Positions 1 through 64,000 of a stretch of DNA of 64,000 nucleotides are shown here, in pieces (positions within the stretch are counted from its first letter, which is position 1; every line of letters starts with the position of its first letter). The stretch is from an uncultured Desulfatibacillum sp. (GTDB lineage: Bacteria; Desulfobacterota; Desulfobacteria; Desulfobacterales; SpSt-501). Both the position numbers and the translations under genes were made by a program. The notes under the pieces are model-generated. The model saw only the letters and a list, made by a program, of their open reading frames with translations. It did not search any database and was not told where the DNA came from. Location of the stretch: NCBI GenBank assembly GCA_964573635.1, contig CAZNKG010000005.1, positions 29,759 through 93,758 on the forward strand, read 5' to 3'.

Positions 1-258
1 GGAGGGCGACAGCAGCTTAAGCGGGTTCAGGCTCATCCCCGCGAGCGGCGGGTCGATCAAGAGGGCGAGCGCGAACAGGACCACGTTGATGCCGATCAGG
101 GACTTGACCAGCAGCGCCGGGTTCGCGAGCCACCGCGGGGCGAGCAGGCGCCGCCACCCGGCGGCGGGATGACGGATCCCGCAGAACGGGCAGCGGGCCT
201 CGCTCGTGCTGATCAGCTTGCGGCAGCCGGGGCACAGGATCGATTGCCGCGGGCTCAC
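1..258 (-). CDS. Rhomboid-family intramembrane protease with N-terminal Cys4 zinc-ribbon (5' part only; runs off window edge)
   Basis: Not in the ORF track. Manual translation from GTG at 258, which overlaps the upstream TGA: MSPRQSILCPGCRKLISTSEARCPFCG...LIGINVVLFALALLID..., open to position 1. CxxC-x10-CxxC followed by a hydrophobic 'LIGINVVLF' helix is typical of deltaproteobacterial rhomboids. The catalytic GxSG is outside the window. Confidence 0.6.
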   Translation of the reverse strand, partial: MSPRQSILCPGCRKLISTSEARCPFCGIRHPAAGWRRLLAPRWLANPALLVKSLIGINVVLFALALLIDPPLAGMSLNPLKLLSPS

Positions 259-578
259 GCCGATACCCAGGCGAGCGAGTCGGGGATCAGCGGCCCCTTC
301 ACCTGCTCCGAAAGCCGGCGCAGCGTATCCCGGAGATCGGCCATTCGGCGGTCGATCGTCGCCCGGCTGGGAGACCAATCGGCCGGGCAGGCGGTGCGCA
401 GGTTTTCGAGTTCGGCGTTGATCTCGTCCACGATCGCGTGCAGGTTGCGGATCGAGGCGAAGGCCGTTTCCTTTTGAGCGTTCGGCAGGCGGTCGACCAC
501 CCGCAGGACATCGTAGATCCGCGCCTTCCAGCCGGTCAGCTGGGTTTCGAGCGCGCTGCAGTAAGCGGAAACCTCCAT
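255..578 (-). CDS. Hypothetical helical protein (107 aa)
   Basis: GGAGGA RBS upstream; coiled-coil-like amphipathic sequence; GTGA overlap with the downstream gene. Confidence 0.75.
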   Translation of the reverse strand: MEVSAYCSALETQLTGWKARIYDVLRVVDRLPNAQKETAFASIRNLHAIVDEINAELENLRTACPADWSPSRATIDRRMADLRDTLRRLSEQVKGPLIPDSLAWVSA

Positions 579-837
579 GGGATCCTCCGTTGGCTGGTTT
601 CAGTCAATGGCGCCGTCCGCGGCCCGATGCGGCGAAGGGGCGCGGCGCACGAGGGCGACAGGGCTAACTTAATGACCGGCCGCCCGCTTGGCAACCGGCC
701 GGAAAACGGGGCCCCCTCCGGCGGCCCGCGCGGCCCCGATTTGACACCGGCGCCCCTTCCGGTCTATCCATGACCATACGATCCGCGCCCGCGGCCCCGG
801 CCGCAGCGCGGACCGCGACCCGTCAGAGCCATTCCGC

Positions 838-1890
838 ATGACCGCAACCGCCGCCTCCACCCCATCCGCTTGCCCCCGGGCGCGCCCCCAGCCCTCCCGG
901 AAGGAGACCCTCGTCGGGCTCGCCGTGCTGCTGTGCCTCGCCGCCGTCGCCGCAGCCGTGGTCGAGCGGCAGTTCCGCTTCAACCCGGCGGTGGAGAATT
1001 TCCTGGCGATCGCCTCCGGCCGCAGCGCCATGGGCTCCGCGGGGGCCGCGCCGCCCGCATCCGACCTCCTGGTCAAGCTTCCCGAGGGCCTGAAACCTCT
1101 CTCGCCGATCGAGCGCTTCGACCGCGAAACGCTGTCGGACAAGATCGACGGCAAGGCCGAGCTCTATCTCTCCGCGGGCTTCGTCGCCCTCGAAAGCCAG
1201 CGCTTCGCCCGCTCCGCGCAGCCCGATCGGTGGATCGAGGCCTTCGTCTACGACATGGGCTCCGCGGCCAACGCCTTCGCGGTCTTCAGCTCCCAGCGCC
1301 GCCCCGGGGTCGAATCCCTGGAGATCGCCCAGCATGCCTACCGCGCGGAGAACGCGCTCTTTTTCACCGCCGGCGACCGCTACGTCGAGCTCATCGGCTC
1401 CGAGAACGAGGCTCCCCTCATGGAGGCCATGCTGGCGCTCGCCCAGGTCCTGCTGGACGCCCGACCCGCGCCGCCGGCCCGCGCCGACGACCGGGATCTT
1501 TTTCCGCCGGAGTCGCTCGCGGCCGACACCATCCGTCTCATCCCGCAGGACGCCTTCGGCCTGGCGGGCTTCGACCGCGTCTACACCGCCGCCTACCGGC
1601 AGGGGAGCGCCGCGGCGATCGCCTTCCTGTCGCGGCGCGAGTCGCCTCAAGCGGCGCAGGCGCTGCTCGCCGCATATGCCGCGATGCTGCGCGGCTTCGG
1701 CGCGGCCGTGGAGGCCGTCGACCGCCCGGTCGCGGGGGCGCTCGCGGCCGACGTGCTCGACTTCCAGGAGATCGTCTTTTGCCAGGGGCCTTTCATCGCC
1801 GGCATCCGCGAGGCGGCGGACCGGGGCCAGGCGGCCGCGCTCGCCGCAAAGCTTTCCCGGCGCCTGAAGGAGGCCGGAATTGACCCGTGA
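838..1890 (+). CDS. Membrane-anchored periplasmic protein, DUF6599-like (two repeats)
   Basis: N-terminal TM (LVGLAVLLCLAAVAAAVV); motif ETLSDKIDGKAELYL...YDMGSAANAFAVFS; overlaps the next gene. Confidence 0.7.
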   Translation: MTATAASTPSACPRARPQPSRKETLVGLAVLLCLAAVAAAVVERQFRFNPAVENFLAIASGRSAMGSAGAAPPASDLLVKLPEGLKPLSPIERFDRETLSDKIDGKAELYLSAGFVALESQRFARSAQPDRWIEAFVYDMGSAANAFAVFSSQRRPGVESLEIAQHAYRAENALFFTAGDRYVELIGSENEAPLMEAMLALAQVLLDARPAPPARADDRDLFPPESLAADTIRLIPQDAFGLAGFDRVYTAAYRQGSAAAIAFLSRRESPQAAQALLAAYAAMLRGFGAAVEAVDRPVAGALAADVLDFQEIVFCQGPFIAGIREAADRGQAAALAAKLSRRLKEAGIDP

Positions 1891-2866
1891 GGCCGAAGGC
1901 GTCAATCGCCGCGAATTCATCCGCCGGGCGGCCAAGGCCGGCGCGGCCGCGCTCGCCGCGGGTGCGGTCGGCCTCGCGGCTCACGACCCCCACGGCCCCG
2001 ACCCGGCCGCCGGCGCCGCACCCGCCGAGCGGCTGAGGGATTTCTCCGTTCCCGCGGCGGGCCGGAAAATGGCGATCGCCCGGGGGGCCGAGCGGGCCGT
2101 GACGCTGGACCGCGCGCTCAAGGCCATCGGCGGCATCGAGGCCTTCATCCGGCCGGGCGACCGGGTCGTCATCAAGGTCAACGCCGCCTTCGCCTCCCCG
2201 CCGTCCCTCGGCGCCACCACCCACCCGCTGGTCGTTTCCGGCCTCGTGCGCCTTTGCCGGGGCGCCGGCGCGTCGGCGGTGATCGTGACCGACAACCCGA
2301 TCAACGACCCGGCGACCTGCTTCGCGCTCACGGGGATCGGCGCCGCGGCGCGGGAGGCCGGAGCCGAGGTGGTCCTGCCGGCCGAGTCGCAGTTCCGGCC
2401 GCTGTCGCTTCCGGGCGGCCGCCTGATCCGCGACTGGCCGGTGCTCGCCGGCCCGCTCGATCGGGCGACCAAGCTGATCGGCGTCGCCCCGGTCAAGGAC
2501 CATCACCGCAGCGGGGCCTCGATGACGCTCAAGAACTGGTACGGCCTGCTCGGCGGCCGGCGCAACATCTTCCACCAGGACGTCCATGCGATCATCGCCG
2601 AGCTGGCGCTCCTGGCGAAGCCGACGCTCGTCGTCCTGGACGGCACGGTCACGATGATGACCAACGGGCCGACGGGCGGCTCGCTCGCGGATCTCAAGGA
2701 GACCGGGATGCTCATCGCGGGCACCGACCCGGTGGCGGTCGACGCCTGCGGCGCCTCGCTTCTCGGCCGCGCGCCGGATGAACTCCCCTTCCTCGGCCAG
2801 GCGGCGGCCGCGGGCGCCGGCACGCTCGATTTCCGCGCGCTCAACCCGGTCGAGGTGCCGGCATGA
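1880..2866 (+). CDS. DUF362 domain protein with Tat signal
   Basis: NRREFIRRAAKAGAAALAAG twin-arginine signal; GDRVVIKVN, TTHP, VKDH, TLKNWYG, DPVAVD motifs. Confidence 0.85.
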   Translation: MTREAEGVNRREFIRRAAKAGAAALAAGAVGLAAHDPHGPDPAAGAAPAERLRDFSVPAAGRKMAIARGAERAVTLDRALKAIGGIEAFIRPGDRVVIKVNAAFASPPSLGATTHPLVVSGLVRLCRGAGASAVIVTDNPINDPATCFALTGIGAAAREAGAEVVLPAESQFRPLSLPGGRLIRDWPVLAGPLDRATKLIGVAPVKDHHRSGASMTLKNWYGLLGGRRNIFHQDVHAIIAELALLAKPTLVVLDGTVTMMTNGPTGGSLADLKETGMLIAGTDPVAVDACGASLLGRAPDELPFLGQAAAAGAGTLDFRALNPVEVPA

Positions 2867-4602
2867 GGATCGTCAACGCCCGCCGGGCGAGCCAGGTCTT
2901 CTTCCTCGCCCTCTTCGCCTGGTTCAGCGCCGCGGCGACCCTGGGCGACCGGTGGTGGGAGCTTCGCGGCTGGCCGGTCAACTGGATGCTCGAGCTCGAC
3001 CCGCTCGTGGGGTTCGCCACCCTGCTCTCGACGGGGGCTCTCTACGCCGGCCTCGCCTGGGGGCTTGCCGTCATCGGGCTGACGCTGCTCTTCGGACGGG
3101 TCTTCTGCGGGTGGATCTGCCCCTTCGGCGCGCTCCACCAGGCGGTGGGCTTCCTCGGCCGGGCCGGACGGCCGCTCGCCGCCAAGCTCGCCGCGAACCG
3201 TTTCCGCCCCGCCCAGGCCGTGAAATACCTCCTGCTCGCGGTTTTCATCGCGGCGGCGCTGCGCCTTCCCGCCCCCTGGCCGGAATCGGCCTCGCTGCAG
3301 ATCGGGCTCCTCGACCCGCTCGCGCTCCTGCACCGCTCGATCAACCTCGCCGTGCAGCCGCTCGTCGACCGCCATCCCCTGCCGCGCCTCGCCGAGGGCG
3401 CCGGGCTGATCGGCGCCGTCTTCGCGGCGGCGCTCCTGTTAAACCTGCGCGTGCCGCGCTTCTACTGCCGCTTCCTCTGCCCGCTGGGGGCGCTGCTCGG
3501 CCTGCTCGGGCGCCTGAGCATCTGGCGCATCGGGCGCGCGCCGGAGGCGTGCACCGGCTGCACGCTGTGCGAGCGCAGCTGCGAAGGCGCCTGCGAGCCG
3601 GCGCAGACCATCCGCACGAGCGAATGCGTGATGTGCCTGAACTGCCTCGACGACTGCCGGCACGCGGCCATCGCCTACCGCGCGGCGCCGCCTGCGGCGG
3701 GCGAAATTCCGCTGCCGGACATCGGGCGCCGGCGCCTGCTCGCCGGCGGCCTCTGCGGCCTGCTCGCCGCCCCGGTCCTGCGGCTCTCCGGCGTCGCCGC
3801 GGCGAACTACGACCCGCGGCTCGTCCGGCCGCCGGGGGCGCTCCCCGAGGCCGAATTCCTCGCGCGCTGCATCAAGTGCGGCCAGTGCATGCGCGTCTGC
3901 CCGACCAACGTCATCCACCCGGCCGGTCTCGAAGCCGGGCTGGAGGGGCTGTGGACCCCGCGGCTCAATTTCCGCATCGGCGCGAGCGGCTGCCAGCACA
4001 CCTGCATCGCCTGCGGCCACCTCTGCCCCACGGCGGCGATCCGGCCGCTCAGCCTGGACGAGCGCCTGGGCCGCGGGCGCTTCGCCGGCCGCGGCGCCCT
4101 GCGCATCGGCACGGCCTTCATCGACCGCGGCCGCTGCCTGCCCTGGGCCATGGACAAGCCCTGCATCGTCTGCCAGGAGAACTGCCCGGTCAGCCCCAAA
4201 GCCATTTTCACCCGCGAGGTGTTCCAGCCGGTGCGCACCGAAACGCCCCTGATGCTCGCCGCCGCCGAGGGCCCGCGCCTGAGGCTCTCCGCCGAGGCGC
4301 TCGCCCCGGAGCGCTACGCCGGCGGCGACCACTACGCCCTCATCGGCGGGGAGCGCCGGGCGCGGATCGCCGCCAACGGCGCGGACTGGCTCGAGGTCTC
4401 GGGAGAAGCGGGGCTCGCCGCCGCCGCGAAGCCCGGAGGCGCCATCGCCATCCTCGTCCGGCTGCAGCAGCCCGTCGTCGACCCGCAGCGGTGCATCGGC
4501 TGCGGGGTCTGCGAACACGAGTGCCCGGTGACGGGCCTGCGCGCCATCCGGGTGAGCGCCGAAAACGAATCCCGCAGCCCCGGGCGGCGGATGATCATCT
4601 GA
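2863..4602 (+). CDS. Membrane-bound polyferredoxin (NapH/MauN-type membrane part fused to NapG/MauM-type 4Fe-4S part)
   Basis: GRVFCGWICPFG and RFYCRFLCPLG CxxxCP motifs; multiple CxxCxxCxxxC(P) motifs (CTGCTLCERSC, CIKCGQCMRVCP, CIGCGVCEHECP). Confidence 0.88.
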   Translation: MRIVNARRASQVFFLALFAWFSAAATLGDRWWELRGWPVNWMLELDPLVGFATLLSTGALYAGLAWGLAVIGLTLLFGRVFCGWICPFGALHQAVGFLGRAGRPLAAKLAANRFRPAQAVKYLLLAVFIAAALRLPAPWPESASLQIGLLDPLALLHRSINLAVQPLVDRHPLPRLAEGAGLIGAVFAAALLLNLRVPRFYCRFLCPLGALLGLLGRLSIWRIGRAPEACTGCTLCERSCEGACEPAQTIRTSECVMCLNCLDDCRHAAIAYRAAPPAAGEIPLPDIGRRRLLAGGLCGLLAAPVLRLSGVAAANYDPRLVRPPGALPEAEFLARCIKCGQCMRVCPTNVIHPAGLEAGLEGLWTPRLNFRIGASGCQHTCIACGHLCPTAAIRPLSLDERLGRGRFAGRGALRIGTAFIDRGRCLPWAMDKPCIVCQENCPVSPKAIFTREVFQPVRTETPLMLAAAEGPRLRLSAEALAPERYAGGDHYALIGGERRARIAANGADWLEVSGEAGLAAAAKPGGAIAILVRLQQPVVDPQRCIGCGVCEHECPVTGLRAIRVSAENESRSPGRRMII

Positions 4603-4632
4603 CCCGACCGGTTTTTAGAAAGGAAAACGATC

Positions 4633-5838
4633 ATGGACACGAAACCGCATCGCTGCTCCCGCCGGGCTTTCCTCAAGACCACCGGCGCGGCGGGCCTCGG
4701 CCTGCTCGCCGCCTCGGCCGCTCCGGGCCTGCTCGGGGCCGAGGAGCCCCCGATGGTCCCCACCCGCCCCTTCGGCAAGACCGGGGCCCGGGTCGCCATC
4801 CTGTCGCTCGGGGGCATGTTCGACATCCCCTCCAACCAGCTCATGCTGCGCCAGGCGGTGAAGTGGGGCGTGACCTACTGGGACACCGCCAACTCCTACG
4901 AGGGGGGCAACAGCGAGCTCGGCATCGGGAAGTACTTCGCCCGCTTCCCCGAGGACCGCAAGAAGATCTTCCTCGTCACCAAGTCCACGGCCTGGACCGT
5001 GAAGGGCATGGGCGACCACCTGGACCTCTCCCTCGAGCGGATGCAGACCGATTACGTCGATCTCTTCTTCGTCCACGCCATCCGGCGCATCTCGACCATG
5101 GACGCGGAGATCCGCCAGTTCGGCGAAAAGGCCAAGTCCTCCGGCAAGATCCGCTTCTTCGGCTTCAGCACGCACAGCAACATGGAGGAGTGCCTGCTCG
5201 GGGCCGCCAAGCTCGGGTGGATCGACGGCATCATGATGACCTACAACTACCGCCTGATGCACACCGACGACATGCGCCGCGCGGTGGACGCCTGCGCGCA
5301 GGCGGGGATCGGGCTGACCGCCATGAAGACCCAGGGCGGCGGCCAGGTGCTCGCGGGCAGCGACCGGGAGCTCAAGCTGGGGGGGCGCTTCCTGGCGAGC
5401 GGCTACACCGAGGGGCAGGCGAAGCTCAAGGCGGTCTGGGAGAACCCGCAGATCGCCGCGATCTGCTCGCAGATGCCTTCCATGGCGCTGCTCTCCGAGA
5501 ACACCGCGGCCGCGGCGAACAAGACGCGGCTCTCCGCCCGGGACAAGGCGCGCCTGGCGGCCGAGGCGCAGGCCGGCGCCGCGGGCTACTGCGCCGGCTG
5601 CACGGCGCGCTGCGAGACGGCCCTGGGCGACGCCGTGCCGGTGGGGAAAGTCATGCGCTACCTCATGTACAGCCGCTGCTACGGCCGCCGGGACTACGCC
5701 CGCAGCCGCTTCCGGGCGCTTCCGCCGGCCTCGCGCGCGGCCCTCGCCCGCATCGACTACGGCCCGGCCGAGGCGCGCTGCCCGCAGGGGATGCCGATCG
5801 GCAAGCTCATGCGCGAGGCCGAGAGCGAGCTCGCCTGA
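4633..5838 (+). CDS. Aldo/keto reductase with Tat signal and C-terminal Fe-S motif
   Basis: SRRAFLKTTGAAGLG signal; AKR tetrad-like WDTA, Y(EGG), VTK, DLFFVH; C-terminal CAGCTARC...CPQG. Confidence 0.88.
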   Translation: MDTKPHRCSRRAFLKTTGAAGLGLLAASAAPGLLGAEEPPMVPTRPFGKTGARVAILSLGGMFDIPSNQLMLRQAVKWGVTYWDTANSYEGGNSELGIGKYFARFPEDRKKIFLVTKSTAWTVKGMGDHLDLSLERMQTDYVDLFFVHAIRRISTMDAEIRQFGEKAKSSGKIRFFGFSTHSNMEECLLGAAKLGWIDGIMMTYNYRLMHTDDMRRAVDACAQAGIGLTAMKTQGGGQVLAGSDRELKLGGRFLASGYTEGQAKLKAVWENPQIAAICSQMPSMALLSENTAAAANKTRLSARDKARLAAEAQAGAAGYCAGCTARCETALGDAVPVGKVMRYLMYSRCYGRRDYARSRFRALPPASRAALARIDYGPAEARCPQGMPIGKLMREAESELA

Positions 5839-5943
5839 CGCCGTACCGCAGCGGCCGCCGCGCGGTCCTTCCCGGCGGCCTCAAGCGGCCGAAGCCGCCC
5901 GGAGAAGGGATCGAACCGCCGCGCGCAAAAAAAAATTCGTAAC

Positions 5944-5962
5944 TGTGACCGCATCTGTCACA
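5944..5962. promoter_or_regulatory. Candidate transcription-factor operator (TGTGAC-N7-GTCACA)
   Basis: Perfect 6-bp inverted repeat just after an A-rich patch in the intergenic region upstream of the small ORFs. Confidence 0.3.
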
Positions 5963-6059
5963 CCGCCCGGATAGGTTGGATGCCAGAAACAGGAAGTCCC
6001 GGCGGCGGCCGCCGCCGGGGACGGCGGCAATCAACCCACACGAAGCGGGGAGGCGGTCG

Positions 6060-6230
6060 ATGGCGCGCAGAACCGAGGCGGACGATTTCCGGGATCGCTA
6101 CGAGTACCATGGCTCCACCACGATCGAGCGCACGCGTCTTTTGGACGGCGAGCCGGTGTGGCGCGACTGGCTCATCTTCGACAGCATCGAAGAGGCCGAG
6201 GACTATTACAACCTGAGCTGCTGCAGCTGA
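6060..6230 (+). CDS. Small acidic hypothetical protein (56 aa)
   Basis: GGGAGG RBS before ATG 6060; MARRTEADDFRDRYEYHG...WRDWLIFDSIEEAEDYYNLSCCS; composition is unlike GC shadow ORFs. Confidence 0.7.
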   Translation: MARRTEADDFRDRYEYHGSTTIERTRLLDGEPVWRDWLIFDSIEEAEDYYNLSCCS

Positions 6231-6247
6231 GACCGGCAGGAGGGGCC

Positions 6248-6577
6248 ATGGAATCGGACAGCAGCATGGTGGGGGTCGGCTGCTTTGCCGACGAGCGGAC
6301 CGTCGCGCGCGCTCTGCGCCGGGCGGTCGAACATTACCTTCTCGGCAGCTGGGAGCCGGCGGCAGCCGGCGGCTTCGGGGCCGTCGGGGAGGGGCGCCTG
6401 CTCGAGCGCCTCTGCGGCGCGGCCGCGCCGGCGCCGGCCGAGCGGATCACCGGGTTTCTTCTCGCCTTCCGGGGAAGCCGCCTGCACCTCCGGCTCTACT
6501 CCCGAGGCGGCCCGCGGCCGCGGCGCACCTACCGCCTCGACGAGCTTGCGGATCTGCGGCGGAAGCGGATGCATTAG
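6248..6577 (+). CDS. Hypothetical protein (109 aa)
   Basis: AGGAGG RBS before ATG 6248; follows the 56-aa ORF with a 17-nt gap. Confidence 0.55.
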   Translation: MESDSSMVGVGCFADERTVARALRRAVEHYLLGSWEPAAAGGFGAVGEGRLLERLCGAAAPAPAERITGFLLAFRGSRLHLRLYSRGGPRPRRTYRLDELADLRRKRMH

Positions 6578-6685
6578 CCGCGGTGCGCGGCTTGGCCGCG
6601 TCCCAACGCTGTTCCGGCTCACCGCCGCGGCCGCCCGGCAGCGAGCGGCGCCGGGGGCGGCCCTTCCGCTCTTCCGAAGCGAGGG

Positions 6686-7171
6686 CTACTCCTTCGGGTG
6701 GCACCCCGCGCAGGTCGTCGGCCCCGTCTTGGGCAGCGGCTTCTTCAGCGTTTGGAGGGATCTTTCGAGGGCGGCGCTCTTGGCCTTCATCTCCTTGTGG
6801 CAGCCGATGCACTGCTTGTGGTAGGCGGTCTTGAAGTAGGCCATGACGGCCTCCTCGTCGACCTTCTCGCCCGGCTTCGCCTTGGGGATCTCGGTCTGGT
6901 CGTGGCAGCCGGAGGTCATGCAGCCGACGATGGGCTCGGTCAGGCCCCAGGTGTGGTGGCAGGAGACGCAGGTGAAGTCGAAATGCTTGGCATGCCGGAA
7001 TTCCACGGCGGCGCGCTTGGGCTCGACCCCGTCCGGGGCCTTGAGCTCGATGACGCCCATCGGAACGCACATCTCCTCCTTGGCGCTCGAGCCCGAAAAA
7101 ACCTGGGCAGCGCCCAGAAGCCCGAACGCCGCCACCCCGAGGATCACCCGCCCGACGCTGCACTTTCCCAT
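6686..7171 (-). CDS. Tetraheme class III cytochrome c (cytochrome c3)
   Basis: Signal peptide; heme motifs CVSCHH, CMTSGCH, CIGCH, CAGCH; distal His in FRHAKH and AYH. Confidence 0.93.
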   Translation of the reverse strand: MGKCSVGRVILGVAAFGLLGAAQVFSGSSAKEEMCVPMGVIELKAPDGVEPKRAAVEFRHAKHFDFTCVSCHHTWGLTEPIVGCMTSGCHDQTEIPKAKPGEKVDEEAVMAYFKTAYHKQCIGCHKEMKAKSAALERSLQTLKKPLPKTGPTTCAGCHPKE

Positions 7172-7360
7172 GACGCCTCCCCTGCAGAGATATCGCTTGC
7201 CGCGATCATAACTATACCGATGGAAACCCAGCCGTTACCGTCCACCGGAGGCCTTCGCGTTTGGGAGATGATTAATGCGCGAAAACGATGGAAAGATCAA
7301 TAGCAAAGTTTGGCGCCGGCGGGCGCGCGCGTTCGGAAGCGGGCGCGGCGGAAAACTCGG

Positions 7361-9193
7361 TCAGGCAGGCAGGCGGATGGTGAAGGTGCAGCCGGGGCCG
7401 GGGTTGTTCGACGCCGACACCTCCCCGCCCAGGAGCGCCACGAAGCGCCGCACCAGGGCAAGCCCGATCCCGGTCCCCCCGGCGGCCCCCGAGGCGGCCG
7501 CCTTCGAGCGGTAGAAGTCGTGGAACACCTTTTTCAAGTCCGCCGGCGGGATCCCGGGGCCGGTGTCGGAGAGCTCGATCCGCACCCGGCGGCCCTCTTC
7601 GGCGAGGCGGATGGCGATGTGCTTCTGCGGCGATGAGCGGCCGAACTTGACGCTGTTCTCGACCAGGTTGATGAGCACCTGGACCATGATCTCGCGGTCG
7701 TAGCGGAAGGGGCGCGCGAGCCGGTTCTCGACCGTGAGCGCGAACCCGCCCTGCCGCAGCCCCTCCTCCATGAGCCCGCGCACCTCCTCCAGCACATCCT
7801 CGAAGCTTCCGCTGCGCAGCTCGGGCCGGCGGTGCCGCTTCTCGAGCCGCGAGAGCTCGAGAACGCTTCCGATCAGCCGCGACAGCCGCGCCCCTTCGGA
7901 CTGCAGGATGCGGAAGTAGTCCCGCTCGCGCTCGGGGTCCCGGGCCATGCCCTGCTCCAGCATCTCGATGTACATGCGGATGTTGGTGAGCGGCGTCTTG
8001 AGCTCGTGGGTGACCGAGGAGACGAAGCGCGCCTGGCGCTCCGAGAAGTCGACGATCTTGCGGGCGCCCATGTAGATCGCGGCGACCCCCAGGAGGAACA
8101 CGGCGGCGAGCGCGGCGAGCAGCCGGTTCAGCGTCGCCCGACCGGCGGCGGCCGGGATCCGCTCGCAGGCGAGCGCCGCGCGCAGAAAGCCGAAGGGCGG
8201 AGCGAAGGAGCGCTCGAGCGCGAAGCGCGCCTCCCGGACCGGAACCCCGGCATCGAACCGCTTCACGGGCCGCCCCTGGTCGAGGGCCTCGAGGCGCAGG
8301 CGCGCGAATCCCGTCATGGGCTGGGAGGCGAAATAGGTGCCGGCCAGGTGGCCGAGGAGCGCGTCCACATCCAGCAGGAACCCCTGCCGGTGGATGCGGC
8401 CGTCGATGAGCACGCGCCGGAAGATGAAAACGCGGCTGTCGGTCAGGAACATGGATTGCAGCGGCGCCCCCTCGAATGCGGCGGCGGCCTCCACCAAATC
8501 CGGCTCCGGGCGCCTCTCTTCGAAAAACCCCGGCGCGTGCGCATAGCTCGACGCATAGCTCGACCTCCGCTTGCCGCCGGCCGGCGGCGCCGGCGGGGCC
8601 GTCCGCGACTCCGCGCGATCCTCGCGCATCAAGAGCTCTCTCTCGGGCGCCGGCGGCGGAACGGACGGGCCCCGCTGGAAGGCCGAGAGGTCGAGGTATC
8701 TTCCGGCGAAGGCCTTCGCCTGCGCCTTGCTTTCATCCTGGCCCGCGGCGACGGGCTCCTCGCGGACCCAGTCGGTTTTCTCGGCCCGCTTGCGGTTGAA
8801 GAGGCGGTTGGCCGCCTCGATCTCGGCCAGGCGTCCGGCCCGGTCGGAGGCTCCGGCCGCCGGTGCGGCCGTGTGCGGCGTCTGGAAGGAGCCGTCGGGG
8901 TTGTTCTGGAAGTAGCCCCGCACGAACCCCTCGGCGGGAAAGCGGGCCAGGCCGGCGGCGCCGGCGGTGTAGGCCTCGACCGGCCGCCCCTCCTCGCGGC
9001 GCACCGTCTCGGCAAGCGCCCCCTCGATCTCGTCGAACAGGGTCTCGGCGAAAAAACCCAAGGCGGCGGCCTCCTCGGCCTGCATGCCCCGGTAGGCGTG
9101 CCCGGCGAGAATGCCGAGGGGCACCGCGAGCGCCAGCCCGAAGAGCAGGATCAGCCGGGGAAGCGTGATCTGGCGTAAAAGCTCCTTCGGCAT
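7361..9193 (-). CDS. Membrane sensor histidine kinase
   Basis: Two TM helices flanking a large periplasmic domain; H-box SVTHELKTPL, N-box NLVENSVKF, DTGPGI, GTGIGL; start set at ATG 9193 (MPKELL). Confidence 0.92.
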   Translation of the reverse strand: MPKELLRQITLPRLILLFGLALAVPLGILAGHAYRGMQAEEAAALGFFAETLFDEIEGALAETVRREEGRPVEAYTAGAAGLARFPAEGFVRGYFQNNPDGSFQTPHTAAPAAGASDRAGRLAEIEAANRLFNRKRAEKTDWVREEPVAAGQDESKAQAKAFAGRYLDLSAFQRGPSVPPPAPERELLMREDRAESRTAPPAPPAGGKRRSSYASSYAHAPGFFEERRPEPDLVEAAAAFEGAPLQSMFLTDSRVFIFRRVLIDGRIHRQGFLLDVDALLGHLAGTYFASQPMTGFARLRLEALDQGRPVKRFDAGVPVREARFALERSFAPPFGFLRAALACERIPAAAGRATLNRLLAALAAVFLLGVAAIYMGARKIVDFSERQARFVSSVTHELKTPLTNIRMYIEMLEQGMARDPERERDYFRILQSEGARLSRLIGSVLELSRLEKRHRRPELRSGSFEDVLEEVRGLMEEGLRQGGFALTVENRLARPFRYDREIMVQVLINLVENSVKFGRSSPQKHIAIRLAEEGRRVRIELSDTGPGIPPADLKKVFHDFYRSKAAASGAAGGTGIGLALVRRFVALLGGEVSASNNPGPGCTFTIRLPA

Positions 9194-9210
9194 CGGCCGC
9201 TCTTTCCGCG

Positions 9211-9912
9211 TCAATCCCGGGCGGCGAGCTTGTAGCCCTCGCCGCGCACGGTGAGGATGAGGTTGAAGCCGCCGGCGAGCTCGGCGATCTTGCGGCGCAG
9301 CTTGAGGATGTGGATGTCCACGGTGCGCGTCTCGATGCCCGCGTCCGCGTAATGCCAGACGTCGGCGAGCAGCTCCTTCTTCGAGACGATCCGGTCCGCG
9401 CGGCGCGCGAGGTAGGCGACGATGTCCATCTCGCGCCGCGTGAGCTCCGTCCGGCGCCCCCCGCATTCGGCGAGAAGGTTCGCCCCGTCGAAGCGGATCC
9501 CGGCGAGGACGACCTGCTGGGCGGCCGCGCTTTTGCCGGCGCGGCGGAGCACCGCCTCGATGCGCACCATCAGCTCGCGCAGCGAGAAGGGCTTGGGCAC
9601 GTAGTCGTCGGCCCCGGCCCGGAAGCCGGCGACGATGTCGTCCTCGGCCCCGCGGGCGGTGATCATGATGACCGGCAGGCCGGGCTTGCGGCGGCGGATC
9701 GCGCCGCAGACCGAAAACCCGTCGGCGGCGGGCAGCATCACGTCGAGCAGGACGAGGTCGAACTGCCCCTGCAGCGCGGCCGCCAGGCCCGCGCCGCCGT
9801 CGGCAGCGCCCTCGGCCCGGTAGCCGTTGAAGACGAGAACGTCGAGAAGCCCCTGCCGCAGCGCGGGGTCGTCCTCGACGACCAGGATGCTGGCCTTGGA
9901 TGCGTTCGTCAT
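9211..9912 (-). CDS. OmpR/PhoB-family response regulator
   Basis: ILVVEDD, LDVMLP, ITAR, DDYVPKPF receiver; winged helix LTRRE...TRTVDIHILKLRRKI...TVRGEGY. Confidence 0.95.
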   Translation of the reverse strand: MTNASKASILVVEDDPALRQGLLDVLVFNGYRAEGAADGGAGLAAALQGQFDLVLLDVMLPAADGFSVCGAIRRRKPGLPVIMITARGAEDDIVAGFRAGADDYVPKPFSLRELMVRIEAVLRRAGKSAAAQQVVLAGIRFDGANLLAECGGRRTELTRREMDIVAYLARRADRIVSKKELLADVWHYADAGIETRTVDIHILKLRRKIAELAGGFNLILTVRGEGYKLAARD

Positions 9913-9960
9913 CGTCCACCGCCGCCTCTGGATCACCATTCTAAGCCAGGCCGGCGCCGG

Positions 9961-10015
9961 TTCAAAGCAAAAGTTTCGCAAAAACCGGCGCCTTCCGTTT
10001 TTGCACTTCTTTGAA
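9961..10015. promoter_or_regulatory. AT-rich imperfect inverted repeat in divergent promoter region
   Basis: TTCAAAG..GCAAAAA-CCGG / CCG-TTTTTGC..CTTTGAA; GCAAAA also repeated directly at 11-bp spacing (9967, 9978). Confidence 0.35.
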
Positions 10016-10121
10016 TTGCCATCCACCGCGTCCTCCCCCACAATGGTAGAAAAGCGGGAAGCCGCATGCAGCAACTCTTTCGCGCCGGAAATCACTTCAA
10101 CCGCCGCACAAGGAGCACGCC

Positions 10122-11531
10122 ATGAAGAAGAATCGTTTGAAGCCGCTCGGGCTGCTCGCCGCCCTGATCGCCGTCACCGCCGCCGCCCTCGGTCTCGAGG
10201 GCCGGGGCGGACCGCGGGCGCTTCCGCCGGAGCCCCCGACCGCGGCCGGAAGCGGCGGGATCGCCCTCTCCGCCCGGCTCGTCCAGCAGGCCGTCCTCAA
10301 GGGCACGGCGGGAAGGGTTTCCCTCGCCCTCACGCTCTCCGCCGATCCCGGCGCCGCGGGCCCCGCCCCGGAAGGCCGCGGGATCGATCTCGTCGTCGTC
10401 CTCGACCGCAGCGGCTCGATGGAGGGGCCGAAGATCGCCTACGCCCGACAGGCCCTTTTGAAGCTTCTCTCCGAGATGGCGCCGCAGGACCGCTTCGCGC
10501 TGCTGACCTATGCGGACGGCGTCGAGACGCCCGTTCCCCTGCTCGCCGCGGAGGGCGCCGACCGCCGCCGGATGCTCGCGGCCGTGGAGGCGGTCCGCGC
10601 CGGCGGCGCCACCAACCTCGGCGCGGGCCTCCAGGCGGGGATCGACCTGCTGGCCGCCGCCGGCAGCGGCGCCCGCCCGGGCCGGATCCTCCTGGTCTCC
10701 GACGGGCTCGCCAACCGCGGGGTCACCGACCCACAGGCCTTGGCGCGGATGGCCTCGGCCGCCGCCGAGCGGACGCTGGCGGTCAGCACCGTGGGCGTGG
10801 GCGCCGACTTCCACGAGCTCCTCATGACCGCGATCGCCGACCGCGGCGCGGGGAGCTACACCTACCTCGAAAACCCTTCGGCGTTCGCGGAGGCCTTCCG
10901 CCGGGAGTTCCTCTTCGCATCCGCCGCGGCGGCCACCGGGATCGTCGTGAGCGTCGACCTGCCCCCGGATGTCGCGCTCCTCGACGCGGCCGGCTACCCG
11001 GTGGCGACCGACGGCCGCCGGGCCTTCTTCCCGGCGGGGGCGATCGGCCGCGGCCAAACCCGGCAGCTCTTTCTCACCTTCCGCGTCCCCACGGACCGGG
11101 AGGCGGAGTTCGCCCTGGGGCGCATCGCGGCAAGCTTCCATGCCGGCGGCCGCCCGGCGGAGGTCCGCCTGGCAACCCCCCTCACCGTGGCCTGCGTCGC
11201 GGATGAAACCCGCGCGCACGCCTCGATCGACCGCGGCCTGTGGGAGAAGAAAGTCCTTATCGAGGACTACAACCGCCTGAAGGAGGAGGTCGCCGCCGAC
11301 ATCCGCTTCGGCCGCCGGGAGCAGGCCCGGAAGCGGGTGACAAGCTACTGCGCGGAGCAGGGGCGGGTGAACGCCTTCATGCACTCCGACATCGTTGCGC
11401 AGAACATCGAAAAAGAGGTGAAGGCCCTCGAGGAACGCGTCGACGAAGCCTTCGCGGCGCCCCCGGCCGCGGCCTCGCCGGCCGCGAAGTCGCTGCAGTT
11501 CGAGGGCTACTCCGGCCGCCGCGGACAATAA
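10122..11531 (+). CDS. Exported/anchored von Willebrand factor A domain protein (YfbK-like)
   Basis: Signal/anchor; MIDAS DRSGSM, TNLGAGL, LLVSDG; GGAG RBS. Confidence 0.88.
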   Translation: MKKNRLKPLGLLAALIAVTAAALGLEGRGGPRALPPEPPTAAGSGGIALSARLVQQAVLKGTAGRVSLALTLSADPGAAGPAPEGRGIDLVVVLDRSGSMEGPKIAYARQALLKLLSEMAPQDRFALLTYADGVETPVPLLAAEGADRRRMLAAVEAVRAGGATNLGAGLQAGIDLLAAAGSGARPGRILLVSDGLANRGVTDPQALARMASAAAERTLAVSTVGVGADFHELLMTAIADRGAGSYTYLENPSAFAEAFRREFLFASAAAATGIVVSVDLPPDVALLDAAGYPVATDGRRAFFPAGAIGRGQTRQLFLTFRVPTDREAEFALGRIAASFHAGGRPAEVRLATPLTVACVADETRAHASIDRGLWEKKVLIEDYNRLKEEVAADIRFGRREQARKRVTSYCAEQGRVNAFMHSDIVAQNIEKEVKALEERVDEAFAAPPAAASPAAKSLQFEGYSGRRGQ

Positions 11532-11555
11532 GGACAACCAACCGGAGAAGCGCCC

Positions 11556-12110
11556 ATGGAGACCATCCTCTTCTCGATCGCCTTCGCCGCATCGGCCGGC
11601 AGCGCCGCCGGCCTCCTGATGCTGATCGCCGGCCCCTGGGTCGGGGCCATGCCGGCCGCCCACGCCGGGGTGCTCCTGTGCCTGGCGGCCTATGCCGGAT
11701 GGTGCGGCGGCCGGTGGGGGCGCGGGGCTTCGGAGATGGCGCCGCTCTTCCTCGTCCTGGGGGCGGCGCTCCCCTTCGCCGGCCCCGCCAAGCTTGCCGC
11801 GGCCGCGCCGGCGGCCGCGGCCCTCGCCTGGCTGCGAAGCGGCCCGGGCCGGCCGGGGACGCCGCTCGGCCGGATGGCGGTCGAGGTGCTCCTCAACGGG
11901 GGCGGGCTCGCCCTCGCGGCGGCCTTCCGCCCGCAGGGCCCCCTCGCCTGGGGGCTCGCCGTCGCGCTTTTCTTCCTGGTCCAGGCGCTTTATCTTCCGC
12001 TCGCGCGGCCGGAGGATTTCGGCGCCCGGCGGCGGCAGGAACTGGCGCGCTTCGCCCGCGCGCACGCGCGCGCCGAGCGCGCCTTCAAACGCCTGGCGGG
12101 CGGACCGTGA
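11556..12110 (+). CDS. Hypothetical integral membrane protein
   Basis: About 5-6 hydrophobic helices; GGAGAAG RBS; directly follows the vWA gene. Confidence 0.72.
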   Translation: METILFSIAFAASAGSAAGLLMLIAGPWVGAMPAAHAGVLLCLAAYAGWCGGRWGRGASEMAPLFLVLGAALPFAGPAKLAAAAPAAAALAWLRSGPGRPGTPLGRMAVEVLLNGGGLALAAAFRPQGPLAWGLAVALFFLVQALYLPLARPEDFGARRRQELARFARAHARAERAFKRLAGGP

Positions 12111-12218
12111 CGGCGGAGGCCGACGAAAGGACTTGCCGGCGGGCGGATAAATGCGATAACGCTGTGCCGAGGCGCCCCCGCCGCCGCCGCGTTGAGCCCG
12201 CGATCCAAGGAGACCGCC

Positions 12219-12914
12219 ATGACGCCCCGTTTCGCTCCTCCCCCGGATGCCGCCCGCAGCGGGAAGCTCGAGCTCGTCCTCAAATGCGACGTCGCCGGAA
12301 CCGAGGAGGCCGTGCGCGCGACGCTCGCGGCGATCGGCCCGGCGGCCGGGGTCGAGGTGCGGGTGGTGCACGCCGGGCTCGGGCCCGTATCGAAGTCCGA
12401 CGTCCTCATGGCCACGACCGCCGGCCGCCTGATCCTCGGCTTCAACGTCGATGTCCAGGGCCAGCTCGAGCCCCATCTCCGCGAGCAGGGGGTCGAGGTA
12501 CGGCTCTACGCGACGATCCACCGCCTCGCCGAGGATGTGCGGCGCATCGCCGCCGAGCTCCTGCCCCCCGAGCCCAAGGAGACCGTCACCGGCCAGGCCC
12601 GCGTCATCGAGCTCTTCAAAAGCAGCCGCAAGGGGGTCATCATCGGCTGCGAGGTGACCGCCGGGCTGATCGAAAAAGGGAAGAGCTTCCGCGTCATCGG
12701 CCCGATGGGCCCGGCCTACACCGGTCGGATCGAGTCCCTGCACATCGCCGGAAGCGAGGTCGACCAAGGCCGGGTCGGCCAGCAGGTCGGCATCAAGATC
12801 CCCGACTGGAAAAAGGCCCGGATCGGGGACCTCGTCGAGTGCTTCGAGCCCCCGCGGCCGGCGGCCGCCGCCCGCTGGCGTCCGCGCGGCGGGGTGTTTC
12901 GATTTCCGCCCTGA
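12219..12914 (+). CDS. Stand-alone translation initiation factor IF-2 C-terminal (domains III+IV) homolog lacking the GTPase domain
   Basis: AAGGAG RBS before ATG 12219; LKCDVAGTEEAV, GLGPVSKSDV, ILGFNV, GCEVTAG, IESL, GDLVECFE parallel the IF2 C-terminal motifs; no P-loop. Confidence 0.8.
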   Translation: MTPRFAPPPDAARSGKLELVLKCDVAGTEEAVRATLAAIGPAAGVEVRVVHAGLGPVSKSDVLMATTAGRLILGFNVDVQGQLEPHLREQGVEVRLYATIHRLAEDVRRIAAELLPPEPKETVTGQARVIELFKSSRKGVIIGCEVTAGLIEKGKSFRVIGPMGPAYTGRIESLHIAGSEVDQGRVGQQVGIKIPDWKKARIGDLVECFEPPRPAAAARWRPRGGVFRFPP

Positions 12915-12930
12915 CAGGAGCCCGCGCACC

Positions 12931-13251
12931 ATGCACATCCGCTTCGTCTACATGACCTTTGCCTCCGCCGAGGAGGCGCGGCGGGTCGGCCGGCAGCTCG
13001 TCGGCGAGCGGCTGGCCGCCTGCGTGAACGTCTTCCCGCAGATGACCTCGATCTACAGCTGGGAGGGGAAGATGGAGGAGAGCGCCGAGGCGGTGGCGAT
13101 CGCCAAGACCACCAAGGCGCGGGTCTCCGCGCTCATCGCGCGGGTCAAAAGCCTGCACGCCTACAGCTGCCCCTGCATCGTGAGCCTTCCGGTCACGCGG
13201 GGATACCGGCCCTTCCTCGAGTGGATCGCGGCCTCGGTCGCCGACGCCTGA
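12931..13251 (+). CDS. cutA: Divalent-cation tolerance protein CutA
   Basis: LAACVN, SIYSWEGK, HAYSCPCI motifs; about 106 aa; AGGAG RBS. Confidence 0.95.
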   Translation: MHIRFVYMTFASAEEARRVGRQLVGERLAACVNVFPQMTSIYSWEGKMEESAEAVAIAKTTKARVSALIARVKSLHAYSCPCIVSLPVTRGYRPFLEWIAASVADA

Positions 13252-13266
13252 GGCGGCCGCCTCCGT

Positions 13267-14409
13267 TCAGGGGCCGAAGCGCACGCGCAGGAATCGCGGC
13301 CGGTAGAGGCGCGCGTCGTTGAGGACGAGGTCGAAATCGGCCGAGTTCGTCGTGTAGGTGACGACGAGGTCCCCGGCCTCGGAGAGCGCCGGGTGGCCCT
13401 TGGCGGCGTAGCAGAAGATCCGCGCATCCCACTCCGCCTCCGGGCAGCGGTAGAGCCAGACCGGCTCGCTCCAGGGCCCCTCGGGAGCGGGGGCGTGGCG
13501 CAGCACGATGTCGGCCGAGAGGCTCCCCCGGGTGTAGACCATGACGAAGCGGCCGAGCGCCGGCTGGAAGGAGACCGAGAACTCGTTCGCCGCGTCCCGG
13601 CAAACGGGCTCCGCCCGGTCGGCCTCCGCGCTCCAGCCCTCCGCCGACCAGAAGCGCCAGCGGCTGAAATCCCCCAGCGCCGCGGCCGGCGCCCGGGCGA
13701 GGATCACGTCTTTCCGCAGCAGGCCCCCGGCGGTCTCATCCACCGTCCCGTAGATGTAGACCTCCCCGTCCGACCGCAGGAGGGCCGAGCCGAAGAGGCG
13801 CTCGGCGCCTCCCCAGGGAAGCTTGCGCTGGGCGACCGTCCAGCTTTCGGGCGGCGCGTGCGGGTTTTCCACGTGGCCGAGCCAGGTCGCGACCAGCCGG
13901 AATCCGAAAGCGAGCGGGTCGTGCGTGCGCTCGATCTGGATCAGGAACAGGAAGAGCCCCGCCTCCGTCAGGATCCCGTGATAGGGCCAGAACCAGCCCA
14001 TCCCGTCCGCGGGCCGGACGAAGGCCGCCGGCCCCCCGTCCTCCCCGCGGCCGTGGAAGAAGGCGACCACGGCGTCCGGCGGCCGCTTGCCTGACTGGAG
14101 GCCGATCGTGTTGTTGACGAGCGTCGCGTTCACGTGCCGGCCGCCGGCCACCTCGCCGATGAAGGTGTCCCCGAAAAGCCAAAGCAGCCGCTCCGGCCCG
14201 AGGGGCGTCGAGAAGACCCCGTCGCCCCCGGTCCATCCCGACCGCCGCTCGAACATGGCCTCGTGGTGCGGGAGCGCCTCGACCGCGATCCGCGAAAGGG
14301 GCGCCGCGCTCTGGCAGGCGGCCGCCGCCAGGGCGAGCAGGCCGAGGAGAAGACGCCCGAAGCGCCCCCGCGGCGCTTTCATCCGGTTAAAGGTCTGCCG
14401 GCGCTCCAT
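13267..14409 (-). CDS. DUF4185/DUF5005-like beta-propeller lipoprotein (putative glycoside hydrolase)
   Basis: Lipobox-like LLALAAAAC; WTGGDG, LWLFGDTF, YIYG, NEFSV, GPWS, YAAKGHP motifs. Start uncertain (ATG 14409 or 14382). Confidence 0.65.
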   Translation of the reverse strand: MERRQTFNRMKAPRGRFGRLLLGLLALAAAACQSAAPLSRIAVEALPHHEAMFERRSGWTGGDGVFSTPLGPERLLWLFGDTFIGEVAGGRHVNATLVNNTIGLQSGKRPPDAVVAFFHGRGEDGGPAAFVRPADGMGWFWPYHGILTEAGLFLFLIQIERTHDPLAFGFRLVATWLGHVENPHAPPESWTVAQRKLPWGGAERLFGSALLRSDGEVYIYGTVDETAGGLLRKDVILARAPAAALGDFSRWRFWSAEGWSAEADRAEPVCRDAANEFSVSFQPALGRFVMVYTRGSLSADIVLRHAPAPEGPWSEPVWLYRCPEAEWDARIFCYAAKGHPALSEAGDLVVTYTTNSADFDLVLNDARLYRPRFLRVRFGP

Positions 14410-14452
14410 GCGGCCGTCGGCCCCTCCTCGGGCTTCCATCCCCCGCGCCGCG

Positions 14453-15862
14453 CTACAGGCGCACATCGCCGTCGTAGAAATGCACCCCGGGCGGGGTCTG
14501 GCTCGGGGTGTAGCCGAACGGCTTGGTGAAGAGCGGGTCGTCGTAGATCGTCTTCAGGTATTCGTCGCGGACGCGCGGGTGGGCGATCGAGGCGATCGCG
14601 AGCGCCTTCGCCCCCACGGAGAGCTCGCGCAGGTCCGCAAAGCCCCACTCGGTCACCACGACGACCCCGTCGTAGGCGCTCGCCGTCAGGTTCACCCCGC
14701 CGGGGTGGCGCATGAGGATCTTGGTCTCCCCCTTGTCGGTCAGGCTGCGCATGGCGATGATGGGGGTGCCGAAGCCCCGGTCGGAGAGCGCCCGGATGAA
14801 GTCGGGCTGCCCCCCCACCCCGCCCCAGTAGCGGCGGGGATCGATGAAGTCCGCCCAGACGTTGCCGAAGAGATCGACCCCGATCGCGGTGTTGACCGAA
14901 ACGAAGGGGGCGTTGCGGCGCACGGTCTCGGCCGCGTTCGTGTAGGCGCAGGGGCGCATCTGGACGCCGGTGCGCATGTGAACGAAGTCGTAGAGCTCGC
15001 GCGAGCCCATGATGAGGCTCGTCGTGCTGTAGCCGTGGTTCGCCTTCTTGCGGCGGTTGGTCACGATGCCCGCCTTCTCGAGCAGCATGAGCCCGTCGCC
15101 GTAGAGCTCGGTCTGGACCCCGAGGTCGCGGGTGCCGGCCGCGCGCAGGGTGCCCACTACGGCGTCGGGGATCTTGCCGATCCCGACCTGGATCGTCGTG
15201 CCGTCGCGGATGAAGTGGCGCGCGATCTGCTCGCCGATGCGCCGCTCCTCGGCCGGAAGGCTGTCGAAGTTCGGCGGGTCGAACGCGTAGACCGGCTGCA
15301 CCCCCTCGACGATCAGGTAGTCGATCGACTGGTGGTCGACGACGCTTTGCCCCTGGGTGAAGGGCATGCTCGGATCGAGCTCGGCGACCACGACGCGGGC
15401 GTTGTCGATCGCGGTGTGCAGGGCCTCGACGGAGAGCCCCAGGCTGAACTCGCCGGTGATGGGGTTGCGGCTCACCTTGAAGAGGGCGACATCGGGCTCG
15501 TAGCGCCGCCCCTTGCCGATCAGACTGTCCAGGTTCGCGAGCGTGCAGGGCAGATAGTAGGCCCGGCCCTCGTTCGCCGCCCGGCGGACCTCCGGGCCCG
15601 AGAAGATCGAATAGGCCATGATGCGGTCCTGGAGGCCGGCCGCCACGTAGGGCACGGGCCCCTGGAGCAGCAGGTGGACCATCTTGATGAACGGCAGCCG
15701 CGGCGCGCGCGCGCGGACCGCCGCGGTAAGGGCCTCGAGCGCGGCGGTCGGCGTCGCCGCGTTCGAACCGACGTAGCAGACGATCTCCTTGCGGTCTGGA
15801 AAGCGCGAGGCGATCACCTCGGGCAGCTCGGCCAGCGTGATGGTTTTCGGCTCCGGGTTCAT
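14453..15862 (-). CDS. Acetyl-CoA hydrolase / family I CoA-transferase (4-hydroxybutyrate CoA-transferase type)
   Basis: TIQVGIGKIP, GVQTE (catalytic Glu), SVNTAIGVDLFG, GVGGQPDF, VVVTEWG; start ATG 15862. Confidence 0.9.
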   Translation of the reverse strand: MNPEPKTITLAELPEVIASRFPDRKEIVCYVGSNAATPTAALEALTAAVRARAPRLPFIKMVHLLLQGPVPYVAAGLQDRIMAYSIFSGPEVRRAANEGRAYYLPCTLANLDSLIGKGRRYEPDVALFKVSRNPITGEFSLGLSVEALHTAIDNARVVVAELDPSMPFTQGQSVVDHQSIDYLIVEGVQPVYAFDPPNFDSLPAEERRIGEQIARHFIRDGTTIQVGIGKIPDAVVGTLRAAGTRDLGVQTELYGDGLMLLEKAGIVTNRRKKANHGYSTTSLIMGSRELYDFVHMRTGVQMRPCAYTNAAETVRRNAPFVSVNTAIGVDLFGNVWADFIDPRRYWGGVGGQPDFIRALSDRGFGTPIIAMRSLTDKGETKILMRHPGGVNLTASAYDGVVVVTEWGFADLRELSVGAKALAIASIAHPRVRDEYLKTIYDDPLFTKPFGYTPSQTPPGVHFYDGDVRL

Positions 15863-16102
15863 GGCGGGTTTCCTATGTTCCTTATCAGTGAAGGCGCGGA
15901 TCGCACCGGAAGGGGCGCACCGGCCCCTCCCCCGGAGGGCATGATAGCGCTTTTCCGCCGGCCGCAGAAGACCTTCTTTTCGGCGCGCCGACGAAAAGGC
16001 CGCACGGCGAAAGGCGCCGCCGTTATCGGCCGCAGCCGGGTGCCGGCCGATTTGACATGCCGGCCGCCGATGGCTACGAATGGGCCTGCGGGAAAAGGGG
16101 CC

Positions 16103-16465
16103 ATGCGCAAAGCGGCGTTCATCTATCTCATCCTTCTGGCGGCCGCCGCGGCCGGCGAGGCCGGAGCCATGCGCTGCGGCTCGCGCCTGATCTCGGAGGG
16201 CGACCCCCGCGAGCGGGTCCTCAGCGAGTGCGGGCCGCCCGCCGACATCCAGTCCTGGGAGGAGGAGCGCTACCACCACTTCGACGCCCCGCCCCCGCCC
16301 ACCCTCTACCGGGAGTACGAGGGCTACGGGAACGCCTACCGCGTCAAGATCATCGTCCGGGTCGAGGTCTGGACCTACAACCACGGGCCGAGCCGCTTCG
16401 TCGACTATGTGCGCATCGAGAACGGCCGGGTCCGCCGGGTCTACAGCGGCGGGTACGGCTGGTGA
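16103..16465 (+). CDS. DUF2845 family exported protein
   Basis: Signal peptide then AMRCGSRLISEGD...CGPP...EVWTYNHGP...IENGRV. Confidence 0.85.
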   Translation: MRKAAFIYLILLAAAAAGEAGAMRCGSRLISEGDPRERVLSECGPPADIQSWEEERYHHFDAPPPPTLYREYEGYGNAYRVKIIVRVEVWTYNHGPSRFVDYVRIENGRVRRVYSGGYGW

Positions 16466-16481
16466 CGCCGCCCGACTCAAA

Positions 16482-16510
16482 TTGACTCCGGCGGCGCGTT
16501 TTGATAGTGT
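16482..16510 (+). promoter_or_regulatory. Sigma-70-type promoter of the pilin cassette
   Basis: TTGACT-N17-TAGTGT about 65 nt upstream of ATG 16575. Confidence 0.5.
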
Positions 16511-16574
16511 CAAGAGCGTGTTCGCCGTCCACCGCGACCCGCGGCCCGCCCGGCCGCCGGAGATGCCGGGAGCG

Positions 16575-17084
16575 ATGCGTCATTCGCCGGGATTCACGCT
16601 GCTCGAGCTCATCGTCGTCCTGATCCTCATGGGGATCGTCGCGGCCTATGTCCTCGGAAGATCGCTCGCGACCGAGGCGATCGATCTCACGGCCCAGGCG
16701 GACCGCATCCGCAACCACCTCCGCTACGCCCAGATCGAGGCCATGAAGCGCTCCGACACCGTCTGGGGGATCAAGTCCACCGGCGGCACCGACGGGCACT
16801 ACTGGCTCTTCCATGGCACGGACCCCGACGCCGGGAAGATCCGCATCCCGGGCGCGAGCTACGCCGACGGGGATGACCGCATCAGCCTGGCCGCGCTCAA
16901 CATCGAGCTCGAGCCCGCCTTCGTCGTTTTTTTCAACCGCGTCGGCCGGCCCTACTCCGCCTTCACCGACTTGGAGGACGACTCCCGGAACACGCGCCTG
17001 GCCGCGGAGCTTGCCATCACCGTGAAGGCCGGGGGGGAGACGCGGGCGATCGGCGTCACCCCCGAGACGGGGCTGGTGCGATGA
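16575..17084 (+). CDS. Minor pilin/pseudopilin (GspH/FimT-like)
   Basis: Class III signal G|FTLLELIVVLILMGIV. Confidence 0.9.
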   Translation: MRHSPGFTLLELIVVLILMGIVAAYVLGRSLATEAIDLTAQADRIRNHLRYAQIEAMKRSDTVWGIKSTGGTDGHYWLFHGTDPDAGKIRIPGASYADGDDRISLAALNIELEPAFVVFFNRVGRPYSAFTDLEDDSRNTRLAAELAITVKAGGETRAIGVTPETGLVR

Positions 17085-17518
17085 GCGGGCCGCTTGCCGG
17101 CGAGCGGGGCTTCACCCTGGTCGAGGCGATCGTCACGATCGTCATCGCCGCGATCATGGGGGTCATCTTCGCCCAGCTCATGGGAACGGCCATGAGCCGC
17201 AGCGTGCAGTCGGTCGAAAACGTGCGCCGGGAGTCGGCGGCCGAGGCGCTCGCCGACCGGATCCTCGCCGACTACCTCGCCGAGATCAACCGGGCCGACC
17301 CCTCCGGCGCGCTCGGCGTCATCAAGGGCCGGGACTACGGGACGGAGGTCGTCAAGCGCTACATCCGGTTCACCGGCGCCGGGGCCGAAGACCCGACGCA
17401 CAACCCCGACACGCCGAGCGACACGCTGAAGGTGACGGTCAAGGCGATCGGCAGCGATCTCACCCTGCTGCTCGCGAACAGCCGCACCGGCGTCGCCTCG
17501 CCGCCGGTGCCGTTTTAA
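17081..17518 (+). CDS. Minor pilin/pseudopilin (GspI/PilV/MshD-like)
   Basis: RG|FTLVEAIVTIVIAAI; ATGA overlap. Confidence 0.9.
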   Translation: MSGPLAGERGFTLVEAIVTIVIAAIMGVIFAQLMGTAMSRSVQSVENVRRESAAEALADRILADYLAEINRADPSGALGVIKGRDYGTEVVKRYIRFTGAGAEDPTHNPDTPSDTLKVTVKAIGSDLTLLLANSRTGVASPPVPF

Positions 17519-17534
17519 CGAAAGGGAGCGCCCG

Positions 17535-18044
17535 TTGGGAAGCCCGCGGGGATTCACGCTGATCGAGCTGGTGGCGACCCTGGTCCTGGTCGGGTTGATC
17601 GGGACCTTCGTGGGGTTCTTCCTGCTCACGGGGGCGAGCGGCTTTCTCACCTCCCGCAGCGCCTCCGAAACCGCGCTCAAGGCCCAGGCGGCCCTCGACC
17701 GCATCGCCCTCGAGCTGCGCCACATCGCGTCGCTGCCGAGCGCCCCCCAGGCGAACACCCGGATCACCTACACGAGCTCCAGCCGCGACCTGCCGGGCAC
17801 CCGGCAGATCCGCTTCAACGCGGCGACCAGCGAAATTTTCCTCGACGTCGACAGCGCCGCGCATCTGCTGCTCGACGGGATCCAGGGCTTCCGGCTCGGC
17901 TGGACCGCCGCCGACCTCGACGCCTCCGGCGACGGCCAGAACGAGATCGCCCGCATCCGGGTCGAGTTCACGGTCCAGGTGATGACGGTACCCTTTGCGG
18001 TCGAAATCTACCCCCGCGGCATGCTGCCGTCCCCGTCCGGGTGA
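17535..18044 (+). CDS. Minor pilin/pseudopilin (GspJ/PilW/MshO-like)
   Basis: TTG start with GGGAG RBS; RG|FTLIELVATLVLVG. Confidence 0.88.
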   Translation: MGSPRGFTLIELVATLVLVGLIGTFVGFFLLTGASGFLTSRSASETALKAQAALDRIALELRHIASLPSAPQANTRITYTSSSRDLPGTRQIRFNAATSEIFLDVDSAAHLLLDGIQGFRLGWTAADLDASGDGQNEIARIRVEFTVQVMTVPFAVEIYPRGMLPSPSG

Positions 18045-18100
18045 TGCCGCGCGGGGTGGGGGCTTCGTCGTTTATCGGGCCATCTTTCAAGGTGTCGTGC

Positions 18101-21100
18101 ATGAAGGTCCTCAGGCTAGCGACCGGCCGCGAGCCCGGCAACGTCATGATCTGGCTCGTCGTGGTGATGCTGATCTTCGCCGTGCTGGGGGCGGCCATGG
18201 TGGCGCTCTTCACCACCTCGGTCACGAGCTCCGCCGTCCAGAACGACTCCCGCCGCGCCGTGCTCCTGCACGAGTCCGGGATCCGCTACGCCCGCAGCGC
18301 GCTCTGGGCCGGGGATTTCTCCAAGGCGGCCGTGAGCGATCTGAACGACCCAAACCGCGTCTACACGCTCACCGGCGCCGGGACCTTCACGCTGAACGTG
18401 GCCTCCCCCTGGTTCGATCCGATCGGAAACATCGACATCGCCTCCGGGGAGGCCACCGAAACCGTGAAGCTCGGGGAGGGGTACCTTCCCAAGGGAATGG
18501 CGGGCCTGTTCCCGACCGCGGCCCCCTTTCTCACCGTGGTGAACTACGACTACATCGACTCCGGCGCGAAGCCCAACCCCGGCCCCTCCGCCCGGGCCCG
18601 GGTGACCGGCGCGGCGGCGGTGCCCGGCGAGCCGGACCGCATCCAGCTCGGCCTGAGCGACGACGGGGATGCGGACGGCTTCGTCGCCAACCGCAATGAG
18701 ACGCTGTGCATCGCCGTCCAGCCCACCGCCGCCCAGGACCTCACCGCGTTCCCCGGCAGCCTGAACATCGACCCCGCGGCGGCCAAGATCTTCCCGCGCC
18801 ACGGCGGCGCCTTCGAAATCAACCGGAGAAATTTCTACTACGAGCGCGCCGTCGACCGGGGCACCCATGTCGAGCTCACCGGGATCCGGCCGGTGGCGGG
18901 GGAGGACGCCAACCCGCTGTCCGTCCTCGCGACCGACTACGTCATCCTCACCCCCCGCAACCGCCTGATCACCGCCGAGGGGAAGTCCGGCAACGTCGCC
19001 TTCGGCGGCCATGTGGACCAGGCGGCCGCCATCGCCGACACCTCGATCGTCGCGGCCGGCAGCCGCAAGGCGGACATCAGCTTCGAGGAAGAGGCGGATC
19101 TCCCCGGGGTGATCAGCCAGGTTCTGGACTCGGCGCGCTTTCCGGGTTTCGCCGGCGTCGACAACACCGAAAAAACCCTCCGGCTCGGCGGCACCGGCCC
19201 CACCTTCGGGGCGGTCTGGTTCCGGCCGCTGCAGCCGCGCAGCATCGGCGGGCAGCGCAGTTTTTGCACCGGAGCCGGATGCCTCTTCAATCTCGGCGTG
19301 CGGGTCTTCTTCACCCTGGAATACACCGGGACCGGAGAAGGTCTGGAGGGGGTGGTCTTCTCCCTGATCAACGGCAACCCCCAGAAGAACGACGCCGCCT
19401 CCACCGGCGGGGACGCCCAGCGCAGCGAGCTTCTCGGGTACGCCGGGGACAGCCGGCTTACGGCCGACCCGCAGAACGAGGACGATTTCCTGGACAACTC
19501 CGGGCCGGTTCTCGGGAGCCCCGTCCGGGGGCTGCGCCCCCCCAAGATCGGGCTCGAGTTCGACAACCGCGTCAACCGCGACGAGGATTTCGAGCGCTCG
19601 CTCCAGTACTGCACCAGCACGACCAGCCTCGCCGCCGACACCCGCAACGACCCGGGCGAACCGGCCGCCGAAAACCGGGACGCGGTCCAGTACGTTTTCT
19701 GGGGGAACACCTCGCTCGATGTCCCCTGCCGCCGGGAGCCTTACTGCGGCGGGAGCCCCAACTGCTTGGGGGACCCCTCCTACGACGACAACCGCCACAA
19801 TGCGGTGAGCGGTACCGAGTCCCAGCCCAACTGGCCTTTTCTCGCCGGGGGGAGCATCGAGAACTCGCCGGCCATCGGGCCCGCGCCGGACTTCACGGTC
19901 TATGCCGGCACCACGACGACCAATTTCAAGCTTTATGCCGTGCGGCCCGACGGGACGCAGCGGTGGGCCTACACGACCGCGGGCAAGGTGCACATCCCGG
20001 CCGCGGCGTCGAACGGCTCGATCTACTTCGGATCCGGAAGCGGCAGCACGAGCGGGTTGTTCCACGGGCTGACGCCCGCGGGAGGCGAGAAGTTCGCCCC
20101 CGTCACGGTGGACGGCCGGCCGGACACCAAGCCCGCAATCGACTCGGACGGCAACATCTACATCTGTACGAACGATTACAGCTCGAATGTGGGTCGGATC
20201 TACGCCTTCCGCCCCGACGGAACGCTGATACCCGGCTGGACCTCCAATCCCGTGCCCCTGCCTTTCACCCTGCTGCGGTCCGCCGCCCTATCTCCGAGCG
20301 GCGCGAAGCTGATCGTGGCGGCGACCGATGGCCGGATCCGCGTTTTCAACACCTCCGACGGCGGAAACCCTCTCGACGTTCCGATCGACGGCTTTGCGGG
20401 ATCCACGGGCGACCCGGTGGTGGTCCCGGACGGCTCCGGCTCCTTCTGGATCTATGTCCGCGACGATTTCCGGATTTACAAGCTGAACGCCAACGGCGCT
20501 AAAATCTGGAGCTCGCCTTCGCTGCCGCGCCCCGGCTTTTCGCTGTCGACCGCGCCGGCGGTCGGTCTCGGAAACAGCGTCTACGTGGGCGGGTTCGACG
20601 GCTACCTCTATGCCGTCAGCACGAGCGACGGCGCAAAGAAGTGGGAATACCGCGTCGGCGCGAATGCCATCCAATCGACGCCCGCGGTGGACGGCGACGG
20701 GCATATCTACTTCGGCTCCGACGACGACCACGTCTATGCCCTCACCGACCAGCAGACCGGAGCCGCGATCAAGTGGCGCTACCCGGCCGACGGGCAGCCC
20801 ACCTACGGGGATGCGCGCGGCAAGCCGGCGATTCACGCCGACGGCACGGTGTATATCGGCACGACAGGGTTCCGGCTCTATGCCATTAACCAGTTCAGCG
20901 CCCCGAAGAACTTCAAGGACCTCCTGATCACCTCCTATGCCGGCAGCCCCGTGACGGTCGGCGGGACGAGCGCCGACAGCCGGGCGCCGGTGGAGCTCGA
21001 CCCCGGAAACGAGGCGGACTGGCTCAAGGGCAAAACGGGCAAGCGGCAGTGGGCTGTCCGGATGGAGGTCCACCGCGCCGCCTCGCCCGTCGGCGGCAGC

Positions 21101-21403
21101 TACCCGTACACCTTGAAAGCCTGGGTGCGGCAGTGCGGGCTCGAGCCCGGGGACTGCAGCCGGGACGTGCTCGGCACTTTTTACAGCGACACGCGGGTGA
21201 ACTACGCCCCGGCCAACCGCCCGGTCCAGCTCCAGCAGACCATCCAGCTCAATGCCGGGGACCACGGCGACTTCGACCGTTTCCTCTTCGGCTTCACCTC
21301 GGCGACCTCCTCCGCCACGGCCCAGAGCGCCCTCATCCGCAAGTTCCAGCTGAGCTTCATACGGCCGAACGATCCCACCATCGGGTCCGACCCGAGCTGG
21401 TAG
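18101..21403 (+). CDS. PilX/GspK-like pilin-anchored adhesin with L-type-lectin-like domain and 8-blade PQQ-like beta-propeller
   Basis: PG|NVMIWLVVVMLIFAVLG (no Glu5, as in PilX/GspK); lectin-like LLGYAG, KIGLEFDN, FLFGFTSAT; eight SxPAI..G.IY.G...LYA repeats. Confidence 0.75.
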   Translation: MKVLRLATGREPGNVMIWLVVVMLIFAVLGAAMVALFTTSVTSSAVQNDSRRAVLLHESGIRYARSALWAGDFSKAAVSDLNDPNRVYTLTGAGTFTLNVASPWFDPIGNIDIASGEATETVKLGEGYLPKGMAGLFPTAAPFLTVVNYDYIDSGAKPNPGPSARARVTGAAAVPGEPDRIQLGLSDDGDADGFVANRNETLCIAVQPTAAQDLTAFPGSLNIDPAAAKIFPRHGGAFEINRRNFYYERAVDRGTHVELTGIRPVAGEDANPLSVLATDYVILTPRNRLITAEGKSGNVAFGGHVDQAAAIADTSIVAAGSRKADISFEEEADLPGVISQVLDSARFPGFAGVDNTEKTLRLGGTGPTFGAVWFRPLQPRSIGGQRSFCTGAGCLFNLGVRVFFTLEYTGTGEGLEGVVFSLINGNPQKNDAASTGGDAQRSELLGYAGDSRLTADPQNEDDFLDNSGPVLGSPVRGLRPPKIGLEFDNRVNRDEDFERSLQYCTSTTSLAADTRNDPGEPAAENRDAVQYVFWGNTSLDVPCRREPYCGGSPNCLGDPSYDDNRHNAVSGTESQPNWPFLAGGSIENSPAIGPAPDFTVYAGTTTTNFKLYAVRPDGTQRWAYTTAGKVHIPAAASNGSIYFGSGSGSTSGLFHGLTPAGGEKFAPVTVDGRPDTKPAIDSDGNIYICTNDYSSNVGRIYAFRPDGTLIPGWTSNPVPLPFTLLRSAALSPSGAKLIVAATDGRIRVFNTSDGGNPLDVPIDGFAGSTGDPVVVPDGSGSFWIYVRDDFRIYKLNANGAKIWSSPSLPRPGFSLSTAPAVGLGNSVYVGGFDGYLYAVSTSDGAKKWEYRVGANAIQSTPAVDGDGHIYFGSDDDHVYALTDQQTGAAIKWRYPADGQPTYGDARGKPAIHADGTVYIGTTGFRLYAINQFSAPKNFKDLLITSYAGSPVTVGGTSADSRAPVELDPGNEADWLKGKTGKRQWAVRMEVHRAASPVGGSYPYTLKAWVRQCGLEPGDCSRDVLGTFYSDTRVNYAPANRPVQLQQTIQLNAGDHGDFDRFLFGFTSATSSATAQSALIRKFQLSFIRPNDPTIGSDPSW

Positions 21404-21427
21404 GATCGGGCCGTCCGCGGTTTTTTC

Positions 21428-21457
21428 TTGACAATTTAATTGCCGCCCACTTAATAT
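21428..21457 (+). promoter_or_regulatory. Possible sigma-70 promoter of the PEP-CTERM gene
   Basis: TTGACA-N18-TAATAT in an AT-rich intergenic region. Confidence 0.35.
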
Positions 21458-21576
21458 CCCCGCGCTTCTCTTTCGTGTTCTTTCAAGATCCGCTATCAGG
21501 GCAGCTCATTGGCAGGTCGGAATCTAACCCATTCACAACGCAATCAGAAAACTCAGCCGTTCCATGGGAGGGAGAA

Positions 21577-22308
21577 ATGCGAAAAGGGATACGCCATGGC
21601 TGTCTTGCAGCCGCTGCGCTGCTCTTTTGCGCCTCCGCTCTGTCCGCGGCGGATCTGCCCCTCGTCTTTTCACTGGATTCCGTTTACGGCGGTTCATCGG
21701 CGCCGGCCGCCCAGGCACCCTGGCTTGAGGCCGCGTTCGTCGACCGGGCTCCGATCCAAGCCGGAAGCTTGACTATCAACGTGGTGGAGTTGTCCCTCAC
21801 GGCCAAGAATCTCTCCGGGAGCGAATTCATCGACTCCTGGTTCTTCAACCTGGACCCCGCCTACACCCTGCCGCTAACGGTCGAATACCAGAAGCCGGCC
21901 GTGAACCCGGGTCCCGATGCGCTTTTCAGCCGGAAGCTCGACCAGTTGGACGCCAACGGGACGAACGGGGAAGGTTCCGGCTTTGATCTGCTGTTCGATT
22001 TCTTCGACGAAAACGGCCTCGCCAACGCCGCCGATCTCTTCGGGCCCAACGAGTCCGTTTCTTTCCTGATCAAGGGCGTGAATCTTTTCGCCGCCTCCTT
22101 CGGCTACACGAACAACAACGGGTCATTTCTCTCCGCCGCCCTGGTCCGCGGCATCGGCCCCAACTCCGCCTTCGCCTGGATCGCCGACGCGCAGGGCGAC
22201 AGCCCGGGCCCCGGGCCGGCGCCCGTCCCGGAGCCCGCCACCATGCTGCTCATGGGGATCGGCCTGGGCGGGATGGCGCTGGTGAAGAAGGCGCGGCGCA
22301 GGCGCTGA
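21577..22308 (+). CDS. PEP-CTERM sorting-domain surface protein
   Basis: Signal peptide; C-terminal VPEPATMLLMGIGLGGMALVKKARRRR; GGAGGGAG RBS. Confidence 0.93.
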   Translation: MRKGIRHGCLAAAALLFCASALSAADLPLVFSLDSVYGGSSAPAAQAPWLEAAFVDRAPIQAGSLTINVVELSLTAKNLSGSEFIDSWFFNLDPAYTLPLTVEYQKPAVNPGPDALFSRKLDQLDANGTNGEGSGFDLLFDFFDENGLANAADLFGPNESVSFLIKGVNLFAASFGYTNNNGSFLSAALVRGIGPNSAFAWIADAQGDSPGPGPAPVPEPATMLLMGIGLGGMALVKKARRRR

Positions 22309-22487
22309 GCGCACCCGGGGAAAACCGCCGGCATGGGGAGACGCTCCCCATGCCTTATTTTTTCGTGCGCGCCGTTTTCGCGCCGCCGCATCCGGGATCC
22401 CCCGCGAAGCCTTCCCCCAATCCGAAAACGACCGGCACCCCATTTGGCCCTTGACCGCCGCGGCGGTTCGGTGCTTAACTTGCGTTC

Positions 22488-24419
22488 ATGCAGACGAATC
22501 TCGTTCATCTTTTTTCGCCGGTTCGGCTGGGGCGGATGGAAGTCCGGAACCGCCTCGTGATGCCGCCGATGAGCGTCAATTTCGGCGTCGACGAAGCGGG
22601 GTTCATGACCGAGCGGCACACGCGCTACCTGGCGGCGCGGGCGGCCGCCGGGACGGGGATGATCACCGTCGGGGGCGGCGCGGTCCACCCCGACGGGCTC
22701 GATCTGCCCAGGATGCCGCCGGTCTGGGGCGACCAATTCATCCCGGCGCTCTCCCGGCTCGCCGCGGAGATCAAGCGCCACGGCGCGCGCATCGGGCTGC
22801 AGCTTCTGCACGGCGGCCGGCAGGCGTTCCACGGGCGGCGGGTCGCCCCCTCGCCGCTGCCCTCGCTCGCCGTGGTCAAGGGGGTCCCCCGCGAGCTCGC
22901 CCGGGAGGAGATCCCGCAGCTCGTCGCCTGCCACGCCGAGGCGGCCCGCCGCGCCCGCGAGGCCGGCTTCGACTTCGTCGAGATCCACGCCGCCCACGGC
23001 TACCTGATCAGCGAGTTCCTCGCCCCCAACGCGAACCGCCGCACCGACGACTACGGGGGGAGCTTCGAAAACCGCGCGCGCTTTCTGCTCGAGATCGTGG
23101 CCGCGATCAAGGCGCGCTGCGGGGCCGGCTACCCGCTCGGGGTGCGCTTCAACGGCGAGGACTACGTCGCCGACGGGTTCCACCTGGAGGAGGCGCTGCG
23201 GCTCGCCCCCCTTTTGGAAAAGGCCGGGGCCGACTGGCTGCACGTCTCGGCCGGGGTCTACGGCTCGATGCCGGTCACGATCCCCTCGATGTACGAGCCG
23301 CACGGCCTCTTCGTGCACCTCGCCGAGGCGGTGAAGCGGACCGTTTCGATCCCGGTGATCGCCGTCGGCCGGATCAAGGACCCGGCGATGGCCGACCGGA
23401 TCATCGCCGAGGGGCGGGCCGACCTCGTCGCCATGGGGCGCGCGCACATCGCCGACCCGGAGCTCGCCGCCAAGGCGATGGCGGGCCGGCTCGACGAGAT
23501 CCGGCCCTGCATCGGCTGCTGCCGCGGCTGCATCGAGAACGTGCTCGCGCTCGGGGAGGCGACCTGCGTCATGAACCCGGAGATGGGGCGCGAGCACGCG
23601 CTCGAGCGGGCGCCGGCGGCGGCCAGGTCGAAGCGGGTGCTGGTGGTGGGGGCCGGGCCGGCGGGGCTTGCGGCGGCGCGGCTGCTCGCCCGCCGCGGCC
23701 ACCGCGTCGTCGTGGTCGAGGCGCGCGCGCGGCCGGGCGGGGCCCTGGTCTACGCCGCGACCCCGCCCGGGCGCGCCGAGATCGGGGAGATGGTCGCCTA
23801 TTTCCTGGCCGAGCTGGCGCGCCTCAAGGTCGAAATCCGGCTGGCGACCCCGGTTACGGCCGAGGTCGCCGCCGAGATCGCGCCGGAGGTCGTTTTGGTC
23901 GCCAGCGGCGCGAACCCGCGCATTCCCGAGGTGCCGGGGCTCTTCGACGCGGGCCTCGAGCTGGCGACCGTGATCGACGTCCTCTCGGGCGAGGCATCGC
24001 CCGGGCCGCGGGTCATCGTCATGGGCTCGGACCAGGCCGCCATGGTGACCGCCGATTTCCTCGCCGCGGGCGGCCGGGAGGTCGCGGTGCTCGCCGCCGG
24101 GCACGTCGCCCCGGAGCTGGCGCCCAACGACCGCACCTCGCTGCGCCGCCGGCTCGCCGCGGCCGGCGTCAAGATCTTCAAGCACGCCGTGATCTGCGGG
24201 TTCCCGCCGGGGGGAGTCGCGATCCGGCATGCCGGCGGGACCGAAACCCTGGCCGGGTTCCGCGACCTTGTCATCGCCGAGGGGTTCCGCTCCGAACGCG
24301 GGCCGGCCGAGCTCATGGCCCGCCTGGGCTACGCAACCCACGTGTTCGGCGACGCGAAGTCCCCGCGCACGCTGCTCGAGGCCACGGCCGAGGCCGACGA
24401 GATCGGGCGGGCCATCTGA
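22488..24419 (+). CDS. NADH:flavin oxidoreductase (OYE-like, 2,4-dienoyl-CoA reductase/enoate reductase family, FMN+4Fe-4S+FAD)
   Basis: NRLVMPPM, EIHAAHGYLISEFL, NRRTDDYGGS, CIGCCRGC...C, VVGAGPAG. Confidence 0.92.
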   Translation: MQTNLVHLFSPVRLGRMEVRNRLVMPPMSVNFGVDEAGFMTERHTRYLAARAAAGTGMITVGGGAVHPDGLDLPRMPPVWGDQFIPALSRLAAEIKRHGARIGLQLLHGGRQAFHGRRVAPSPLPSLAVVKGVPRELAREEIPQLVACHAEAARRAREAGFDFVEIHAAHGYLISEFLAPNANRRTDDYGGSFENRARFLLEIVAAIKARCGAGYPLGVRFNGEDYVADGFHLEEALRLAPLLEKAGADWLHVSAGVYGSMPVTIPSMYEPHGLFVHLAEAVKRTVSIPVIAVGRIKDPAMADRIIAEGRADLVAMGRAHIADPELAAKAMAGRLDEIRPCIGCCRGCIENVLALGEATCVMNPEMGREHALERAPAAARSKRVLVVGAGPAGLAAARLLARRGHRVVVVEARARPGGALVYAATPPGRAEIGEMVAYFLAELARLKVEIRLATPVTAEVAAEIAPEVVLVASGANPRIPEVPGLFDAGLELATVIDVLSGEASPGPRVIVMGSDQAAMVTADFLAAGGREVAVLAAGHVAPELAPNDRTSLRRRLAAAGVKIFKHAVICGFPPGGVAIRHAGGTETLAGFRDLVIAEGFRSERGPAELMARLGYATHVFGDAKSPRTLLEATAEADEIGRAI

Positions 24420-24527
24420 CGAGGCCGCCGGGCGCCGGCCGCCCGGCCGCGGCGCCGCGCGCCGGGGCGGTCGGGCGGGAAGGCGCTTTGCCGGAGACGG
24501 CCTTCTCGGCGGCATGGAGGATTCCGC

Positions 24528-25874
24528 ATGACAGCGGCTGCGATGCGCCCGGCCCGCGAAGCGATCCAGCGCCTGCGGGCCTTTTTCACGACCGGGCTGT
24601 GGCTGATCGAGCTCGAGAGCGCCCCCCGGTGGAAAAGGGCGGCGGTCCGCTTCCTGCGGGCCGTCTATGCGGCCGGCTCGCAGTTCTTCCGGGACCAGTG
24701 CATGCTGCGCGCTTCGGCCCTCACCTTTTACACGCTGATGTCGATCGTGCCGCTGCTTGCCGTGGTTTTCGGGATCGCCCAGGGTTTCGGCCTGGAGCAG
24801 CGGCTGGAACAGGAGCTTCTCTCCCACATGTCGGGCCAGGAGCAGGCGCTCGAACGCATCATCGCCTTCTCCCGCCGGCTGCTCGAAAACACCCGGGGCG
24901 GGCTCATGGCCGGCGTCGGCTTCGCGGTCATGTTCTGGTCGGCGGTCAAGGTGCTCGGCCAGATCGAATCGGCCCTGAACGGGATCTGGGACGTGGCCAA
25001 ACCCCGGCGCTGGGTGCGCAAGTTCACCGACTACCTCGCGCTGATGCTGATCGCGCCCATCCTGCTCGTGTCGGCCGGCAGCGCCACCATCTTCCTGCGC
25101 GCGCAGATCGATGCCGCCGCCGGGCAGCTCGAGATCGCGCGCGCGGTGGGGCCCATGGTCGACTTCGCCCTGAAGCTCGGGCCGCTCCTGCTCGTGTGGG
25201 CGCTCTTCACCCTCATCTACCTCGCCTTGCCCAATGCCCGCGTGCCGTTCAAGACCGCCTTCGCCGGGGGCGTTTTCGCGGGGACGCTGTTCCAGGCGGT
25301 CCAGAGCCTCTACATCGCCTTCCAGGTCGGGGTGGCGAGCAGCAACGCCATCTACGGCAGCTTCGCCGCCCTGCCGCTCTTCCTCGTATGGGTCAAGACG
25401 AGCTGGACCATTTTTCTGTTCGGCGCCGAGTTCAGCTACGCCTTCCGGGAGGGGAACGCCGCCGCCGGCCCCATGGGCCGGGCGGAGATGAACGCGTTTG
25501 AAAGAAAAGCTCTCGGTTTGAGAACCGCCCGGCGCCTCGCCAAGGCCTTCGCCGCCGGCGAGCCCCCGGTCGCGCTGGCCGCCATGGCCCGGGAGTTCAA
25601 GCTGCCCGAACGCCTTCTGGCGCAGGTCGCCGATGAGCTCGCGCGCGGCGGAATCATCACGGAAGTCCGGGGAGCGCGTGGCCGCGCTTTCCAGCCGGCC
25701 TTCGACATCCGGCAGCTTACCGTCTCCCGCGTGGTGGAGGCGATCGAGCGCAGCGGAGAAGAACAGACGCCGGCGCACGCCAGCCCCGAGGCGCAGCGGC
25801 TCGCCGCGGCGCTGGAGGATTTTCACCGCGCCGCGGCCGTTTCGCCCGCCAACCGGATGGTGGATCAAATCTGA
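24528..25874 (+). CDS. YihY/BrkB family membrane protein with C-terminal winged-helix
   Basis: RASALTFYTLMSIVP, IESALNGIW, IYGSFAALPLFLVW; C-terminal Rrf2-like HTH segment. Confidence 0.9.
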   Translation: MTAAAMRPAREAIQRLRAFFTTGLWLIELESAPRWKRAAVRFLRAVYAAGSQFFRDQCMLRASALTFYTLMSIVPLLAVVFGIAQGFGLEQRLEQELLSHMSGQEQALERIIAFSRRLLENTRGGLMAGVGFAVMFWSAVKVLGQIESALNGIWDVAKPRRWVRKFTDYLALMLIAPILLVSAGSATIFLRAQIDAAAGQLEIARAVGPMVDFALKLGPLLLVWALFTLIYLALPNARVPFKTAFAGGVFAGTLFQAVQSLYIAFQVGVASSNAIYGSFAALPLFLVWVKTSWTIFLFGAEFSYAFREGNAAAGPMGRAEMNAFERKALGLRTARRLAKAFAAGEPPVALAAMAREFKLPERLLAQVADELARGGIITEVRGARGRAFQPAFDIRQLTVSRVVEAIERSGEEQTPAHASPEAQRLAAALEDFHRAAAVSPANRMVDQI

Positions 25875-25889
25875 ATTGGCGCCCGCCGC

Positions 25890-26045
25890 CGAAGATATCA
25901 ATACAATATATTGTTTTTAATCATTTTATTTTTATTTTTCATGAAAAATACTAGAAAAAATTAAGTGTTAAACTGGTAATCATTGGTGTTGCATCAGGAG
26001 TGACGATTTTATAAATTAATAATTGTTACTATATCATATTAATGC
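25890..26045. promoter_or_regulatory. Very AT-rich regulatory island with perfect palindromes
   Basis: ACAATATATTGT (25903-25914) and TATTTTTCATGAAAAATA (25933-25950) are perfect palindromes. Confidence 0.55.
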
Positions 26046-26243
26046 GCTGCGGCGCCCCGGGCGCCGCAAGATGCCATGCCGCCCTAACAGGCTGTGAATA
26101 AACAAGTATCTGGCCGCCAGCCAAGGTGCGCGGTAAATAGGAAAACGCAGCATGTTATATAATTAGTGAGCGGTTACAAGCGCCGCGCAATGCGGGATCA
26201 TGGCCTGAGCCGCCGTTTGTCCACAGCCGGCTGATGGAATGGG

Positions 26244-27125
26244 GTGGGCATGAAGGAACCCGAAAACGCCAAGCCGATCCGTTTTTCGAGCGCTTCCGGC
26301 CCGGCGGCACCCGGCGTTCCCGCCTTCCTGGAGACGATCCCCCCACCGCCGGCGATCCACGACGCGAATACCGAAGCGGCCGATCCCATCCCGAGGATCC
26401 TCGCGCTCGCCTGCCGGCTGGTCGAGGCCGCATGCTGCGTGTATTTCGCGGGCGGACCCGACAACCCCATGGTCCACCTCCATTTAGATTCCGCCGGGGC
26501 GAACTGCCGATGCGCGGCCGGCCCGGATGCATGGGAAGGGCGGGACGGCCATCCAGGCCCGCCCTTCACCGCGGCGGCGTCCCTCAATTCCGGCCTCAAG
26601 GAGATCCTGGCGGCGGCCGCCCAGGGGTTTGGGGGGGGGACGGGCACCTACCAGATTCATCCGATCGACCTGTCCGGCCGGCCGCAGGGGGCCCTGGTGC
26701 TGATCTATAAAGACCCGCGGCCGGTCACCGACAAGGAGCAGGCGGCCGCCGACGCGATCGCCAACATGCTGGCGATCACGGCATCGGGATCCATACCGGC
26801 CGGCGCGGAGACCGTGCCGGCCGCGGGGGGCGCCCCCCCGCCGGGGGAGCGCCCCGCGGCGGAGAGCCCATGGCCTCCGGCCGAACCGGGCTGGCTGCGG
26901 CGTTTTCACCTGACGCCGGCCGAGATCCGCGTCGCGGAGCTCATCGTGCAGGAGAAACGCTCCAAGGAGATCGCCGCCGCCCTCGGTCTCTCGACCCGCA
27001 CGGTGGAGGTCCATCGCACCAACATCCGCCGCAAGCTCGGCATCACCCATCGGACGGCAAGCCTCCGGGAGGGGCTCATGGCCGCCGCCCCCCCGGCGCC
27101 GTTGAATCGACCCGTCGCGCAATGA
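26244..27125 (+). CDS. GAF-like + LuxR HTH transcriptional regulator
   Basis: C-terminal LTPAEIRVAELI...SKEIAAALGLSTRTVEVHRTNIRRKLG; N-terminal GAF-like region (GALVLIY...DKEQAAADAIANMLA). Start may be 26250. Confidence 0.78.
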   Translation: MGMKEPENAKPIRFSSASGPAAPGVPAFLETIPPPPAIHDANTEAADPIPRILALACRLVEAACCVYFAGGPDNPMVHLHLDSAGANCRCAAGPDAWEGRDGHPGPPFTAAASLNSGLKEILAAAAQGFGGGTGTYQIHPIDLSGRPQGALVLIYKDPRPVTDKEQAAADAIANMLAITASGSIPAGAETVPAAGGAPPPGERPAAESPWPPAEPGWLRRFHLTPAEIRVAELIVQEKRSKEIAAALGLSTRTVEVHRTNIRRKLGITHRTASLREGLMAAAPPAPLNRPVAQ

Positions 27126-29323
27126 CCTCCCGATCGCCGATCCTTGAGCCCGTCGAACGCAGCGCAAAAGAAGCCTTGGCGGGCGCGGCGGCCGGCAACG
27201 CCCCGGCGGCCGCCGATGGCGACCTGTACCGGCTGTGCGTCGAGTCCTCGCCCTATGGGATCCTGATCCACGATGTTCAGGGCAAGATCAAGCTCTTCAA
27301 CCGCCGGCTCGAAGAGATCACCGGCTACCGCCGCGAGGAGATGCCGGACATCCCGACCTGGATCGGTGCGGTCTACCCCGACCCGGCCTACCGGGATTTC
27401 GTGGTCCGCTACCGCGGTAATCCGCCGACCGATGGCGCGGTCCGCGTCCGGGAGGCGATGATCACGCGCCGCAGCGGGGAGCGCCGCCTGTGCCGCTTCG
27501 CCTCGACCTATTTCCCGGGGAGCTTCCGGGTGGTCTTCATCCGGGACATCCACGAGTCGCAGGAGCCCCTGACGGTGGCACCGCGCGGCCAGGACCTGTT
27601 CGAAGGCGACTGGTCGACCGGCCCGATCCCGGTATTCACCTGGCATAAAGCCGGCGGCGACCTCCTGCTGGTCGGGTTCAACCAGGCGGCCGAGGAGGCC
27701 GCCGGCAAGCCCCTGGCCGCGCGCCTGCTTTCGACCGCCGTCGATCTCTACGCGCACCAGCCGGACGTCGTCGAGGACCTGAACCGCTGCCTCTCGGCCC
27801 GGGCGCCCATCCGCCGCCGCTGCATATTCCCCCCGGACAACCCGGCACAAAACCGGTTCTACGAGGCCCTTTTCTCCTACCGCTCACCGGACATGGTGGT
27901 CCTGCGGCTGCTCAGCCCGGCCGAACCCGACCCGGCCGGCGCGCTGATCCATGAATCCGAGCGGCGCCGCATCGAGGAGGCCCTGCGGGCTTCGGACCGC
28001 AAGTTTTCGCTCGCCTTCCACGCGAGCCCCGGGGGATTTGCGATCACGACGTTCGAGGATGGCCGCTACATCGATGCCAACGCCGCCGAGTGCCGGATGA
28101 CCGGCTACCGCCGCGAAGAGCTCATCGGCCGGAGCATCTTCGAGCTCGGCATCTGGGCCGACCCGGAAGACGGCCGCCGCCTGCGGGCGCTGTTGGTCGA
28201 GCAGGGCGTCATCGAGAATTTCGAGTACCGCTTCCGCCGCAAGGACGGCGAGATCCGCACCGGGCTGCTCATGTCCGCGCTGATCGACATCGACGGCGAG
28301 CGCTGCATCATCAGCGAATCGATCGACCTGACCGACCTCAAGCGCGCCGAAGAGACGCTCAAGCTGAGCGAGGAGCGGCTGCGCATGGCGACCGAGGGGG
28401 CGGAGCTCGCCCTCTGGGATTGGGACCTGACGACCGGCCGCGTCTTCTGCAACGATCTCTACTTCCGCCTGCTCGGCTACGAACCGGGCGAGTTCGAGGT
28501 CACCTACGAAACCTGGGCCGCCCTCGTGCACCCCGACGACCGCCAGGAGGCCGAAGCGCGGACCCGCGTGGCGCTCCTCGAGGGGCTCGAGAGCTACAGC
28601 TCCGAGTACCGCATCCGCCGCAAGGACGGCACCTACCGCTGGGTCCACGACCAGGGCCGCGCCGTCCAGCACGACGCGGCGGGCCGGCCGACGCGCGCCC
28701 TGGGGATCCATGTCGACATCACCCGGCGCAAGGAGACGGAGGCGGCGCTGCGCCGGACCCACGACGAGCTCGAGCACCACGTGCAGGTGCGCACCCGCGA
28801 GCTCGTGAAGTCCAACCGCAGTCTGAAGCAGCAGGTCGAACGGCGGCGGCGGGTGGAAAAGGAGCTGCGCGCCAAGGAGAAGCAGCTCGAGCGCCGCACC
28901 CAGGACCTCTTGGAGGTGAACGCCGCGCTGAAGGTGCTCCTGCGCCAGCGCGAGGAGGACCGGCGCGAAATCGAGGAGCAGGTCAGCACGCAGCTGAAGA
29001 ACCTGGTCCTGCCGTACCTCGAAAAGCTCAAGAAGGGGAAGCGCTCGACACGGGAGAGCAATTACCTGGGCATCATCGAGGGCCACCTGCGGGGCCTCGC
29101 CGCGCCGGCCACCGCGGGTGTCACGGATAAGCTCTACCGCCTGACGCCGGCCGAGATCCAGGTGGCGAACTTCATCAAGGGCGACAAGGGGAGCAAGGAG
29201 ATCGCGGCGCTTCTCGGCGTGACCGTCAAGACGGTCGAGTTCCACCGCTACAGCATCCGGCGCAAGATGGGCCTGCTCAACCGGCGCGTCAACCTGCGCT
29301 CGTTCCTCAAGACGTTGAAATAG
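27122..29323 (+). CDS. Multi-PAS + LuxR HTH transcriptional regulator
   Basis: PAS/PAC repeats (EEITGYRREE, YRFRRKDG, VHPDD, YRIRRKDGTYRWV); coiled coil; LTPAEIQVA...TVEFHRYSIRRKMG. Confidence 0.9.
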   Translation: MTSRSPILEPVERSAKEALAGAAAGNAPAAADGDLYRLCVESSPYGILIHDVQGKIKLFNRRLEEITGYRREEMPDIPTWIGAVYPDPAYRDFVVRYRGNPPTDGAVRVREAMITRRSGERRLCRFASTYFPGSFRVVFIRDIHESQEPLTVAPRGQDLFEGDWSTGPIPVFTWHKAGGDLLLVGFNQAAEEAAGKPLAARLLSTAVDLYAHQPDVVEDLNRCLSARAPIRRRCIFPPDNPAQNRFYEALFSYRSPDMVVLRLLSPAEPDPAGALIHESERRRIEEALRASDRKFSLAFHASPGGFAITTFEDGRYIDANAAECRMTGYRREELIGRSIFELGIWADPEDGRRLRALLVEQGVIENFEYRFRRKDGEIRTGLLMSALIDIDGERCIISESIDLTDLKRAEETLKLSEERLRMATEGAELALWDWDLTTGRVFCNDLYFRLLGYEPGEFEVTYETWAALVHPDDRQEAEARTRVALLEGLESYSSEYRIRRKDGTYRWVHDQGRAVQHDAAGRPTRALGIHVDITRRKETEAALRRTHDELEHHVQVRTRELVKSNRSLKQQVERRRRVEKELRAKEKQLERRTQDLLEVNAALKVLLRQREEDRREIEEQVSTQLKNLVLPYLEKLKKGKRSTRESNYLGIIEGHLRGLAAPATAGVTDKLYRLTPAEIQVANFIKGDKGSKEIAALLGVTVKTVEFHRYSIRRKMGLLNRRVNLRSFLKTLK

Positions 29324-30671
29324 GTCCAGCGGCGTTTCCGGCCGGGGCGCGCCCGATGCTGACGCAGGCAAACCCCTGCGCGGCGACGAATCCGGGGTCG
29401 TAGAGATTGCGGCCGTCGAAGATGACCGCCGAGCGCAGCAGGCCTTTCATGCGCGGAAAATCGGGGTTGCGGAACTGGTTCCAGTCGGTGACCACCGCCA
29501 GGGCATCGGCCCCCTCCAAGGCGGCGTACTGGCGGTCGCAGACCGTGACCCGGGGGTTGTCCGCCAGCGCGGCGCGGGCCTTCGCGCCGGCCACCGGGTC
29601 GTAGGCCGAAACGTTCATCCCCTCGGCCGTGAGCGCGCGGATGATCTCGAGCGCCGAGGCCTCGCGGATATCGTCGGTGTTGGCCTTGAAGGCGAGCCCC
29701 CAGAGCGCGAGCCGCTTGCCGGCGACCCCGCCGCGGCCCTCGAAAAAGGCCGCGACCTTGGCGGCGAGGATGCGCTTCTGGCGGTCGTTCACCCGGTCGA
29801 CGGCCTGGATCAGCTCCGGCTCGTAGCCGCTTTCGCGCGCGGTGGTGATCAGCGCCTTCACGTCCTTGGGAAAGCAGGAGCCCCCGTAGCCGACCCCCGG
29901 GTAGATGAAATGGTAGCCGATGCGGTGGTCCGCGCCGATGCCGCGGCGCACCGCGCCGACGTCGGCCCCGACGCGCTCGCAGATGTTGGCGACCTCGTTG
30001 ATGAAGGAGATCTTCGCCGCGAGCAGGCAGTTGGCGGCATACTTGGTCATCTCGGCGCTGCGCACCCCCATCACGATCATCTTGTCGCGGCTGCGGGCGA
30101 AGGGGGCGTAGAGCGTCTCCAGGAGCTTGGCGGTGCGCACGTTATCGGTGCCGACGATGATCCGGTCGGGCTTCATGAAGTCGTTGACCGCATCGCCCTC
30201 TTTCAGGAACTCGGGGTTGGAGACCACGTCGAACTCGACGTCCAGGCCGCGGCCGGCGGCCCCGGCCCGGATGATGCGCTGCATCTCGTCGGCGGTGCCG
30301 ACCGGCACCGTGGACTTGTTGACGATGATCTTGTAGTCGCTGATGAGCTCCCCGATGCGGCGGGCCACCTCCCAGACCTGGGAGAGGTCGCAGGCGCCGT
30401 CGCTCTTGGCGGGGGTCCCCACGCAGTTGAAGATGAAAAGGGCGTGCTCCAGCCCCGCCGCCAGGCTGTCGGTGAACTGCAGGCGGCCCTCGGCGAGGTT
30501 GCGCTGGACCAGGGGCTCCAGGCCGGGCTCGAAAATATGGACCCGGCCGGCCTTCAACCCCTCGATGACCTCCGGGTTCACGTCGACGCACACGACGTGG
30601 TTGCCCGTTTCGGACAGGCAGGCGGCGGTCACCAGCCCCACGTAACCGGTCCCGGCGATGCACACGTTCAT
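29307..30671 (-). CDS. ugd: UDP-glucose/GDP-mannose 6-dehydrogenase
   Basis: GTGYVGL, KSTVPVGT, SNPEFLKEG, GYGGSCFPKD, WGLAFK. Confidence 0.95.
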   Translation of the reverse strand: MNVCIAGTGYVGLVTAACLSETGNHVVCVDVNPEVIEGLKAGRVHIFEPGLEPLVQRNLAEGRLQFTDSLAAGLEHALFIFNCVGTPAKSDGACDLSQVWEVARRIGELISDYKIIVNKSTVPVGTADEMQRIIRAGAAGRGLDVEFDVVSNPEFLKEGDAVNDFMKPDRIIVGTDNVRTAKLLETLYAPFARSRDKMIVMGVRSAEMTKYAANCLLAAKISFINEVANICERVGADVGAVRRGIGADHRIGYHFIYPGVGYGGSCFPKDVKALITTARESGYEPELIQAVDRVNDRQKRILAAKVAAFFEGRGGVAGKRLALWGLAFKANTDDIREASALEIIRALTAEGMNVSAYDPVAGAKARAALADNPRVTVCDRQYAALEGADALAVVTDWNQFRNPDFPRMKGLLRSAVIFDGRNLYDPGFVAAQGFACVSIGRAPAGNAAGPISTS

Positions 30672-30912
30672 GGATGCCCGATACTCCTTTCAGGGGATGC
30701 GCCCGGCCGCCCGGCGCGGCCGATCGACTCGATCGTCTCATTCTGCCCCAACTCGCCGTTCGAATCAACCGGCGCCGACCGGCCCGGCTCCATTTTTTTC
30801 TTGATTTATTTTCCGAAATTGGGGAAAAGAAGGCCGCAGCTGTGGAATCGGGGCGGCCTCCATTCGCCGACGAATGGTCGCCGGCTTGATCGAAATCACC
30901 GGCTCCCGGACG

Positions 30913-30934
30913 TTTACGGCCGCGCGGCCGTAAA
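30913..30934. repeat. Perfect 22-bp palindrome in a 580-bp intergenic region
   Basis: TTTACGGCCGCGCGGCCGTAAA; could be a hairpin, terminator or operator. Confidence 0.45.
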
Positions 30935-31249
30935 GCCGGGGGCAGGGCGGGTTTGGGGCCATGTTCCGGATCGGTTTGTTAGCGTCGCGTTCAGCTCGTC
31001 GCTGCGGAGGAGAACGGATGCCGGAATACCAAAGGGGTGATTTCGAGTTTTCTGCGATGGCGGCATCGGGCGCTTGAGGAGTTGAACGGAATCGATCAAT
31101 GGCGGGGCTCGCCCCCCATTGAAGTGGAAAACGTCGCAGGCGCCTGGACGCGGAAAATCAAGCAAGCCGGTGAGAGACGGGCCGCCCCGATTTCGTTTTC
31201 CCGCCTCGCGGCCGGAGAGCGGCGCGCGGGCCGCCGCCCCCGGACCCCT

Positions 31250-32116
31250 TCACCCGAAGACGATCCCGGCATACCCCACGAAGCTCTCCCCCGGGCTGCG
31301 GTCATGGCTGGTCGCATAGCCGACCGCTGCCGCGGAAGCGGCCCCGAGTGCGCGGCCGGCCGCGATGGCGGCGGCGGCGGCCCCCGGGCAGCAGGCGTTC
31401 TGGTTGGCGAGTCCTTCGGCGATGACCCGCTCGGCGTCCAGCCCCAGCATGGCCTCGATCACCCGGCGGTCGTTCTCCTGCCGCACCCAGTCGAGCGCCG
31501 CCGGCCCGGAGCCCTTGGGCGCGAAGCCGTAGCCCGGGCCGTAGTGGGTGAGGTCGGTCGAGCCGATCACCGTCAGCGCCGTCCCCGACCGCCGCGCGAG
31601 CTCGGCGACGGCCAGGCCGATGGCCGTTGCCGGCGGCGCCGGCGGGGCGCCCACCGCGACCAGCCGGGCCTCGGGAAAGAAATATTTGATGAAGGGCAGC
31701 TGCAGCTCGACCGTGTTGTCCGGCGAAAACCGGCGGGGGGTCTCGAGCTCGAAGGGGAATTGCCGCGCGAGCTCGCCGGCCAGCTCCTCGGCGACCGGCA
31801 GCTCCCCGAACGGGGTCTGCCAGGCCCCCTTGGGCATCATGACCGCCGGGGAGCCGGGGGAGAGGTGCATGCCGAAGAGCGCCACGACGCGGGGGCCGGG
31901 CGCGGCGGCCCCCGCGAGCAGGCGGATCACCCCGCAGGCGAGACGGCCGGAGTAAACCCAGCCGGCATGCGGGACGATGCCCCCGAGCGGGTGCGGCACG
32001 GCGGCCGGAGCGGCCGGCGCCGCGCGCAGGAACTCGGCGATCTGCCGCTCGCATTCGGCGGCCTTGGCGGGGTACCAGCTGCCCGCGAAGCGGGCGGGCC
32101 TGACGGTCGCTTCCAT
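31250..32116 (-). CDS. amrB: MEMO1-family protein (AmmeMemoRadiSam system protein B)
   Basis: RPARFAGSWYP, IVPHAGWVYSG, DNTVELQLPF, GSTDLTHYG, NACCPG, SFVGYAGIVF. Confidence 0.9.
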   Translation of the reverse strand: MEATVRPARFAGSWYPAKAAECERQIAEFLRAAPAAPAAVPHPLGGIVPHAGWVYSGRLACGVIRLLAGAAAPGPRVVALFGMHLSPGSPAVMMPKGAWQTPFGELPVAEELAGELARQFPFELETPRRFSPDNTVELQLPFIKYFFPEARLVAVGAPPAPPATAIGLAVAELARRSGTALTVIGSTDLTHYGPGYGFAPKGSGPAALDWVRQENDRRVIEAMLGLDAERVIAEGLANQNACCPGAAAAAIAAGRALGAASAAAVGYATSHDRSPGESFVGYAGIVFG

Positions 32117-32304
32117 GGGTCCCCTCCTCGTTGTTCGCATCCCCGGCGGGCGCAGGCCGCCGGGCCGCCTCTTTTTACCACGTCCGGGACGGCGGGCTCA
32201 ACTTTCTTCCGCGGCCGGCGGCCGGGCGCCCTTCATTTCGGCCGATTGGTGATTATGATTCGGCTTGCCGACCATCGAATAACTCGACACCCGCGGAGGC
32301 CGCC

Positions 32305-33135
32305 ATGTGGGACTACACCGACAAGGTCAAAGATCACTTCCTCAACCCGCGCAACGTCGGGGTGATCCCGGACGCGGACGGAGTCGGCGAGGTCGGCTCC
32401 ATCGCCTGCGGGGACGCGCTGACGTTTTATTTCAAGCTGGACCAGCAGGGGCGCATCGCGGAGGCCAAGTTCCAGACCTTCGGCTGCGCCAGCGCGATCG
32501 CCTCCTCCTCGGCCCTGACCGAGATGGTGATCGGCAAGACCCTCGAGGAGGCCGCCCGCATCACCAACGACGACATCGCGCGCTACCTCGGAGGGCTCCC
32601 CAAGGAGAAGATGCACTGCTCGGTCATGGGGCGCGAGGCGCTCGAGAAGGCGATCGCCTGCCACCGCGGCGAGGCCGCCAAGGCGATCGAGGGCGAGATC
32701 GTCTGCGAGTGCTTCGGGGTGACCGACCGCGAGATCGAGCGCGTGGTGCGCGAAAACCAGCTGAAGACCATCGAGGACGTGACCGACTACATCAAGGCCG
32801 GCGGCGGCTGCGGCAAGTGCCACGAGCGCATCCAGGAGCTCATCGACCGCACCCTGGGGGCCGCGCCGCGGCTGGTCCCGATCGAGCCCCGGCCGCTCAC
32901 CAACCTGCAGAAGATCCGCCTGATCGAAGAGTCGATCGAGCGCGAGATCAACCCGACCCTCAAGAAGGACGCCGGGCACCTCGAGCTCGTGGATGTCGAC
33001 GGCAGCCGCGTGATCGTGCGCATGAAGGGCACCTGCTCCACCTGCGCGCGCTCGCATGTGACGCTCAAGCACTACGTCGAAAGCAAGCTGCGCGAGCTCG
33101 TCAGCCCGGAGCTCGTCGTCGAGGAGGTGCAGTGA
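32305..33135 (+). CDS. nifU: Fe-S scaffold NifU (U-type + 2Fe-2S BFD-like + Nfu domains)
   Basis: YTDKVKDHF.NPRN, CGD, FGC, KMHCS, VCECF...GCGKC, GTCSTC. Confidence 0.95.
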   Translation: MWDYTDKVKDHFLNPRNVGVIPDADGVGEVGSIACGDALTFYFKLDQQGRIAEAKFQTFGCASAIASSSALTEMVIGKTLEEAARITNDDIARYLGGLPKEKMHCSVMGREALEKAIACHRGEAAKAIEGEIVCECFGVTDREIERVVRENQLKTIEDVTDYIKAGGGCGKCHERIQELIDRTLGAAPRLVPIEPRPLTNLQKIRLIEESIEREINPTLKKDAGHLELVDVDGSRVIVRMKGTCSTCARSHVTLKHYVESKLRELVSPELVVEEVQ

Positions 33136-34313
33136 TGCCGGTCGTCTACCTGGACAACAACGCCACGACCCGGGTGGACCCGCGGGTGCTCGAGGCGATG
33201 CTCCCCTACTTCAGCGATTACTACGGCAACCCCTCCAGCATGCACAGCTTCGGCGGGTCCGTCGCCGCCCGCATCCAGGAGGCGCGCGCGCAGGTCGCGC
33301 GGCTGATCGGCGCCTCCCCGGATGAGATCGTGTTCACCAGCTGCGGCACCGAGAGCGACAACACCGCCATCCGCGCCGCACTCGAGGCCTTCCCGCAGCG
33401 GCGGCACATCGTCACCTCGCGGGTCGAGCACCCGGCGGTGAAGAACCTCTGCGAATCGCTCGCCAAGAAGGGCTACCGCACGACCTTCGTCCCGGTGGAC
33501 CGCCACGGGAACCTCGACCTCGACCTGCTCTACGACAGCCTGACGGCGGACACGGCCATCGTCAGCCTGATGTGGGCGAACAACGAGACCGGGGTGATCT
33601 TCCCGGTCGAGGAGATATCGCGCGAGGTTGCGCGGCGCGGGATCATTTTTCACACCGACGCCGTGCAGATCGCGGGGAAGGTGCCGATCGACGTCGGCCC
33701 GACCGGGATCCACATGCTCGCCCTCTCGGGGCACAAGATCCATGGGCCGAAGGGCGTGGGGGTGCTCTACCTGCGCAAGGGCACCCGCTTCGCGCCCTTC
33801 ATGGTCGGCGGGCACCAGGAAAAGGGCCGGCGCGGCGGGACCGAGAACACGGCGGCCATCATCGGGCTCGGCAAGGCCGCCGAGATCGCCGCCGAGCACC
33901 TCGCCGCCGGGGGCTATGCGGCGGTCCGGGCGCTGCGCGACCGGCTGGAGAACGCCGTGCTCGCGCGCATCCCGAACGCGCTGGTGAACGGCGACCGCGA
34001 CAGACGCCTGCCGAACACCGCGAGCATCTCCTTCGAGTACGTGGAGGGCGAGGCCGTGCTGCTCATGCTGAACGAGTTCGGGATCTGCGCCTCATCGGGC
34101 TCGGCCTGCACCTCGGGCTCCCTCGAGCCCTCGCACGTGCTGCGCGCGATGGGGGTGCCCTTCACGGCGGCGCACGGCTCGATCCGCTTCAGCCTGAGCC
34201 GCTACACGACCGCCGCGGAGATCGATTTCGTGCTCGAGAAGCTCCCGCCGGTCATCGCCAGGCTGCGGGAGCTCTCGCCCTTCTGGAAGGAGGCCGGCCG
34301 CCAGGCCGGGTGA
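33135..34313 (+). CDS. nifS: Cysteine desulfurase NifS
   Basis: YLDNNATT, HTDAVQ, SGHKIHGPKG, SSGSACTSG; TGATG overlap with nifU. Confidence 0.95.
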   Translation: MPVVYLDNNATTRVDPRVLEAMLPYFSDYYGNPSSMHSFGGSVAARIQEARAQVARLIGASPDEIVFTSCGTESDNTAIRAALEAFPQRRHIVTSRVEHPAVKNLCESLAKKGYRTTFVPVDRHGNLDLDLLYDSLTADTAIVSLMWANNETGVIFPVEEISREVARRGIIFHTDAVQIAGKVPIDVGPTGIHMLALSGHKIHGPKGVGVLYLRKGTRFAPFMVGGHQEKGRRGGTENTAAIIGLGKAAEIAAEHLAAGGYAAVRALRDRLENAVLARIPNALVNGDRDRRLPNTASISFEYVEGEAVLLMLNEFGICASSGSACTSGSLEPSHVLRAMGVPFTAAHGSIRFSLSRYTTAAEIDFVLEKLPPVIARLRELSPFWKEAGRQAG

Positions 34314-34320
34314 CGGAGGG

Positions 34321-35019
34321 TCAGCGCGTTTTCTTTTCCGCGACCCGGGCCGCGAGCCACGCGACCCAGGCCCCGAGCCCCTCGCCGGTGCGCGCCGAAA
34401 TCTCGAAGACGGGCATGCCGGGGTGGACCTGCCGGATGTAGTCGAGGGCGGCCTGCTTGTCGTAGTCGAGGTGCGGCAGGAGATCGATCTTGTTGAGCAG
34501 CGCCGCGTGGCAGAGCCGGAACATGGTGGGGTACTTGACCGGCTTGTCCTCGCCCTCGGTGACGCTCAGCACGACGACGCGCGCATCCTCGCCGATGTCG
34601 AACTCCGCCGGGCAGACGAGGTTGCCGACGTTCTCGACGATCAGCAGATCGACGGCGCCGAGGTCGAGGTCGTCGGCCGCCTTCTCGATCACGTGGGCCG
34701 CGAGGTGGCAGTCCCCGCCGAAGGCGTCGGTGTTGACCTGCACCACCGGGGCCCCGGTCACCGCCAGGCGGTCCGCGTCGTGCGTCGTCGCGATGTCCCC
34801 GACGATCACCGCCGGCCGCACCTCCGGGGGGAGCCGCTCGATCGTCTTCTGGAGCGTCGTGGTCTTGCCCGACCCGGGCGAGCTCATCACGTTGAGCACG
34901 AAGACGCCGTGCTGCGCGAACCGCCGGCGGTTTTCCTCCGCCATGCGTTCGTTCACCGCGAGCACCCGCTGGACGACCTTGATCTCCCGGCCGCGCCGGC
35001 CGCCCTCAACCGGATCCAT
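34321..35019 (-). CDS. hypB: Nickel-insertion GTPase HypB
   Basis: SSPGSGKTT, CHL, ENVGNLVCPAEF, NKID. Confidence 0.95.
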   Translation of the reverse strand: MDPVEGGRRGREIKVVQRVLAVNERMAEENRRRFAQHGVFVLNVMSSPGSGKTTTLQKTIERLPPEVRPAVIVGDIATTHDADRLAVTGAPVVQVNTDAFGGDCHLAAHVIEKAADDLDLGAVDLLIVENVGNLVCPAEFDIGEDARVVVLSVTEGEDKPVKYPTMFRLCHAALLNKIDLLPHLDYDKQAALDYIRQVHPGMPVFEISARTGEGLGAWVAWLAARVAEKKTR

Positions 35020-35374
35020 CCTCCCCCCCTTCGGCGATCTCGATCGAGACGATGTCGAGCTCGCGGCCCGACAGGATCTCCAGGCTTCCGCCCGCGCAGC
35101 GGCGGCAGCTGAACGCCGGCTCTTCCAGCGTCCAGGTCTCGCCGCACTCCCGGCAGCGCGCCGCGACCGGGAGCTCCTCGATCGCCAGCTCCGCCCCCTC
35201 GAGCGCCGTGTCGCGGCTGGCGATCGAAAAGCAGAAGCGCAGGCTGTCGGGGACCACCGCCGCGAGCTTGCCGATCCGCAGGTTCACGCGCGCGATCCTC
35301 GCGGCGCGCAGCTCCGGCGGCACCGAGGCCGCCGCGATGTCGATGATCTGCAGGGCGATGCCCATTTCGTGCAT
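35006..35374 (-). CDS. hypA: Nickel metallochaperone HypA
   Basis: MHEMGIA, CRECG...CRRC, GREL. Confidence 0.95.
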   Translation of the reverse strand: MHEMGIALQIIDIAAASVPPELRAARIARVNLRIGKLAAVVPDSLRFCFSIASRDTALEGAELAIEELPVAARCRECGETWTLEEPAFSCRRCAGGSLEILSGRELDIVSIEIAEGGEDGSG

Positions 35375-35455
35375 GCGGCACTCAATAAACGCTCAAAGCG
35401 AATCGATCGCACCAACCGCACCCATGCGACCCGTTGCGGCCCGTCGAACCCGTTC

Positions 35456-36328
35456 TCAGCGGAACACGTCCCGGCACATCTCGCCGAGCGTGCCCAGGTC
35501 CTCGCAGACATGGATGCCGGCGGCCCGCATGGCGGCGATCTTCGCCGCGGCGGTGCCGGAGCCCCCGCTGATGATGGCGCCGGCGTGGCCCATGCGGCGC
35601 CCGGGCGGAGCGGTCAAGCCCGAGACGAAGCCCACGACCGGCTTGGTCATATGGGCGCGGACGAACTCGGCGGCGGTCTCCTCGGCGCTGCCGCCGATCT
35701 CGCCGACCATGACGACCCCCCGGGTCGCGGGGTCCTTTTCGAAGGCCGCCAGGCAGTCCACGAAGCTCGTGCCGTTCACCGGGTCCCCGCCGATCCCGAT
35801 GCAGGTGGTCTGCCCGATCCCCTGGCGGGTCAGCTGGTGGACCACCTCGTAGGTGAGGGTCCCGGAGCGCGACACGACCCCCACCGGGCCGCCGGGCTTG
35901 TGGATCGGGGCGGGCATGATCCCGATCTTCGCCTCCCCCACGGTGATGATGCCGGGGCAGTTGGGGCCGATCAGGCGCACGGGCCGGCCGTCGAGGTAGT
36001 TCTTCACCTTCAGCATGTCGAGCACCGGGATCCCCTCGGTGATCGCGACGATGACCCGGATCCCGGCGTCGGCGGCCTCCATGACCGCCTCGGCGGCGAA
36101 GGCCGGGGGGACGAAGATCAGGCTGCAGTCCGCCCCGGTCCGGCGCACGGCGGCCTCGACGGTGTTGAAGATCGGGATCCCGTCCATCGCCTGGCCGCCC
36201 TTGCCCGGGGTCACCCCGCCGACCACCCGGGTGCCGTAGGCGACGCAGTGCCGCGTGTGGAACTGGCCTTCCTTGCCGGTGATGCCCTGCACCACGACGC
36301 GCGTCTCTTGGTTCACGAAAATGCCCAC
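35456..36328 (-). CDS. sucD: Succinyl-CoA synthetase alpha subunit
   Basis: GTG start; VVQGITG, GPNCPG, RMGHAGA phospho-His motif. Confidence 0.95.
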
Positions 36329-36348
36329 GTTCGATCTCCTCCCCAGCC

Positions 36349-37506
36349 TCAAACCAGCGCCGCCACTTTCCGGGCGGCGTCCTTCAGGTCGGTCGCGGTG
36401 ATCAGGTTCAGGCCCGACTCGGCGAGGATGCGGCGGCCCTCCTCGACGTTGGTCCCCTCCATGCGAACCACCACCGGGACGCGGATCCCGGTCTGGCGCG
36501 CGGCCTCGACGACCCCCTTCGCCAGCGTGTCGCAGCGCAGGATTCCGCCGAAAATGTTGATCAGGATCCCCTTCACGTTCGCGTCGGAGAGGATGATGCG
36601 GAACCCGTTCGCCACCATCTCCGCGCTCGCCCCGCCGCCCACGTCGAGGAAGTTCGCCGGTTCGGCGCCGGCCTGCTTGATGAGGTCCATCGTGGCCATG
36701 GCGAGCCCCGCCCCGTTCACCATGTTGCCGATGTTGCCGTCCAGGTTGATGTAGTTCAGGTTGAACTTGGAGGCCTCGACCTCGAGCGGGTTCTCCTCGG
36801 CGAGGTCGCGCAGCTCCAGGAACTCCCGGTGGCGGAAGAGCGCGTTGTCGTCGAAGGCGATCTTGGCGTCGAGGGCGATCAGCCCCTCCCCGGCGGTGAC
36901 GACGAGCGGGTTGATTTCGGCGAGCGAGCAGTCGCATTCGACGAAGAGGCGGTAGAGGCCCTGCAGCATCGGCGTGAAAACCTTCATCGCCCCCGGCGGC
37001 AGGTTGAGCCCGAAGGCGAGCTGCCGGCAGTGGTAGCCCTGGAGGCCGAGCAGCGGGTTGATGAAGATCTTGACGATCTTCTCCGGCGTCCGGGCGGCCA
37101 CCTCCTCGATGTCCATCCCGCCGGCCTCGCTCGCCATGACGACGATCTTGGCCGTGGCCCGGTCGGGGACGATCCCGAGATAGAGCTCGCGGGCGATGTC
37201 GAGCCCCTGCTCCACGAGCACCTTTCCGACCCGCCGCCCTTCGGGGCCGGTCTGGTGGGTGACGAGGTTCATCCCGAGGATCGCGCCGGCGGCGGCCTCG
37301 ACCTCGCCGGCCGAGCGCGCGAGCTTCACGCCGCCGCCCTTGCCGCGCCCGCCGGCGTGGATCTGCGCCTTGACCACGACGGGGTAGCCTCCGAGGCCTT
37401 CGGCGACCGCAACCGCCTCGGCGGCGGAGAACGCCACCCCCCCCGCCGGGATCGGGATCCCGTATTTCCGGAAAAGCTCCTTGGCCTGGTATTCATGGAT
37501 CTTCAT
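36349..37506 (-). CDS. sucC: Succinyl-CoA synthetase beta subunit
   Basis: [42 protein letters not shown]. Confidence 0.97.
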
Positions 37507-37518
37507 CGGGCATCCCCC

Positions 37519-39528
37519 CTACCCCACGACTGCGAGCACATCGCCCTTCTTGACCGAGTCCCCGCTGCTGAAGTGGACGGCCTTGAGCTTGCCGCCGGCC
37601 GGGGACGGCAGGGCGTTCTCCATTTTCATCGCCTCGAGCACGACGAGCGGCTCACCCTCCTCGACCGGGTCGCCCACGTTCTTGAGATACTTGACGATCA
37701 TCCCCGGCATAGGGGCGACGAGCGGGGTTCCCGTGGCGGCGCCCGCCGCGGGCTGCTCCGCGGCGGCCGGGGCCGGGGCGGCGGCGGGCTTCGCCGGCTC
37801 GGGCGCCGGGGCCAAAGCCGGGGCCGGGGCCGCAGCCGGCGCCGGGGCGGCGGCGGCCGCCGCCCGGGGGGTGACGGCGACCGGGGCGCCGCCGACCGGG
37901 TCGACGCCCACCTCGAAGTATTCGCCGTCCACGAACACGTTGAACTTGCGCAGAGATTCGCTTGCGGCGGGCGCTTTTTTGGCGGGCTTCTCGACCAGCA
38001 GCCCCGCCTTCGCCTTGCGCACGAGCTCGTCCTCGCGTCGGACCTCCTCCATGGTGCGCGGCTTGGTTTCGGCCGGCGGCTGTTCCTGGCCGTACTTCCA
38101 TTTCAGGAATTTCAAGCCGGTGACGGGGTAGAGCGCGTAGATGAGCACGTCGTCCAGGTCCCGGGCGAGGCCCTTGGTGGCCTCCTTGGCCTTCTCGAGC
38201 TCCGGCTCGAGGACCGAGGCCGCGCGCGCGGTGATCGGCTTCTCGCCGCGGGCGTAGCCCTTGAGGGCCTTCTTCTGGACCTCGGGGTTGATCGGGACGG
38301 CGGTCTTCCCGTAGAGCCCGTAGCAGAGGTCCTTCACCTGGTCGGTGATCATCTTGTAGCGCTCCTGCGGGGTGTCGAAGAGGACGTTGTTCACCGTCTG
38401 CACCCCGACGATCTGGCTGGTGGGCGTCACGAGCGGGATCTGCCCGAGGTCCTTGCGCACCCGCGGCAGCTCGGCGAAGACCTCGTCGATGCGGTCCACG
38501 GCGTCCATCTGCTTGAGCTGGTTGACGAGATTGGAGAGCATCCCGCCGGGGGTCTGGTGCAGGAGCACGTTGATGTCGATGATCGCCATCTTCGTGTCGT
38601 CGAGCAGGTGCTTGTACTTGGGCATGACCTCTTTTTCGAGCACCTCGTTGATGGCGGCGAGCAGCTTGATGTCGAAGCCGGTGTCGCGGCTGGTGCCGAG
38701 CAGCGTCATCACGAGCGGCTCGATCGCGGCGTGCGAGGTGCGGTAGGCGTAGGGGGCCATCACGGTGTCGATGATGTCCACGCCGGCCTCGATCGCCTTG
38801 AGCATCGACATCGCCGACATGCCCGAGGTGAAGTGGCTGTGCAGGTGGATGGGGGGCTTGACCGCCTTCTTCAGGGCGAGCACGAGGTGGTAGGCGTCGT
38901 AGGGGGCGATGAGCCCGGCCATGTCCTTGATGCAGATGCTGTCGGCCCCCATCGACTCGAGGTCCTTCGCCTTCTTGACGTAGTAGTCGATGTTGTACAC
39001 CTCGCCGCCGAGGCGCGGCTCGGTCATCGTGTAGCAGATGCAGCCCTGGAAGTGCTTTTTCGCGGCCTTGATCGCCGGCACGACGACCTCGAAGTTGCGG
39101 TAGTCGTTCAGGGCGTCGAAGGTGCGGAAGATGTCCATGCCGTTCGCCGCCGCGCGCTCGACGAAGGCCTTGGCGACGTCGTCGGCGTAGTTGCGGTAGC
39201 CGACGAGGTTCTGGCCGCGCAGCAGCATCGAAAAGGGGGTTTTCTTGATGTAGCGCTTGAGCGTGCGGATCCGCTCCCAGGGGTCCTCGTTCAGGAACCG
39301 GTGCATGGTGTCGAAGGTCGCGCCCCCCCAGACCTCCATGGCCCAGAACCCGACCTCGTCCATCATCTCCGCCACCGGGAGCATGTCCTCGGTCCGGCCG
39401 CGGGTGGCGAAGAGCGACTGGTGCCCGTCGCGCAGCGACAGATCCTCGATCTTGACCGGGTTCTCGGCTTTGGGCCGGTTCTTCTCGTACTTCATGGCGG
39501 TCATCTTGACGGCGTTTCCGTTGCTCAT
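37519..39528 (-). CDS. Pyruvate/oxaloacetate carboxyltransferase (5S-type) fused to biotin carboxyl carrier
   Basis: LRDGHQS, EVWGGATFD, IKDMAG, HLHSH, PLVTPTSQIVG, Ala/Pro linker, EAMKM biotinylation site. Confidence 0.92.
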   Translation of the reverse strand: MSNGNAVKMTAMKYEKNRPKAENPVKIEDLSLRDGHQSLFATRGRTEDMLPVAEMMDEVGFWAMEVWGGATFDTMHRFLNEDPWERIRTLKRYIKKTPFSMLLRGQNLVGYRNYADDVAKAFVERAAANGMDIFRTFDALNDYRNFEVVVPAIKAAKKHFQGCICYTMTEPRLGGEVYNIDYYVKKAKDLESMGADSICIKDMAGLIAPYDAYHLVLALKKAVKPPIHLHSHFTSGMSAMSMLKAIEAGVDIIDTVMAPYAYRTSHAAIEPLVMTLLGTSRDTGFDIKLLAAINEVLEKEVMPKYKHLLDDTKMAIIDINVLLHQTPGGMLSNLVNQLKQMDAVDRIDEVFAELPRVRKDLGQIPLVTPTSQIVGVQTVNNVLFDTPQERYKMITDQVKDLCYGLYGKTAVPINPEVQKKALKGYARGEKPITARAASVLEPELEKAKEATKGLARDLDDVLIYALYPVTGLKFLKWKYGQEQPPAETKPRTMEEVRREDELVRKAKAGLLVEKPAKKAPAASESLRKFNVFVDGEYFEVGVDPVGGAPVAVTPRAAAAAAPAPAAAPAPALAPAPEPAKPAAAPAPAAAEQPAAGAATGTPLVAPMPGMIVKYLKNVGDPVEEGEPLVVLEAMKMENALPSPAGGKLKAVHFSSGDSVKKGDVLAVVG

Positions 39529-39615
39529 GGATGCGGTCTCCTGTATGCGTTGTAAGGTGGCGAATGTCCCGTCATCGCGGCGCCCGCCTCCGCGCCGGGC
39601 ATGCGGCCGCCGGCG

Positions 39616-39825
39616 TCAGGCCCGGCGGTTGAAGGCGCGCAGCTGCATGAGGCCCCTGAGCTGCATCTGGCCCTGGCGCCCGGCGAGCGACCAGGGCATC
39701 GGCCCGGCCGCTGCGGGCGCGGCCGCCGGGCCCGGTTCGGCCGCCGCGGCCTGCTCGGCTTCGATCTGAAGGTAGGCGGAAACCGCGGCGATCGCCGCGG
39801 CGAGCTTTCTGGCGGAGTCGTGCAT
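39616..39825 (-). CDS. Small carboxylase-associated protein (epsilon/delta-subunit-like, 69 aa)
   Basis: KLAAAIAAVSAYL...PWSLAGR; lies between two carboxyltransferase genes; GGGG RBS. Confidence 0.65.
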   Translation of the reverse strand: MHDSARKLAAAIAAVSAYLQIEAEQAAAAEPGPAAAPAAAGPMPWSLAGRQGQMQLRGLMQLRAFNRRA

Positions 39826-39893
39826 ATCCCCCCCTGCCGGTGTGGCGCGCTGCCCGCCCCCGCTGCGGATGCCGGGCGGGCGGGTTCAAACCG

Positions 39894-41447
39894 CTACATC
39901 GGGATGTTGCCGTGCTTCTTGGGCGGCCGCATCTCGCGCTTGGCGCACAGGGCCTCCAGCGCGTCGATCAGCCGCGGCCGGGTTTCGCTCGGCACGATCA
40001 CGGCGTCGATGTAGCCCCGGGCGGCGGCGACGTACGGGTTCGAGAACAGCGTCTCGTACTCCGCGATCTTCTCGCGCCGCTTGGCGGCGGGGTCGGCGGC
40101 CTCGCTGATCTCCTTGCGGTGGATGATGTTCGCCGCGCCCTCGGCGCCCATCACGGCGATCTCGGCCGTCGGCCAGGCGAAGGCCATGTCCGCCCCGAGG
40201 TCGCGCGAGCACATGGCGAGGTAGCTCCCGCCGTAGTCCTTGCGGGTGACGAGCAAAAGCTTCGGCACCGTGGCCTCGGAGTAGCACCACAAGAGCTTCG
40301 CGCCGTGGCGGATGATGCCCCCCCACTCCTGGTTGCTCCCCGGCAGGTAGCCGGGGACGTCGGCGATGGTGAGCATCGGGATGTTGAACGCGTCGCAGAA
40401 GCGGATGAAGCGCGTCGCCTTGTCGGAGGCGTTGATGTCGAGGCAGCCGGCGAGGTACTTGGGCTGGTTGGCGATGATCCCGATCGTGCGCCCGTTCAGC
40501 CGCGCGAAGGCGACGATGATGTTCGGGGCGAAATGCTGGTGCGGCTCGAGGAACTCCCCGCCGTCGACGATCCCGCGGATCACGGCCTTCATGTCGTAGG
40601 GCCGGTTGGGGTTGTCGGGGATGAGCGCGTCGAGCGCCGGATCGCACCGGCGCGGGTCGTCGCCCGTCGCCCGGATGGGGGGGTCCTCCATGTTGTTCGC
40701 CGGCAGGTAGGAGAGCAGCCGGCGGATCTGGTCGAGGCAGTCGGCGTCGTTCTCGCAGGCGAAGTGGGCGACCCCGCTCTTCTCGTTGTGGGTTTTCGCG
40801 CCGCCCAGCTCCTCGAAGCTGATCTCCTCGCCGGTGACCGACTTGATCACCTCCGGGCCGGTGATGAACATGTAGCTCGTCTTCTTGACCATGAAGATGA
40901 AATCGGTCATCGCCGGGGAGTAGACCGCGCCGCCGGCCGTCGGGCCCATGATGGCCGAGATCTGCGGGATGACCCCGGAGCTGGCCGAATTGCGGAAGAA
41001 GATCTGGCCGTAGCCCGAAAGGGCGTCGACGCCCTCCTGGATCCGCGCGCCGCCGGAGTCGTTCAGCCCGACGAAGGGCGCCCCCGCCTTGAGGGCGAGG
41101 TCCATGACCTTGCAGATCTTGCGCGAGTGCATCTCGCCCAGGGAGCCCGCCCGCGAGGTAAAGTCCTGGGCGAAGGCGAAGACCGGCCGGCCCTCCACCA
41201 GCCCGTGCCCGGTGATGACGCCGTCGGAGGGGATGTCGACCTTCTGCATGTCGAAATTGACGCAGCGGTGGCTCACGAACATGTCGAGCTCGCGGAAGCT
41301 GCCGGGGTCGAAGAGCCGGTTGAGCCGCTCGCGGGCGTTCAGCTTGCCCTTCTCGCGGTGCTGGGCCACGGCCTTGTCGCCGCCCATCTTGAGCATCCGC
41401 GCTTCGCGGTCCTTGAGGTCCTGGATCTTATCGGCGGTGGTTCCCAT
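39894..41447 (-). CDS. Methylmalonyl-/propionyl-CoA carboxyltransferase (12S/beta-type)
   Basis: DSGGARIQEG, GPTAGGAVYSPA, DVPGYLPG, KHGNIPM. Confidence 0.95.
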   Translation of the reverse strand: MGTTADKIQDLKDREARMLKMGGDKAVAQHREKGKLNARERLNRLFDPGSFRELDMFVSHRCVNFDMQKVDIPSDGVITGHGLVEGRPVFAFAQDFTSRAGSLGEMHSRKICKVMDLALKAGAPFVGLNDSGGARIQEGVDALSGYGQIFFRNSASSGVIPQISAIMGPTAGGAVYSPAMTDFIFMVKKTSYMFITGPEVIKSVTGEEISFEELGGAKTHNEKSGVAHFACENDADCLDQIRRLLSYLPANNMEDPPIRATGDDPRRCDPALDALIPDNPNRPYDMKAVIRGIVDGGEFLEPHQHFAPNIIVAFARLNGRTIGIIANQPKYLAGCLDINASDKATRFIRFCDAFNIPMLTIADVPGYLPGSNQEWGGIIRHGAKLLWCYSEATVPKLLLVTRKDYGGSYLAMCSRDLGADMAFAWPTAEIAVMGAEGAANIIHRKEISEAADPAAKRREKIAEYETLFSNPYVAAARGYIDAVIVPSETRPRLIDALEALCAKREMRPPKKHGNIPM

Positions 41448-41543
41448 CGGCGCTGTTCCTTTCCCCCGGTTGCGCCGGGCGCCGGGGGCAGGAATCCCCG
41501 GCGCGCCTCGGCGTTGTTGTCGAGCCTTAAATTTTCATTGATT

Positions 41544-42536
41544 CTAGTTTTGATTATTATTGTCAAGCAAAAAAATGAGGTCGGCGGCGGCGGCGGCCGG
41601 GGCCCGGCGCCCGGCCGCCACGTCGCGGGCGACGCGCGGGATCTGGCGCTTGACCTCGGGATGGCGCAGGAAGCGCTCCTTGAGCGCCTCGTCGATGAGC
41701 GACCACATCCAGTCGACGGCCTGCTGCCGTCGCTTGGCCTCGAGCCCGCCGGTCCGGGAGAGGATCGCGCGGTGGTCGAGAACGGTTTTCCAGACGGCCT
41801 CGACGCCGCGGCCCTCGAGGGCGCTCACGGCGAGCACCGGCGGGCGCCACTCGGAGCTCGCGGGCGACAGCAGGTGCATCGCCATCTCGAAGACCCGCAC
41901 GGCCTTCTTCGCGCGGGCGAGGTTGTCGCCGTCCGCCTTGGTGACCGCCAGCGCGTCGGCGAGCTCGAGGATCCCCTTCTTGATCCCCTGCAGCTCGTCG
42001 CCCGCCCCGGCGAGCAGGAGCACGAGGAAGAAGTCGACCATCGCCGCGACGGCCGTCTCCGACTGCCCGACCCCCACCGTCTCCACGATGATGACGTCGT
42101 AGCCGGCGGCCTCGCAGACCAGGGCGGTCTCGCGGGTCTTGCGCGCCACCCCGCCCAGGGTGCCGCCGGAGGGGGAGGGCCGGATGTAGGCCGCCGCCTG
42201 GGTGGCGAGCCGCTCCATGCGCGTCTTGTCCGCCATGACGCTGCCGCCGCTGCGGGCGCTCGAGGGATCGACCGCGAGCACCGCCACGCGGTGGCCGCGG
42301 CCGACGAGCAGCATGCCGAGGCTTTCGATGAAGGTGCTCTTGCCCACGCCGGGGACCCCGGTGATCCCGAGGCGCACGGCCTTCCCGGTGTGCGGCAAAA
42401 GCGCGGCGAGGATCCGCCGGGCGGCCTCCTGGTGGGTGGCGAGCGAGCTTTCGACGAGCGTGATCGTCTTGGAGATCAGCCGCCGGTCGCCGGCGAGCAC
42501 GCCGTCGATGTACGTCCGGGTGTCGACTGGTTTCAT
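41544..42536 (-). CDS. meaB: Methylmalonyl-CoA mutase-associated GTPase MeaB
   Basis: GITGVPGVGKST, AVDPSS, GGSVMADKTRM, ETVGVGQSE, TKAD. Confidence 0.95.
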   Translation of the reverse strand: MKPVDTRTYIDGVLAGDRRLISKTITLVESSLATHQEAARRILAALLPHTGKAVRLGITGVPGVGKSTFIESLGMLLVGRGHRVAVLAVDPSSARSGGSVMADKTRMERLATQAAAYIRPSPSGGTLGGVARKTRETALVCEAAGYDVIIVETVGVGQSETAVAAMVDFFLVLLLAGAGDELQGIKKGILELADALAVTKADGDNLARAKKAVRVFEMAMHLLSPASSEWRPPVLAVSALEGRGVEAVWKTVLDHRAILSRTGGLEAKRRQQAVDWMWSLIDEALKERFLRHPEVKRQIPRVARDVAAGRRAPAAAAADLIFLLDNNNQN

Positions 42537-42618
42537 CCGCCATCCGCCGCCGGCCGCCGGGCGGGCGGACCGCCGCCCGGCTGCCGTCCGGCCCCGCGCC
42601 GCCGTGCCGCGCCCGCCG

Positions 42619-44751
<2,133 letters not shown>

Positions 44752-44817
44752 GGTTTCGATCTCCTCCTTCCGTTAGCGTTTGCGGCGCCGGCGGCGCGTT
44801 CGGGCCGGCCGCGGCCG

Positions 44818-45228
44818 TCAGCGCCCCTCGCGCTCGCAGAGCTCGACCAGCACGCCGTTGGTGGACTTGGGGTGCAGGAAGGCGATCTTGGCCCCGCCGG
44901 CCCCCTTCCGCGGCGTCTGGTCGATCAGCTGGACGCCCTTCTGCTTGAGTTCGGCAAGCGCCGCCTCGATGTCGGCGACCCGGAAGGCGACGTGCTGGAT
45001 CCCCTCGCCCTTCTTCTCGAGGAACTTGGCGATGGGTCCGTCCGGCGCGGTCGACTCGAGGAGCTCGACCTCGCTCTCGCCGACCGGAAAAAACGCCGTC
45101 GTCACCTTCTGCTCGGCGACCGTCTCCGTGCCCTCGAAGTCGAGCCCCAGGGTCTCCGTCCAGAAATGCTTGCCGCCTGCGATGCTCTTCACCGCGATGC
45201 CCAGGTGATCGATCTTCAGGATTTTCAT
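44818..45228 (-). CDS. mce: Methylmalonyl-CoA epimerase
   Basis: [26 protein letters not shown]...LVEL VOC motifs; operon context. Confidence 0.93.
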
Positions 45229-45305
45229 ACGAGCCTCCTCGCCCGGTAGCGTTGACCGCCGCGCGCGTCCGCGGCGCACGACCGCTTGCCCATCGCATGG
45301 GCCGG

Positions 45306-45527
45306 TCAGGGGACCGACCGCACCTCCGTCACCTCCGGCACCGCCTGCTTGAGGAGGCGCTCGACGCCGTTCTTGATGGTCATCTGCGACATGGGGCAGC
45401 CGGCGCAGGCCCCCTTCAGGCGCACGGAGACGACCCCGCCGTCGACCGCGACGAGCTCCACGTCCCCGCCGTCGCGCTGGAGCATGGGACGGATCCGATC
45501 GAGGGCTTCCTTGACGTTGTCGAACAT
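45306..45527 (-). CDS. Single-domain NifU/Nfu protein
   Basis: [14 protein letters not shown]...[16 protein letters not shown]; AAAGGAG RBS. Confidence 0.92.
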
Positions 45528-45562
45528 GGCCGCATCTCCTTTCTCAGTTTTCCTGCGGTATA

Positions 45563-46678
45563 TCAAATTTCCCTGGCGGCATAAAAGGCCTTTTTGAACG
45601 ACAGGAATTCGCCGGCGAGAACGGCCGCGCGCATCCGCCGCAGCAGGTCGACGAAGTAGAAGACGTTGTGGATCGTGTTCAGCCGGTAGGCCAAAAGCTC
45701 GCGGGAGAGGAAGAGGTGCCGCAGGTAGGCCCGGGAGAAGTTCCGGCAGGTGTAGCAGCCGCAGTCCGGATCGGGCGGCAGGCGGTCCTGCCGGTGGATC
45801 TGGTGGGTGATCGTCAGGGTTCCCATGCGCGTGAAGAGCTGGCCGTTGCGCGCGTTGCGGGTCGGCAGGACGCAGTCGAACATGTCGGCGCCGAGCGCGA
45901 CGAGCTCGACCAGGTCCTCGGGCTTGCCCACCCCCATGACGTACTTGGGCTTTTCGTCCGGAAGAAGCGCCAGCGCGTGCGCGGCGGTCTCGAGCATCAG
46001 GGCCTGGGGCTCCCCGACGCTCAACCCGCCGAGCGCGTAGCCGCTCAAATCGAGCGCGGCGAGCCGCTCGGCGGATTCCGCCCGCAGGTCCGGGAACATC
46101 CCCCCCTGCACGATGCCGAAGAGCGCGCGGCGGGGCCCCGCCTCGGAGAGCCAGGCGCCGCGGCAGCGCCCGGCCCAGGCGGCGGTCGTCTCGGCGGCGC
46201 GCGCAACGGCCGGCCGGTCCGCCGGGTAGGCGACGCACTGGTCGAGGCACATCATGATGTCGGCGTCGAGCCGCTGCTGGATCTCGATCGCCCGCTCCGG
46301 GGTGAGCAGGTGCGTGGAGCCGTCGATGTGGGACTGGAAGCGCACCCCTTCCGGCAGCACGGTCGCCAGCCGCGCGAGCGAAAAGACCTGGAAGCCGCCG
46401 CTGTCGGTCAAGATGGGCCGGCGCCAATTCATGAAGGCGTGCAGGCCGCCGAAGCGGCCGACGACCTCCTCCCCCGGCCGCAGGTAGAGGTGGTAGGTGT
46501 TGCCCAGGATGATCCGGGCCCCGGCCGCCTCGAGCTCCTCGGGGGTGAGCGTCTTCACCGTGCCGAGCGTCCCGACCGGCATGAAGACGGGCGTTTCGAC
46601 CTCCCCGTGCGCGGTCCGCGCCACCGCGGCCCGGGCGCGGGTCCGGGGGCATCTGCCGCGGACGTCAAAGGCGAACAT
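45563..46678 (-). CDS. tgt: tRNA-guanine transglycosylase
   Basis: TPVFMPVGT, GNTYHL, TDSGGFQ, GIVQGG, DCVLPTRNARNG, CGCYTC...HN Zn site. Confidence 0.97.
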   Translation of the reverse strand: MFAFDVRGRCPRTRARAAVARTAHGEVETPVFMPVGTLGTVKTLTPEELEAAGARIILGNTYHLYLRPGEEVVGRFGGLHAFMNWRRPILTDSGGFQVFSLARLATVLPEGVRFQSHIDGSTHLLTPERAIEIQQRLDADIMMCLDQCVAYPADRPAVARAAETTAAWAGRCRGAWLSEAGPRRALFGIVQGGMFPDLRAESAERLAALDLSGYALGGLSVGEPQALMLETAAHALALLPDEKPKYVMGVGKPEDLVELVALGADMFDCVLPTRNARNGQLFTRMGTLTITHQIHRQDRLPPDPDCGCYTCRNFSRAYLRHLFLSRELLAYRLNTIHNVFYFVDLLRRMRAAVLAGEFLSFKKAFYAAREI

Positions 46679-46708
46679 GCAGCCTCCCGGCGGGCGGCTC
46701 CCGCCCGC

Positions 46709-47752
46709 TCACAAGATGATCATCGCATCCCCGTAGCTGAAGAACCGGTAGCCGCTGCGGACCGCCTCGCGGTAGGCGGCCAGGACGGGCTCCCGGCCGG
46801 CGAAGGCGCACACCAGCATGAGCAGCGTCGAGCGGGGCAGATGGAAGTTCGTGATCAGGCCGTCCACCGCCTTGAACCGGTAGCCAGGGATGATGAACAG
46901 ATCGCAGGTGCCGGCGGCGGGCGCGACGCGGCCGTCCTCGCCGGCGGCGGACTCGAGGGCGCGCACCGCGGTGGTCCCGACCGCGACCGCGCGCTTTCCC
47001 GCCGCCCGCGCGCGGTTGACGGCCTCCGCCGCATGGGTGGGCAGCTCGAAGCGCTCGGCGTGCATCCGGTGGCCGCGGATGTCGCGGCTGCGGACCGGGG
47101 CGAAGGTGCCGTGGCCGACGTGCAGCGTCAACGTGGTCCAGCCGATCCCCCGGGCGCGCAGGTCGGCGAGCAGGCGCGCGGTGAAGTGCAGACCGGCCGT
47201 CGGCGCGGCCGCCGCCCCGGGCACGCGGGCGTAGACCGTCTGGTAGCCCGCGCGGTCCGCGGGGGCGTCCTCGCGGCGGATGTAGGGCGGCAGCGGCACG
47301 TGCCCCACCCGCGCGAGGACCGCCTCGATCTCCTCCGCGGCGGTGAATTCGACCTCGTGGCTCCCCGTCCCGGCCGCGACGACGACGCCGCTCAGCCCGC
47401 CGTCGAAGAGGAAGCGCTGGCCGGCGCGCACGGGCTTGGAGGCCTTGACGAGGCACCGGCATCGGAACGCCGCGCCCCGGCGGGTGCCGCCGGCGAAGTC
47501 GGCGAGCAGCACCTCCACCCGCCCGCCGCTCTCCTTGCGCCCGATCAGCCGCGCCGGCACGACGGCGGTGTCGTTGCCGACCAGCAGATCGCCGGGCGAC
47601 AGCAGCTCCCCCAGCGCGTCGAAGCGGTGGTGCGTGCAGGCGCCGGTCACGCGGTCGAGCGCCAGGAGCCGCGAGCGGTCCCGCTCGGCGGCCGGCTGCT
47701 GGGCGATCCGCCCGGCGGGCAGCTCGTAGTCGTAGTCGGAGAGGGAATACAC
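46709..47752 (-). CDS. queA: S-adenosylmethionine:tRNA ribosyltransferase-isomerase
   Basis: DYDYELP, PLPPYIRR, YQTVYA, AAPTAGLHF, VGTT, TNFHLPRSTL, YRFFSYGDAM. Confidence 0.97.
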   Translation of the reverse strand: MYSLSDYDYELPAGRIAQQPAAERDRSRLLALDRVTGACTHHRFDALGELLSPGDLLVGNDTAVVPARLIGRKESGGRVEVLLADFAGGTRRGAAFRCRCLVKASKPVRAGQRFLFDGGLSGVVVAAGTGSHEVEFTAAEEIEAVLARVGHVPLPPYIRREDAPADRAGYQTVYARVPGAAAAPTAGLHFTARLLADLRARGIGWTTLTLHVGHGTFAPVRSRDIRGHRMHAERFELPTHAAEAVNRARAAGKRAVAVGTTAVRALESAAGEDGRVAPAAGTCDLFIIPGYRFKAVDGLITNFHLPRSTLLMLVCAFAGREPVLAAYREAVRSGYRFFSYGDAMIIL

Positions 47753-47753
47753 G

Positions 47754-47942
47754 TCAGCCCGGACTCCCCAGGTAAACCATCCACAGCCCGAGCGCCATCA
47801 ACAGCGCCCCGACGGTGCGCAGCGTGCGCGCGGGCGCGGCCGCCACCCGGGCGATCCAGGTGCGCATGCGCTCCGGGAAGGCGAAGTAGGGCAGGCCCTC
47901 CACGATCATGACCATGCCGATGACGCACAGGAAATATTTCAT
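47754..47942 (-). CDS. DUF2065 family small membrane protein
   Basis: MKYFLCVIGMVMIVEGLPYFAFP...LRTVGALLM. Confidence 0.88.
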   Translation of the reverse strand: MKYFLCVIGMVMIVEGLPYFAFPERMRTWIARVAAAPARTLRTVGALLMALGLWMVYLGSPG

Positions 47943-48067
47943 CGCGCCGGCTCCATTCTCGAAAAAGAGTAAGGCCCCGCCGACCCGGCCGGGGCCCGCC
48001 GCCATCGTCCTGGCCGGGGCTTCGGACAAACGGCGCCCCGGGGCCGTGGTCCGGCGTTGCGCGGCCC

Positions 48068-50182
48068 TCAGGCGACCTTGACGACGACCAGCGTGATGTC
48101 GTCCTCCGCCCGGCCGGCCCCGCGGCCGAAGGCCTCGAGCGCCTCGAAGACGGCCGCGAGGATATCGGCGGCGCTCCCGGCGGCGTGCGCGCGGACGACC
48201 TCGCGGAAGCGCTCCTTGCCGAACATGGCGCCCTGCCGATCGCGCGCCTCCCAGATCCCGTCGGTCCCGATGGCGAGGATCTCGCCCGGGGTGAGCGGCC
48301 GAAAGACCTCCTCGAACTCGGATGCCGACGAAACCCCGAGCGCCACCCCGCGCCCGGAGAGCTCCTGGAACTCGCCCGTCTGCGGGTTGAAGCACATGGC
48401 CGGCTCGTGCCCGGCGCGCACCCAGCGGAGCGCCCCCGCCGCGGGATCGATCTCGGCGTAGAAGAGCGTCACGAACTGGCCCGAGTCGGCGCTGTCGGCC
48501 GTCACCTCGCGGTTCACGTCCGCGACCACCGCCGTCGGCCCGCCGGGCAGCTGCGCGCGGAAGCGCAGGAGCGCGCGGACGCTGGTCATCAACAGCGCCG
48601 AGGAGAGCCCGTGGCCGGAGACGTCGGCGACGGCGACGGCGGTGCGCGCATCGCCGCCGGCGGCGGCGATGCGGAAGTAGTCGAAGTAATCCCCGCCGGT
48701 CTCGTCGCTGTAGCGGCTGCGCCCGGCGATGTCGAGACCGGGGACGGCGAGGGCCGCCTTCGGCAGGAGGCTCTGCTGGACCTCGCGCGCGAGGATGAGG
48801 GAGCGCCGGATCTGGAGGTTCTCCTCGAGGCGCGGCCCGACGAGGTTGAAGACCCGGCCCATCTCCCCGAATTCGTCGCGCGAGCGGATGTCGACCCGGG
48901 CGTGGAAGTCCCCCTCGGCCAGCCGCCGGGTGCCCTCGGCGAGAATGTGGAGCGGCCGCGTCACCGAGCGGGCGAAGAGGAAGGCGAACAGCACCGCGAG
49001 CGTCAGGATGACGAAGATCCCGTTGCGCGTGAGCGCCATCAGCTCGTCGAGCTGCCGGCGGTGGTCGGCCTCGGCCTTTTCGATCGGCGCGAGGATCGCG
49101 CCCGAGGGCATGATGAGGATGAGAAAGACGTCGCGGTGCATCGACCGATAGACCCAGAAGCAGTCGCAGCCGCCGGTGGGCATCCGCCGGGCGCCGCCCA
49201 CGCCGGCCGCCAGGTCGGCGAGCAGCGCCTCGAGCTGTTCGGCGTCGTCGGCCGCCAGCCACTCCTCGGCCGCGGGCGTCTCCCACGCGGAGGGGACCGG
49301 GGCGGACGGATCCCGCCTAGCGACGACCCGCAGGGCCCGGCGGCCGGTCTCCGGCCGGATGTCGAGATGGCCGATGATCAGTCGCGTCCCCGCCGGGGTG
49401 TGCTTGACGAGCAGCGGGTGGTCGAAGAGCCGGTCGATGGAGATCGCGATCGCCGTTCTCCCGGCGGGGGTCCCGTCGGGTGCGGAGATGGGCGCGGAGA
49501 TCGCGATCGCGCTCTCCCCGCTCAACGGGTCGGTGAACTGCCGGCTCCAGAACGCGGCCGCCTGCTCCGACTCGCCGTACCAGGGCTGGGCGCGCGGGTC
49601 GAACCCGGCGGGGGGGGCATACCGGGACGGGTAGAGCGACCAGAGCCCGTCACGGAAAACGACCGCGGACCACAGCGAGGGCTTCCCGAGCGTGCCGGCG
49701 ACCGAGCGGAAGAAGGAGCCCAGGCGGAGCAACCGCTGGATCCGCAGGGAATCCTCGCCCCCGGCCCGGGAGGCCCCGGGGGCCGCCTCCGGGGCGGGGC
49801 GAAAGACCTGCAGGCTCGCCGCCGCCGCCGCGCCCCCGCCTTCGGGGACGCCGGACGCTGGGCCGGGCGCCCACATCTCGGCGGAGGAGGACTCGAAGCG
49901 GCCGGAGGCGCAGTCCGGGGCGGCGAGGATCTGCTCGATCTCCTTCACCTGGAACATCAGGGCGAGCTCATGGCGCAGGCGGCTCTGGGCGAGCATCTCG
50001 GCGTAGCCCTCCGCCAGCAGCCCCAGGTGCTGCGCGGTCTGCCCGGCCAGCGTCCCGCTGCTCTGCGTGATCATCTGCTCGCCGATGTGCCGGGTGATGC
50101 GCACCCCGAGCGAGCGCATCGCCGCGACCGGCAGCACGGCGGCGACCGCGAGCAGGATCATGAGCTTCCAACGGAACTTCAT
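48068..50182 (-). CDS. Membrane PP2C/SpoIIE (RsbU-like) phosphatase with Cache-like and HAMP domains
   Basis: Two TMs; HAMP (SRDEFGEM); GGDYFD, ADVSGHG, RAGHEP, GTDGIWE, DDITLVVVK. Confidence 0.92.
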   Translation of the reverse strand: MKFRWKLMILLAVAAVLPVAAMRSLGVRITRHIGEQMITQSSGTLAGQTAQHLGLLAEGYAEMLAQSRLRHELALMFQVKEIEQILAAPDCASGRFESSSAEMWAPGPASGVPEGGGAAAAASLQVFRPAPEAAPGASRAGGEDSLRIQRLLRLGSFFRSVAGTLGKPSLWSAVVFRDGLWSLYPSRYAPPAGFDPRAQPWYGESEQAAAFWSRQFTDPLSGESAIAISAPISAPDGTPAGRTAIAISIDRLFDHPLLVKHTPAGTRLIIGHLDIRPETGRRALRVVARRDPSAPVPSAWETPAAEEWLAADDAEQLEALLADLAAGVGGARRMPTGGCDCFWVYRSMHRDVFLILIMPSGAILAPIEKAEADHRRQLDELMALTRNGIFVILTLAVLFAFLFARSVTRPLHILAEGTRRLAEGDFHARVDIRSRDEFGEMGRVFNLVGPRLEENLQIRRSLILAREVQQSLLPKAALAVPGLDIAGRSRYSDETGGDYFDYFRIAAAGGDARTAVAVADVSGHGLSSALLMTSVRALLRFRAQLPGGPTAVVADVNREVTADSADSGQFVTLFYAEIDPAAGALRWVRAGHEPAMCFNPQTGEFQELSGRGVALGVSSASEFEEVFRPLTPGEILAIGTDGIWEARDRQGAMFGKERFREVVRAHAAGSAADILAAVFEALEAFGRGAGRAEDDITLVVVKVA

Positions 50183-50448
50183 CCGCCCCTCCCCCCTCCG
50201 CCGAGAGCCGGGCCGCCGGTTGACGCCCCCGCCCGCCCGCGCGGCCGGCCGCCGGCGGTCGCAAGGGCCGGGCCCGATCGCCCGCGGGTTCCAGGCTGCG
50301 GCCGCGCCCGGCTCCGGATGCATGGGGTCATAGTGGACTTCGGCGGAAAACTCAACCGCGGCGCCGGGCCGCGGGGTTGAACCGTTCTGGCCGCCGGGTT
50401 ATGATGCCGCTTCGCAGCCAGGACACTTTCCGAACCAAGGAGCCCGCC

Positions 50449-52965
50449 ATGGCCGATCCGGACCGCCCGATCACGCGGCGCTCGCTGCTGTCGTGGGTCT
50501 TCGACGGCAACCTCAAGCTCCAGCTGGCGCTGCTCGCGGTGATCGCCGTCACCGTCTTCGCGCGCGTCCTGCCGCTCGAGATGCAGAAGCGGATCGTCAA
50601 CCAGGCCATTTCGCTGCGCAACCTCGACCTGCTCCTAATCTACTGCGCCTATTTTCTCGCCGCGGTCGTGGTGGCGAGCGGCTGCAAGTTCCTCATCAAC
50701 ATCCTCGAGACGCTCATCTCGCAGCGCGTGCTCGTGCGCATGCGCCGGGAGCTCTACCGCCACATCCTGACGCTGCCCCTCAACTTCTTCCGCAACACCC
50801 AGCCGGGCTTCGTGGTGAACGCCATCGTCAACGAGCTCGCGGTGCCGTCCAACTTCGCCGGCATGGCCGTCTCGACCCCGGTCGCCAACCTCCTGACGCT
50901 GCTCGCCTTCGCCGCGTATCTCTTGTGGCTGAACCCCCTGCTCGCCGTGGTGTCGCTCAGCATCTATCCCGCGGCGATGCTGCTGATCCCGTTTTTGCAG
51001 AAGCGCGCCAACCTCGCCAACCAGAAGCGCGTCGACCTCGGCCGCCGCTTTTCCGGCAAAATCGGCGAGGCGATCGGCGGCATCCACGAAATCCAGGGCA
51101 ACGCCGCCTTCCGGATCGAGCAGGAGAAGTTCGACGACCTCGCGGAGCGGCTCCGCAGGAACCGCGTCGTCTGGAACCTCTACCGCTTCGGGGTGAAAAC
51201 CGGCAACAACTTCTTCACCAGCCTGGGGCCCTTTTTGGTCTTCATCCTCGGCGGCTACCTGACGATCCGCGGGCAGCTCGAGCTCGGCGCGCTGGTCGCC
51301 TTTCTCTCCGCCCAGGAGAAGCTCTACGACCCCTGGAAGGAGCTGATCGAGTTCTACCAGGTCTACCAGGACGGGGCGGTGACCTACCGGCGGACCATCG
51401 ACTACTTCGACGTCGAGCCCGACTTCGCGATCGAGCCGCAGGGACGGCCGCCGCTCGAGCTCGAGGCGAGCCTCGAGGTCCAGGACTTGAGCGTCGACAC
51501 CGACTCCGGCATCCGGCTGCTCGACGGGATCAACCTCGCCCTCAAGCCGGGCGAGCACCTCGCGCTGGTCGGGTTCTCGGGAAGCGGCAAGAGCACGCTT
51601 GCGCTGTGCATCGCCCAGCTCGCCAAGTACACGGGGGGCCGGGTCTTGATCGGAAACGAGGAGGTCGCCGGGCTCACCAAGCGGGACATGGCCGCCAACA
51701 CCGGCATCGTCTCCCAGACCCCGCTCATTTTCGAGGGGACCATCGCCGAGAACCTCTATTATTCCGCCCGCGCCGCCGCCGGCGACGGCCGGAATCTGGA
51801 CCGCGGAAACGGCCTGCCCTCGCTCGACGACGCCATCGCCGTCCTGCACCAGACCGGCATGTTCGCCGACGTCCTGCGCTTCGGGCTGAACACCCAGCTC
51901 GCCCCCGACCAGAACGAACGCCTCGTCAAGGACATCATCCGCGTCCGCCGCAAGTTCGAGGAGAAATACGGGGCGAAGCTCGCCGAGTGGGTGGAGTTCT
52001 TCAACGAGAACGCCTATCTCAGCCACTCGAGCGTCGCGGAGAACCTGACGTTCGGCACCGCCGTCCGGGAGGAGTTCGCCCCCGAGCGCCTCTCGCGCAA
52101 CCCCTATTTCCTGAAGTTCCTGGAGCGCGAGGACCTCCGGCGGCCGCTGCTCGGCCTCGGCGCCCAGCTGGCCCGCCAGACGCTCGACATCCTGGGGCAG
52201 CTGCCCGCCGAAGCCCTCTTTTTCGAGCAGAGCCCGATCCGCGCCGAGGAGCTGGAGAGCTTCCGGCCGCTCGCCGAGCGCCTGCGGCGGCGCAAAATCG
52301 CCGAGCTCGAGGAGCCCGAGCGCGAGCGCCTCCTCGAGCTCGCCCTGCGGTTCACCCCGGGGGTCCACAAGATGGTCGCCCTGCCCGAGCTGTTCCAGAA
52401 CCTGCTCCTCGAGGGGCGCACGCAGTTCCGCAAGGCCATCGCCCGCGACCTGCCGGGGGCCTTCACCTTCTACGATGCGGGCGAGTACATCTATTCCCAA
52501 ACCATCTTGAACAACATCTTCTTCGGCAAGACCAAGACGTCCAACCCGCAGGCCCAGGAGGTCATCACCCAGAACATCATCCAGCTGCTGATCGAACGCG
52601 ACCTGCTGGAGACCATCGTCGACATCGGGATGAACTACAACGTCGGCAGCAAGGGGGACCAGCTCTCGGGCGGCCAGCGCCAGAAGCTCGCCATCGCGCG
52701 GGTCCTGCTCAAGGCCCCGCGTCTGCTCATCCTGGACGAGGCCACCTCCGCCCTGGACAACACCTCCCAGACCCGCATCCAGAACCTGCTCGAAACCCGC
52801 TGGAAGGGGAAAAGCACCCTCGTCGCGGTCGTCCACCGGCTGGACACGATCCGCAACTTCGACAAGGTCGCCGTCATGAAGGCCGGGAAAATCATCGAAA
52901 TGGGCAGCTACGCCGAGCTGATCGCCCGGAAAGGAGCGCTGTATGAGCTTGTCGGAAGAAAATAG
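50449..52965 (+). CDS. ABC transporter (type IV TMD + NBD with large insertion)
   Basis: TMD; Walker A GFSGSGKST, Q-loop VSQTP, LSGGQ, LLILDEATSALD, VHRL; AAGGAG RBS before ATG 50449. Confidence 0.9.
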   Translation: MADPDRPITRRSLLSWVFDGNLKLQLALLAVIAVTVFARVLPLEMQKRIVNQAISLRNLDLLLIYCAYFLAAVVVASGCKFLINILETLISQRVLVRMRRELYRHILTLPLNFFRNTQPGFVVNAIVNELAVPSNFAGMAVSTPVANLLTLLAFAAYLLWLNPLLAVVSLSIYPAAMLLIPFLQKRANLANQKRVDLGRRFSGKIGEAIGGIHEIQGNAAFRIEQEKFDDLAERLRRNRVVWNLYRFGVKTGNNFFTSLGPFLVFILGGYLTIRGQLELGALVAFLSAQEKLYDPWKELIEFYQVYQDGAVTYRRTIDYFDVEPDFAIEPQGRPPLELEASLEVQDLSVDTDSGIRLLDGINLALKPGEHLALVGFSGSGKSTLALCIAQLAKYTGGRVLIGNEEVAGLTKRDMAANTGIVSQTPLIFEGTIAENLYYSARAAAGDGRNLDRGNGLPSLDDAIAVLHQTGMFADVLRFGLNTQLAPDQNERLVKDIIRVRRKFEEKYGAKLAEWVEFFNENAYLSHSSVAENLTFGTAVREEFAPERLSRNPYFLKFLEREDLRRPLLGLGAQLARQTLDILGQLPAEALFFEQSPIRAEELESFRPLAERLRRRKIAELEEPERERLLELALRFTPGVHKMVALPELFQNLLLEGRTQFRKAIARDLPGAFTFYDAGEYIYSQTILNNIFFGKTKTSNPQAQEVITQNIIQLLIERDLLETIVDIGMNYNVGSKGDQLSGGQRQKLAIARVLLKAPRLLILDEATSALDNTSQTRIQNLLETRWKGKSTLVAVVHRLDTIRNFDKVAVMKAGKIIEMGSYAELIARKGALYELVGRK

Positions 52966-53467
52966 CCTCGCCGCTTCCTGCGAGTTCACCGAAAACCTGA
53001 ACCTTCTGCGGCAGATCCCCTTCTTCTCCGGGATGCCACTTGAATCGCTCAAGGTTTTCGCCTATCTTTGCACGCGGGAAAAATTCCGCCCCGGCGACCA
53101 TCTCGTGCGGCAGGCGGAGGACGACGGGCTGGCCTTTTACATCATCAGCGGCCGGGTCGCCGTCGAGCGCCGCGAGGGGGAGCAGACGATCGTCCTGCGC
53201 ACGCTCGAGCCGGGGGCCTTCCTGGGCGGCCTCTCCCTGCTCGCCGAGTCCCCGCGCCTGTTCTCGCTGCGGGCCGAAACGGAGGTGCTCACCCTGGTCC
53301 TCGGGCGCGAAAAATTCACCAAGGCCATTCGGCAGTACCCGGACCAGGTGCAGCGCATCCTGAACGCCGTGGTGGAGGCGATCGGCGCCTGGGAGACGGC
53401 CTTCCTCGCCAACCGGGCCGAGGCGTGCGCCGCCTGCCTGCCGAACCTGGGAGTCAGCCTGCTGTGA
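52943..53467 (+). CDS. Stand-alone cyclic-nucleotide-binding domain protein
   Basis: LRQIPFFSG, FYIISGRV, PGAFLGGLSLL...PRLFSLRA; no HTH; C-terminal CAAC. Confidence 0.88.
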   Translation: MSLSEENSLAASCEFTENLNLLRQIPFFSGMPLESLKVFAYLCTREKFRPGDHLVRQAEDDGLAFYIISGRVAVERREGEQTIVLRTLEPGAFLGGLSLLAESPRLFSLRAETEVLTLVLGREKFTKAIRQYPDQVQRILNAVVEAIGAWETAFLANRAEACAACLPNLGVSLL

Positions 53468-53937
53468 GCGCCAAGCCTTCCAAGCGCCCCCTTGCCGGCC
53501 GCGGCCCGCATCGCTTTTCCCTCACGCTGCGCAGCAAGCTCTGCGAGCTCGAGCGCCTCTGTTGCAAGCTCCAAGAGATCGGCGCCCGGCTGGGGATCAG
53601 CCCGCGCTGCCTCTTCGAGGTCAACCTCATCCTGGACGAGCTCTTCACGAACATCATCTCGTACGGGTTCGTGGACGCCGGCGAGGAGCACGCCGTGCGG
53701 ATCGCCTTCACCGTGGCGGGCGACCGGCTGGTGGTCGTCGTGCGCGACGACGGCATCCCCTTCAACCCCATCGCCCGCCGATCGCCCGAGCTGCCGTGCG
53801 CCATCGAGGATTGCCAGATCGGCGGGCTGGGGATCCACCTGATCAAGAACCTCGTCGATGAGGTGAGCTACCGCCGCAGCGACGGGACGAACATCCTGAC
53901 CTTCAAGAAGCGCCTGGAATTCGATCGGCCGCAATGA
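53464..53937 (+). CDS. Anti-sigma-factor-type Ser kinase (RsbW/SpoIIAB, HATPase_c)
   Basis: GTG start overlapping the upstream TGA; LDELFTNIISYG, DDGIPFNP, GGLGIHLI. Confidence 0.9.
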   Translation: MSAKPSKRPLAGRGPHRFSLTLRSKLCELERLCCKLQEIGARLGISPRCLFEVNLILDELFTNIISYGFVDAGEEHAVRIAFTVAGDRLVVVVRDDGIPFNPIARRSPELPCAIEDCQIGGLGIHLIKNLVDEVSYRRSDGTNILTFKKRLEFDRPQ

Positions 53938-53948
53938 GGAGGGATTCG

Positions 53949-54281
53949 ATGAACATCATCGAAGAAAAGCACGACCGCGTCAGCACCTTCCGGGTTCAGG
54001 GGCGCCTGGACTCGAACACCTCCCCCGAATTCGAAAAACGCATCTTCGACGCCATATCCAACGGCTCCCGGAACCTGATCGTCGATTTCAAGGACCTGGA
54101 CTACATCTCGAGCGCGGGGCTGCGCGTCATCCTGAAGGCCACCAAGGCGCTCAAGCGCGAGGACGGCAAGATCATGCTCTGCGCGATGCAGGACTACGTG
54201 AAGGAGGTGTTCGAGATCGCCGGCTTCGACTCGTTTCTGCCGATCGCCCCGACGCTGGAGGAGGCCCTGCGGAGCTTCTGA
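53949..54281 (+). CDS. STAS anti-sigma-factor antagonist (RsbV/SpoIIAA)
   Basis: GRLD, DFKDLDYISSAGLRV (phospho-Ser), VFEIAGF. Confidence 0.93.
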   Translation: MNIIEEKHDRVSTFRVQGRLDSNTSPEFEKRIFDAISNGSRNLIVDFKDLDYISSAGLRVILKATKALKREDGKIMLCAMQDYVKEVFEIAGFDSFLPIAPTLEEALRSF

Positions 54282-54302
54282 CCCCCCGGGGCCGCGCGGC
54301 GG

Positions 54303-54689
54303 TCAGCGCAGGCCGATCAGCCCCCGGCGGCCGAGCTCGCGGATGAACCGCGTGACCGCCACCTCGGCCTCCTTCGCCTCCAGGCGGTGCGCCGCCGCGA
54401 ATCCGGCCGCCAGCCGGGCGAGGGAGCGGCGCCCGTCGACCTGGTCCCACACCGACGTCCCCAAAAGATCGAGCTGCAGGCGGCCGCGGCGCGGCGGGCC
54501 GGACCCCGACCCGAACAGCCGCGCCATGGCGGCCGCCAAGCCCCGCGGCGGCGCGGCGGGGAACTCCAAGAGCACCTCACCGCCCGGCAGGCGGGTCTCG
54601 GCGACCGCCCGGTTCTTGACCGGGACGCAGTTCAGGGCCTCTTCCCGGGTCGGCGCCGCAGGCTTCCGTCCGGCCGCTGTCGATCGCAT
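54303..54689 (-). CDS. PqqD-family (RRE-like) protein
   Basis: GGAGG RBS; LQLDLLGTSVWDQVDGRRSL...FIRELGRRGLI matches the PqqD winged-helix pattern. Confidence 0.78.
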   Translation of the reverse strand: MRSTAAGRKPAAPTREEALNCVPVKNRAVAETRLPGGEVLLEFPAAPPRGLAAAMARLFGSGSGPPRRGRLQLDLLGTSVWDQVDGRRSLARLAAGFAAAHRLEAKEAEVAVTRFIRELGRRGLIGLR

Positions 54690-55551
54690 ATCCTCCGCAG
54701 AGCTCCTCCCATTCCGATGCGTCCATCTGCCGCGGACCCTCGGCCAGCACGCCGAGGATGCGGTTGGCCGCCTCGACCTGCCAGAACCGCGCCCGGCGGA
54801 CCGGCCGCCTGCCGAGCCAGGCCCGCAGCCTCCCGGCGGGGCCCGCCGCCGGGCCCGGCCCTTCGCCGCCTTCGATGCCCGAGCGGCGGCCGTCGCCGAC
54901 CGGGCGATAGGCGAGTTGCCCGCAGCCCGGCTGCCCGCGGGCGAACTCCTCCAGGCTCCGGCCGCGGAGCAGGACCGCCGCGGGCGCCCAGCGCAGCAGG
55001 CTCACCCGCAGGCCCCGCGCCTCGAAGTCGAGCCGGAAGCGGCCGGCCTCGAAACGCTGGGAGCAGAGCGACAGCCGCTCCGGAACGAGGGCGCGGATGT
55101 CGAAGAGCGCGAACTCCCGGCGGCCGTCCGGCCGGTGGTCGCGTAGGCTGGCGAGGATCTCCGCCGCCGCGCCGCCCGCGCGGCCGGAAAAGAACTGGAT
55201 CAGGGTCGCCGTGCGGCAGGCGGGGCAGTAAAGGACGGCGCCCTCGGCCGAGCCCCCCGCCGCGGTCCAGCGGAAGCCCGCCGCCTCGTAGGCGGAAAGG
55301 GCCGCCGCCCAGGGCGCGGGAAGCGGCCAGGCCTCCACCGCGGCGGTTTTCCTCAACCCTCGGCCGAGGCGGGCGATATGGCGGCGGTGCGAGAAGCGGC
55401 CGCGCACCGGCCGCCATTTGATCTCCAGCGCCGGCCCGCGACCGGACTCGAGCAACAGGTCGCGGGCGCCGACGCGGGCCGGCTGCCACTCGGCGGGGAC
55501 CGAGAGCGCCACCCCGTTCCAGGCGATGTGCTTCGCGGGCGCGGCGGGCAT
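54577..55551 (-). CDS. Hypothetical protein (internal YCPAC motif)
   Basis: Plausible globular sequence (WNGVALSVPAEW, FALFDIRALVP); the C-terminus overlaps the PqqD gene by 113 nt, so the 3' end is doubtful. Confidence 0.6.
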   Translation of the reverse strand: MPAAPAKHIAWNGVALSVPAEWQPARVGARDLLLESGRGPALEIKWRPVRGRFSHRRHIARLGRGLRKTAAVEAWPLPAPWAAALSAYEAAGFRWTAAGGSAEGAVLYCPACRTATLIQFFSGRAGGAAAEILASLRDHRPDGRREFALFDIRALVPERLSLCSQRFEAGRFRLDFEARGLRVSLLRWAPAAVLLRGRSLEEFARGQPGCGQLAYRPVGDGRRSGIEGGEGPGPAAGPAGRLRAWLGRRPVRRARFWQVEAANRILGVLAEGPRQMDASEWEELCGGYAIDSGRTEACGADPGRGPELRPGQEPGGRRDPPAGR

Positions 55552-55575
55552 GGCGGGCGCGAGCGGAGCGATCCC

Positions 55576-56199
55576 TCAGCGCGGGATCAAAAAGTCCCAC
55601 GGGTCGCCCGGCTTGCCCGGGACGGCGGGGCGTTCGCGCCGCTGGTCGCGCCGGCTCCGGCCGCTTTCGCGAAAGCAGCGCTCGTCCTCCTCGATGCGGT
55701 TCAGCAGCGTCAGCTTCACGGCGTTGCCCATCTTTTCGTCCTCGTCGAGGGCGTTGTGCTGCAGGGTCATGCTGATGCGGCCGCCCTCGGCGTCGCTGAA
55801 GGACCATTTCCAGACGACCAGGTTCTTGAAGGGGTCGCCGCGGTACTCCCCCGGCTCGCCGAACTGCTTTTTGAAGCGTCGGAAGAGCTCCTCGAAGGCC
55901 TTGACGCTCCCGTCCTCGTACTTGAGCTTGATCCGCACGATGCGATGCGGTTCGCGGCAGGTCGCGTAGGCGATCAGGCCGCTTTTCACGCCGGGGATGG
56001 GATGCACCTCGACCTCGTGGATATTTTCCATGTAGCGCACCGGAAGGCTCGTTTCCAAGTGGACCCGGTCCTTGAACTCCTCGATCGGCCGATCCAGGGT
56101 GAAGCCCCCGACGGAGCGGGGCGCCGGACCGGCGGCGGCCGCGGCGGCCGCGGCGAGCCAAACGGCGGATAGGGTCGCGATGCGGATCAGGCGGCGCAT
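55576..56199 (-). CDS. Hypothetical exported protein (207 aa)
   Basis: Signal peptide MRRLIRIATLSAVWLAAAAAAA; GGAGA RBS; typical coding composition. Confidence 0.78.
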   Translation of the reverse strand: MRRLIRIATLSAVWLAAAAAAAAGPAPRSVGGFTLDRPIEEFKDRVHLETSLPVRYMENIHEVEVHPIPGVKSGLIAYATCREPHRIVRIKLKYEDGSVKAFEELFRRFKKQFGEPGEYRGDPFKNLVVWKWSFSDAEGGRISMTLQHNALDEDEKMGNAVKLTLLNRIEEDERCFRESGRSRRDQRRERPAVPGKPGDPWDFLIPR

Positions 56200-56290
56200 G
56201 GTCTCTCCCGGGGGAAGCGGCCCCCTTTTAAGGACGTTCGTCCGATTGTAGGGTCGATGCCGGCCAATTGCAAGCGCGGCGCCCCGGCGG

Positions 56291-58255
56291 TCAGTAGGCG
56301 AGGCGGCCGAGCGACTTGAGGATCAGGGTCGCGCCCATGGCGAACATGCCCATGAGGCCCATGCCGCAGGAGAACCCCGCCAGGAGCACGGGGGCGTACT
56401 GGCGCCACATGGCGCCGTAGCGCTTGAGGAAATAAAAGCGGCCGAGCAGCGCGCCGACGACCTCCAGGACGAGCCCGTGCGGGGTGCTCTGGCCCAGCCC
56501 CCGCACCATGCCGTAGACCAGCATGATCGGCAGCCCGAAGAGGGAGAGCACGGCGTAGGTGAGCGTTCCGAGAAGCGCCCCGGCGCCGACGTAGACCCAG
56601 TTGAGCGCCTGGAAGAAAAGGGAGTTGCCCTCCAGCGTCGAGGTCTGCATGAGCAGCGTGTTCAGCGCCTGCAGGTGCCAGAGCTCCTGGGCGAAGGGAT
56701 AGGCCGCCGAGGGGATGGGGGCGAGCCGCCAGATGAACTGCGAGAAGAGCAGGCTGGCGATCATCACCACCGGGAAGACCACGATCTCGCTCTTGATGAT
56801 CCCGCGGATGCTCGTGCCGGTCAGCTCGATCTCGCGGAAGGAGACCGTGGCGCTGCCGTAGTTGTGGATCGGGATGGGCGCGTACCAGATCTCGATCCCC
56901 TGGTAGCCGAAATACTTCGCCCCGGCGATGAAGCTCGCCTCGCGCACGAGCGGCAGGCTGACGAACTGCCCGGCGATCCCCTCCATCCGGGCGGTGACGT
57001 AGGAGAGGACCGGGGTGTAGACGAACCCGTAGAGCAGGAAGAAGACGACCGGGAAATTGGGCACGAGCCAGACGCAGAGCAGCACGTAGGAGAGCGTCGA
57101 GAAGACGTAGATGCCGACCGAGATCCAGAAGTTGAAGTCGCCCCGGCCGGGCGGGGGGCGGAAGAGGTCGCGCCAGCTTCCGGGGCCCGCCTCGCCGCCG
57201 CGGCGGCGGAAGGAGCGCGCCACGTGCCCGATCCCCACCAGCGCGATGGCGAGACCGAGGCCGATCGAGAAGCTCAGGTAGAAGTCGAAGTTGTTGGCGA
57301 AGACCGTCTCGACGGTCCGCATGCCCGGGTGCCAGCGGGTCAAGATCCCGTGGTGGTAGAGGACGGGGTTGGCGACGAGGGTCACGATCAGCCCGCCCAG
57401 CCCCCCGATGACCGCCCAGAAGGGCAGCACCATCCCGATGAAGACGAGCCCGAGATCGAGCTGCAGCCCGGTGGCGACCGCGGGCAGCCACTCCTCGGTG
57501 TGGCCGGTGAGATCGATCCAGGGGATGGGGATCAGCCGGATCGGCTCCATCAGGACGAGCCCCGAGACGGCCGGCAGCAGGACGTAGATCCCGCCGAAGA
57601 AGAGCCCGACGGCCCCGCCGATCGAAAAAACCCGCCATTTCCAGCTGCGCTCGCGCTCCTCGGTCGATTCGGCGAGCGCGAGCGTCCCCAGCGCGGCGAC
57701 CGGCGCCATGGGGAAGGGGAGCTTCTCGACGTCGGAGGTGATGCGGTAGAGGGCGTACCCCAGCCCGAACTGGTCGATGCGGGTGATGATCTGGGTCCCG
57801 ATCAAGAGCAGGATCGGGATCAGCCAGTCGCGGTGGAAAAAGGTGCGCTCGGCGAGCGCCGCGGACTCCGGCGGGGGCGCGACCCACAGGGGGATGTATT
57901 CGGTCAGCCCGAGCATGCGCGCGGCGTCCGACTGGACGAGGTACTGGTTCCACAGCAGCCCCTGGAACGGGGTGTGCAGGGCCGCCCCGGCCATATAGTA
58001 GAGCAGGAAGATCTCCTGCTGCTGCATGTCGCTGTAGGAGCGCTTGGCAAGCTCCGCGAACAGGATGATCGTCACCCAGCGCGCGGCCGGCCCGATGCCG
58101 GTGCCGATCACCAGCTGCAGGTACATGCTGCCGGGCATCATCAGGAAGCCGATGAAGACCGCCCCGACGATCGTGCGCCAGTCGAAGCCCTCCTCGAAGG
58201 CGCTCGGCGTCTTCAAGAGGTCCCGGTACTCCTGGAGCTCCTTGTCCTCTTTCAT
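56291..58255 (-). CDS. Polytopic membrane protein, OPT/YSL-like putative peptide transporter
   Basis: About 15 TM helices; FEEGFDWRTIVGAVF, ARWVTIILF, LPFPMAPV (similar to OPT 'LxFP'), WYAPIP; GGAG RBS before ATG 58255. Confidence 0.7.
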   Translation of the reverse strand: MKEDKELQEYRDLLKTPSAFEEGFDWRTIVGAVFIGFLMMPGSMYLQLVIGTGIGPAARWVTIILFAELAKRSYSDMQQQEIFLLYYMAGAALHTPFQGLLWNQYLVQSDAARMLGLTEYIPLWVAPPPESAALAERTFFHRDWLIPILLLIGTQIITRIDQFGLGYALYRITSDVEKLPFPMAPVAALGTLALAESTEERERSWKWRVFSIGGAVGLFFGGIYVLLPAVSGLVLMEPIRLIPIPWIDLTGHTEEWLPAVATGLQLDLGLVFIGMVLPFWAVIGGLGGLIVTLVANPVLYHHGILTRWHPGMRTVETVFANNFDFYLSFSIGLGLAIALVGIGHVARSFRRRGGEAGPGSWRDLFRPPPGRGDFNFWISVGIYVFSTLSYVLLCVWLVPNFPVVFFLLYGFVYTPVLSYVTARMEGIAGQFVSLPLVREASFIAGAKYFGYQGIEIWYAPIPIHNYGSATVSFREIELTGTSIRGIIKSEIVVFPVVMIASLLFSQFIWRLAPIPSAAYPFAQELWHLQALNTLLMQTSTLEGNSLFFQALNWVYVGAGALLGTLTYAVLSLFGLPIMLVYGMVRGLGQSTPHGLVLEVVGALLGRFYFLKRYGAMWRQYAPVLLAGFSCGMGLMGMFAMGATLILKSLGRLAY

Positions 58256-58294
58256 ACTCCGCCCGGCGCCGCGCAGGCGGCGCAAACCGGCATG

Positions 58295-60322
58295 TCAATC
58301 CGGCAGCACGATGTAGCTCGCGTAGCTGAACAGCCCGTAAACGGCCCAGGACCCGGCCATCAGGAAATCCCCGATGATCAGGCCGACGAAGAAGTAGCGC
58401 AGCCGGCGGAAGAGCGCGATGCCGCCGTAGCGCATGCACAGGGCATTGCAGAGCCACCCCACGAAGAAGCTGAACCACAGGATCCACATGGCCGAGCTGT
58501 AGGCCGTGAGGTACCCGAGGGGGTGGATCGGCCACCAGTAGAACCGGTGGTAGCAGACGACGAGCACGAGCATCACGAGCGCCCCGGCGGCGGTGAAGAT
58601 CATCACCCACTCCCGCGGCCCGGCGGGGCTTTCGATCAGCGTGAAGACCCCCTCGTAGACCGCGAGGGTCGTGCGCACCGCCCAGTCCATCTCGAGCTCC
58701 CGCATGCCGTACTTGTAGCTGACGGCGAGCATGGCGAGAAACGAGACGACGATGCCCCCGGCGAGGGCGGCGAGCAGCACCGCGAGCATCAGGCGCCGGT
58801 TGCGGACCCCCTCGGTGATCTTGCGCGTGTGCAAGAGCGAGGGCATCAGCGACTCGCGCAGGTCGAGGAAGAGCACCTTCTGCACGACGGCCGCCACGAC
58901 GAGCCCCGCCGGGGTGAACACCTTGGAGCCCAGGAAAGCAAGGAGGCCGTCCAGGGGGGCGGCGGTCAGGGTGAAGTAGGCGATCCCGCCCTGGCAGATC
59001 ACCCGCATGGCCACCAGCGTGAACAGAAAGAAGGCCGCCACGACCGCCCCGGAGAGCGCGAGCGGGATGCCGTAGAAGCGGCACCAGAGGACGATCGCGA
59101 TGCTGCCGAGCAGAAACCCCCAGAAGGCGGTGCGCGTCGAGACCCACTCCCCGCCCGCCCCCGGGCCGCTCTCCTTCCGCGCGCCGACGGCCTTGAGCAG
59201 GATGTCGACGAAGTGGAAGCGCGCGAGCCAGGCGAGGAACCCGAAAAAAACGAGATAGGCCCCGATCATCTGGGTCTCCTCGGGCCGCGACAGGGTCGGC
59301 CCGAAGGTCGTCCCCAGCGCCGCCGACGGGATGTTGACCCCCAGGAAGGAGAGCGCCCCGGTCAGGAGGCAGCCGGCGGCGAAGAAGGCCCAGAAGGAGA
59401 AGGAGATCGGTTTGCTCGTGAGAAACGCGAACCCGATGAAGGCCGGGTAAATGTAGATTTTCAGCTTGACGAAGCCCGAGAAGAGGCCGGTCTTGGGGAA
59501 GTACTGGCCGGCCAGGACGAGGGTCGGGATGGAGGGGACCGACGGGTGGTAGAAGCTCAGCCCGTTGACCAGGTGCAGGATCACCGGCACCGCGAGCCCG
59601 GCGAGGAGGAAGCGGTCGCCGAAGAAGCGGCCGAGCCGGTCCGCGTCGAGGGCCTCCTGCATCATGATCGGCACCCGCAGCAGCGGGAAATTCATGCGCT
59701 CGTTGTAGAGCGGCTGCCGGGCGAGCAGGCTCACGATGCAGACCATCACGAGGTAGCACAGGAACACGAAGCCGGCCCAGGTGGCGAGCGGCGCGATCCA
59801 CACCTCCCAGGGGATGCGCGCCAGGATCTCCGACCACGCCATCTGGCGGCCGCCGGGGATGCCGTTGGCGAAGGTGTCGAGGGCCGACGGCGGGCCGGGG
59901 TACCACCCCGCGGGCAGCAGCGGCCAGAGGAGCTCCGGCCAGCGGTTCTCCACGGTGGCGAACTGGAAGGGGGCCGTCAAGTTCACGAAAAAGGTCCGCC
60001 CCAGGCCCGTCCAGGAGATCCCGGAGAGGAGCACCATCAGCGCCCACATGACGAGCGTTTCGCGCCCGGTGAAGAGCCGGCGGCGCTTGAAGACCGCCCG
60101 CAGGAGCGCGGTCACGATCATGATCCAGACGAGCAGGTAGAAGGGGGCGAGCGGGAAGTGCCCGCCGCCGAGCGGCGTTCCCTGCCGGTAGGCGTTGTTG
60201 AACGGAGTGATGAGGCAGATCAGCAGCGCGAGCGCCGCGCCGATCAGCGGGGCCCGCAGGCGGATCCTTTCGCCGGGGCCGGCCTCCGGGCCGTCCGCGG
60301 CGGGTGGGGCGGTGGCGCTCAT
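58295..60322 (-). CDS. Polytopic membrane protein, DUF6785/DUF6784-like
   Basis: About 15 TM helices; RQPLYNERMNFPL, YPAFIGFAFL, GGIAY, WPIHPLGY motifs. Confidence 0.72.
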   Translation of the reverse strand: MSATAPPAADGPEAGPGERIRLRAPLIGAALALLICLITPFNNAYRQGTPLGGGHFPLAPFYLLVWIMIVTALLRAVFKRRRLFTGRETLVMWALMVLLSGISWTGLGRTFFVNLTAPFQFATVENRWPELLWPLLPAGWYPGPPSALDTFANGIPGGRQMAWSEILARIPWEVWIAPLATWAGFVFLCYLVMVCIVSLLARQPLYNERMNFPLLRVPIMMQEALDADRLGRFFGDRFLLAGLAVPVILHLVNGLSFYHPSVPSIPTLVLAGQYFPKTGLFSGFVKLKIYIYPAFIGFAFLTSKPISFSFWAFFAAGCLLTGALSFLGVNIPSAALGTTFGPTLSRPEETQMIGAYLVFFGFLAWLARFHFVDILLKAVGARKESGPGAGGEWVSTRTAFWGFLLGSIAIVLWCRFYGIPLALSGAVVAAFFLFTLVAMRVICQGGIAYFTLTAAPLDGLLAFLGSKVFTPAGLVVAAVVQKVLFLDLRESLMPSLLHTRKITEGVRNRRLMLAVLLAALAGGIVVSFLAMLAVSYKYGMRELEMDWAVRTTLAVYEGVFTLIESPAGPREWVMIFTAAGALVMLVLVVCYHRFYWWPIHPLGYLTAYSSAMWILWFSFFVGWLCNALCMRYGGIALFRRLRYFFVGLIIGDFLMAGSWAVYGLFSYASYIVLPD

Positions 60323-60368
60323 ACGATCCCGGTCCGCGGGTCTCCTTTCCCGGCGATATCGCCGGCCC

Positions 60369-63300
60369 TCACGCGGCGGCCGGACGCGCCGCGCGCGCCC
60401 GGGCCAGCACGGTTTCGAAATGCCGCTTGTCGTCGTCGCCGAGCGAGCGCCAGATGAGCAGCTGCCGGCGGAGCGTGTTCAAAAAACCCTTGTTGATCCG
60501 GTGCCAGGCGTTCAACTCCCCCGATTCGCGCGTCACCGCCACGTGGATCTCGAGAAACCCCCGCTCGTCGGGCGACGGCTTGAAGCGCAGCTCCACCCGC
60601 TGCATGATGCCGAAGTCGAAGGGGGCGAGCCACACCGGGCAGGTGAGGTGCAGGCACTCGGTGTATTCGCAGGCCGCCTGGGGGCACTCCTCGCCGGCGG
60701 CGCCGAAGACCGGCGGCGACTCGCAGGCGAACCCGATCTCCATGCCGGCGGTCGAGAAGTGGCCGTGGGAGACGTCCCGGTGGCCCTCGAAGTAGTCGTA
60801 GAGGAAGCCCCCGACGCTCGCGTGCTCCGGGTAGGTCATGAGGAAGGGAAGCACGAGCGACAGGCGGTTGCCCTCGGCCGGCGGCAGGCTCCAGGAGCGG
60901 TTCACGTCCGGGATGGCGATCTGGGCCGCGACCCGGGAGGGGTAGATCGCCGAAACGAGGACGACCCCCATGACGAGCAGCATCGCCGCCACCCCGGAGA
61001 GCGAGGAGTAGTTCACGGTGATGCCCGACCACAGCGCGCTCTGGGCGAAGAGCTTGGCGCTCGTCTGCGCGAGCAGGTAGCCGCACACGACGCTCAGGAC
61101 CGCAAAGGCCATGGATTCGGCGATGAACAGGAACGCGACGTGCGACGGGGCGAGCCCCACGGAGGTGTAGACCGCGATCTCGCGCTTGCGCTCGTAGACG
61201 CTGCCGATCATGGTGTTCAGCACGATGAAGACCGAGATCGCCAGCGGGATGATGATGTTCGGGACTCCGCTGTAGCTCAGGCTGTCGCTCGCGTGGTAGA
61301 GGAAGGTGCCCTCCGGCTCGCCGCTGAAGAGGCTCAGCCCGAAGCGGTCGACCAGGAACTGGGCGGCCGCCTGGGCGTTCGCGGGCGAGTCGAGCCGCAC
61401 GGCGACCGCCTTGAGCTTTCCCCCGGCGGCGAGCAGCGTCGGCGCGGGGACGATGATCGTGGTTTCGGCGGCGGCGTGCTGGTAGCGGCTCTGGAACTCC
61501 CGGATGTCGTCGCCGGACTCCAGGGCCTCGACCTCCTCCTCGCTCAGCTCGGCGGAGCCCTCCCGCGGGAAGACGGCCGGGGTGAGCGGTTCGCCGTCCA
61601 AATCCGGGCGCTCCCGCAAGCCCCGGGCCGAGAAGACGCCCGCCACCTCGAAGGGCATCCCCCAGAGCAGGACCTGGCGGCCCTCCGGCCGCTGCGGGTC
61701 GATCCCGAGGTTTTCGGCCAGCCGGTCCGGCAGGAGCAGGGCCCGCCGGTCTTGGGCGCTCAACCAGCGGCCGCCGACGAGCGTGCGGTCCAGGCCCGAA
61801 ACCTCGACCTCGCGGTGCGACAACCCCACCATCCCCAGGGCCTCGGTGCGGCGCTCCCCGGCCCGCAGCGGGATGATCGTCGGCCGCGTCGGGTCGGCGT
61901 CTTCGAGCCAGACCCGCGGCACCGCGGCCCCCTCGCCCGCAAAGGCGTTTTCGATCACCCCCAGGGCCTGGGCGGGCAGGTCCTTCCAGTTCACGTTCTT
62001 GAGGAGGATGCCGTGGTAGGCCGCGCCGGCGTCGTATTGGATGCGCGCGTGGCGCCGGAGCGACTTCACCGCGGTGAAGCTCATGATGGTGAAGGTCAGG
62101 ATGACGAGGGTGACGCAGGTGAGCGCCGTGCGCAGCGGCCGGCGGCGCAGGTTGCTCACCCCCAGCAGGAAGGCCGCGACGAAGGCTTTCCAGCGCCCGA
62201 TCTCGCCCGACTGCCGGATCCGCGCCCGGCTCTGGAGCTGGACCATCTCCTGCTCGAAGCGCAGGAAGATGATCAGCGTCACGACGAGCGACAGCCCCAT
62301 GATGAAGAAGGCGAGGATCACCACCATCGGGCTGTAGGCGAGCTGGAAGGCCGGGTGGACGCTGTAGACGACCGCGATCAGCAGCAGCAGGATGGCGCTG
62401 AAGGCGAGGATGCGCCGGTAGATGTTCGCGTAGGCGAAGAGCAGCCGCTCGAGGCAGAAGGCGAAGGGGACGAAGAGCGCGATGTAGAACAGGACGCCGT
62501 AGAGGACGTCCTTCTGGGTCTTTTCGACGTCCTCGTAGACCCGGATGGCGAGCGCCCAGGAGCGCGCGGCGGCCTCGCTGAAGCGGTCGTACTGCCGCGC
62601 GGCGAGCGCCTGCTGCGCGGCGTTCCGCTCGGCGAGGCCCTGCTCCTGCAGGCGGCGGATGCGCTCGTTGAAGATGCCGCGCGCTTCGAGGTTTTCGATC
62701 CGCGGTGCGAGCAGCGTCCACATGTCGTTGGCGGTGCGGTACTCGGTGAGGTGGAGGACCGGGTGCCCCTCGACGGGGTAGCCGCTGCCGACGGGGTTTT
62801 CGTCGCTGCCGTTCAGCAAAAGCATCTTGCGTCGCAGGACCGTGTCCGAGAGCGTCAGCTTGAGCGGGGTGCCGGGCTCGAGGAAAATGCTCGTAATGAC
62901 CGACTGCCAGGTGTCCAGCCGGCTCATGAACCAGCGCAGCGGATCGGCCTCGCGGCGGCCGTCGATGATGTCGGGCTTCGTCAGGTGGCGGAAGGTCCGC
63001 GGCTCGAGCAGATTGAACAGCGTGATGCCGCTGCCGGCGAACATGACGAGGTCCGTCTCCATGAAGCGGCGGTTCATCTTGACCCGGTAGGCGTCCTTGC
63101 CGGTGAGCTTTTTGTCGATCGCCCAGACGGCCTGCCCGCTGTGCTCGTCAAAGCGGTAGCCCTCGATGATGACCTTGTGGAAGCTGTGGGTCTTGTCGGC
63201 GGCCCCCTTCAGGACGAAGCGCCCCTGCTGGTCCGCCATCACCGTGAAGCGCGCCGGGCCCTGGTAGCAGATGAGCACCGTCCCCGGCGCGGGCTTGTCG

Positions 63301-64000
63301 GGGAAGATCTCGCCGTGGCGCAGGAATTTCGCCCGGCCGTTGATGGTGGCGAAGCCGTTGCGCGGAAACTGGCCCTCGTGCAGCTTCGGCGTGCGGCCGA
63401 GACGGGAGAGCATCGCGGAGACGAGCGCCCCCTGCTGGGCGGCGAAGTCGGCGTCGACCGCCTCGGGGGTGTCGGCGGGCGTCCCCCACCGCGCGCGGGC
63501 GTCCCCGGTCGTCACGAGCGTCAGCCCGTGGAGGCCGGCGAGGGCCGTCACCTCGCCGCCGAGCGCCGGCCGGTCGAGGAAATAACTCTGCCAGGACTTG
63601 AGCCGGCTCGGCCGGAGCGTCTGCTGGAAGATCCCGCCGAAGCCGAGGTCGTGCTCGCTCTGCTCCGCGGCGGCGGTGAGCGCCTCGTCGAGCCGGATGT
63701 AGGCCGGGGCCCGGTTGATCCGCGGCCGGAAGGGGTACTGCCAGCCGAGGTTGAAGGCGCCGACCCCCTCGCCGTGGCTCGAGAGGTGCAGCGAGACCGC
63801 CGCGACGATCTCGTAGCCCTGCAGGGCCGCGCGCAGCGCGCCGGCGCTTTCGATGAGCTTCAGCTGCAGGCGCGCATCGGCGAGCAGCGCCTCCTGGTCG
63901 CGGCGCGCCCGGTCCGCGACCGCAGCGAGCAGCTCGCGTTCGGCCGGCGCGAGCCCCGTGTAGGAGGCGCGCCACATGAGCCGGCGCAGAAGCTGCCTTT
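60369..64000 (-). CDS. Giant FtsX/MacB-type permease with N-terminal M28-peptidase-like domain (5'-truncated by window)
   Basis: Frame is open past 63977 to the window end; NLRRRPLRTALT, SVYERKREIAVYTSVGL FtsX motifs; WGTPADT resembles the M28 'HTxxD' motif. Confidence 0.8.
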   Translation of the reverse strand, partial: RQLLRRLMWRASYTGLAPAERELLAAVADRARRDQEALLADARLQLKLIESAGALRAALQGYEIVAAVSLHLSSHGEGVGAFNLGWQYPFRPRINRAPAYIRLDEALTAAAEQSEHDLGFGGIFQQTLRPSRLKSWQSYFLDRPALGGEVTALAGLHGLTLVTTGDARARWGTPADTPEAVDADFAAQQGALVSAMLSRLGRTPKLHEGQFPRNGFATINGRAKFLRHGEIFPDKPAPGTVLICYQGPARFTVMADQQGRFVLKGAADKTHSFHKVIIEGYRFDEHSGQAVWAIDKKLTGKDAYRVKMNRRFMETDLVMFAGSGITLFNLLEPRTFRHLTKPDIIDGRREADPLRWFMSRLDTWQSVITSIFLEPGTPLKLTLSDTVLRRKMLLLNGSDENPVGSGYPVEGHPVLHLTEYRTANDMWTLLAPRIENLEARGIFNERIRRLQEQGLAERNAAQQALAARQYDRFSEAAARSWALAIRVYEDVEKTQKDVLYGVLFYIALFVPFAFCLERLLFAYANIYRRILAFSAILLLLIAVVYSVHPAFQLAYSPMVVILAFFIMGLSLVVTLIIFLRFEQEMVQLQSRARIRQSGEIGRWKAFVAAFLLGVSNLRRRPLRTALTCVTLVILTFTIMSFTAVKSLRRHARIQYDAGAAYHGILLKNVNWKDLPAQALGVIENAFAGEGAAVPRVWLEDADPTRPTIIPLRAGERRTEALGMVGLSHREVEVSGLDRTLVGGRWLSAQDRRALLLPDRLAENLGIDPQRPEGRQVLLWGMPFEVAGVFSARGLRERPDLDGEPLTPAVFPREGSAELSEEEVEALESGDDIREFQSRYQHAAAETTIIVPAPTLLAAGGKLKAVAVRLDSPANAQAAAQFLVDRFGLSLFSGEPEGTFLYHASDSLSYSGVPNIIIPLAISVFIVLNTMIGSVYERKREIAVYTSVGLAPSHVAFLFIAESMAFAVLSVVCGYLLAQTSAKLFAQSALWSGITVNYSSLSGVAAMLLVMGVVLVSAIYPSRVAAQIAIPDVNRSWSLPPAEGNRLSLVLPFLMTYPEHASVGGFLYDYFEGHRDVSHGHFSTAGMEIGFACESPPVFGAAGEECPQAACEYTECLHLTCPVWLAPFDFGIMQRVELRFKPSPDERGFLEIHVAVTRESGELNAWHRINKGFLNTLRRQLLIWRSLGDDDKRHFETVLARARAARPAAA

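Follow-up and report, generated by a model that had tools for sequence, protein, structure and literature searches.

A 231-aa open reading frame (ORF) within the window, i.e., the whole 64-kb stretch of DNA analyzed here, resembles only the C-terminal part of the translation initiation factor IF2. This raises the question of whether the ORF is a remnant of infB, a product of mis-assembly, or a gene in its own right, and, in the last case, what two IF2 domains could do without the GTPase domain.

Gene structure

The reading frame (positions 12219–12914, forward strand, as are all genes and elements described below) is uninterrupted from the ATG at 12219 to the TGA at 12912–12914. A Shine-Dalgarno-like AAGGAG (12207–12212), read off the sequence, is located 6 nt before the ATG. 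The GC content at the third codon position is 0.90, like that of other real genes of this window, which has 70% GC. An intact ORF with its own ribosome-binding site, flanked by intact non-IF2 genes, had been reported in the preliminary description of this DNA, and both statements hold. The upstream flank is an ORF for a 184-aa hydrophobic, membrane-like protein without a family match (11556–12110), and the downstream flank is a CutA1 gene (12931–13251). The absence of a P-loop and of any upstream IF2 remnant, also claimed there, was borne out as well: no P-loop, DTPGH, or related G-domain motif occurs in any frame of the 64-kb window, and 10 full-length IF2 queries matched it at 12246–12848 only, each through no more than its last ~195 residues. 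No other IF2 pieces were found in the 64-kb window or across 1.2 Mb of related loci.

The complete CDS (231 aa plus TGA) encodes a stand-alone paralog of IF2 domains III and IV. It starts with an N-terminal tail (aa 1–15; 12219–12263) that is predicted to be disordered (pLDDT <50 at aa 1–13). The tail is followed by the homolog of domain III, or C1 (aa 16–112; 12264–12554), which was assigned from Pfam PF11987 and from a column comparison with 94 IF2 sequences. An inter-domain linker (aa 113–121; 12555–12581), where the pLDDT dips to 72, leads to the homolog of the domain IV (C2) β-barrel with a rebuilt ligand pocket (aa 122–210; 12582–12848), assigned from alignment, Foldseek, and conservation. 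The protein ends with a family-specific basic C-terminal extension (aa 211–231; 12849–12911), delimited by conservation and two AlphaFold models.

Homology and predicted fold

The Pfam IF-2 model (PF11987) matched aa 16–107 (E = 2e-22; 79.8 bits vs. a cut-off of 27), and the Pfam models of the EF-Tu D2/D4 barrel gave sub-threshold matches at aa 132–204. The GTP_EFTU Pfam domain had no match in the 231-aa protein, which indicates that the G domain is absent. NCBIfam TIGR00487 was matched only at model positions 385–578 of 587. The score was 137.7 bits against a curated cut-off of 424.4, which places the protein outside the bacterial IF2 equivalog; the archaeal NCBIfam models scored 23–50 bits. 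Domain II is also absent, because the TIGR00487 match begins at position 385 of 587 and the protein starts ~15 residues ahead of domain III. Residues 688–881 of E. coli IF2 aligned with aa 16–210 (E ~1e-29), so that only domains III and IV align. In this alignment the protein tracks IF2 domain III (LKCDVAGTEEAV vs. LKADVQGSVEAI), as had been proposed. Domain IV aligned with residues 3–93 of 1d1n (IF2 C2; E = 3e-9) and with residues 790–881 of E. coli IF2.

The AlphaFold model had a pLDDT of 86.5, and its best 29 Foldseek matches were IF2, mitochondrial IF2, aIF5B, or eIF5B. It was nearer to extended IF2 (TM 0.49–0.58) than to compact IF2-GDP (TM 0.41–0.42), a weak preference given a pTM of 0.58, which leaves the inter-domain geometry uncertain.

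Family distribution and evolution

The family was defined as proteins of ~215–270 aa with domains III and IV only, and the window copy (231 aa) qualifies. More than 120 same-length homologs were found (218–264 aa; 52–99% identity). Homologs occur in uncultured bacteria of the sulfate-reducer type: a minimum of 112 species-level genomes from the Desulfobacterota and Nitrospirota, each a MAG or SAG, carry one. In a profile search, ~16–20 clusters (50% identity) scored 225–342 bits and matched through the tail; with the same profile, full-length IF2 reached at most 188 bits and the match ended near profile position 215. Longer proteins from this search were rejected as informative domain fusions, as they were partial true IF2 or chimeras. 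The short IF2-type matches were fragments that retained the normal pocket.

The family, including the window copy, formed one clan that was split from IF2 by the longest internal branch (0.135 vs. a median of 0.011). The gene tree followed the taxonomy, with the window copy as sister of the Desulfobacterales group. The median dN/dS was 0.18 and the maximum 0.57 (276 pairs, dS 0.1–1.5), which corresponds to purifying selection. The window copy has every signature residue of the family (I130, M163-G164-P165, (H/Q)175-I176, and Q188-Q189-V190). Of 74 other well-conserved positions, 8 are different in the window copy; among these are a Tyr to His change close to the sarcin-ricin loop and a Glu to Ala change at position 177.

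Public entries for the relatives come from metagenome or MAG sources and are called "hypothetical protein" or automatically called "IF-2"; the JGI pipelines name the homologs "translation initiation factor IF-2". The Pfam and NCBIfam libraries searched hold no model of the family, and the literature searched, including a 2026 preprint on IF2 evolution, holds no publication on stand-alone proteins of domains III and IV. As far as this literature and these libraries show, a naturally stand-alone, GTPase-less IF2 paralog is previously undescribed.

An infB pseudogene fragment, a split infB, or a mis-assembly would be in keeping with a match to the C-terminal third of IF2 and with the JGI label. 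However, the identical 231-aa protein was called on seven public contigs from at least two JGI samples, which argues against mis-assembly; in the two places shown, the neighboring genes match as well. Against a relic stand the intact ORF with its ribosome-binding site and gene-like codon GC, the many same-length homologs that share the family-specific tail and evolve at a dN/dS of ~0.18 as a clade of their own, and the lack of any further IF2 piece in the 64 kb or 1.2 Mb. Moreover, a split IF2 would require the fMet pocket, which has been lost here, and one homolog has a transcript of its own (see below). For practical purposes, an artifact or relic is thus refuted, in agreement with the earlier judgment that the ORF is not a decayed fragment. 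Almost certainly, the ORF is a functional gene and belongs to an old family that originated when the 3′ half of infB was duplicated, that has kept only domains III (C1) and IV (C2), and that has been maintained in Desulfobacterota and Nitrospirota.

The fMet pocket of domain IV

The pocket was compared column by column between the family and 94 IF2 sequences, with residue roles taken from the literature (PMC4783127, PMC4611024). The residues of the fMet-A76 pocket of E. coli IF2 (R801, R846–K849, E860, C861, and R832) are not retained. Among the 94 IF2 sequences, R832 and C861 were each present in 100%, E860 in 96%, and R847 and K849 each in 85%. The family has T161 (81%), I176 (78%), Q189 (95%), and V190 (89%) instead; in addition, Q188 is 97% conserved in the family. 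The swaps at the fMet contacts are R801 to I130, R846 to H/Q175, R847 to I176, F848 to E177, E860 to Q189, and C861 to V190. The pocket of the window copy consists of I130, H175/I176/A177/G178, Q189, V190, and G161, for which the family consensus is I, Q/H-I-E-x, Q, V, and T. Common to IF2 and the family are F133 (equivalent to Phe804), G143, C144, S173, and G191, the last being invariant in both.

Strand β1 (aa 130–133, I-E-L-F; 12606–12617), located by the column comparison with IF2, carries Ile130 in place of Arg801 (R654 in Geobacillus stearothermophilus), and Ile is found here in 99% of the family. In IF2, the loop S844-L-R846-R847-F848-K849 cradles fMet (PMC4783127). Its place is taken by the β4–β5 loop S-L-H-I-A-G (aa 173–178; 12735–12752), as located by alignment and from the same study. 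Strand β5 (aa 187–191, G-Q-Q-V-G; 12777–12791), identified from family conservation, takes the place of G-x-E860-C861-G862. The most diagnostic family motif is the β-hairpin at aa 159–166 (12693–12716), V-I-T-A-M-G-P-A in the family and V-I-G-P-M-G-P-A in the window copy, where the IF2-invariant Arg832 is lost. This hairpin, delimited by conservation, maps to residues 781–788 of P. aeruginosa IF2, which dock C2 on C1 and touch the sarcin-ricin loop in compact IF2 (PMC9192638).

The altered pocket motifs that had been listed in the preliminary description reappeared in the alignment with E. coli IF2 (RVIELF vs. EVRDVF, SLHIAGSEV vs. SLRRFKDDV, and QVGI vs. ECGI). According to these sequence comparisons, the changes in the fMet pocket are conserved rather than random.

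Domain III, charge, and tails

Compared with the 94 IF2 sequences, 19 IF2-conserved columns of domain III are kept. The IF2 signature in the window copy comprises K22, D24, G27, E30, A31, G55, D61, A65, G74, F75, R95, Y97, and I100. The position of E. coli Tyr772, near the sarcin-ricin loop, is occupied by His101 in the window copy and by Tyr in 98% of the family. In the linker, the IF2-conserved G-L-L-x-P motif is lost.

The family is strongly basic, with a whole-protein pI of ~9.45, and the net charge of its domain IV is +5.3 compared to +0.6 in IF2. The N-terminal tail is variable in length and rich in K, R, and H across the family; it is weakly basic in the window copy. The C-terminal extension has a net charge of +5 in the window copy and a family mean of +4.0. 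Its residues W220, P222, and G225 (the W-x-P-x-x-G motif) are invariant, and the extension is absent from IF2. A confident β-strand was predicted at aa 225–229, on which two independent AlphaFold models agreed. When docking of the tail was approached by covariation, the MI/APC signal was dominated by lineage effects and was set aside. Altogether, the strong basicity and the retained domain III signature, including the Tyr772 equivalent, are consistent with the previously suggested, putative interaction with the ribosome or RNA.

These features would also suit a pure occupant of a ribosomal site at the subunit interface, i.e., an IF2 antagonist, an anti-association factor, or a hibernation-type factor that binds no tRNA end. 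Domain III keeps its IF2-conserved residues, including the Tyr772 equivalent, the top diagnostic motif is the hairpin that in compact IF2 touches the sarcin-ricin loop and C1, and the protein is strongly basic. Other translation-factor homologs act as hibernation factors, which lends the idea support by analogy. On the other hand, the Pfam, NCBIfam, and PDB matches are all of IF2 type, with no homology to the hibernation factors HPF/YfiA, RMF, or Balon, and no conserved stress- or stationary-phase-linked context was found. The "hibernation-type factor" offered in the preliminary description is therefore not upheld. Furthermore, the G-Q-Q-V-G strand that lines the pocket ranks with the best-conserved segments of the family, which fits a ligand site better than a steric plug, and the main ribosome anchors of IF2 (the G domain and domain II) are missing. 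We regard such a site occupant as rather unlikely.

A trans-acting regulator, in which the free domain III binds the switch regions of the G domain of IF2 or another translational GTPase (trGTPase) and modulates its GTPase activity or coupling, has only a slim chance of being correct. Helix H10 of C1 contacts switch 2 in IF2-GDP (PMC9192638), and the IF2 signature of domain III is almost fully kept, both of which would accord with such regulation. Yet it leaves the conserved remodeling of domain IV, the basic shift, and the tail unexplained, and the gene did not co-localize with infB in any of 84 loci.

Genomic context and transcription

The same-strand cluster of the window begins with a gene for a VWA-domain protein (10122–11531; noted as context only), upstream of which a sigma-70-like site was found (10016–10044). 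The 184-aa membrane-like ORF follows, an upstream neighbor that is conserved in the Desulfobacterales-type synteny. Downstream, the CutA1 gene, which has its own AGGAG, starts 16 nt after the IF2-like gene. No promoter-like or terminator-like site was found between these two genes, and they are probably co-transcribed in the genome of the window. The 64-kb window contains no tRNA genes, Rfam scans of the window and seven related loci gave no match to a regulatory RNA, and PADLOC, used to look for a link to defense systems, returned a single insignificant match.

For the neighbor analysis, all ORFs within ±9 kb of 84 loci were clustered, and recurrent neighbors were searched with Pfam. The gene order of the window was found in ~17–20 of the 84 loci, all of the Desulfobacterales type. 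Syntrophobacteria, Desulfobulbia, and Nitrospirota each had different neighbors. Over the 84 loci there was no universal partner gene, and at least six lineage-specific syntenies were found. infB was not adjacent in any of them, the single GTPase neighbor being a SelB-like gene at one locus. The lack of a partner gene across lineages fits a protein with universal targets, for example the ribosome or tRNA.

Transcription was observed for the homolog of Syntrophobacter sp. SbD1 (9956–10690), for which each of four peat metatranscriptomes yielded gene-sized RNA contigs. These contigs spanned 9920–9944 to 10710–10784 and included the homolog gene only; the flanking genes were at depth 0 in three of the four metatranscriptomes. 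A second homolog had one 220-nt RNA contig inside the gene, which is weak evidence. No RNA run that contained the window's own gene was found; the DNA runs were freshwater and hot-spring metagenomes.

The gene order shared by ~17–20 Desulfobacterales-type loci, together with the 16-nt distance to cutA and the lack of a terminator-like site between the two genes in the window, could be taken to indicate a non-translational module for envelope or metal stress (two-component system, VWA, PspA, membrane protein, and CutA), where the IF2 domains serve as a scaffold. This synteny is, however, limited to one lineage, and other lineages have different neighbors. The Syntrophobacter gene is transcribed alone, the PspA gene of the Desulfobacterales-type cluster is missing from the window, and the basic charge and the kept IF2 residues point to RNA. 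A role in such a module is therefore improbable.

Proposed function

Our tentative proposal, the likeliest of the readings considered but short of probable, is that the family acts as a GTP-independent RNA-binding translation accessory factor on the 3′ end of tRNA and/or at the ribosomal IF2 site. Every binding partner and every physiological effect in this model is one that we infer. In domain IV, the barrel is kept along with those small or structural residues that form the A76 side of the acceptor-end cradle in IF2 (F133, I141, G143, C144, S173, and G191), and the residues for formyl-methionine recognition are swapped for another conserved set (I130, H/Q175, I176, E177, Q189, and V190). Since the fMet residues are swapped and the A76 side is kept, an RNA 3′ end other than that of fMet-tRNA would be expected as the ligand. 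This could be an unformylated aminoacyl-tRNA, the end of a deacylated tRNA, or rRNA proximal to the peptidyl transferase center. As a counterpoint to this model, the Gly, Cys, and Phe retained on the A76 side could serve folding alone.

Because nearly all IF2-invariant residues of domain III are kept, this domain probably docks at the place of IF2 C1, around the sarcin-ricin loop, uS12, and helix h5 of the 16S rRNA. On its own, the C1-C2 part of IF2 binds the ribosome only weakly, which means that docking to the ribosome would depend on the new basic elements. The affinity that IF2 draws from the G domain and domain II may come instead from the added positive charge, the W-x-P-x-x-G strand, and the basic tail at the N terminus. 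Overall, a tRNA end would be held or shielded, or the protein would compete with the C-terminal half of IF2, and initiation might thus be tuned without GTP. In an unlikely version, the family would be a second, GTPase-free, IF2-descended factor that handles a non-fMet tRNA acceptor end, for instance by holding or delivering unformylated initiator or another acyl-tRNA.

IF2 is among the few universal translation factors, and the family amounts to a natural experiment on domains III and IV without GTP. The conservation in two phyla, the purifying selection, the transcribed member, and the conservedly rebuilt formyl-methionine site make it worth testing. The family may reveal a new initiation regulator or tRNA-end-binding protein in sulfate-reducing and syntrophic anaerobes. 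If the unlikely version with a non-fMet acceptor end is true, the tRNA-binding module of IF2 would have given rise to an additional, hitherto unknown layer of initiation control or acyl-tRNA handling. For genome annotation and marker-gene counts, the automatic "translation initiation factor IF-2" labels are misleading.

Comparison with known systems

The closest counterpart is the C1-C2 half of IF2 ("IF2 C" of G. stearothermophilus), which has the same two domains in the same order. Identity between the two is ~33% (range 20–46%) across ~195 residues, and both have the signature of domain III and the core of the barrel. The isolated C2 domain of IF2 folds and binds its ligand autonomously (PMC4611024). 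However, IF2 C is a proteolytic or engineered fragment, whereas the 231-aa protein is encoded by a separate gene. Unlike IF2 C, the protein has swapped fMet contacts, has lost Arg832, is strongly basic, and has gained the W-x-P-x-x-G strand and a basic N-terminal tail.

According to Foldseek, domains III and IV of aIF5B and eIF5B are the same pair of folds. These factors are likewise extended C-terminally beyond domain IV and, as is predicted for the stand-alone family, do not recognize a formyl group. In a/eIF5B, the extension consists of two α-helices and the G domain is present (PMC4611024, PMC12919033). In the stand-alone family, by contrast, the extension is a short predicted β-strand, and the sequence affinity of the 231-aa protein is to bacterial IF2 rather than a/eIF5B.

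Similar to the stand-alone family, E. coli IF2-2 and IF2-3 are derived from IF2 and are below full length; they coexist with full IF2, as the family probably does. They are N-terminally shortened isoforms that result from internal initiation on infB; as products of the same gene as IF2, they retain the G domain, domain II, and the normal fMet pocket. In contrast, neither the G domain nor domain II is present in the 231-aa protein; its gene lies at an unrelated locus, and the protein belongs to a clade of its own.

An analogy may also be drawn with ArfB, which consists of the catalytic domain of a release factor and a basic tail, and with the hibernation factor Balon. ArfB and Balon have no sequence relationship to the stand-alone family, but the pattern would be similar, in that a paralog keeps part of a translation factor without the portion for decoding or GTP hydrolysis and acquires basic tails.

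An intact gene encodes only IF2 domains III and IV

The IF2-C gene runs on the forward strand from the ATG at 12219 to the TGA at 12912–12914, encodes 231 aa and is preceded by an AAGGAG site at 12207–12212, 6 nt upstream of the ATG. Its GC content by codon position (0.72/0.50/0.90) is distributed as in the window's other real genes; the window's overall GC is 69.7%. These coordinates and the gene-like composition confirm the preliminary description of an intact ORF with its own ribosome-binding site. Low-GC homologs from L003, L007, L010, L011, L015, L058, and other related loci mostly showed no Shine-Dalgarno match within 40 nt of the start, and their leaders are A-rich (e.g., ...AAAATCAAAAAAATG); the site of the window copy is clear.

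Long ORFs overlapping the real genes on other frames (948 aa and 571 aa, at 10092–12938 on the reverse strand and 11240–12955 on the forward strand, and similar ones) failed the filter that retains real genes (GC3 > 0.80, GC2 < 0.62) and were rejected as high-GC artefacts. Overlapping ORFs of this length could mislead gene callers. Elsewhere in the window, a 664-aa ORF whose codon GC resembles that of real genes (56291–58285, reverse strand; GC3 0.97) had no Pfam match at E ≤ 1e-5. At least two JGI samples yielded the identical 231-aa protein, called on seven contigs of which one measures 196.8 kb; this argues against the mis-assembly considered earlier; its neighbours were unchanged in the two places shown.

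Pfam assigned aa 16–107 to IF2 domain III (PF11987, E = 2e-22), with sub-threshold matches of EF-Tu-type barrels at aa 132–204. The NCBIfam IF-2 equivalog was matched at model positions 385–578 of 587 only, and the 137.7 bits scored lie far below its cut-off of 424. PDB sequences of IF2 from E. coli, P. aeruginosa, T. thermophilus, and mitochondria aligned to aa 14–222, and the isolated domains C1 (1z9b) and C2 (1d1n) each matched one half of the protein. When the AlphaFold model (pLDDT 86.5) was submitted to Foldseek, the top 29 matches were IF2, mitochondrial IF2, and aIF5B/eIF5B. The proposed resemblance to domains III and IV is thus borne out by all of these approaches, and the four motif pairs said to distinguish the protein from IF2 were all seen in the PDB alignment.

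No G-domain motif was present in any frame of the 64-kb window, and ten full-length IF2 queries matched the window at 12246–12848 only, through their last ~195 residues. The gene therefore has, as described, no P-loop or upstream remnant, and its flanks are non-IF2 genes, namely a hydrophobic, unannotated ORF of 184 aa (11556–12110, forward strand) and CutA (12931–13251, forward strand). Of the features that define IF2, the protein has domains III and IV and lacks all the others, so the annotation IF-2 is inappropriate.

The protein belongs to a conserved family under purifying selection

More than 120 same-length matches (218–264 aa, 52–99% identity, >88% coverage) emerged when 5.8 billion proteins were searched, and at least 112 genomes carry a relative in a set with a single genome for each species. 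Every one of the 80 genomes retrieved from these is a MAG or SAG; their labels read Desulfobacterales, Desulfosarcinaceae, Syntrophobacteraceae, Desulfobulbaceae, Thermodesulfobacteriota, or Nitrospirota/Thermodesulfovibrionales. When 1.84 billion representatives were searched with the family profile, ~16–20 short clusters scored 225–342 bits and matched through profile position ~230. Full-length IF2 (636–1083 aa) followed after a score gap, at ≤188 bits, with matches ending at position ~215. Across the 195 residues that family and IF2 have in common, identity averaged 66% for pairs inside the family, 47% for pairs of IF2, and 33% for pairs of one with the other.

Neighbour-joining placed all family members in a single clan, set apart by the longest internal branch of the tree (0.135; median 0.011). 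In the tree of the family itself, members clustered by taxon label: Nitrospirota formed one clade, and Desulfobulbia, Syntrophobacteria, and Desulfobacterales formed groups, the window copy being sister to the last. This grouping by taxon indicates that the family has been maintained vertically over a long time. Median dN/dS was 0.18 and the maximum 0.57 (Nei-Gojobori, 276 pairs with dS 0.1–1.5).

The window copy departs from the family at 8 of the 74 positions conserved in ≥90% of members. Three of these departures are common to its closest relatives (P0002–P0004), so the copy belongs to a somewhat divergent high-GC sub-lineage and is not decaying. With same-length homologs, a clan of their own, and dN/dS far from that of a neutral fragment, the earlier reading as a paralog holds, and we give a relic or artefact virtually no credence.

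Homologs are named 'hypothetical protein' at NCBI and, automatically, 'translation initiation factor IF-2' at JGI. NCBIfam and Pfam hold no dedicated model, and no description was found in the literature searched. The family is new, uncharacterised, and built from known domains.

The fMet contacts of the pocket are replaced by a conserved set of residues

To 134 family members (133 and the window copy) we aligned E. coli IF2 and 93 full-length IF2, using the C-terminal 235 residues of each; E. coli numbering equals window numbering plus 671 for aa 42–210. In domain III, 19 columns were conserved at ≥80% in both groups, among them K22, D24, G27, E30, A31, G55, D61, A65, G74, F75, R95, Y97, and I100. 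At position 101, 98% of the family have Tyr and the window copy has His; the position corresponds to E. coli Tyr772, which adjoins the sarcin-ricin loop (Sprink et al., PMC4783127). The barrel core of domain IV was also kept (G125, A127, F133, G143, C144, V146, G149, R158, G169, S173, L174, V181, G187, G191, D204, and E207).

In E. coli IF2, fMet-A76 is reported to be held by S844, R846, R847, F848, K849, F804, F809, I812, C815, E860, C861, and G862 (PMC4783127); the G. stearothermophilus equivalents are R654, Q655, F657, G667, and E713 (PMC4611024). The family retains the small or structural pocket residues F133, I141, G143, C144, S173, and G191. Enlargement of Gly862 lowers fMet-tRNA binding, with a clash expected (Sprink et al., PMC4783127). 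The charged or aromatic fMet contacts were swapped: R801→I130 (99% of the family), F809→K138 (87%), R846→Q/H175, R847→I176 (78%), F848→E177 (92%; Ala in the window copy), E860→Q189 (95%), and C861→V190 (89%). R832, invariant in IF2, became T161 in 81% (Gly in the window copy). The altered pocket proposed earlier is thus a family-wide set, conserved yet chemically different from that of IF2.

Conserved in the family only were E145, G154, F157, I160, A162-M163-G164-P165, Q188, W197, A200, and C208. The M-G-P hairpin (aa 159–166) corresponds to P. aeruginosa IF2 781–788, which in compact IF2-GDP packs against the N-V-R surface of C1 by stacking and touches the sarcin-ricin loop at G2661 (PMC9192638). 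I130, M-G-P, (H/Q)-I, Q-Q-V/A, and W-x-P recur in diverse representatives clustered at 50% identity, whereas IF2-type fragments of short length have R..R..KRFK..EC at these places.

The family carries basic tails

The C-terminus extends ~20 residues past the end of IF2, with W220, P222, and G225 invariant in the family. Two independent AlphaFold runs predicted a C-terminal strand with confidence (aa 225–229 in the window protein and 227–231 in its homolog P0009; pLDDT ~92 each). The N-terminus is predicted to be disordered and varies in length; most members have many K/R/H residues there. Domain IV has a net charge of +5.3 in the family versus +0.6 in IF2, the C-terminal tail carries +4.0, and the core pI is 8.4 versus 5.5. 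Whole-protein pI has a family median of 9.45 (9.43 in the window copy).

Neighbourhood and transcription

In the window, a VWA gene (10122–11531), the membrane ORF, IF2-C, and CutA form a forward-strand run without an internal terminator-like site. OmpR-type response regulator and histidine kinase genes are divergent from this run, and a sigma-70-like site is predicted at 10016–10044. The same order occurs in ~17–20 of 84 loci, all of Desulfobacterales type, most of which have a PspA/IM30 gene between VWA and the ~185-aa membrane gene (L001 6685–7245, L003 6797–7360). The window has no such gene, and its VWA-to-membrane ORF gap is 24 nt (11531–11556). In other lineages the neighbours differ completely: they are Maf, NadA, MOSC, Rrf2, and NIL-ferredoxin (one Syntrophobacteraceae group), an ABC ATPase with a GldG-like gene (Desulfobulbaceae), metallophosphoesterase and M48 peptidase (Nitrospirota), and a RimK-like ATP-grasp gene (two further groups). 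The Desulfobacterales order could speak for a context-specific, non-translational role. No partner gene was conserved across lineages in the 84 loci, so clues to function must come from the protein itself, and we consider such a role unlikely.

The RimK-like gene (PF08443) adjoins or lies near IF2-C in 12 related loci of two synteny groups (e.g., L055 8439–9239, L023, L025, L033, and L051). Since ribosomal protein S6 is a substrate of RimK-type enzymes in other bacteria, this proximity hints weakly at a connection with translation. In a Desulfobulbaceae MAG (L057), a SelB-like gene starting at 7911 (forward strand), the only translational GTPase in 1.2 Mb of related loci, lies directly upstream of IF2-C (10001, same strand). 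The window also holds a methylmalonyl-CoA pathway cluster (37519–44751, reverse strand; mutase with B12-binding domain, carboxyltransferase, and PYC_OADA/biotin-carrier protein) and a class III cytochrome c (6686–7171, reverse strand), which fit a propionate-metabolising Desulfobacterota-type anaerobe.

No RNA runs containing the window's own gene were found; its DNA occurred in freshwater and, partly, hot-spring metagenomes. The Syntrophobacter sp. SbD1 homolog (L075, 9956–10690) was present in four peat metatranscriptome runs, with RNA contigs at 9923–10727, 9944–10784, and 9920–10341 plus 10374–10710. These contain the gene alone with a leader of at least 12–36 nt and a short trailer, and the adjacent genes had depth 0 in three of the four runs, which points to a monocistronic mRNA, as judged from assembled contigs, not reads. 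For the Desulfobacterales homolog L007, the RNA was a single 220-nt contig inside the gene. Just downstream of that gene (5447–5604), 23-nt imperfect inverted repeats (GGTTTCAGGTGTCAGGTGTCAGG / CCCGACACCTGAAACCTGACACC) surround ~107 nt. The same ends with differing interiors occurred in many contigs, from metatranscriptome runs of estuary and rhizosphere samples and from one run whose type is unrecorded, as would be expected of a dispersed MITE-like element.

Proposed role

The IF2-C protein is a selected, basic, two-domain protein, transcribed in a homolog, that keeps the domain III signature and the domain IV scaffold. Since the A76 side of the pocket is kept and the fMet side replaced, we infer, as a tentative combined model held at somewhat below even chances, an RNA-binding, GTP-independent translation accessory factor. 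Binding of the 3' end would be retained and acyl specificity changed. A conserved Glu and Gln in place of Phe, Arg, and Glu, and Ile in place of two arginines, would abolish the positive cradle, which in IF2 is tied to the formyl group (PMC4783127, PMC4611024). The gained charge and the two tails might compensate for the missing G domain and domain II anchors.

The model also draws on domain III: as nearly all of its residues are retained, their ancestral contacts probably still matter, whether with the sarcin-ricin loop, uS12, 16S helix h5, or G-domain switch regions. Ribosomal contacts could also belong to a ribosome-only occupant or an IF2 antagonist of the hibernation type, as suggested earlier; we hold this possible but doubtful. 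Contact with switch regions could point to a trans-regulator of a trGTPase, which we regard as very unlikely, and some explanation outside those listed takes the remaining probability. The function is directly testable; what the sequences show is identity, conservation, selection, and pocket remodelling.

Specialists would be surprised by a conserved offshoot of a universal initiation factor that has no GTPase and a redesigned tRNA pocket. Among known molecules, the autonomous C1-C2 fragment of IF2 comes closest, and the nearest analogies are the likes of ArfB and Balon, domain-subset paralogs of other translation factors.

Follow-up and report, generated by a model that had tools for sequence, protein, structure and literature searches.

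An undescribed, widely conserved multi-gene membrane system encoding FtsX-type and OPT-fold proteins

What might a row of closely spaced genes encoding a giant FtsX-type permease, two large multi-membrane-spanning proteins, a secreted protein, a soluble protein and a PqqD-like protein do together? We followed up this question for positions 54303–64000 of a 64,000-nt stretch of DNA (hereafter the window) from an uncultured Desulfatibacillum sp. (GCA_964573635.1 CAZNKG010000005.1:29759-93758). The six co-oriented genes of the first-pass annotation are all real minus-strand open reading frames of coding-type composition (GC3 0.89–0.97; the window is about 70% GC). Gaps between genes in the window measure 22–91 nt. 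The cluster is larger than first read, extending to 48068 within the window and past 64000 by about 6.3 kb. A HAMP-SpoIIE phosphatase gene marks its boundary, beyond which lie queA, tgt and methylmalonyl-CoA pathway genes. The features of the cluster within the window are:

48068..50182, minus strand: HAMP-SpoIIE (PP2C) membrane phosphatase (Pfam SpoIIE, E 6e-48, plus HAMP)
50401..52965, plus strand: ABC exporter, 854 aa, TMD and NBD (Pfam ABC_membrane, ABC_tran)
52943..53467, plus strand: cyclic-nucleotide-binding protein, 174 aa (Pfam cNMP_binding); overlaps the end of the exporter gene
53464..53937, plus strand: RsbW-like anti-sigma-type serine kinase, HATPase_c_2, 157 aa (Pfam; conserved synteny)
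53949..54281, plus strand: STAS-domain anti-sigma-antagonist-type protein, 110 aa (TIGR00377, 88.7 bits against a cut-off of 53.45)
54303..54689, minus strand: PqqD-like (RRE-type) protein, 128 aa, accessory (Pfam PqqD, 32.6 bits against 23.4)
54577..55551, minus strand: p324, soluble cytoplasmic protein, accessory (no TM segment; 20-ortholog alignment)
55576..56199, minus strand: p207, secreted or periplasmic protein with a signal peptide, accessory (N-terminal hydrophobic segment; 23-ortholog alignment)
56291..58255, minus strand: p654, 654-aa multi-TM protein, probable divergent OPT-family permease, with the highest conservation in the cluster
58295..60322, minus strand: DUF6785+DUF6784 protein, 675 aa, predicted OPT/YSL-fold permease (Pfam, E 7e-155 and 2e-34)
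60369..64000, minus strand: giant FtsX-type permease, of which the window holds residues ~419–1627 of 1627 (Pfam FtsX and MacB_PCD)
60372..60920, minus strand: C-terminal cytoplasmic domain of the giant, residues ~1445–1627, of no known family
60921..61250, minus strand: FtsX C-terminal three-helix domain of the giant, residues 1335–1444 (Pfam FtsX, E 4.6e-12)
61278..62057, minus strand: putative periplasmic core domain of MacB type in the giant, residues ~1066–1325, between FtsX TM1 and TM2 (MacB_PCD, 26.6 bits)
62250..62513, minus strand: three extra predicted TM helices of the giant, residues ~914–1001 (hydropathy scan)

The missing end of the locus and conservation of its core

The giant's reading frame runs off the window edge, and we recovered the missing end from a 197-kb contig (JGI 3300037465 Ga0394876_0000162; locus L001) that is 99.96% identical to the window. 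Past the edge, this contig encodes a small FtsX protein (233 aa), an ABC ATPase (245 aa) and then the giant, first read as a permease of more than 1200 aa, with a full length of 1627 aa (L001 5071–9954). The ATPase that had been predicted past the right edge is therefore present, directly upstream of the giant and accompanied by the small FtsX gene. The core of the locus consists of five genes, encoding the small FtsX protein, a MacB/LolD/FtsE-type ATPase, the 1627-aa FtsX permease, the DUF6785 protein and p654, and those in the window are spaced 39–91 nt apart.

We examined gene neighbourhoods in 80 loci from Desulfobacterales, Desulfobulbales, Desulfovibrionales and Syntrophobacterales. The five core genes were collinear in about 95% of these Desulfobacterota loci (giant, 54/55; ATPase, 52/55; small FtsX, 52/55; p654, 69/71). 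A locus from a distant, 46%-GC lineage (L093) contained the same five genes in permuted order, at 30, 33, 46, 43 and 73% identity, and four further distant loci carried DUF6785–giant–p654 or DUF6785–giant. The giant adjoined DUF6785 in five of the nine distant DUF6785 loci sampled. In one distant locus, L089, we found no ATPase or small FtsX gene within 10 kb. The suggestion that the genes form one conserved unit thus holds for the five core genes, and does not hold for p207, p324 and the PqqD-like protein, which are accessory. As the first-pass annotation had supposed, Pfam, NCBIfam, PDB sequences and the literature yielded no characterised system with the same combination. We also found no riboswitch for the cluster.

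FtsX-type and OPT-fold components

The giant begins with a signal peptide and a PA/M28-like ectodomain, which are followed by three TM helices, an FtsX module like that of MacB and a domain at the C terminus. Its periplasmic N terminus spans about 900 residues with the PA/M28 domain at the start, and both this domain and the signal peptide are encoded beyond 64000. Pfam FtsX scored 46.5 bits (cut-off 25.5), and this domain matched PDB sequences of MacB, YtrF, LolF and LolC. MacB_PCD fell marginally below its 27-bit cut-off in the window protein and exceeded it in the L089 homolog (30.4 bits), and the core domain gave a weak profile match to the MacB periplasmic domain 3ftj. The three extra TM helices, which contain many invariant residues in a 21-sequence alignment, would return the chain from periplasm to cytoplasm ahead of the FtsX module. 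The C-terminal cytoplasmic domain had no match in Pfam or PDB searches; it is kept in distant homologs at 33% identity, with invariant charged residues.

The full-length giant from L001 matched Pfam PA and part of Peptidase_M28 (30.8 bits against 21.3), the latter at profile positions 6–72 alone, the first third of the profile. Profile searches returned PA-M28 aminopeptidases (2ek8, YwaD; 1.8e-14), transferrin receptor 1 (TfR1; about 8e-6) and MacB (1.4e-11), and the N-terminal ectodomain could be aligned to both the aminopeptidases and TfR1. Within the aligned region, which does not reach the later zinc ligands, the M28 motifs (H-x-D and E-E) were degenerate in 58/58 orthologs: the histidine was replaced (VEAFYDS, compared with VTAHYDS in YwaD) and SGH stood in place of Glu-Glu. 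Of four distant homologs (L088, L089, L092 and L093), the three whose motifs were read, L089, L092 and L093, had similarly lost these residues. Because none of the 58 orthologs has an intact site, we read the ectodomain as a candidate binding module rather than a protease, and the peptide or protein processing first ascribed to it is unlikely. TfR1 has likewise lost its catalytic residues. The giant differs from the aminopeptidases and TfR1 in that its M28-like domain is fused to an ABC permease.

The small FtsX protein scored 50.1 bits against Pfam FtsX (cut-off 25.5) and has a periplasmic part of only about 35 residues, in a loop. Among NCBIfam models it scored best to LolC/E, and the ATPase (ABC_tran) scored best to LolD, then MacB and FtsE. 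All of these scores missed the LolCDE equivalog cut-offs (lolCE, 42.4 bits against 362; LolD, 227.9 against 307.75; the giant, 16.1 against 362), and the cluster likewise scored far below the MacB and FtsX equivalog cut-offs. Type VII ABC transporters (MacB, LolCDE and FtsEX) perform mechanical work in the periplasm and carry no substrate across the membrane. The cluster shares with them a four-helix FtsX module, in which TM1 and TM2 would flank a periplasmic domain, and a separate LolD/MacB/FtsE-type ATPase, and, like LolC/LolE, it has two different FtsX-type subunits. By contrast, the giant is enlarged by about 900 periplasmic residues (PA/M28-like and unknown domains), by three further TM helices and by a cytoplasmic tail of 180 residues. 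The small subunit is almost devoid of a periplasmic domain, and two OPT-fold permeases are encoded alongside. A MacAB–TolC tripartite pump is not supported: the scanned cluster proteins included no HlyD/MFP or OEP family, and thus no MacA-type adaptor or outer-membrane factor.

Known OPTs are proton symporters that work alone. An AlphaFold2 model of the DUF6785 protein (pLDDT 87.6, pTM 0.89) had a single significant Foldseek match in the PDB, the barley transporter Yellow Stripe 1 (YS1; 7wst/7wsr, E 7e-8), on which it superposes over its whole length (TM 0.61/0.67) at a sequence identity of 12–13%. Pfam OPT (PF03169) did not match this protein at E≤0.1, nor did it match the window p654 and 31 orthologs at E≤10, and p654 (654/664 aa) belonged to no Pfam or NCBIfam family. 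A 42%-identical p654 homolog in L089, however, passed the Pfam OPT cut-off (29.0 bits against 25.8, profile positions 106–620), and hhalign aligned p654 with the DUF6785 profile over 346 columns (probability 80.6%, E 1.3e-5). The p654 structure model reached pLDDT 33, and the probable OPT fold of this protein is assigned through hhalign. Both proteins have the size expected of the family (about 650–680 aa), and p654 is likely to be a distant paralog of DUF6785 and a diverged relative of the OPTs. The cluster would thus hold two diverged paralogs side by side, linked to an ABC system. The OPT-likeness noted initially is supported by this fold match and transitive homology, which would place in one superfamily two proteins that had been described as unrelated-looking. 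Median p654 identity was 79.7% across 76 loci, compared with 51–59% for its neighbours, a constraint that fits a role with several partners.

Accessory genes and a converging exporter operon

The PqqD-like protein was first read as about 128 aa, and its N-terminal extension is kept in about 40 orthologs, which indicates that the long reading frame is real and that the public 74-aa call is truncated. The extension suggests a full three-strand and winged-helix layout, with, by eye, an insertion of about 15–20 residues relative to the canonical one. All NCBIfam PqqD-type models scored far below their cut-offs (TIGR03859, 14.8 bits against 46). We rejected PQQ biosynthesis (pqqABCDE), given this missed equivalog score and the lack of PqqB/C/E neighbours. 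The protein is always paired with an uncharacterised protein of about 290 aa: p324, whose conserved core covers residues ~1–288 and whose window-specific tail overlaps the start of the PqqD-like gene by 113 nt. The CxxC motif by which p324 was first described is not invariant among its 20 orthologs. The orthologs of p207, which has a mature length of about 180 aa, share two invariant cysteines and a WKW motif (23 orthologs). Neither p324 nor p207 had relatives in Pfam, NCBIfam or the PDB.

Among 49 loci with a 10-kb downstream flank, p207 was present in 25, p324 in 36 and the PqqD-like protein in 35, and the accessory genes were missing within 10 kb in 12 of these Desulfobacterota loci. They were not found in L089 or L093, distant loci searched with full flanks, and the accessory set was seen in Desulfobacterota alone. 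Their absence from L089, L093 and about one-quarter of Desulfobacterota loci argues against the initial placement of the PqqD-like, CxxC and secreted proteins within one machine.

An operon missed by the first-pass annotation (50401–54281, plus strand) converges on the PqqD-like gene and is linked to the accessory set. Its first gene encodes the ABC exporter, whose NBD carries an insertion of about 235 aa that splits the NCBIfam matches at residues ~461/696, all of them under equivalog cut-offs. In 24/49 loci the exporter gene accompanied the accessory set, and in three loci (L052, L078 and L084) it lay between p654 and p207 in the same orientation. The cyclic-nucleotide-binding gene is kept beside the exporter across loci. 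The RsbW-like kinase scored 49.4 bits against NCBIfam RsbW (equivalog cut-off 145), and the STAS protein is syntenic with a median identity of 66%. The HAMP-SpoIIE phosphatase gene is divergent from the exporter gene and lies near the module in eight loci; its product is probably the third partner of a partner-switching set. A STAS antagonist, a HATPase_c_2 kinase and a PP2C phosphatase are thus encoded together, as in RsbU/RsbV/RsbW. We noticed no sigma factor gene in 48–64 kb or in L001. The genes for the STAS protein and the kinase lie in one operon with that for an ABC exporter, and by analogy with MlaB–MlaF the STAS protein may regulate this exporter.

Capture, import and competing readings

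Our leading explanation, held tentatively, is ATP-powered extracytoplasmic capture that feeds OPT-type import. The two FtsX proteins and two copies of the ATPase would form an asymmetric, LolCDE-like type VII ABC mechanotransducer. The giant's dead PA/M28 ectodomain would bind a ligand outside the cytoplasm, serving as a receptor or a clamp; the likeliest ligand is a small oligomer, such as an oligopeptide, or a chelate. Capture and release of this ligand would be powered by ATP hydrolysis, and the OPT-fold pair would then receive it. That pair would probably be a heterodimer, by analogy with YS1, a homodimeric transporter of the elevator type (PMC9691689), and would carry the ligand through the inner membrane by an elevator-like movement. 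Several observations do not sit easily with import: stand-alone DUF6785 homologs exist, L089 has no nearby ATPase or small FtsX gene, the accessory genes are missing from some loci, and the upstream flank of about 60% of loci carries glycosyltransferase, phosphatase and deacetylase-like genes.

These upstream genes hint at a non-peptide cargo and bring in envelope biogenesis, which we consider unlikely. Here a LolCDE-like extractor would pull a glycolipid, lipoprotein or lipid-linked glycan, made by the GT4, histidine-phosphatase, GT28-like and DUF2334 genes, from the inner membrane; the MsbA/PglK-like exporter may flip the cargo, the LolA-sized p207 would then receive it, and the OPT-fold proteins would be flippases or scaffolds. 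The GT28-like gene is found upstream in 33/53 loci, the order GT1–HisPhos–GT28–DUF2334 is kept across three orders, MsbA and PglK are among the exporter's nearest models, and the periplasmic location of p207 and the Lol-leaning scores of the small FtsX protein and ATPase are consistent with the scheme. However, about 40% of Desulfobacterota loci, and also L093, have no glycosyltransferase genes, the Lol, MsbA and PglK scores are all far under equivalog cut-offs, p207 has no detectable similarity to LolA, and the OPT fold is not known to serve any but soluble substrates (see PMC9691689). FtsEX–EnvC, which activates amidases, offers another precedent, which we judge quite unlikely to apply. The giant would be FtsX fused to an EnvC-like module (a coiled coil plus the dead metallopeptidase), and ATP hydrolysis would toggle the dead domain to switch on a separate periplasmic enzyme or to gate the OPT-fold permeases. 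An FtsX module and an FtsE-like ATPase are both there, every ortholog has a degenerate metallopeptidase domain, and the helix-rich segment that follows this domain, at residues ~320–470, looks like a coiled coil on reading the sequence. Yet the cluster has no conserved gene for a hydrolase partner, and the dead domain is of the M28/PA type, not LytM/M23. This reading overlaps with ATP-powered capture and import and does not exclude it.

It is also quite unlikely that the transporters are independent and merely co-regulated, with the OPT-fold pair importing nutrients alone, the FtsX ABC system acting in, for example, detoxification, and adjacency reflecting shared regulation or inheritance. In its favour, stand-alone DUF6785 homologs occur among sugar-utilisation genes (L086 and L095) and beside an aldo-keto reductase gene (L094), so the family can do without an ABC partner, and its members may not be peptide carriers. 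In L089, no ATPase gene lies close by. Against this, linkage survives gene-order permutation at 30–46% identity, the core genes are tightly spaced and the giant adjoins most of the sampled distant DUF6785 genes. Least probable, and very unlikely, is a non-canonical RiPP or peptide signal, in which a ribosomal peptide would be bound by the PqqD-like RRE with p324 and leave the cell through the cNMP-regulated ABC exporter; the giant and p207 would handle it in the periplasm, and the OPT-fold proteins might take it back up as a signal. NHLP-type bacteriocin exporters carry cNMP-binding domains, and here a gene for a cNMP-binding protein adjoins an exporter that resembles HlyB, NHLM and bacteriocin exporters, although below cut-offs. 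The PqqD domain exceeds its Pfam cut-off, and the accessory set and exporter operon are tightly linked. We found no conserved small ORF family (20–130 aa) in or beside the cluster across 80 loci, where only antisense shadows clustered, and Pfam and NCBIfam identified no radical-SAM, YcaO, lanthipeptide, lasso or other modifying enzyme among the cluster proteins. The peptide-modification alternative raised at first thus has neither precursor gene nor modifying enzyme, although p324, which has no family, may be a modifying enzyme of a novel kind. Curated PqqD-system models also scored far under their cut-offs, and the PqqD-like, p324 and exporter genes are missing from L089 and L093.

With ATP-powered capture feeding OPT-type import as our leading explanation, the periplasmic p207, the cytoplasmic p324 and the PqqD-like peptide-binding protein would be an addition made in Desulfobacterota. 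The adjacent ABC exporter would be controlled by the cNMP-binding protein and the RsbW/STAS/SpoIIE partner switch. In the most speculative and weakest step of the scheme, the accessory set and exporter might provide cytoplasmic receipt or sensing of the cargo and its regulated export. The locus is part of an undescribed, widely conserved multi-gene membrane system.

Six packed genes and a conserved five-gene core

The window has a G+C content of about 70%, and spurious long ORFs are therefore abundant. The six minus-strand ORFs at its right end, described in a first-pass annotation as tightly packed co-oriented genes, have a third-position G+C of 0.89–0.97, as in real genes, and are spaced by 24–91 nt or overlap. 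Given this coding-type composition, three Pfam matches and the tight packing, we take the six-gene observation as confirmed. Searches of Pfam and NCBIfam returned zero matches for the 654-, 207- and 324-aa proteins (p654, p207 and p324).

54303–54689, minus strand: PqqD-like ORF (Pfam PqqD)
54577–55551, minus strand: p324
55576–56199, minus strand: p207, secreted
56291–58255, minus strand: p654, a multi-TM protein
58295–60322, minus strand: DUF6785+DUF6784 ORF (Pfam E 7e-155)
60369–64000, minus strand: giant ORF, running off the window at 64000 (Pfam FtsX and a near-threshold MacB periplasmic core domain)

An exact-protein look-up identified a 196.8-kb metagenome contig (JGI 3300037465; locus L001) that is 99.96% identical to the window. 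There the giant has a full length of 1627 aa and lies downstream of two GT28-like glycosyltransferases, an O-methyltransferase, a 233-aa FtsX protein and a 245-aa ABC ATPase, the last being the ATPase predicted to lie past the right edge.

A genome scan with one genome per species yielded 80 loci, all from Desulfobacterota, which span Desulfobacterales, Desulfobulbales, Desulfovibrionales and Syntrophobacterales and include cultured strains. We placed the L001 proteins on these loci by tblastn and limited the counts to loci with enough flank.

Core genes found in the same order
Giant: 54/55 loci
ATPase: 52/55 loci
Small FtsX: 52/55 loci
p654: 69/71 loci

The DUF6785 family comprises at least 3866 clusters at 50% identity, from which we sampled nine relatives, 27–43% identical; a profile search aimed at remoter DUF6785 homologs again yielded Desulfobacterota only. 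At one relative's locus (L093, 46% G+C), all five core genes are present and re-ordered as DUF6785–giant–p654–FtsX–ATPase, with identities of 30, 33, 46, 43 and 73% in that order. Gene order is DUF6785–giant–p654 at L089 and giant–DUF6785–p654 at L090, and at L088 and L092 DUF6785 is followed by a giant cut by the contig end. In Candidatus Poribacteria (L091 2056–5806, JADFGN010000105.1), the gene directly after that of a DUF6785 homolog encodes a separate 546-aa M28 protein, in which the readable metal-ligand motifs are kept but the first Glu of the Glu-Glu pair is Lys; these two genes may be an unfused version of the DUF6785–M28 partnership. The earlier view of the genes as one unit is borne out for the five-gene core, whose linkage holds across Desulfobacterota and, re-ordered, in the distant L093. 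Linkage that survives re-ordering is good evidence for a putative five-gene functional unit, one known from gene neighbourhood, not contact.

A degenerate peptidase domain and two probable OPT-fold permeases

From its N terminus to its C terminus, the giant comprises the following parts:

Sec-type signal peptide, at the N-terminal start
PA domain and a partial M28 match
Helix-rich stretch, then about 450 residues without an assigned fold
Three predicted TM helices
MacB-like module: TM1, periplasmic core domain and three TMs
Conserved cytoplasmic tail of about 180 residues, at the C-terminal end

A profile built from 21 giant homologs matched PA-containing M28 aminopeptidases (E 1.8e-14), MacB (E 1.4e-11) and transferrin receptor 1 (E about 8e-6), the classic inactive M28 relative. 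Alignment with YwaD revealed that a zinc-ligand His is replaced by Phe and the catalytic/ligand Glu-Glu pair by Gly-His. Because these active-site residues are replaced in 58/58 full-length orthologs, and in similar form in distant homologs, the PA/M28 domain is, judged by its sequence, a pseudo-peptidase, a predicted binding or regulatory module and not a processing enzyme. This weakens the peptidase 'processing' proposed at first, and in view of the degenerate active site we rejected the giant as an active exopeptidase feeding the OPT permeases. At two Desulfobacterota loci, the giant match adjoining DUF6785 covers only the C-terminal part (residues 868–1623 at L033 7662–11992; residues 523–1619 at L081 6598–11824) and p654 was not found downstream; both may be degraded or variant loci.

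The AlphaFold2 model of the DUF6785 protein (pLDDT 87.6, pTM 0.89) had a sole significant Foldseek match in the PDB, barley Yellow Stripe 1 (E 7e-8, probability 1.00, TM 0.61/0.67, about 700 columns); the remaining matches had E values of at least 0.08 and TM scores of at most 0.2. Yellow Stripe 1 represents the OPT/YSL family among solved structures; it is a homodimer that transports by an elevator-type mechanism (PMC9691689). The model of p654 was of low confidence (pLDDT 33), with a shallow alignment of homologs at least 85% identical, and a direct Pfam OPT search with p654 and its orthologs (32 sequences) gave zero matches at E ≤10. At one distant locus, a 42%-identical homolog of p654 scores above the OPT gathering threshold, with a match that covers almost all of the profile. 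BLASTP found no match between p654 and DUF6785, and profile–profile comparison aligned the two collinearly over 346 columns (probability 80.6%, E 1.3e-5; 54% in a shallower, earlier comparison). From the fold match, the OPT-passing homolog and this collinearity, we assign both permeases to the OPT superfamily, DUF6785 by its model fold and p654, as a probable member, by its homolog and profiles. The two large proteins, initially described as unrelated-looking, are probably ancient paralogs.

Median identity is 80% for p654 (76 loci), 59% for DUF6785 and 51% for the giant, and across Desulfobacterota orders p654 is 72–90% identical, compared with 42–73% for its neighbours. On these identities, the constraint on p654 is unusually strong for a membrane protein without a family name. 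Sequence and profile searches of the PDB with DUF6785, p654, p324 and p207 found nothing meaningful. Unusually long DUF6785 homologs, considered as possible domain fusions, contained insertions only and no informative extra domains. In a Desulfamplus sp. (L073 10001–15701), the DUF6785 match is about 250–300 nt longer than at other loci, about 41 residues are inserted into a cytoplasmic loop of p654 and a 1.35-kb gap separates the two genes.

Accessory genes and a putatively regulated exporter

Downstream of p654 in Desulfobacterota, we found p207 at 25/49 loci, p324 at 36/49 and the PqqD-like gene at 35/49; all three are absent at L089 and L093. The PqqD-like protein has an N-terminal extension (M.lFKKK...sReEAL.C.PVKN...GEvll.YP..RPW) conserved in about 40 orthologs. 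The protein is therefore about 120–128 aa long, which agrees with the 128-aa ORF read initially, and the public 74-aa gene call (window 54303–54689; L001 15633–16019) is truncated. The p324 gene, annotated as a CxxC hypothetical, is real, and the CxxC is not invariant among its orthologs, in which the conserved core ends near residue 288 (..ICxxY). At 54577–54689 the p324 ORF reads 113 nt into the start of the PqqD-like gene; the resulting tail is Gly/Arg/Pro-rich in the window's organism and missing from orthologs, and may reflect loss of a stop codon or a frameshift introduced by sequencing. In p207, a signal peptide and two invariant cysteines are present.

A plus-strand operon that the first-pass finding missed (50401–54281) converges on the PqqD-like gene.

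48068–50182, divergent from the exporter operon: HAMP–SpoIIE phosphatase
50401–52965, plus strand: 854-aa ABC exporter, first-listed gene of the converging operon
Within 50401–54281, plus strand, same operon: cNMP-binding protein, RsbW-like kinase and STAS protein

The N- and C-terminal parts of the exporter's ATPase domain are separated by an inserted stretch of about 235 residues, which appears to be kept in orthologs, as tblastn matches span nearly the full length. The exporter matched no curated equivalog; the nearest models (MsbA, TAP, HepA, HlyB and NHLM) were all sub-threshold. About half of the loci have the exporter module alongside the accessory set. The module lies co-oriented between p654 and p207, as exporter and cNMP-binding genes at L052 and L078 and as the whole module at L084, and we therefore assign it to the same neighbourhood unit. 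The 48068–54281 region holds a complete partner-switching set (the HAMP–SpoIIE phosphatase, RsbW-like kinase and STAS protein) and a cNMP-binding protein around the exporter, with no sigma factor gene nearby; the target of the switch may therefore be the transporter and not transcription.

Genes beyond 48068 are housekeeping. The 36349–47752 region encodes queA, tgt, a glyoxalase-family protein (possibly methylmalonyl-CoA epimerase), methylmalonyl-CoA mutase with MeaB, a carboxyltransferase, a biotin-carboxyl-carrier/oxaloacetate-decarboxylase-like subunit and a succinyl-CoA-synthetase beta subunit, and looks like a methylmalonyl-CoA (propionate) pathway unrelated to the membrane system. A riboswitch and RNA search of six loci gave no Rfam match.

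Proposed mechanism, alternatives and significance

MacB, LolCDE and FtsEX engines pass ATP-driven motion to periplasmic domains and conduct no substrate through the membrane. Here, the two FtsX proteins and the ATPase would form an asymmetric type VII ABC engine and, unlike that engine, the OPT fold would supply a translocation path. The dead PA/M28 ectodomain of the giant would take up an extracytoplasmic ligand, ATP hydrolysis would power its release or hand-over, and DUF6785 and p654, probably as a heterodimer mirroring the heterodimeric FtsX pair, would bring it inward. Cargo handling on either side of the membrane would in Desulfobacterota fall to p207 (periplasm) and to p324 with the PqqD-like protein (cytoplasm), and the regulated ABC exporter would close a cycle or export a product. 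We put this overall picture, ABC capture and hand-over with OPT-fold import and accessory handling, at somewhat under an even chance, and any particular substrate at much less. A stronger version, tentative and rather doubtful, is a hitherto unrecognised hybrid transporter class: a heteromeric type VII ABC mechanotransducer with a transferrin-receptor-like dead-peptidase ectodomain, physically and obligately coupled to an elevator heterodimer of two diverged OPT-fold permeases, so that ATP-driven extracytoplasmic capture would feed secondary-type translocation. Desulfobacterota would have added to it an RRE-type peptide binder in the cytoplasm and an exporter under second-messenger/partner-switch control.

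Many loci carry GT4-type glycosyltransferase, histidine-phosphatase-family, GT28-like and DUF2334/polysaccharide-deacetylase-like genes upstream of the small FtsX (seen at L046, L052, L079 and L084), a block that resembles a small glycoside or glycolipid pathway; in the window's organism, two GT28-like genes and an O-methyltransferase take its place (L001 350–3456). Such neighbours are consistent with a Lol-like glycolipid or lipoprotein extraction pathway linked to the glycosyltransferases, which we consider unlikely. The cluster differs from LolCDE, MacAB–TolC and FtsEX by curated cut-offs, and an adaptor or outer-membrane factor is missing from it. An FtsEX–EnvC-like regulatory device, for which a non-catalytic ectodomain would be suited, is in our judgement less probable still. 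It ranks with a scheme of independent transporters that are only co-regulated. Three of the nine sampled DUF6785 relatives do stand alone without an ABC partner, next to glycoside hydrolases, ThuA, a rhamnogalacturonan-lyase-like protein and LacI/GntR regulators (L086 and L095) or an aldo-keto reductase (L094), so the family's substrates may include sugars; the re-ordered yet intact core argues for joint function.

A cryptic peptide pathway, to which the PqqD-like protein points, is the least probable of these alternatives. We looked across the 80 loci for a precursor peptide gene and for any other conserved small ORF and detected neither, none of the cluster proteins scanned matched a modifying-enzyme family, and all scores against curated PqqD-system models were far below cut-offs. 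On these grounds the genes do not qualify as a RiPP cluster, and the RRE-centred peptide modification suggested earlier is weakened. Every part of the system belongs to a known superfamily, and in the searchable literature we found no mention of DUF6785/6784 or of an FtsX/M28/OPT-type combination, in keeping with the initial statement that no characterised system is known to combine such parts.

Because the core is conserved far beyond the window's organism, support for the system is stronger than the first-pass annotation could know. For DUF6785/DUF6784 the analysis provides a first fold assignment and a first functional context, and the extremely conserved, nameless 654-aa family likewise gains its first functional context; in the giant, the inactive, receptor-type M28/PA ectodomain has a bacterial counterpart. 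Sulfate-reducing Desulfobacterota commonly carry the system, and its presence in cultured strains (Maridesulfovibrio sp. FT414, Desulfopila sp. IMCC35008, Desulfogranum marinum, Solidesulfovibrio aerotolerans and Desulfatibacillum aliphaticivorans) makes direct testing possible. Type VII ABC transporters are held to do mechanical work outside the membrane with no movement of substrate across it, and OPT transporters to act singly as proton symporters. That genes of both kinds stay partnered in lineages with only about 30% identity points to a mode in which ATP assists capture and uptake, or hand-over, something for which neither family is known.
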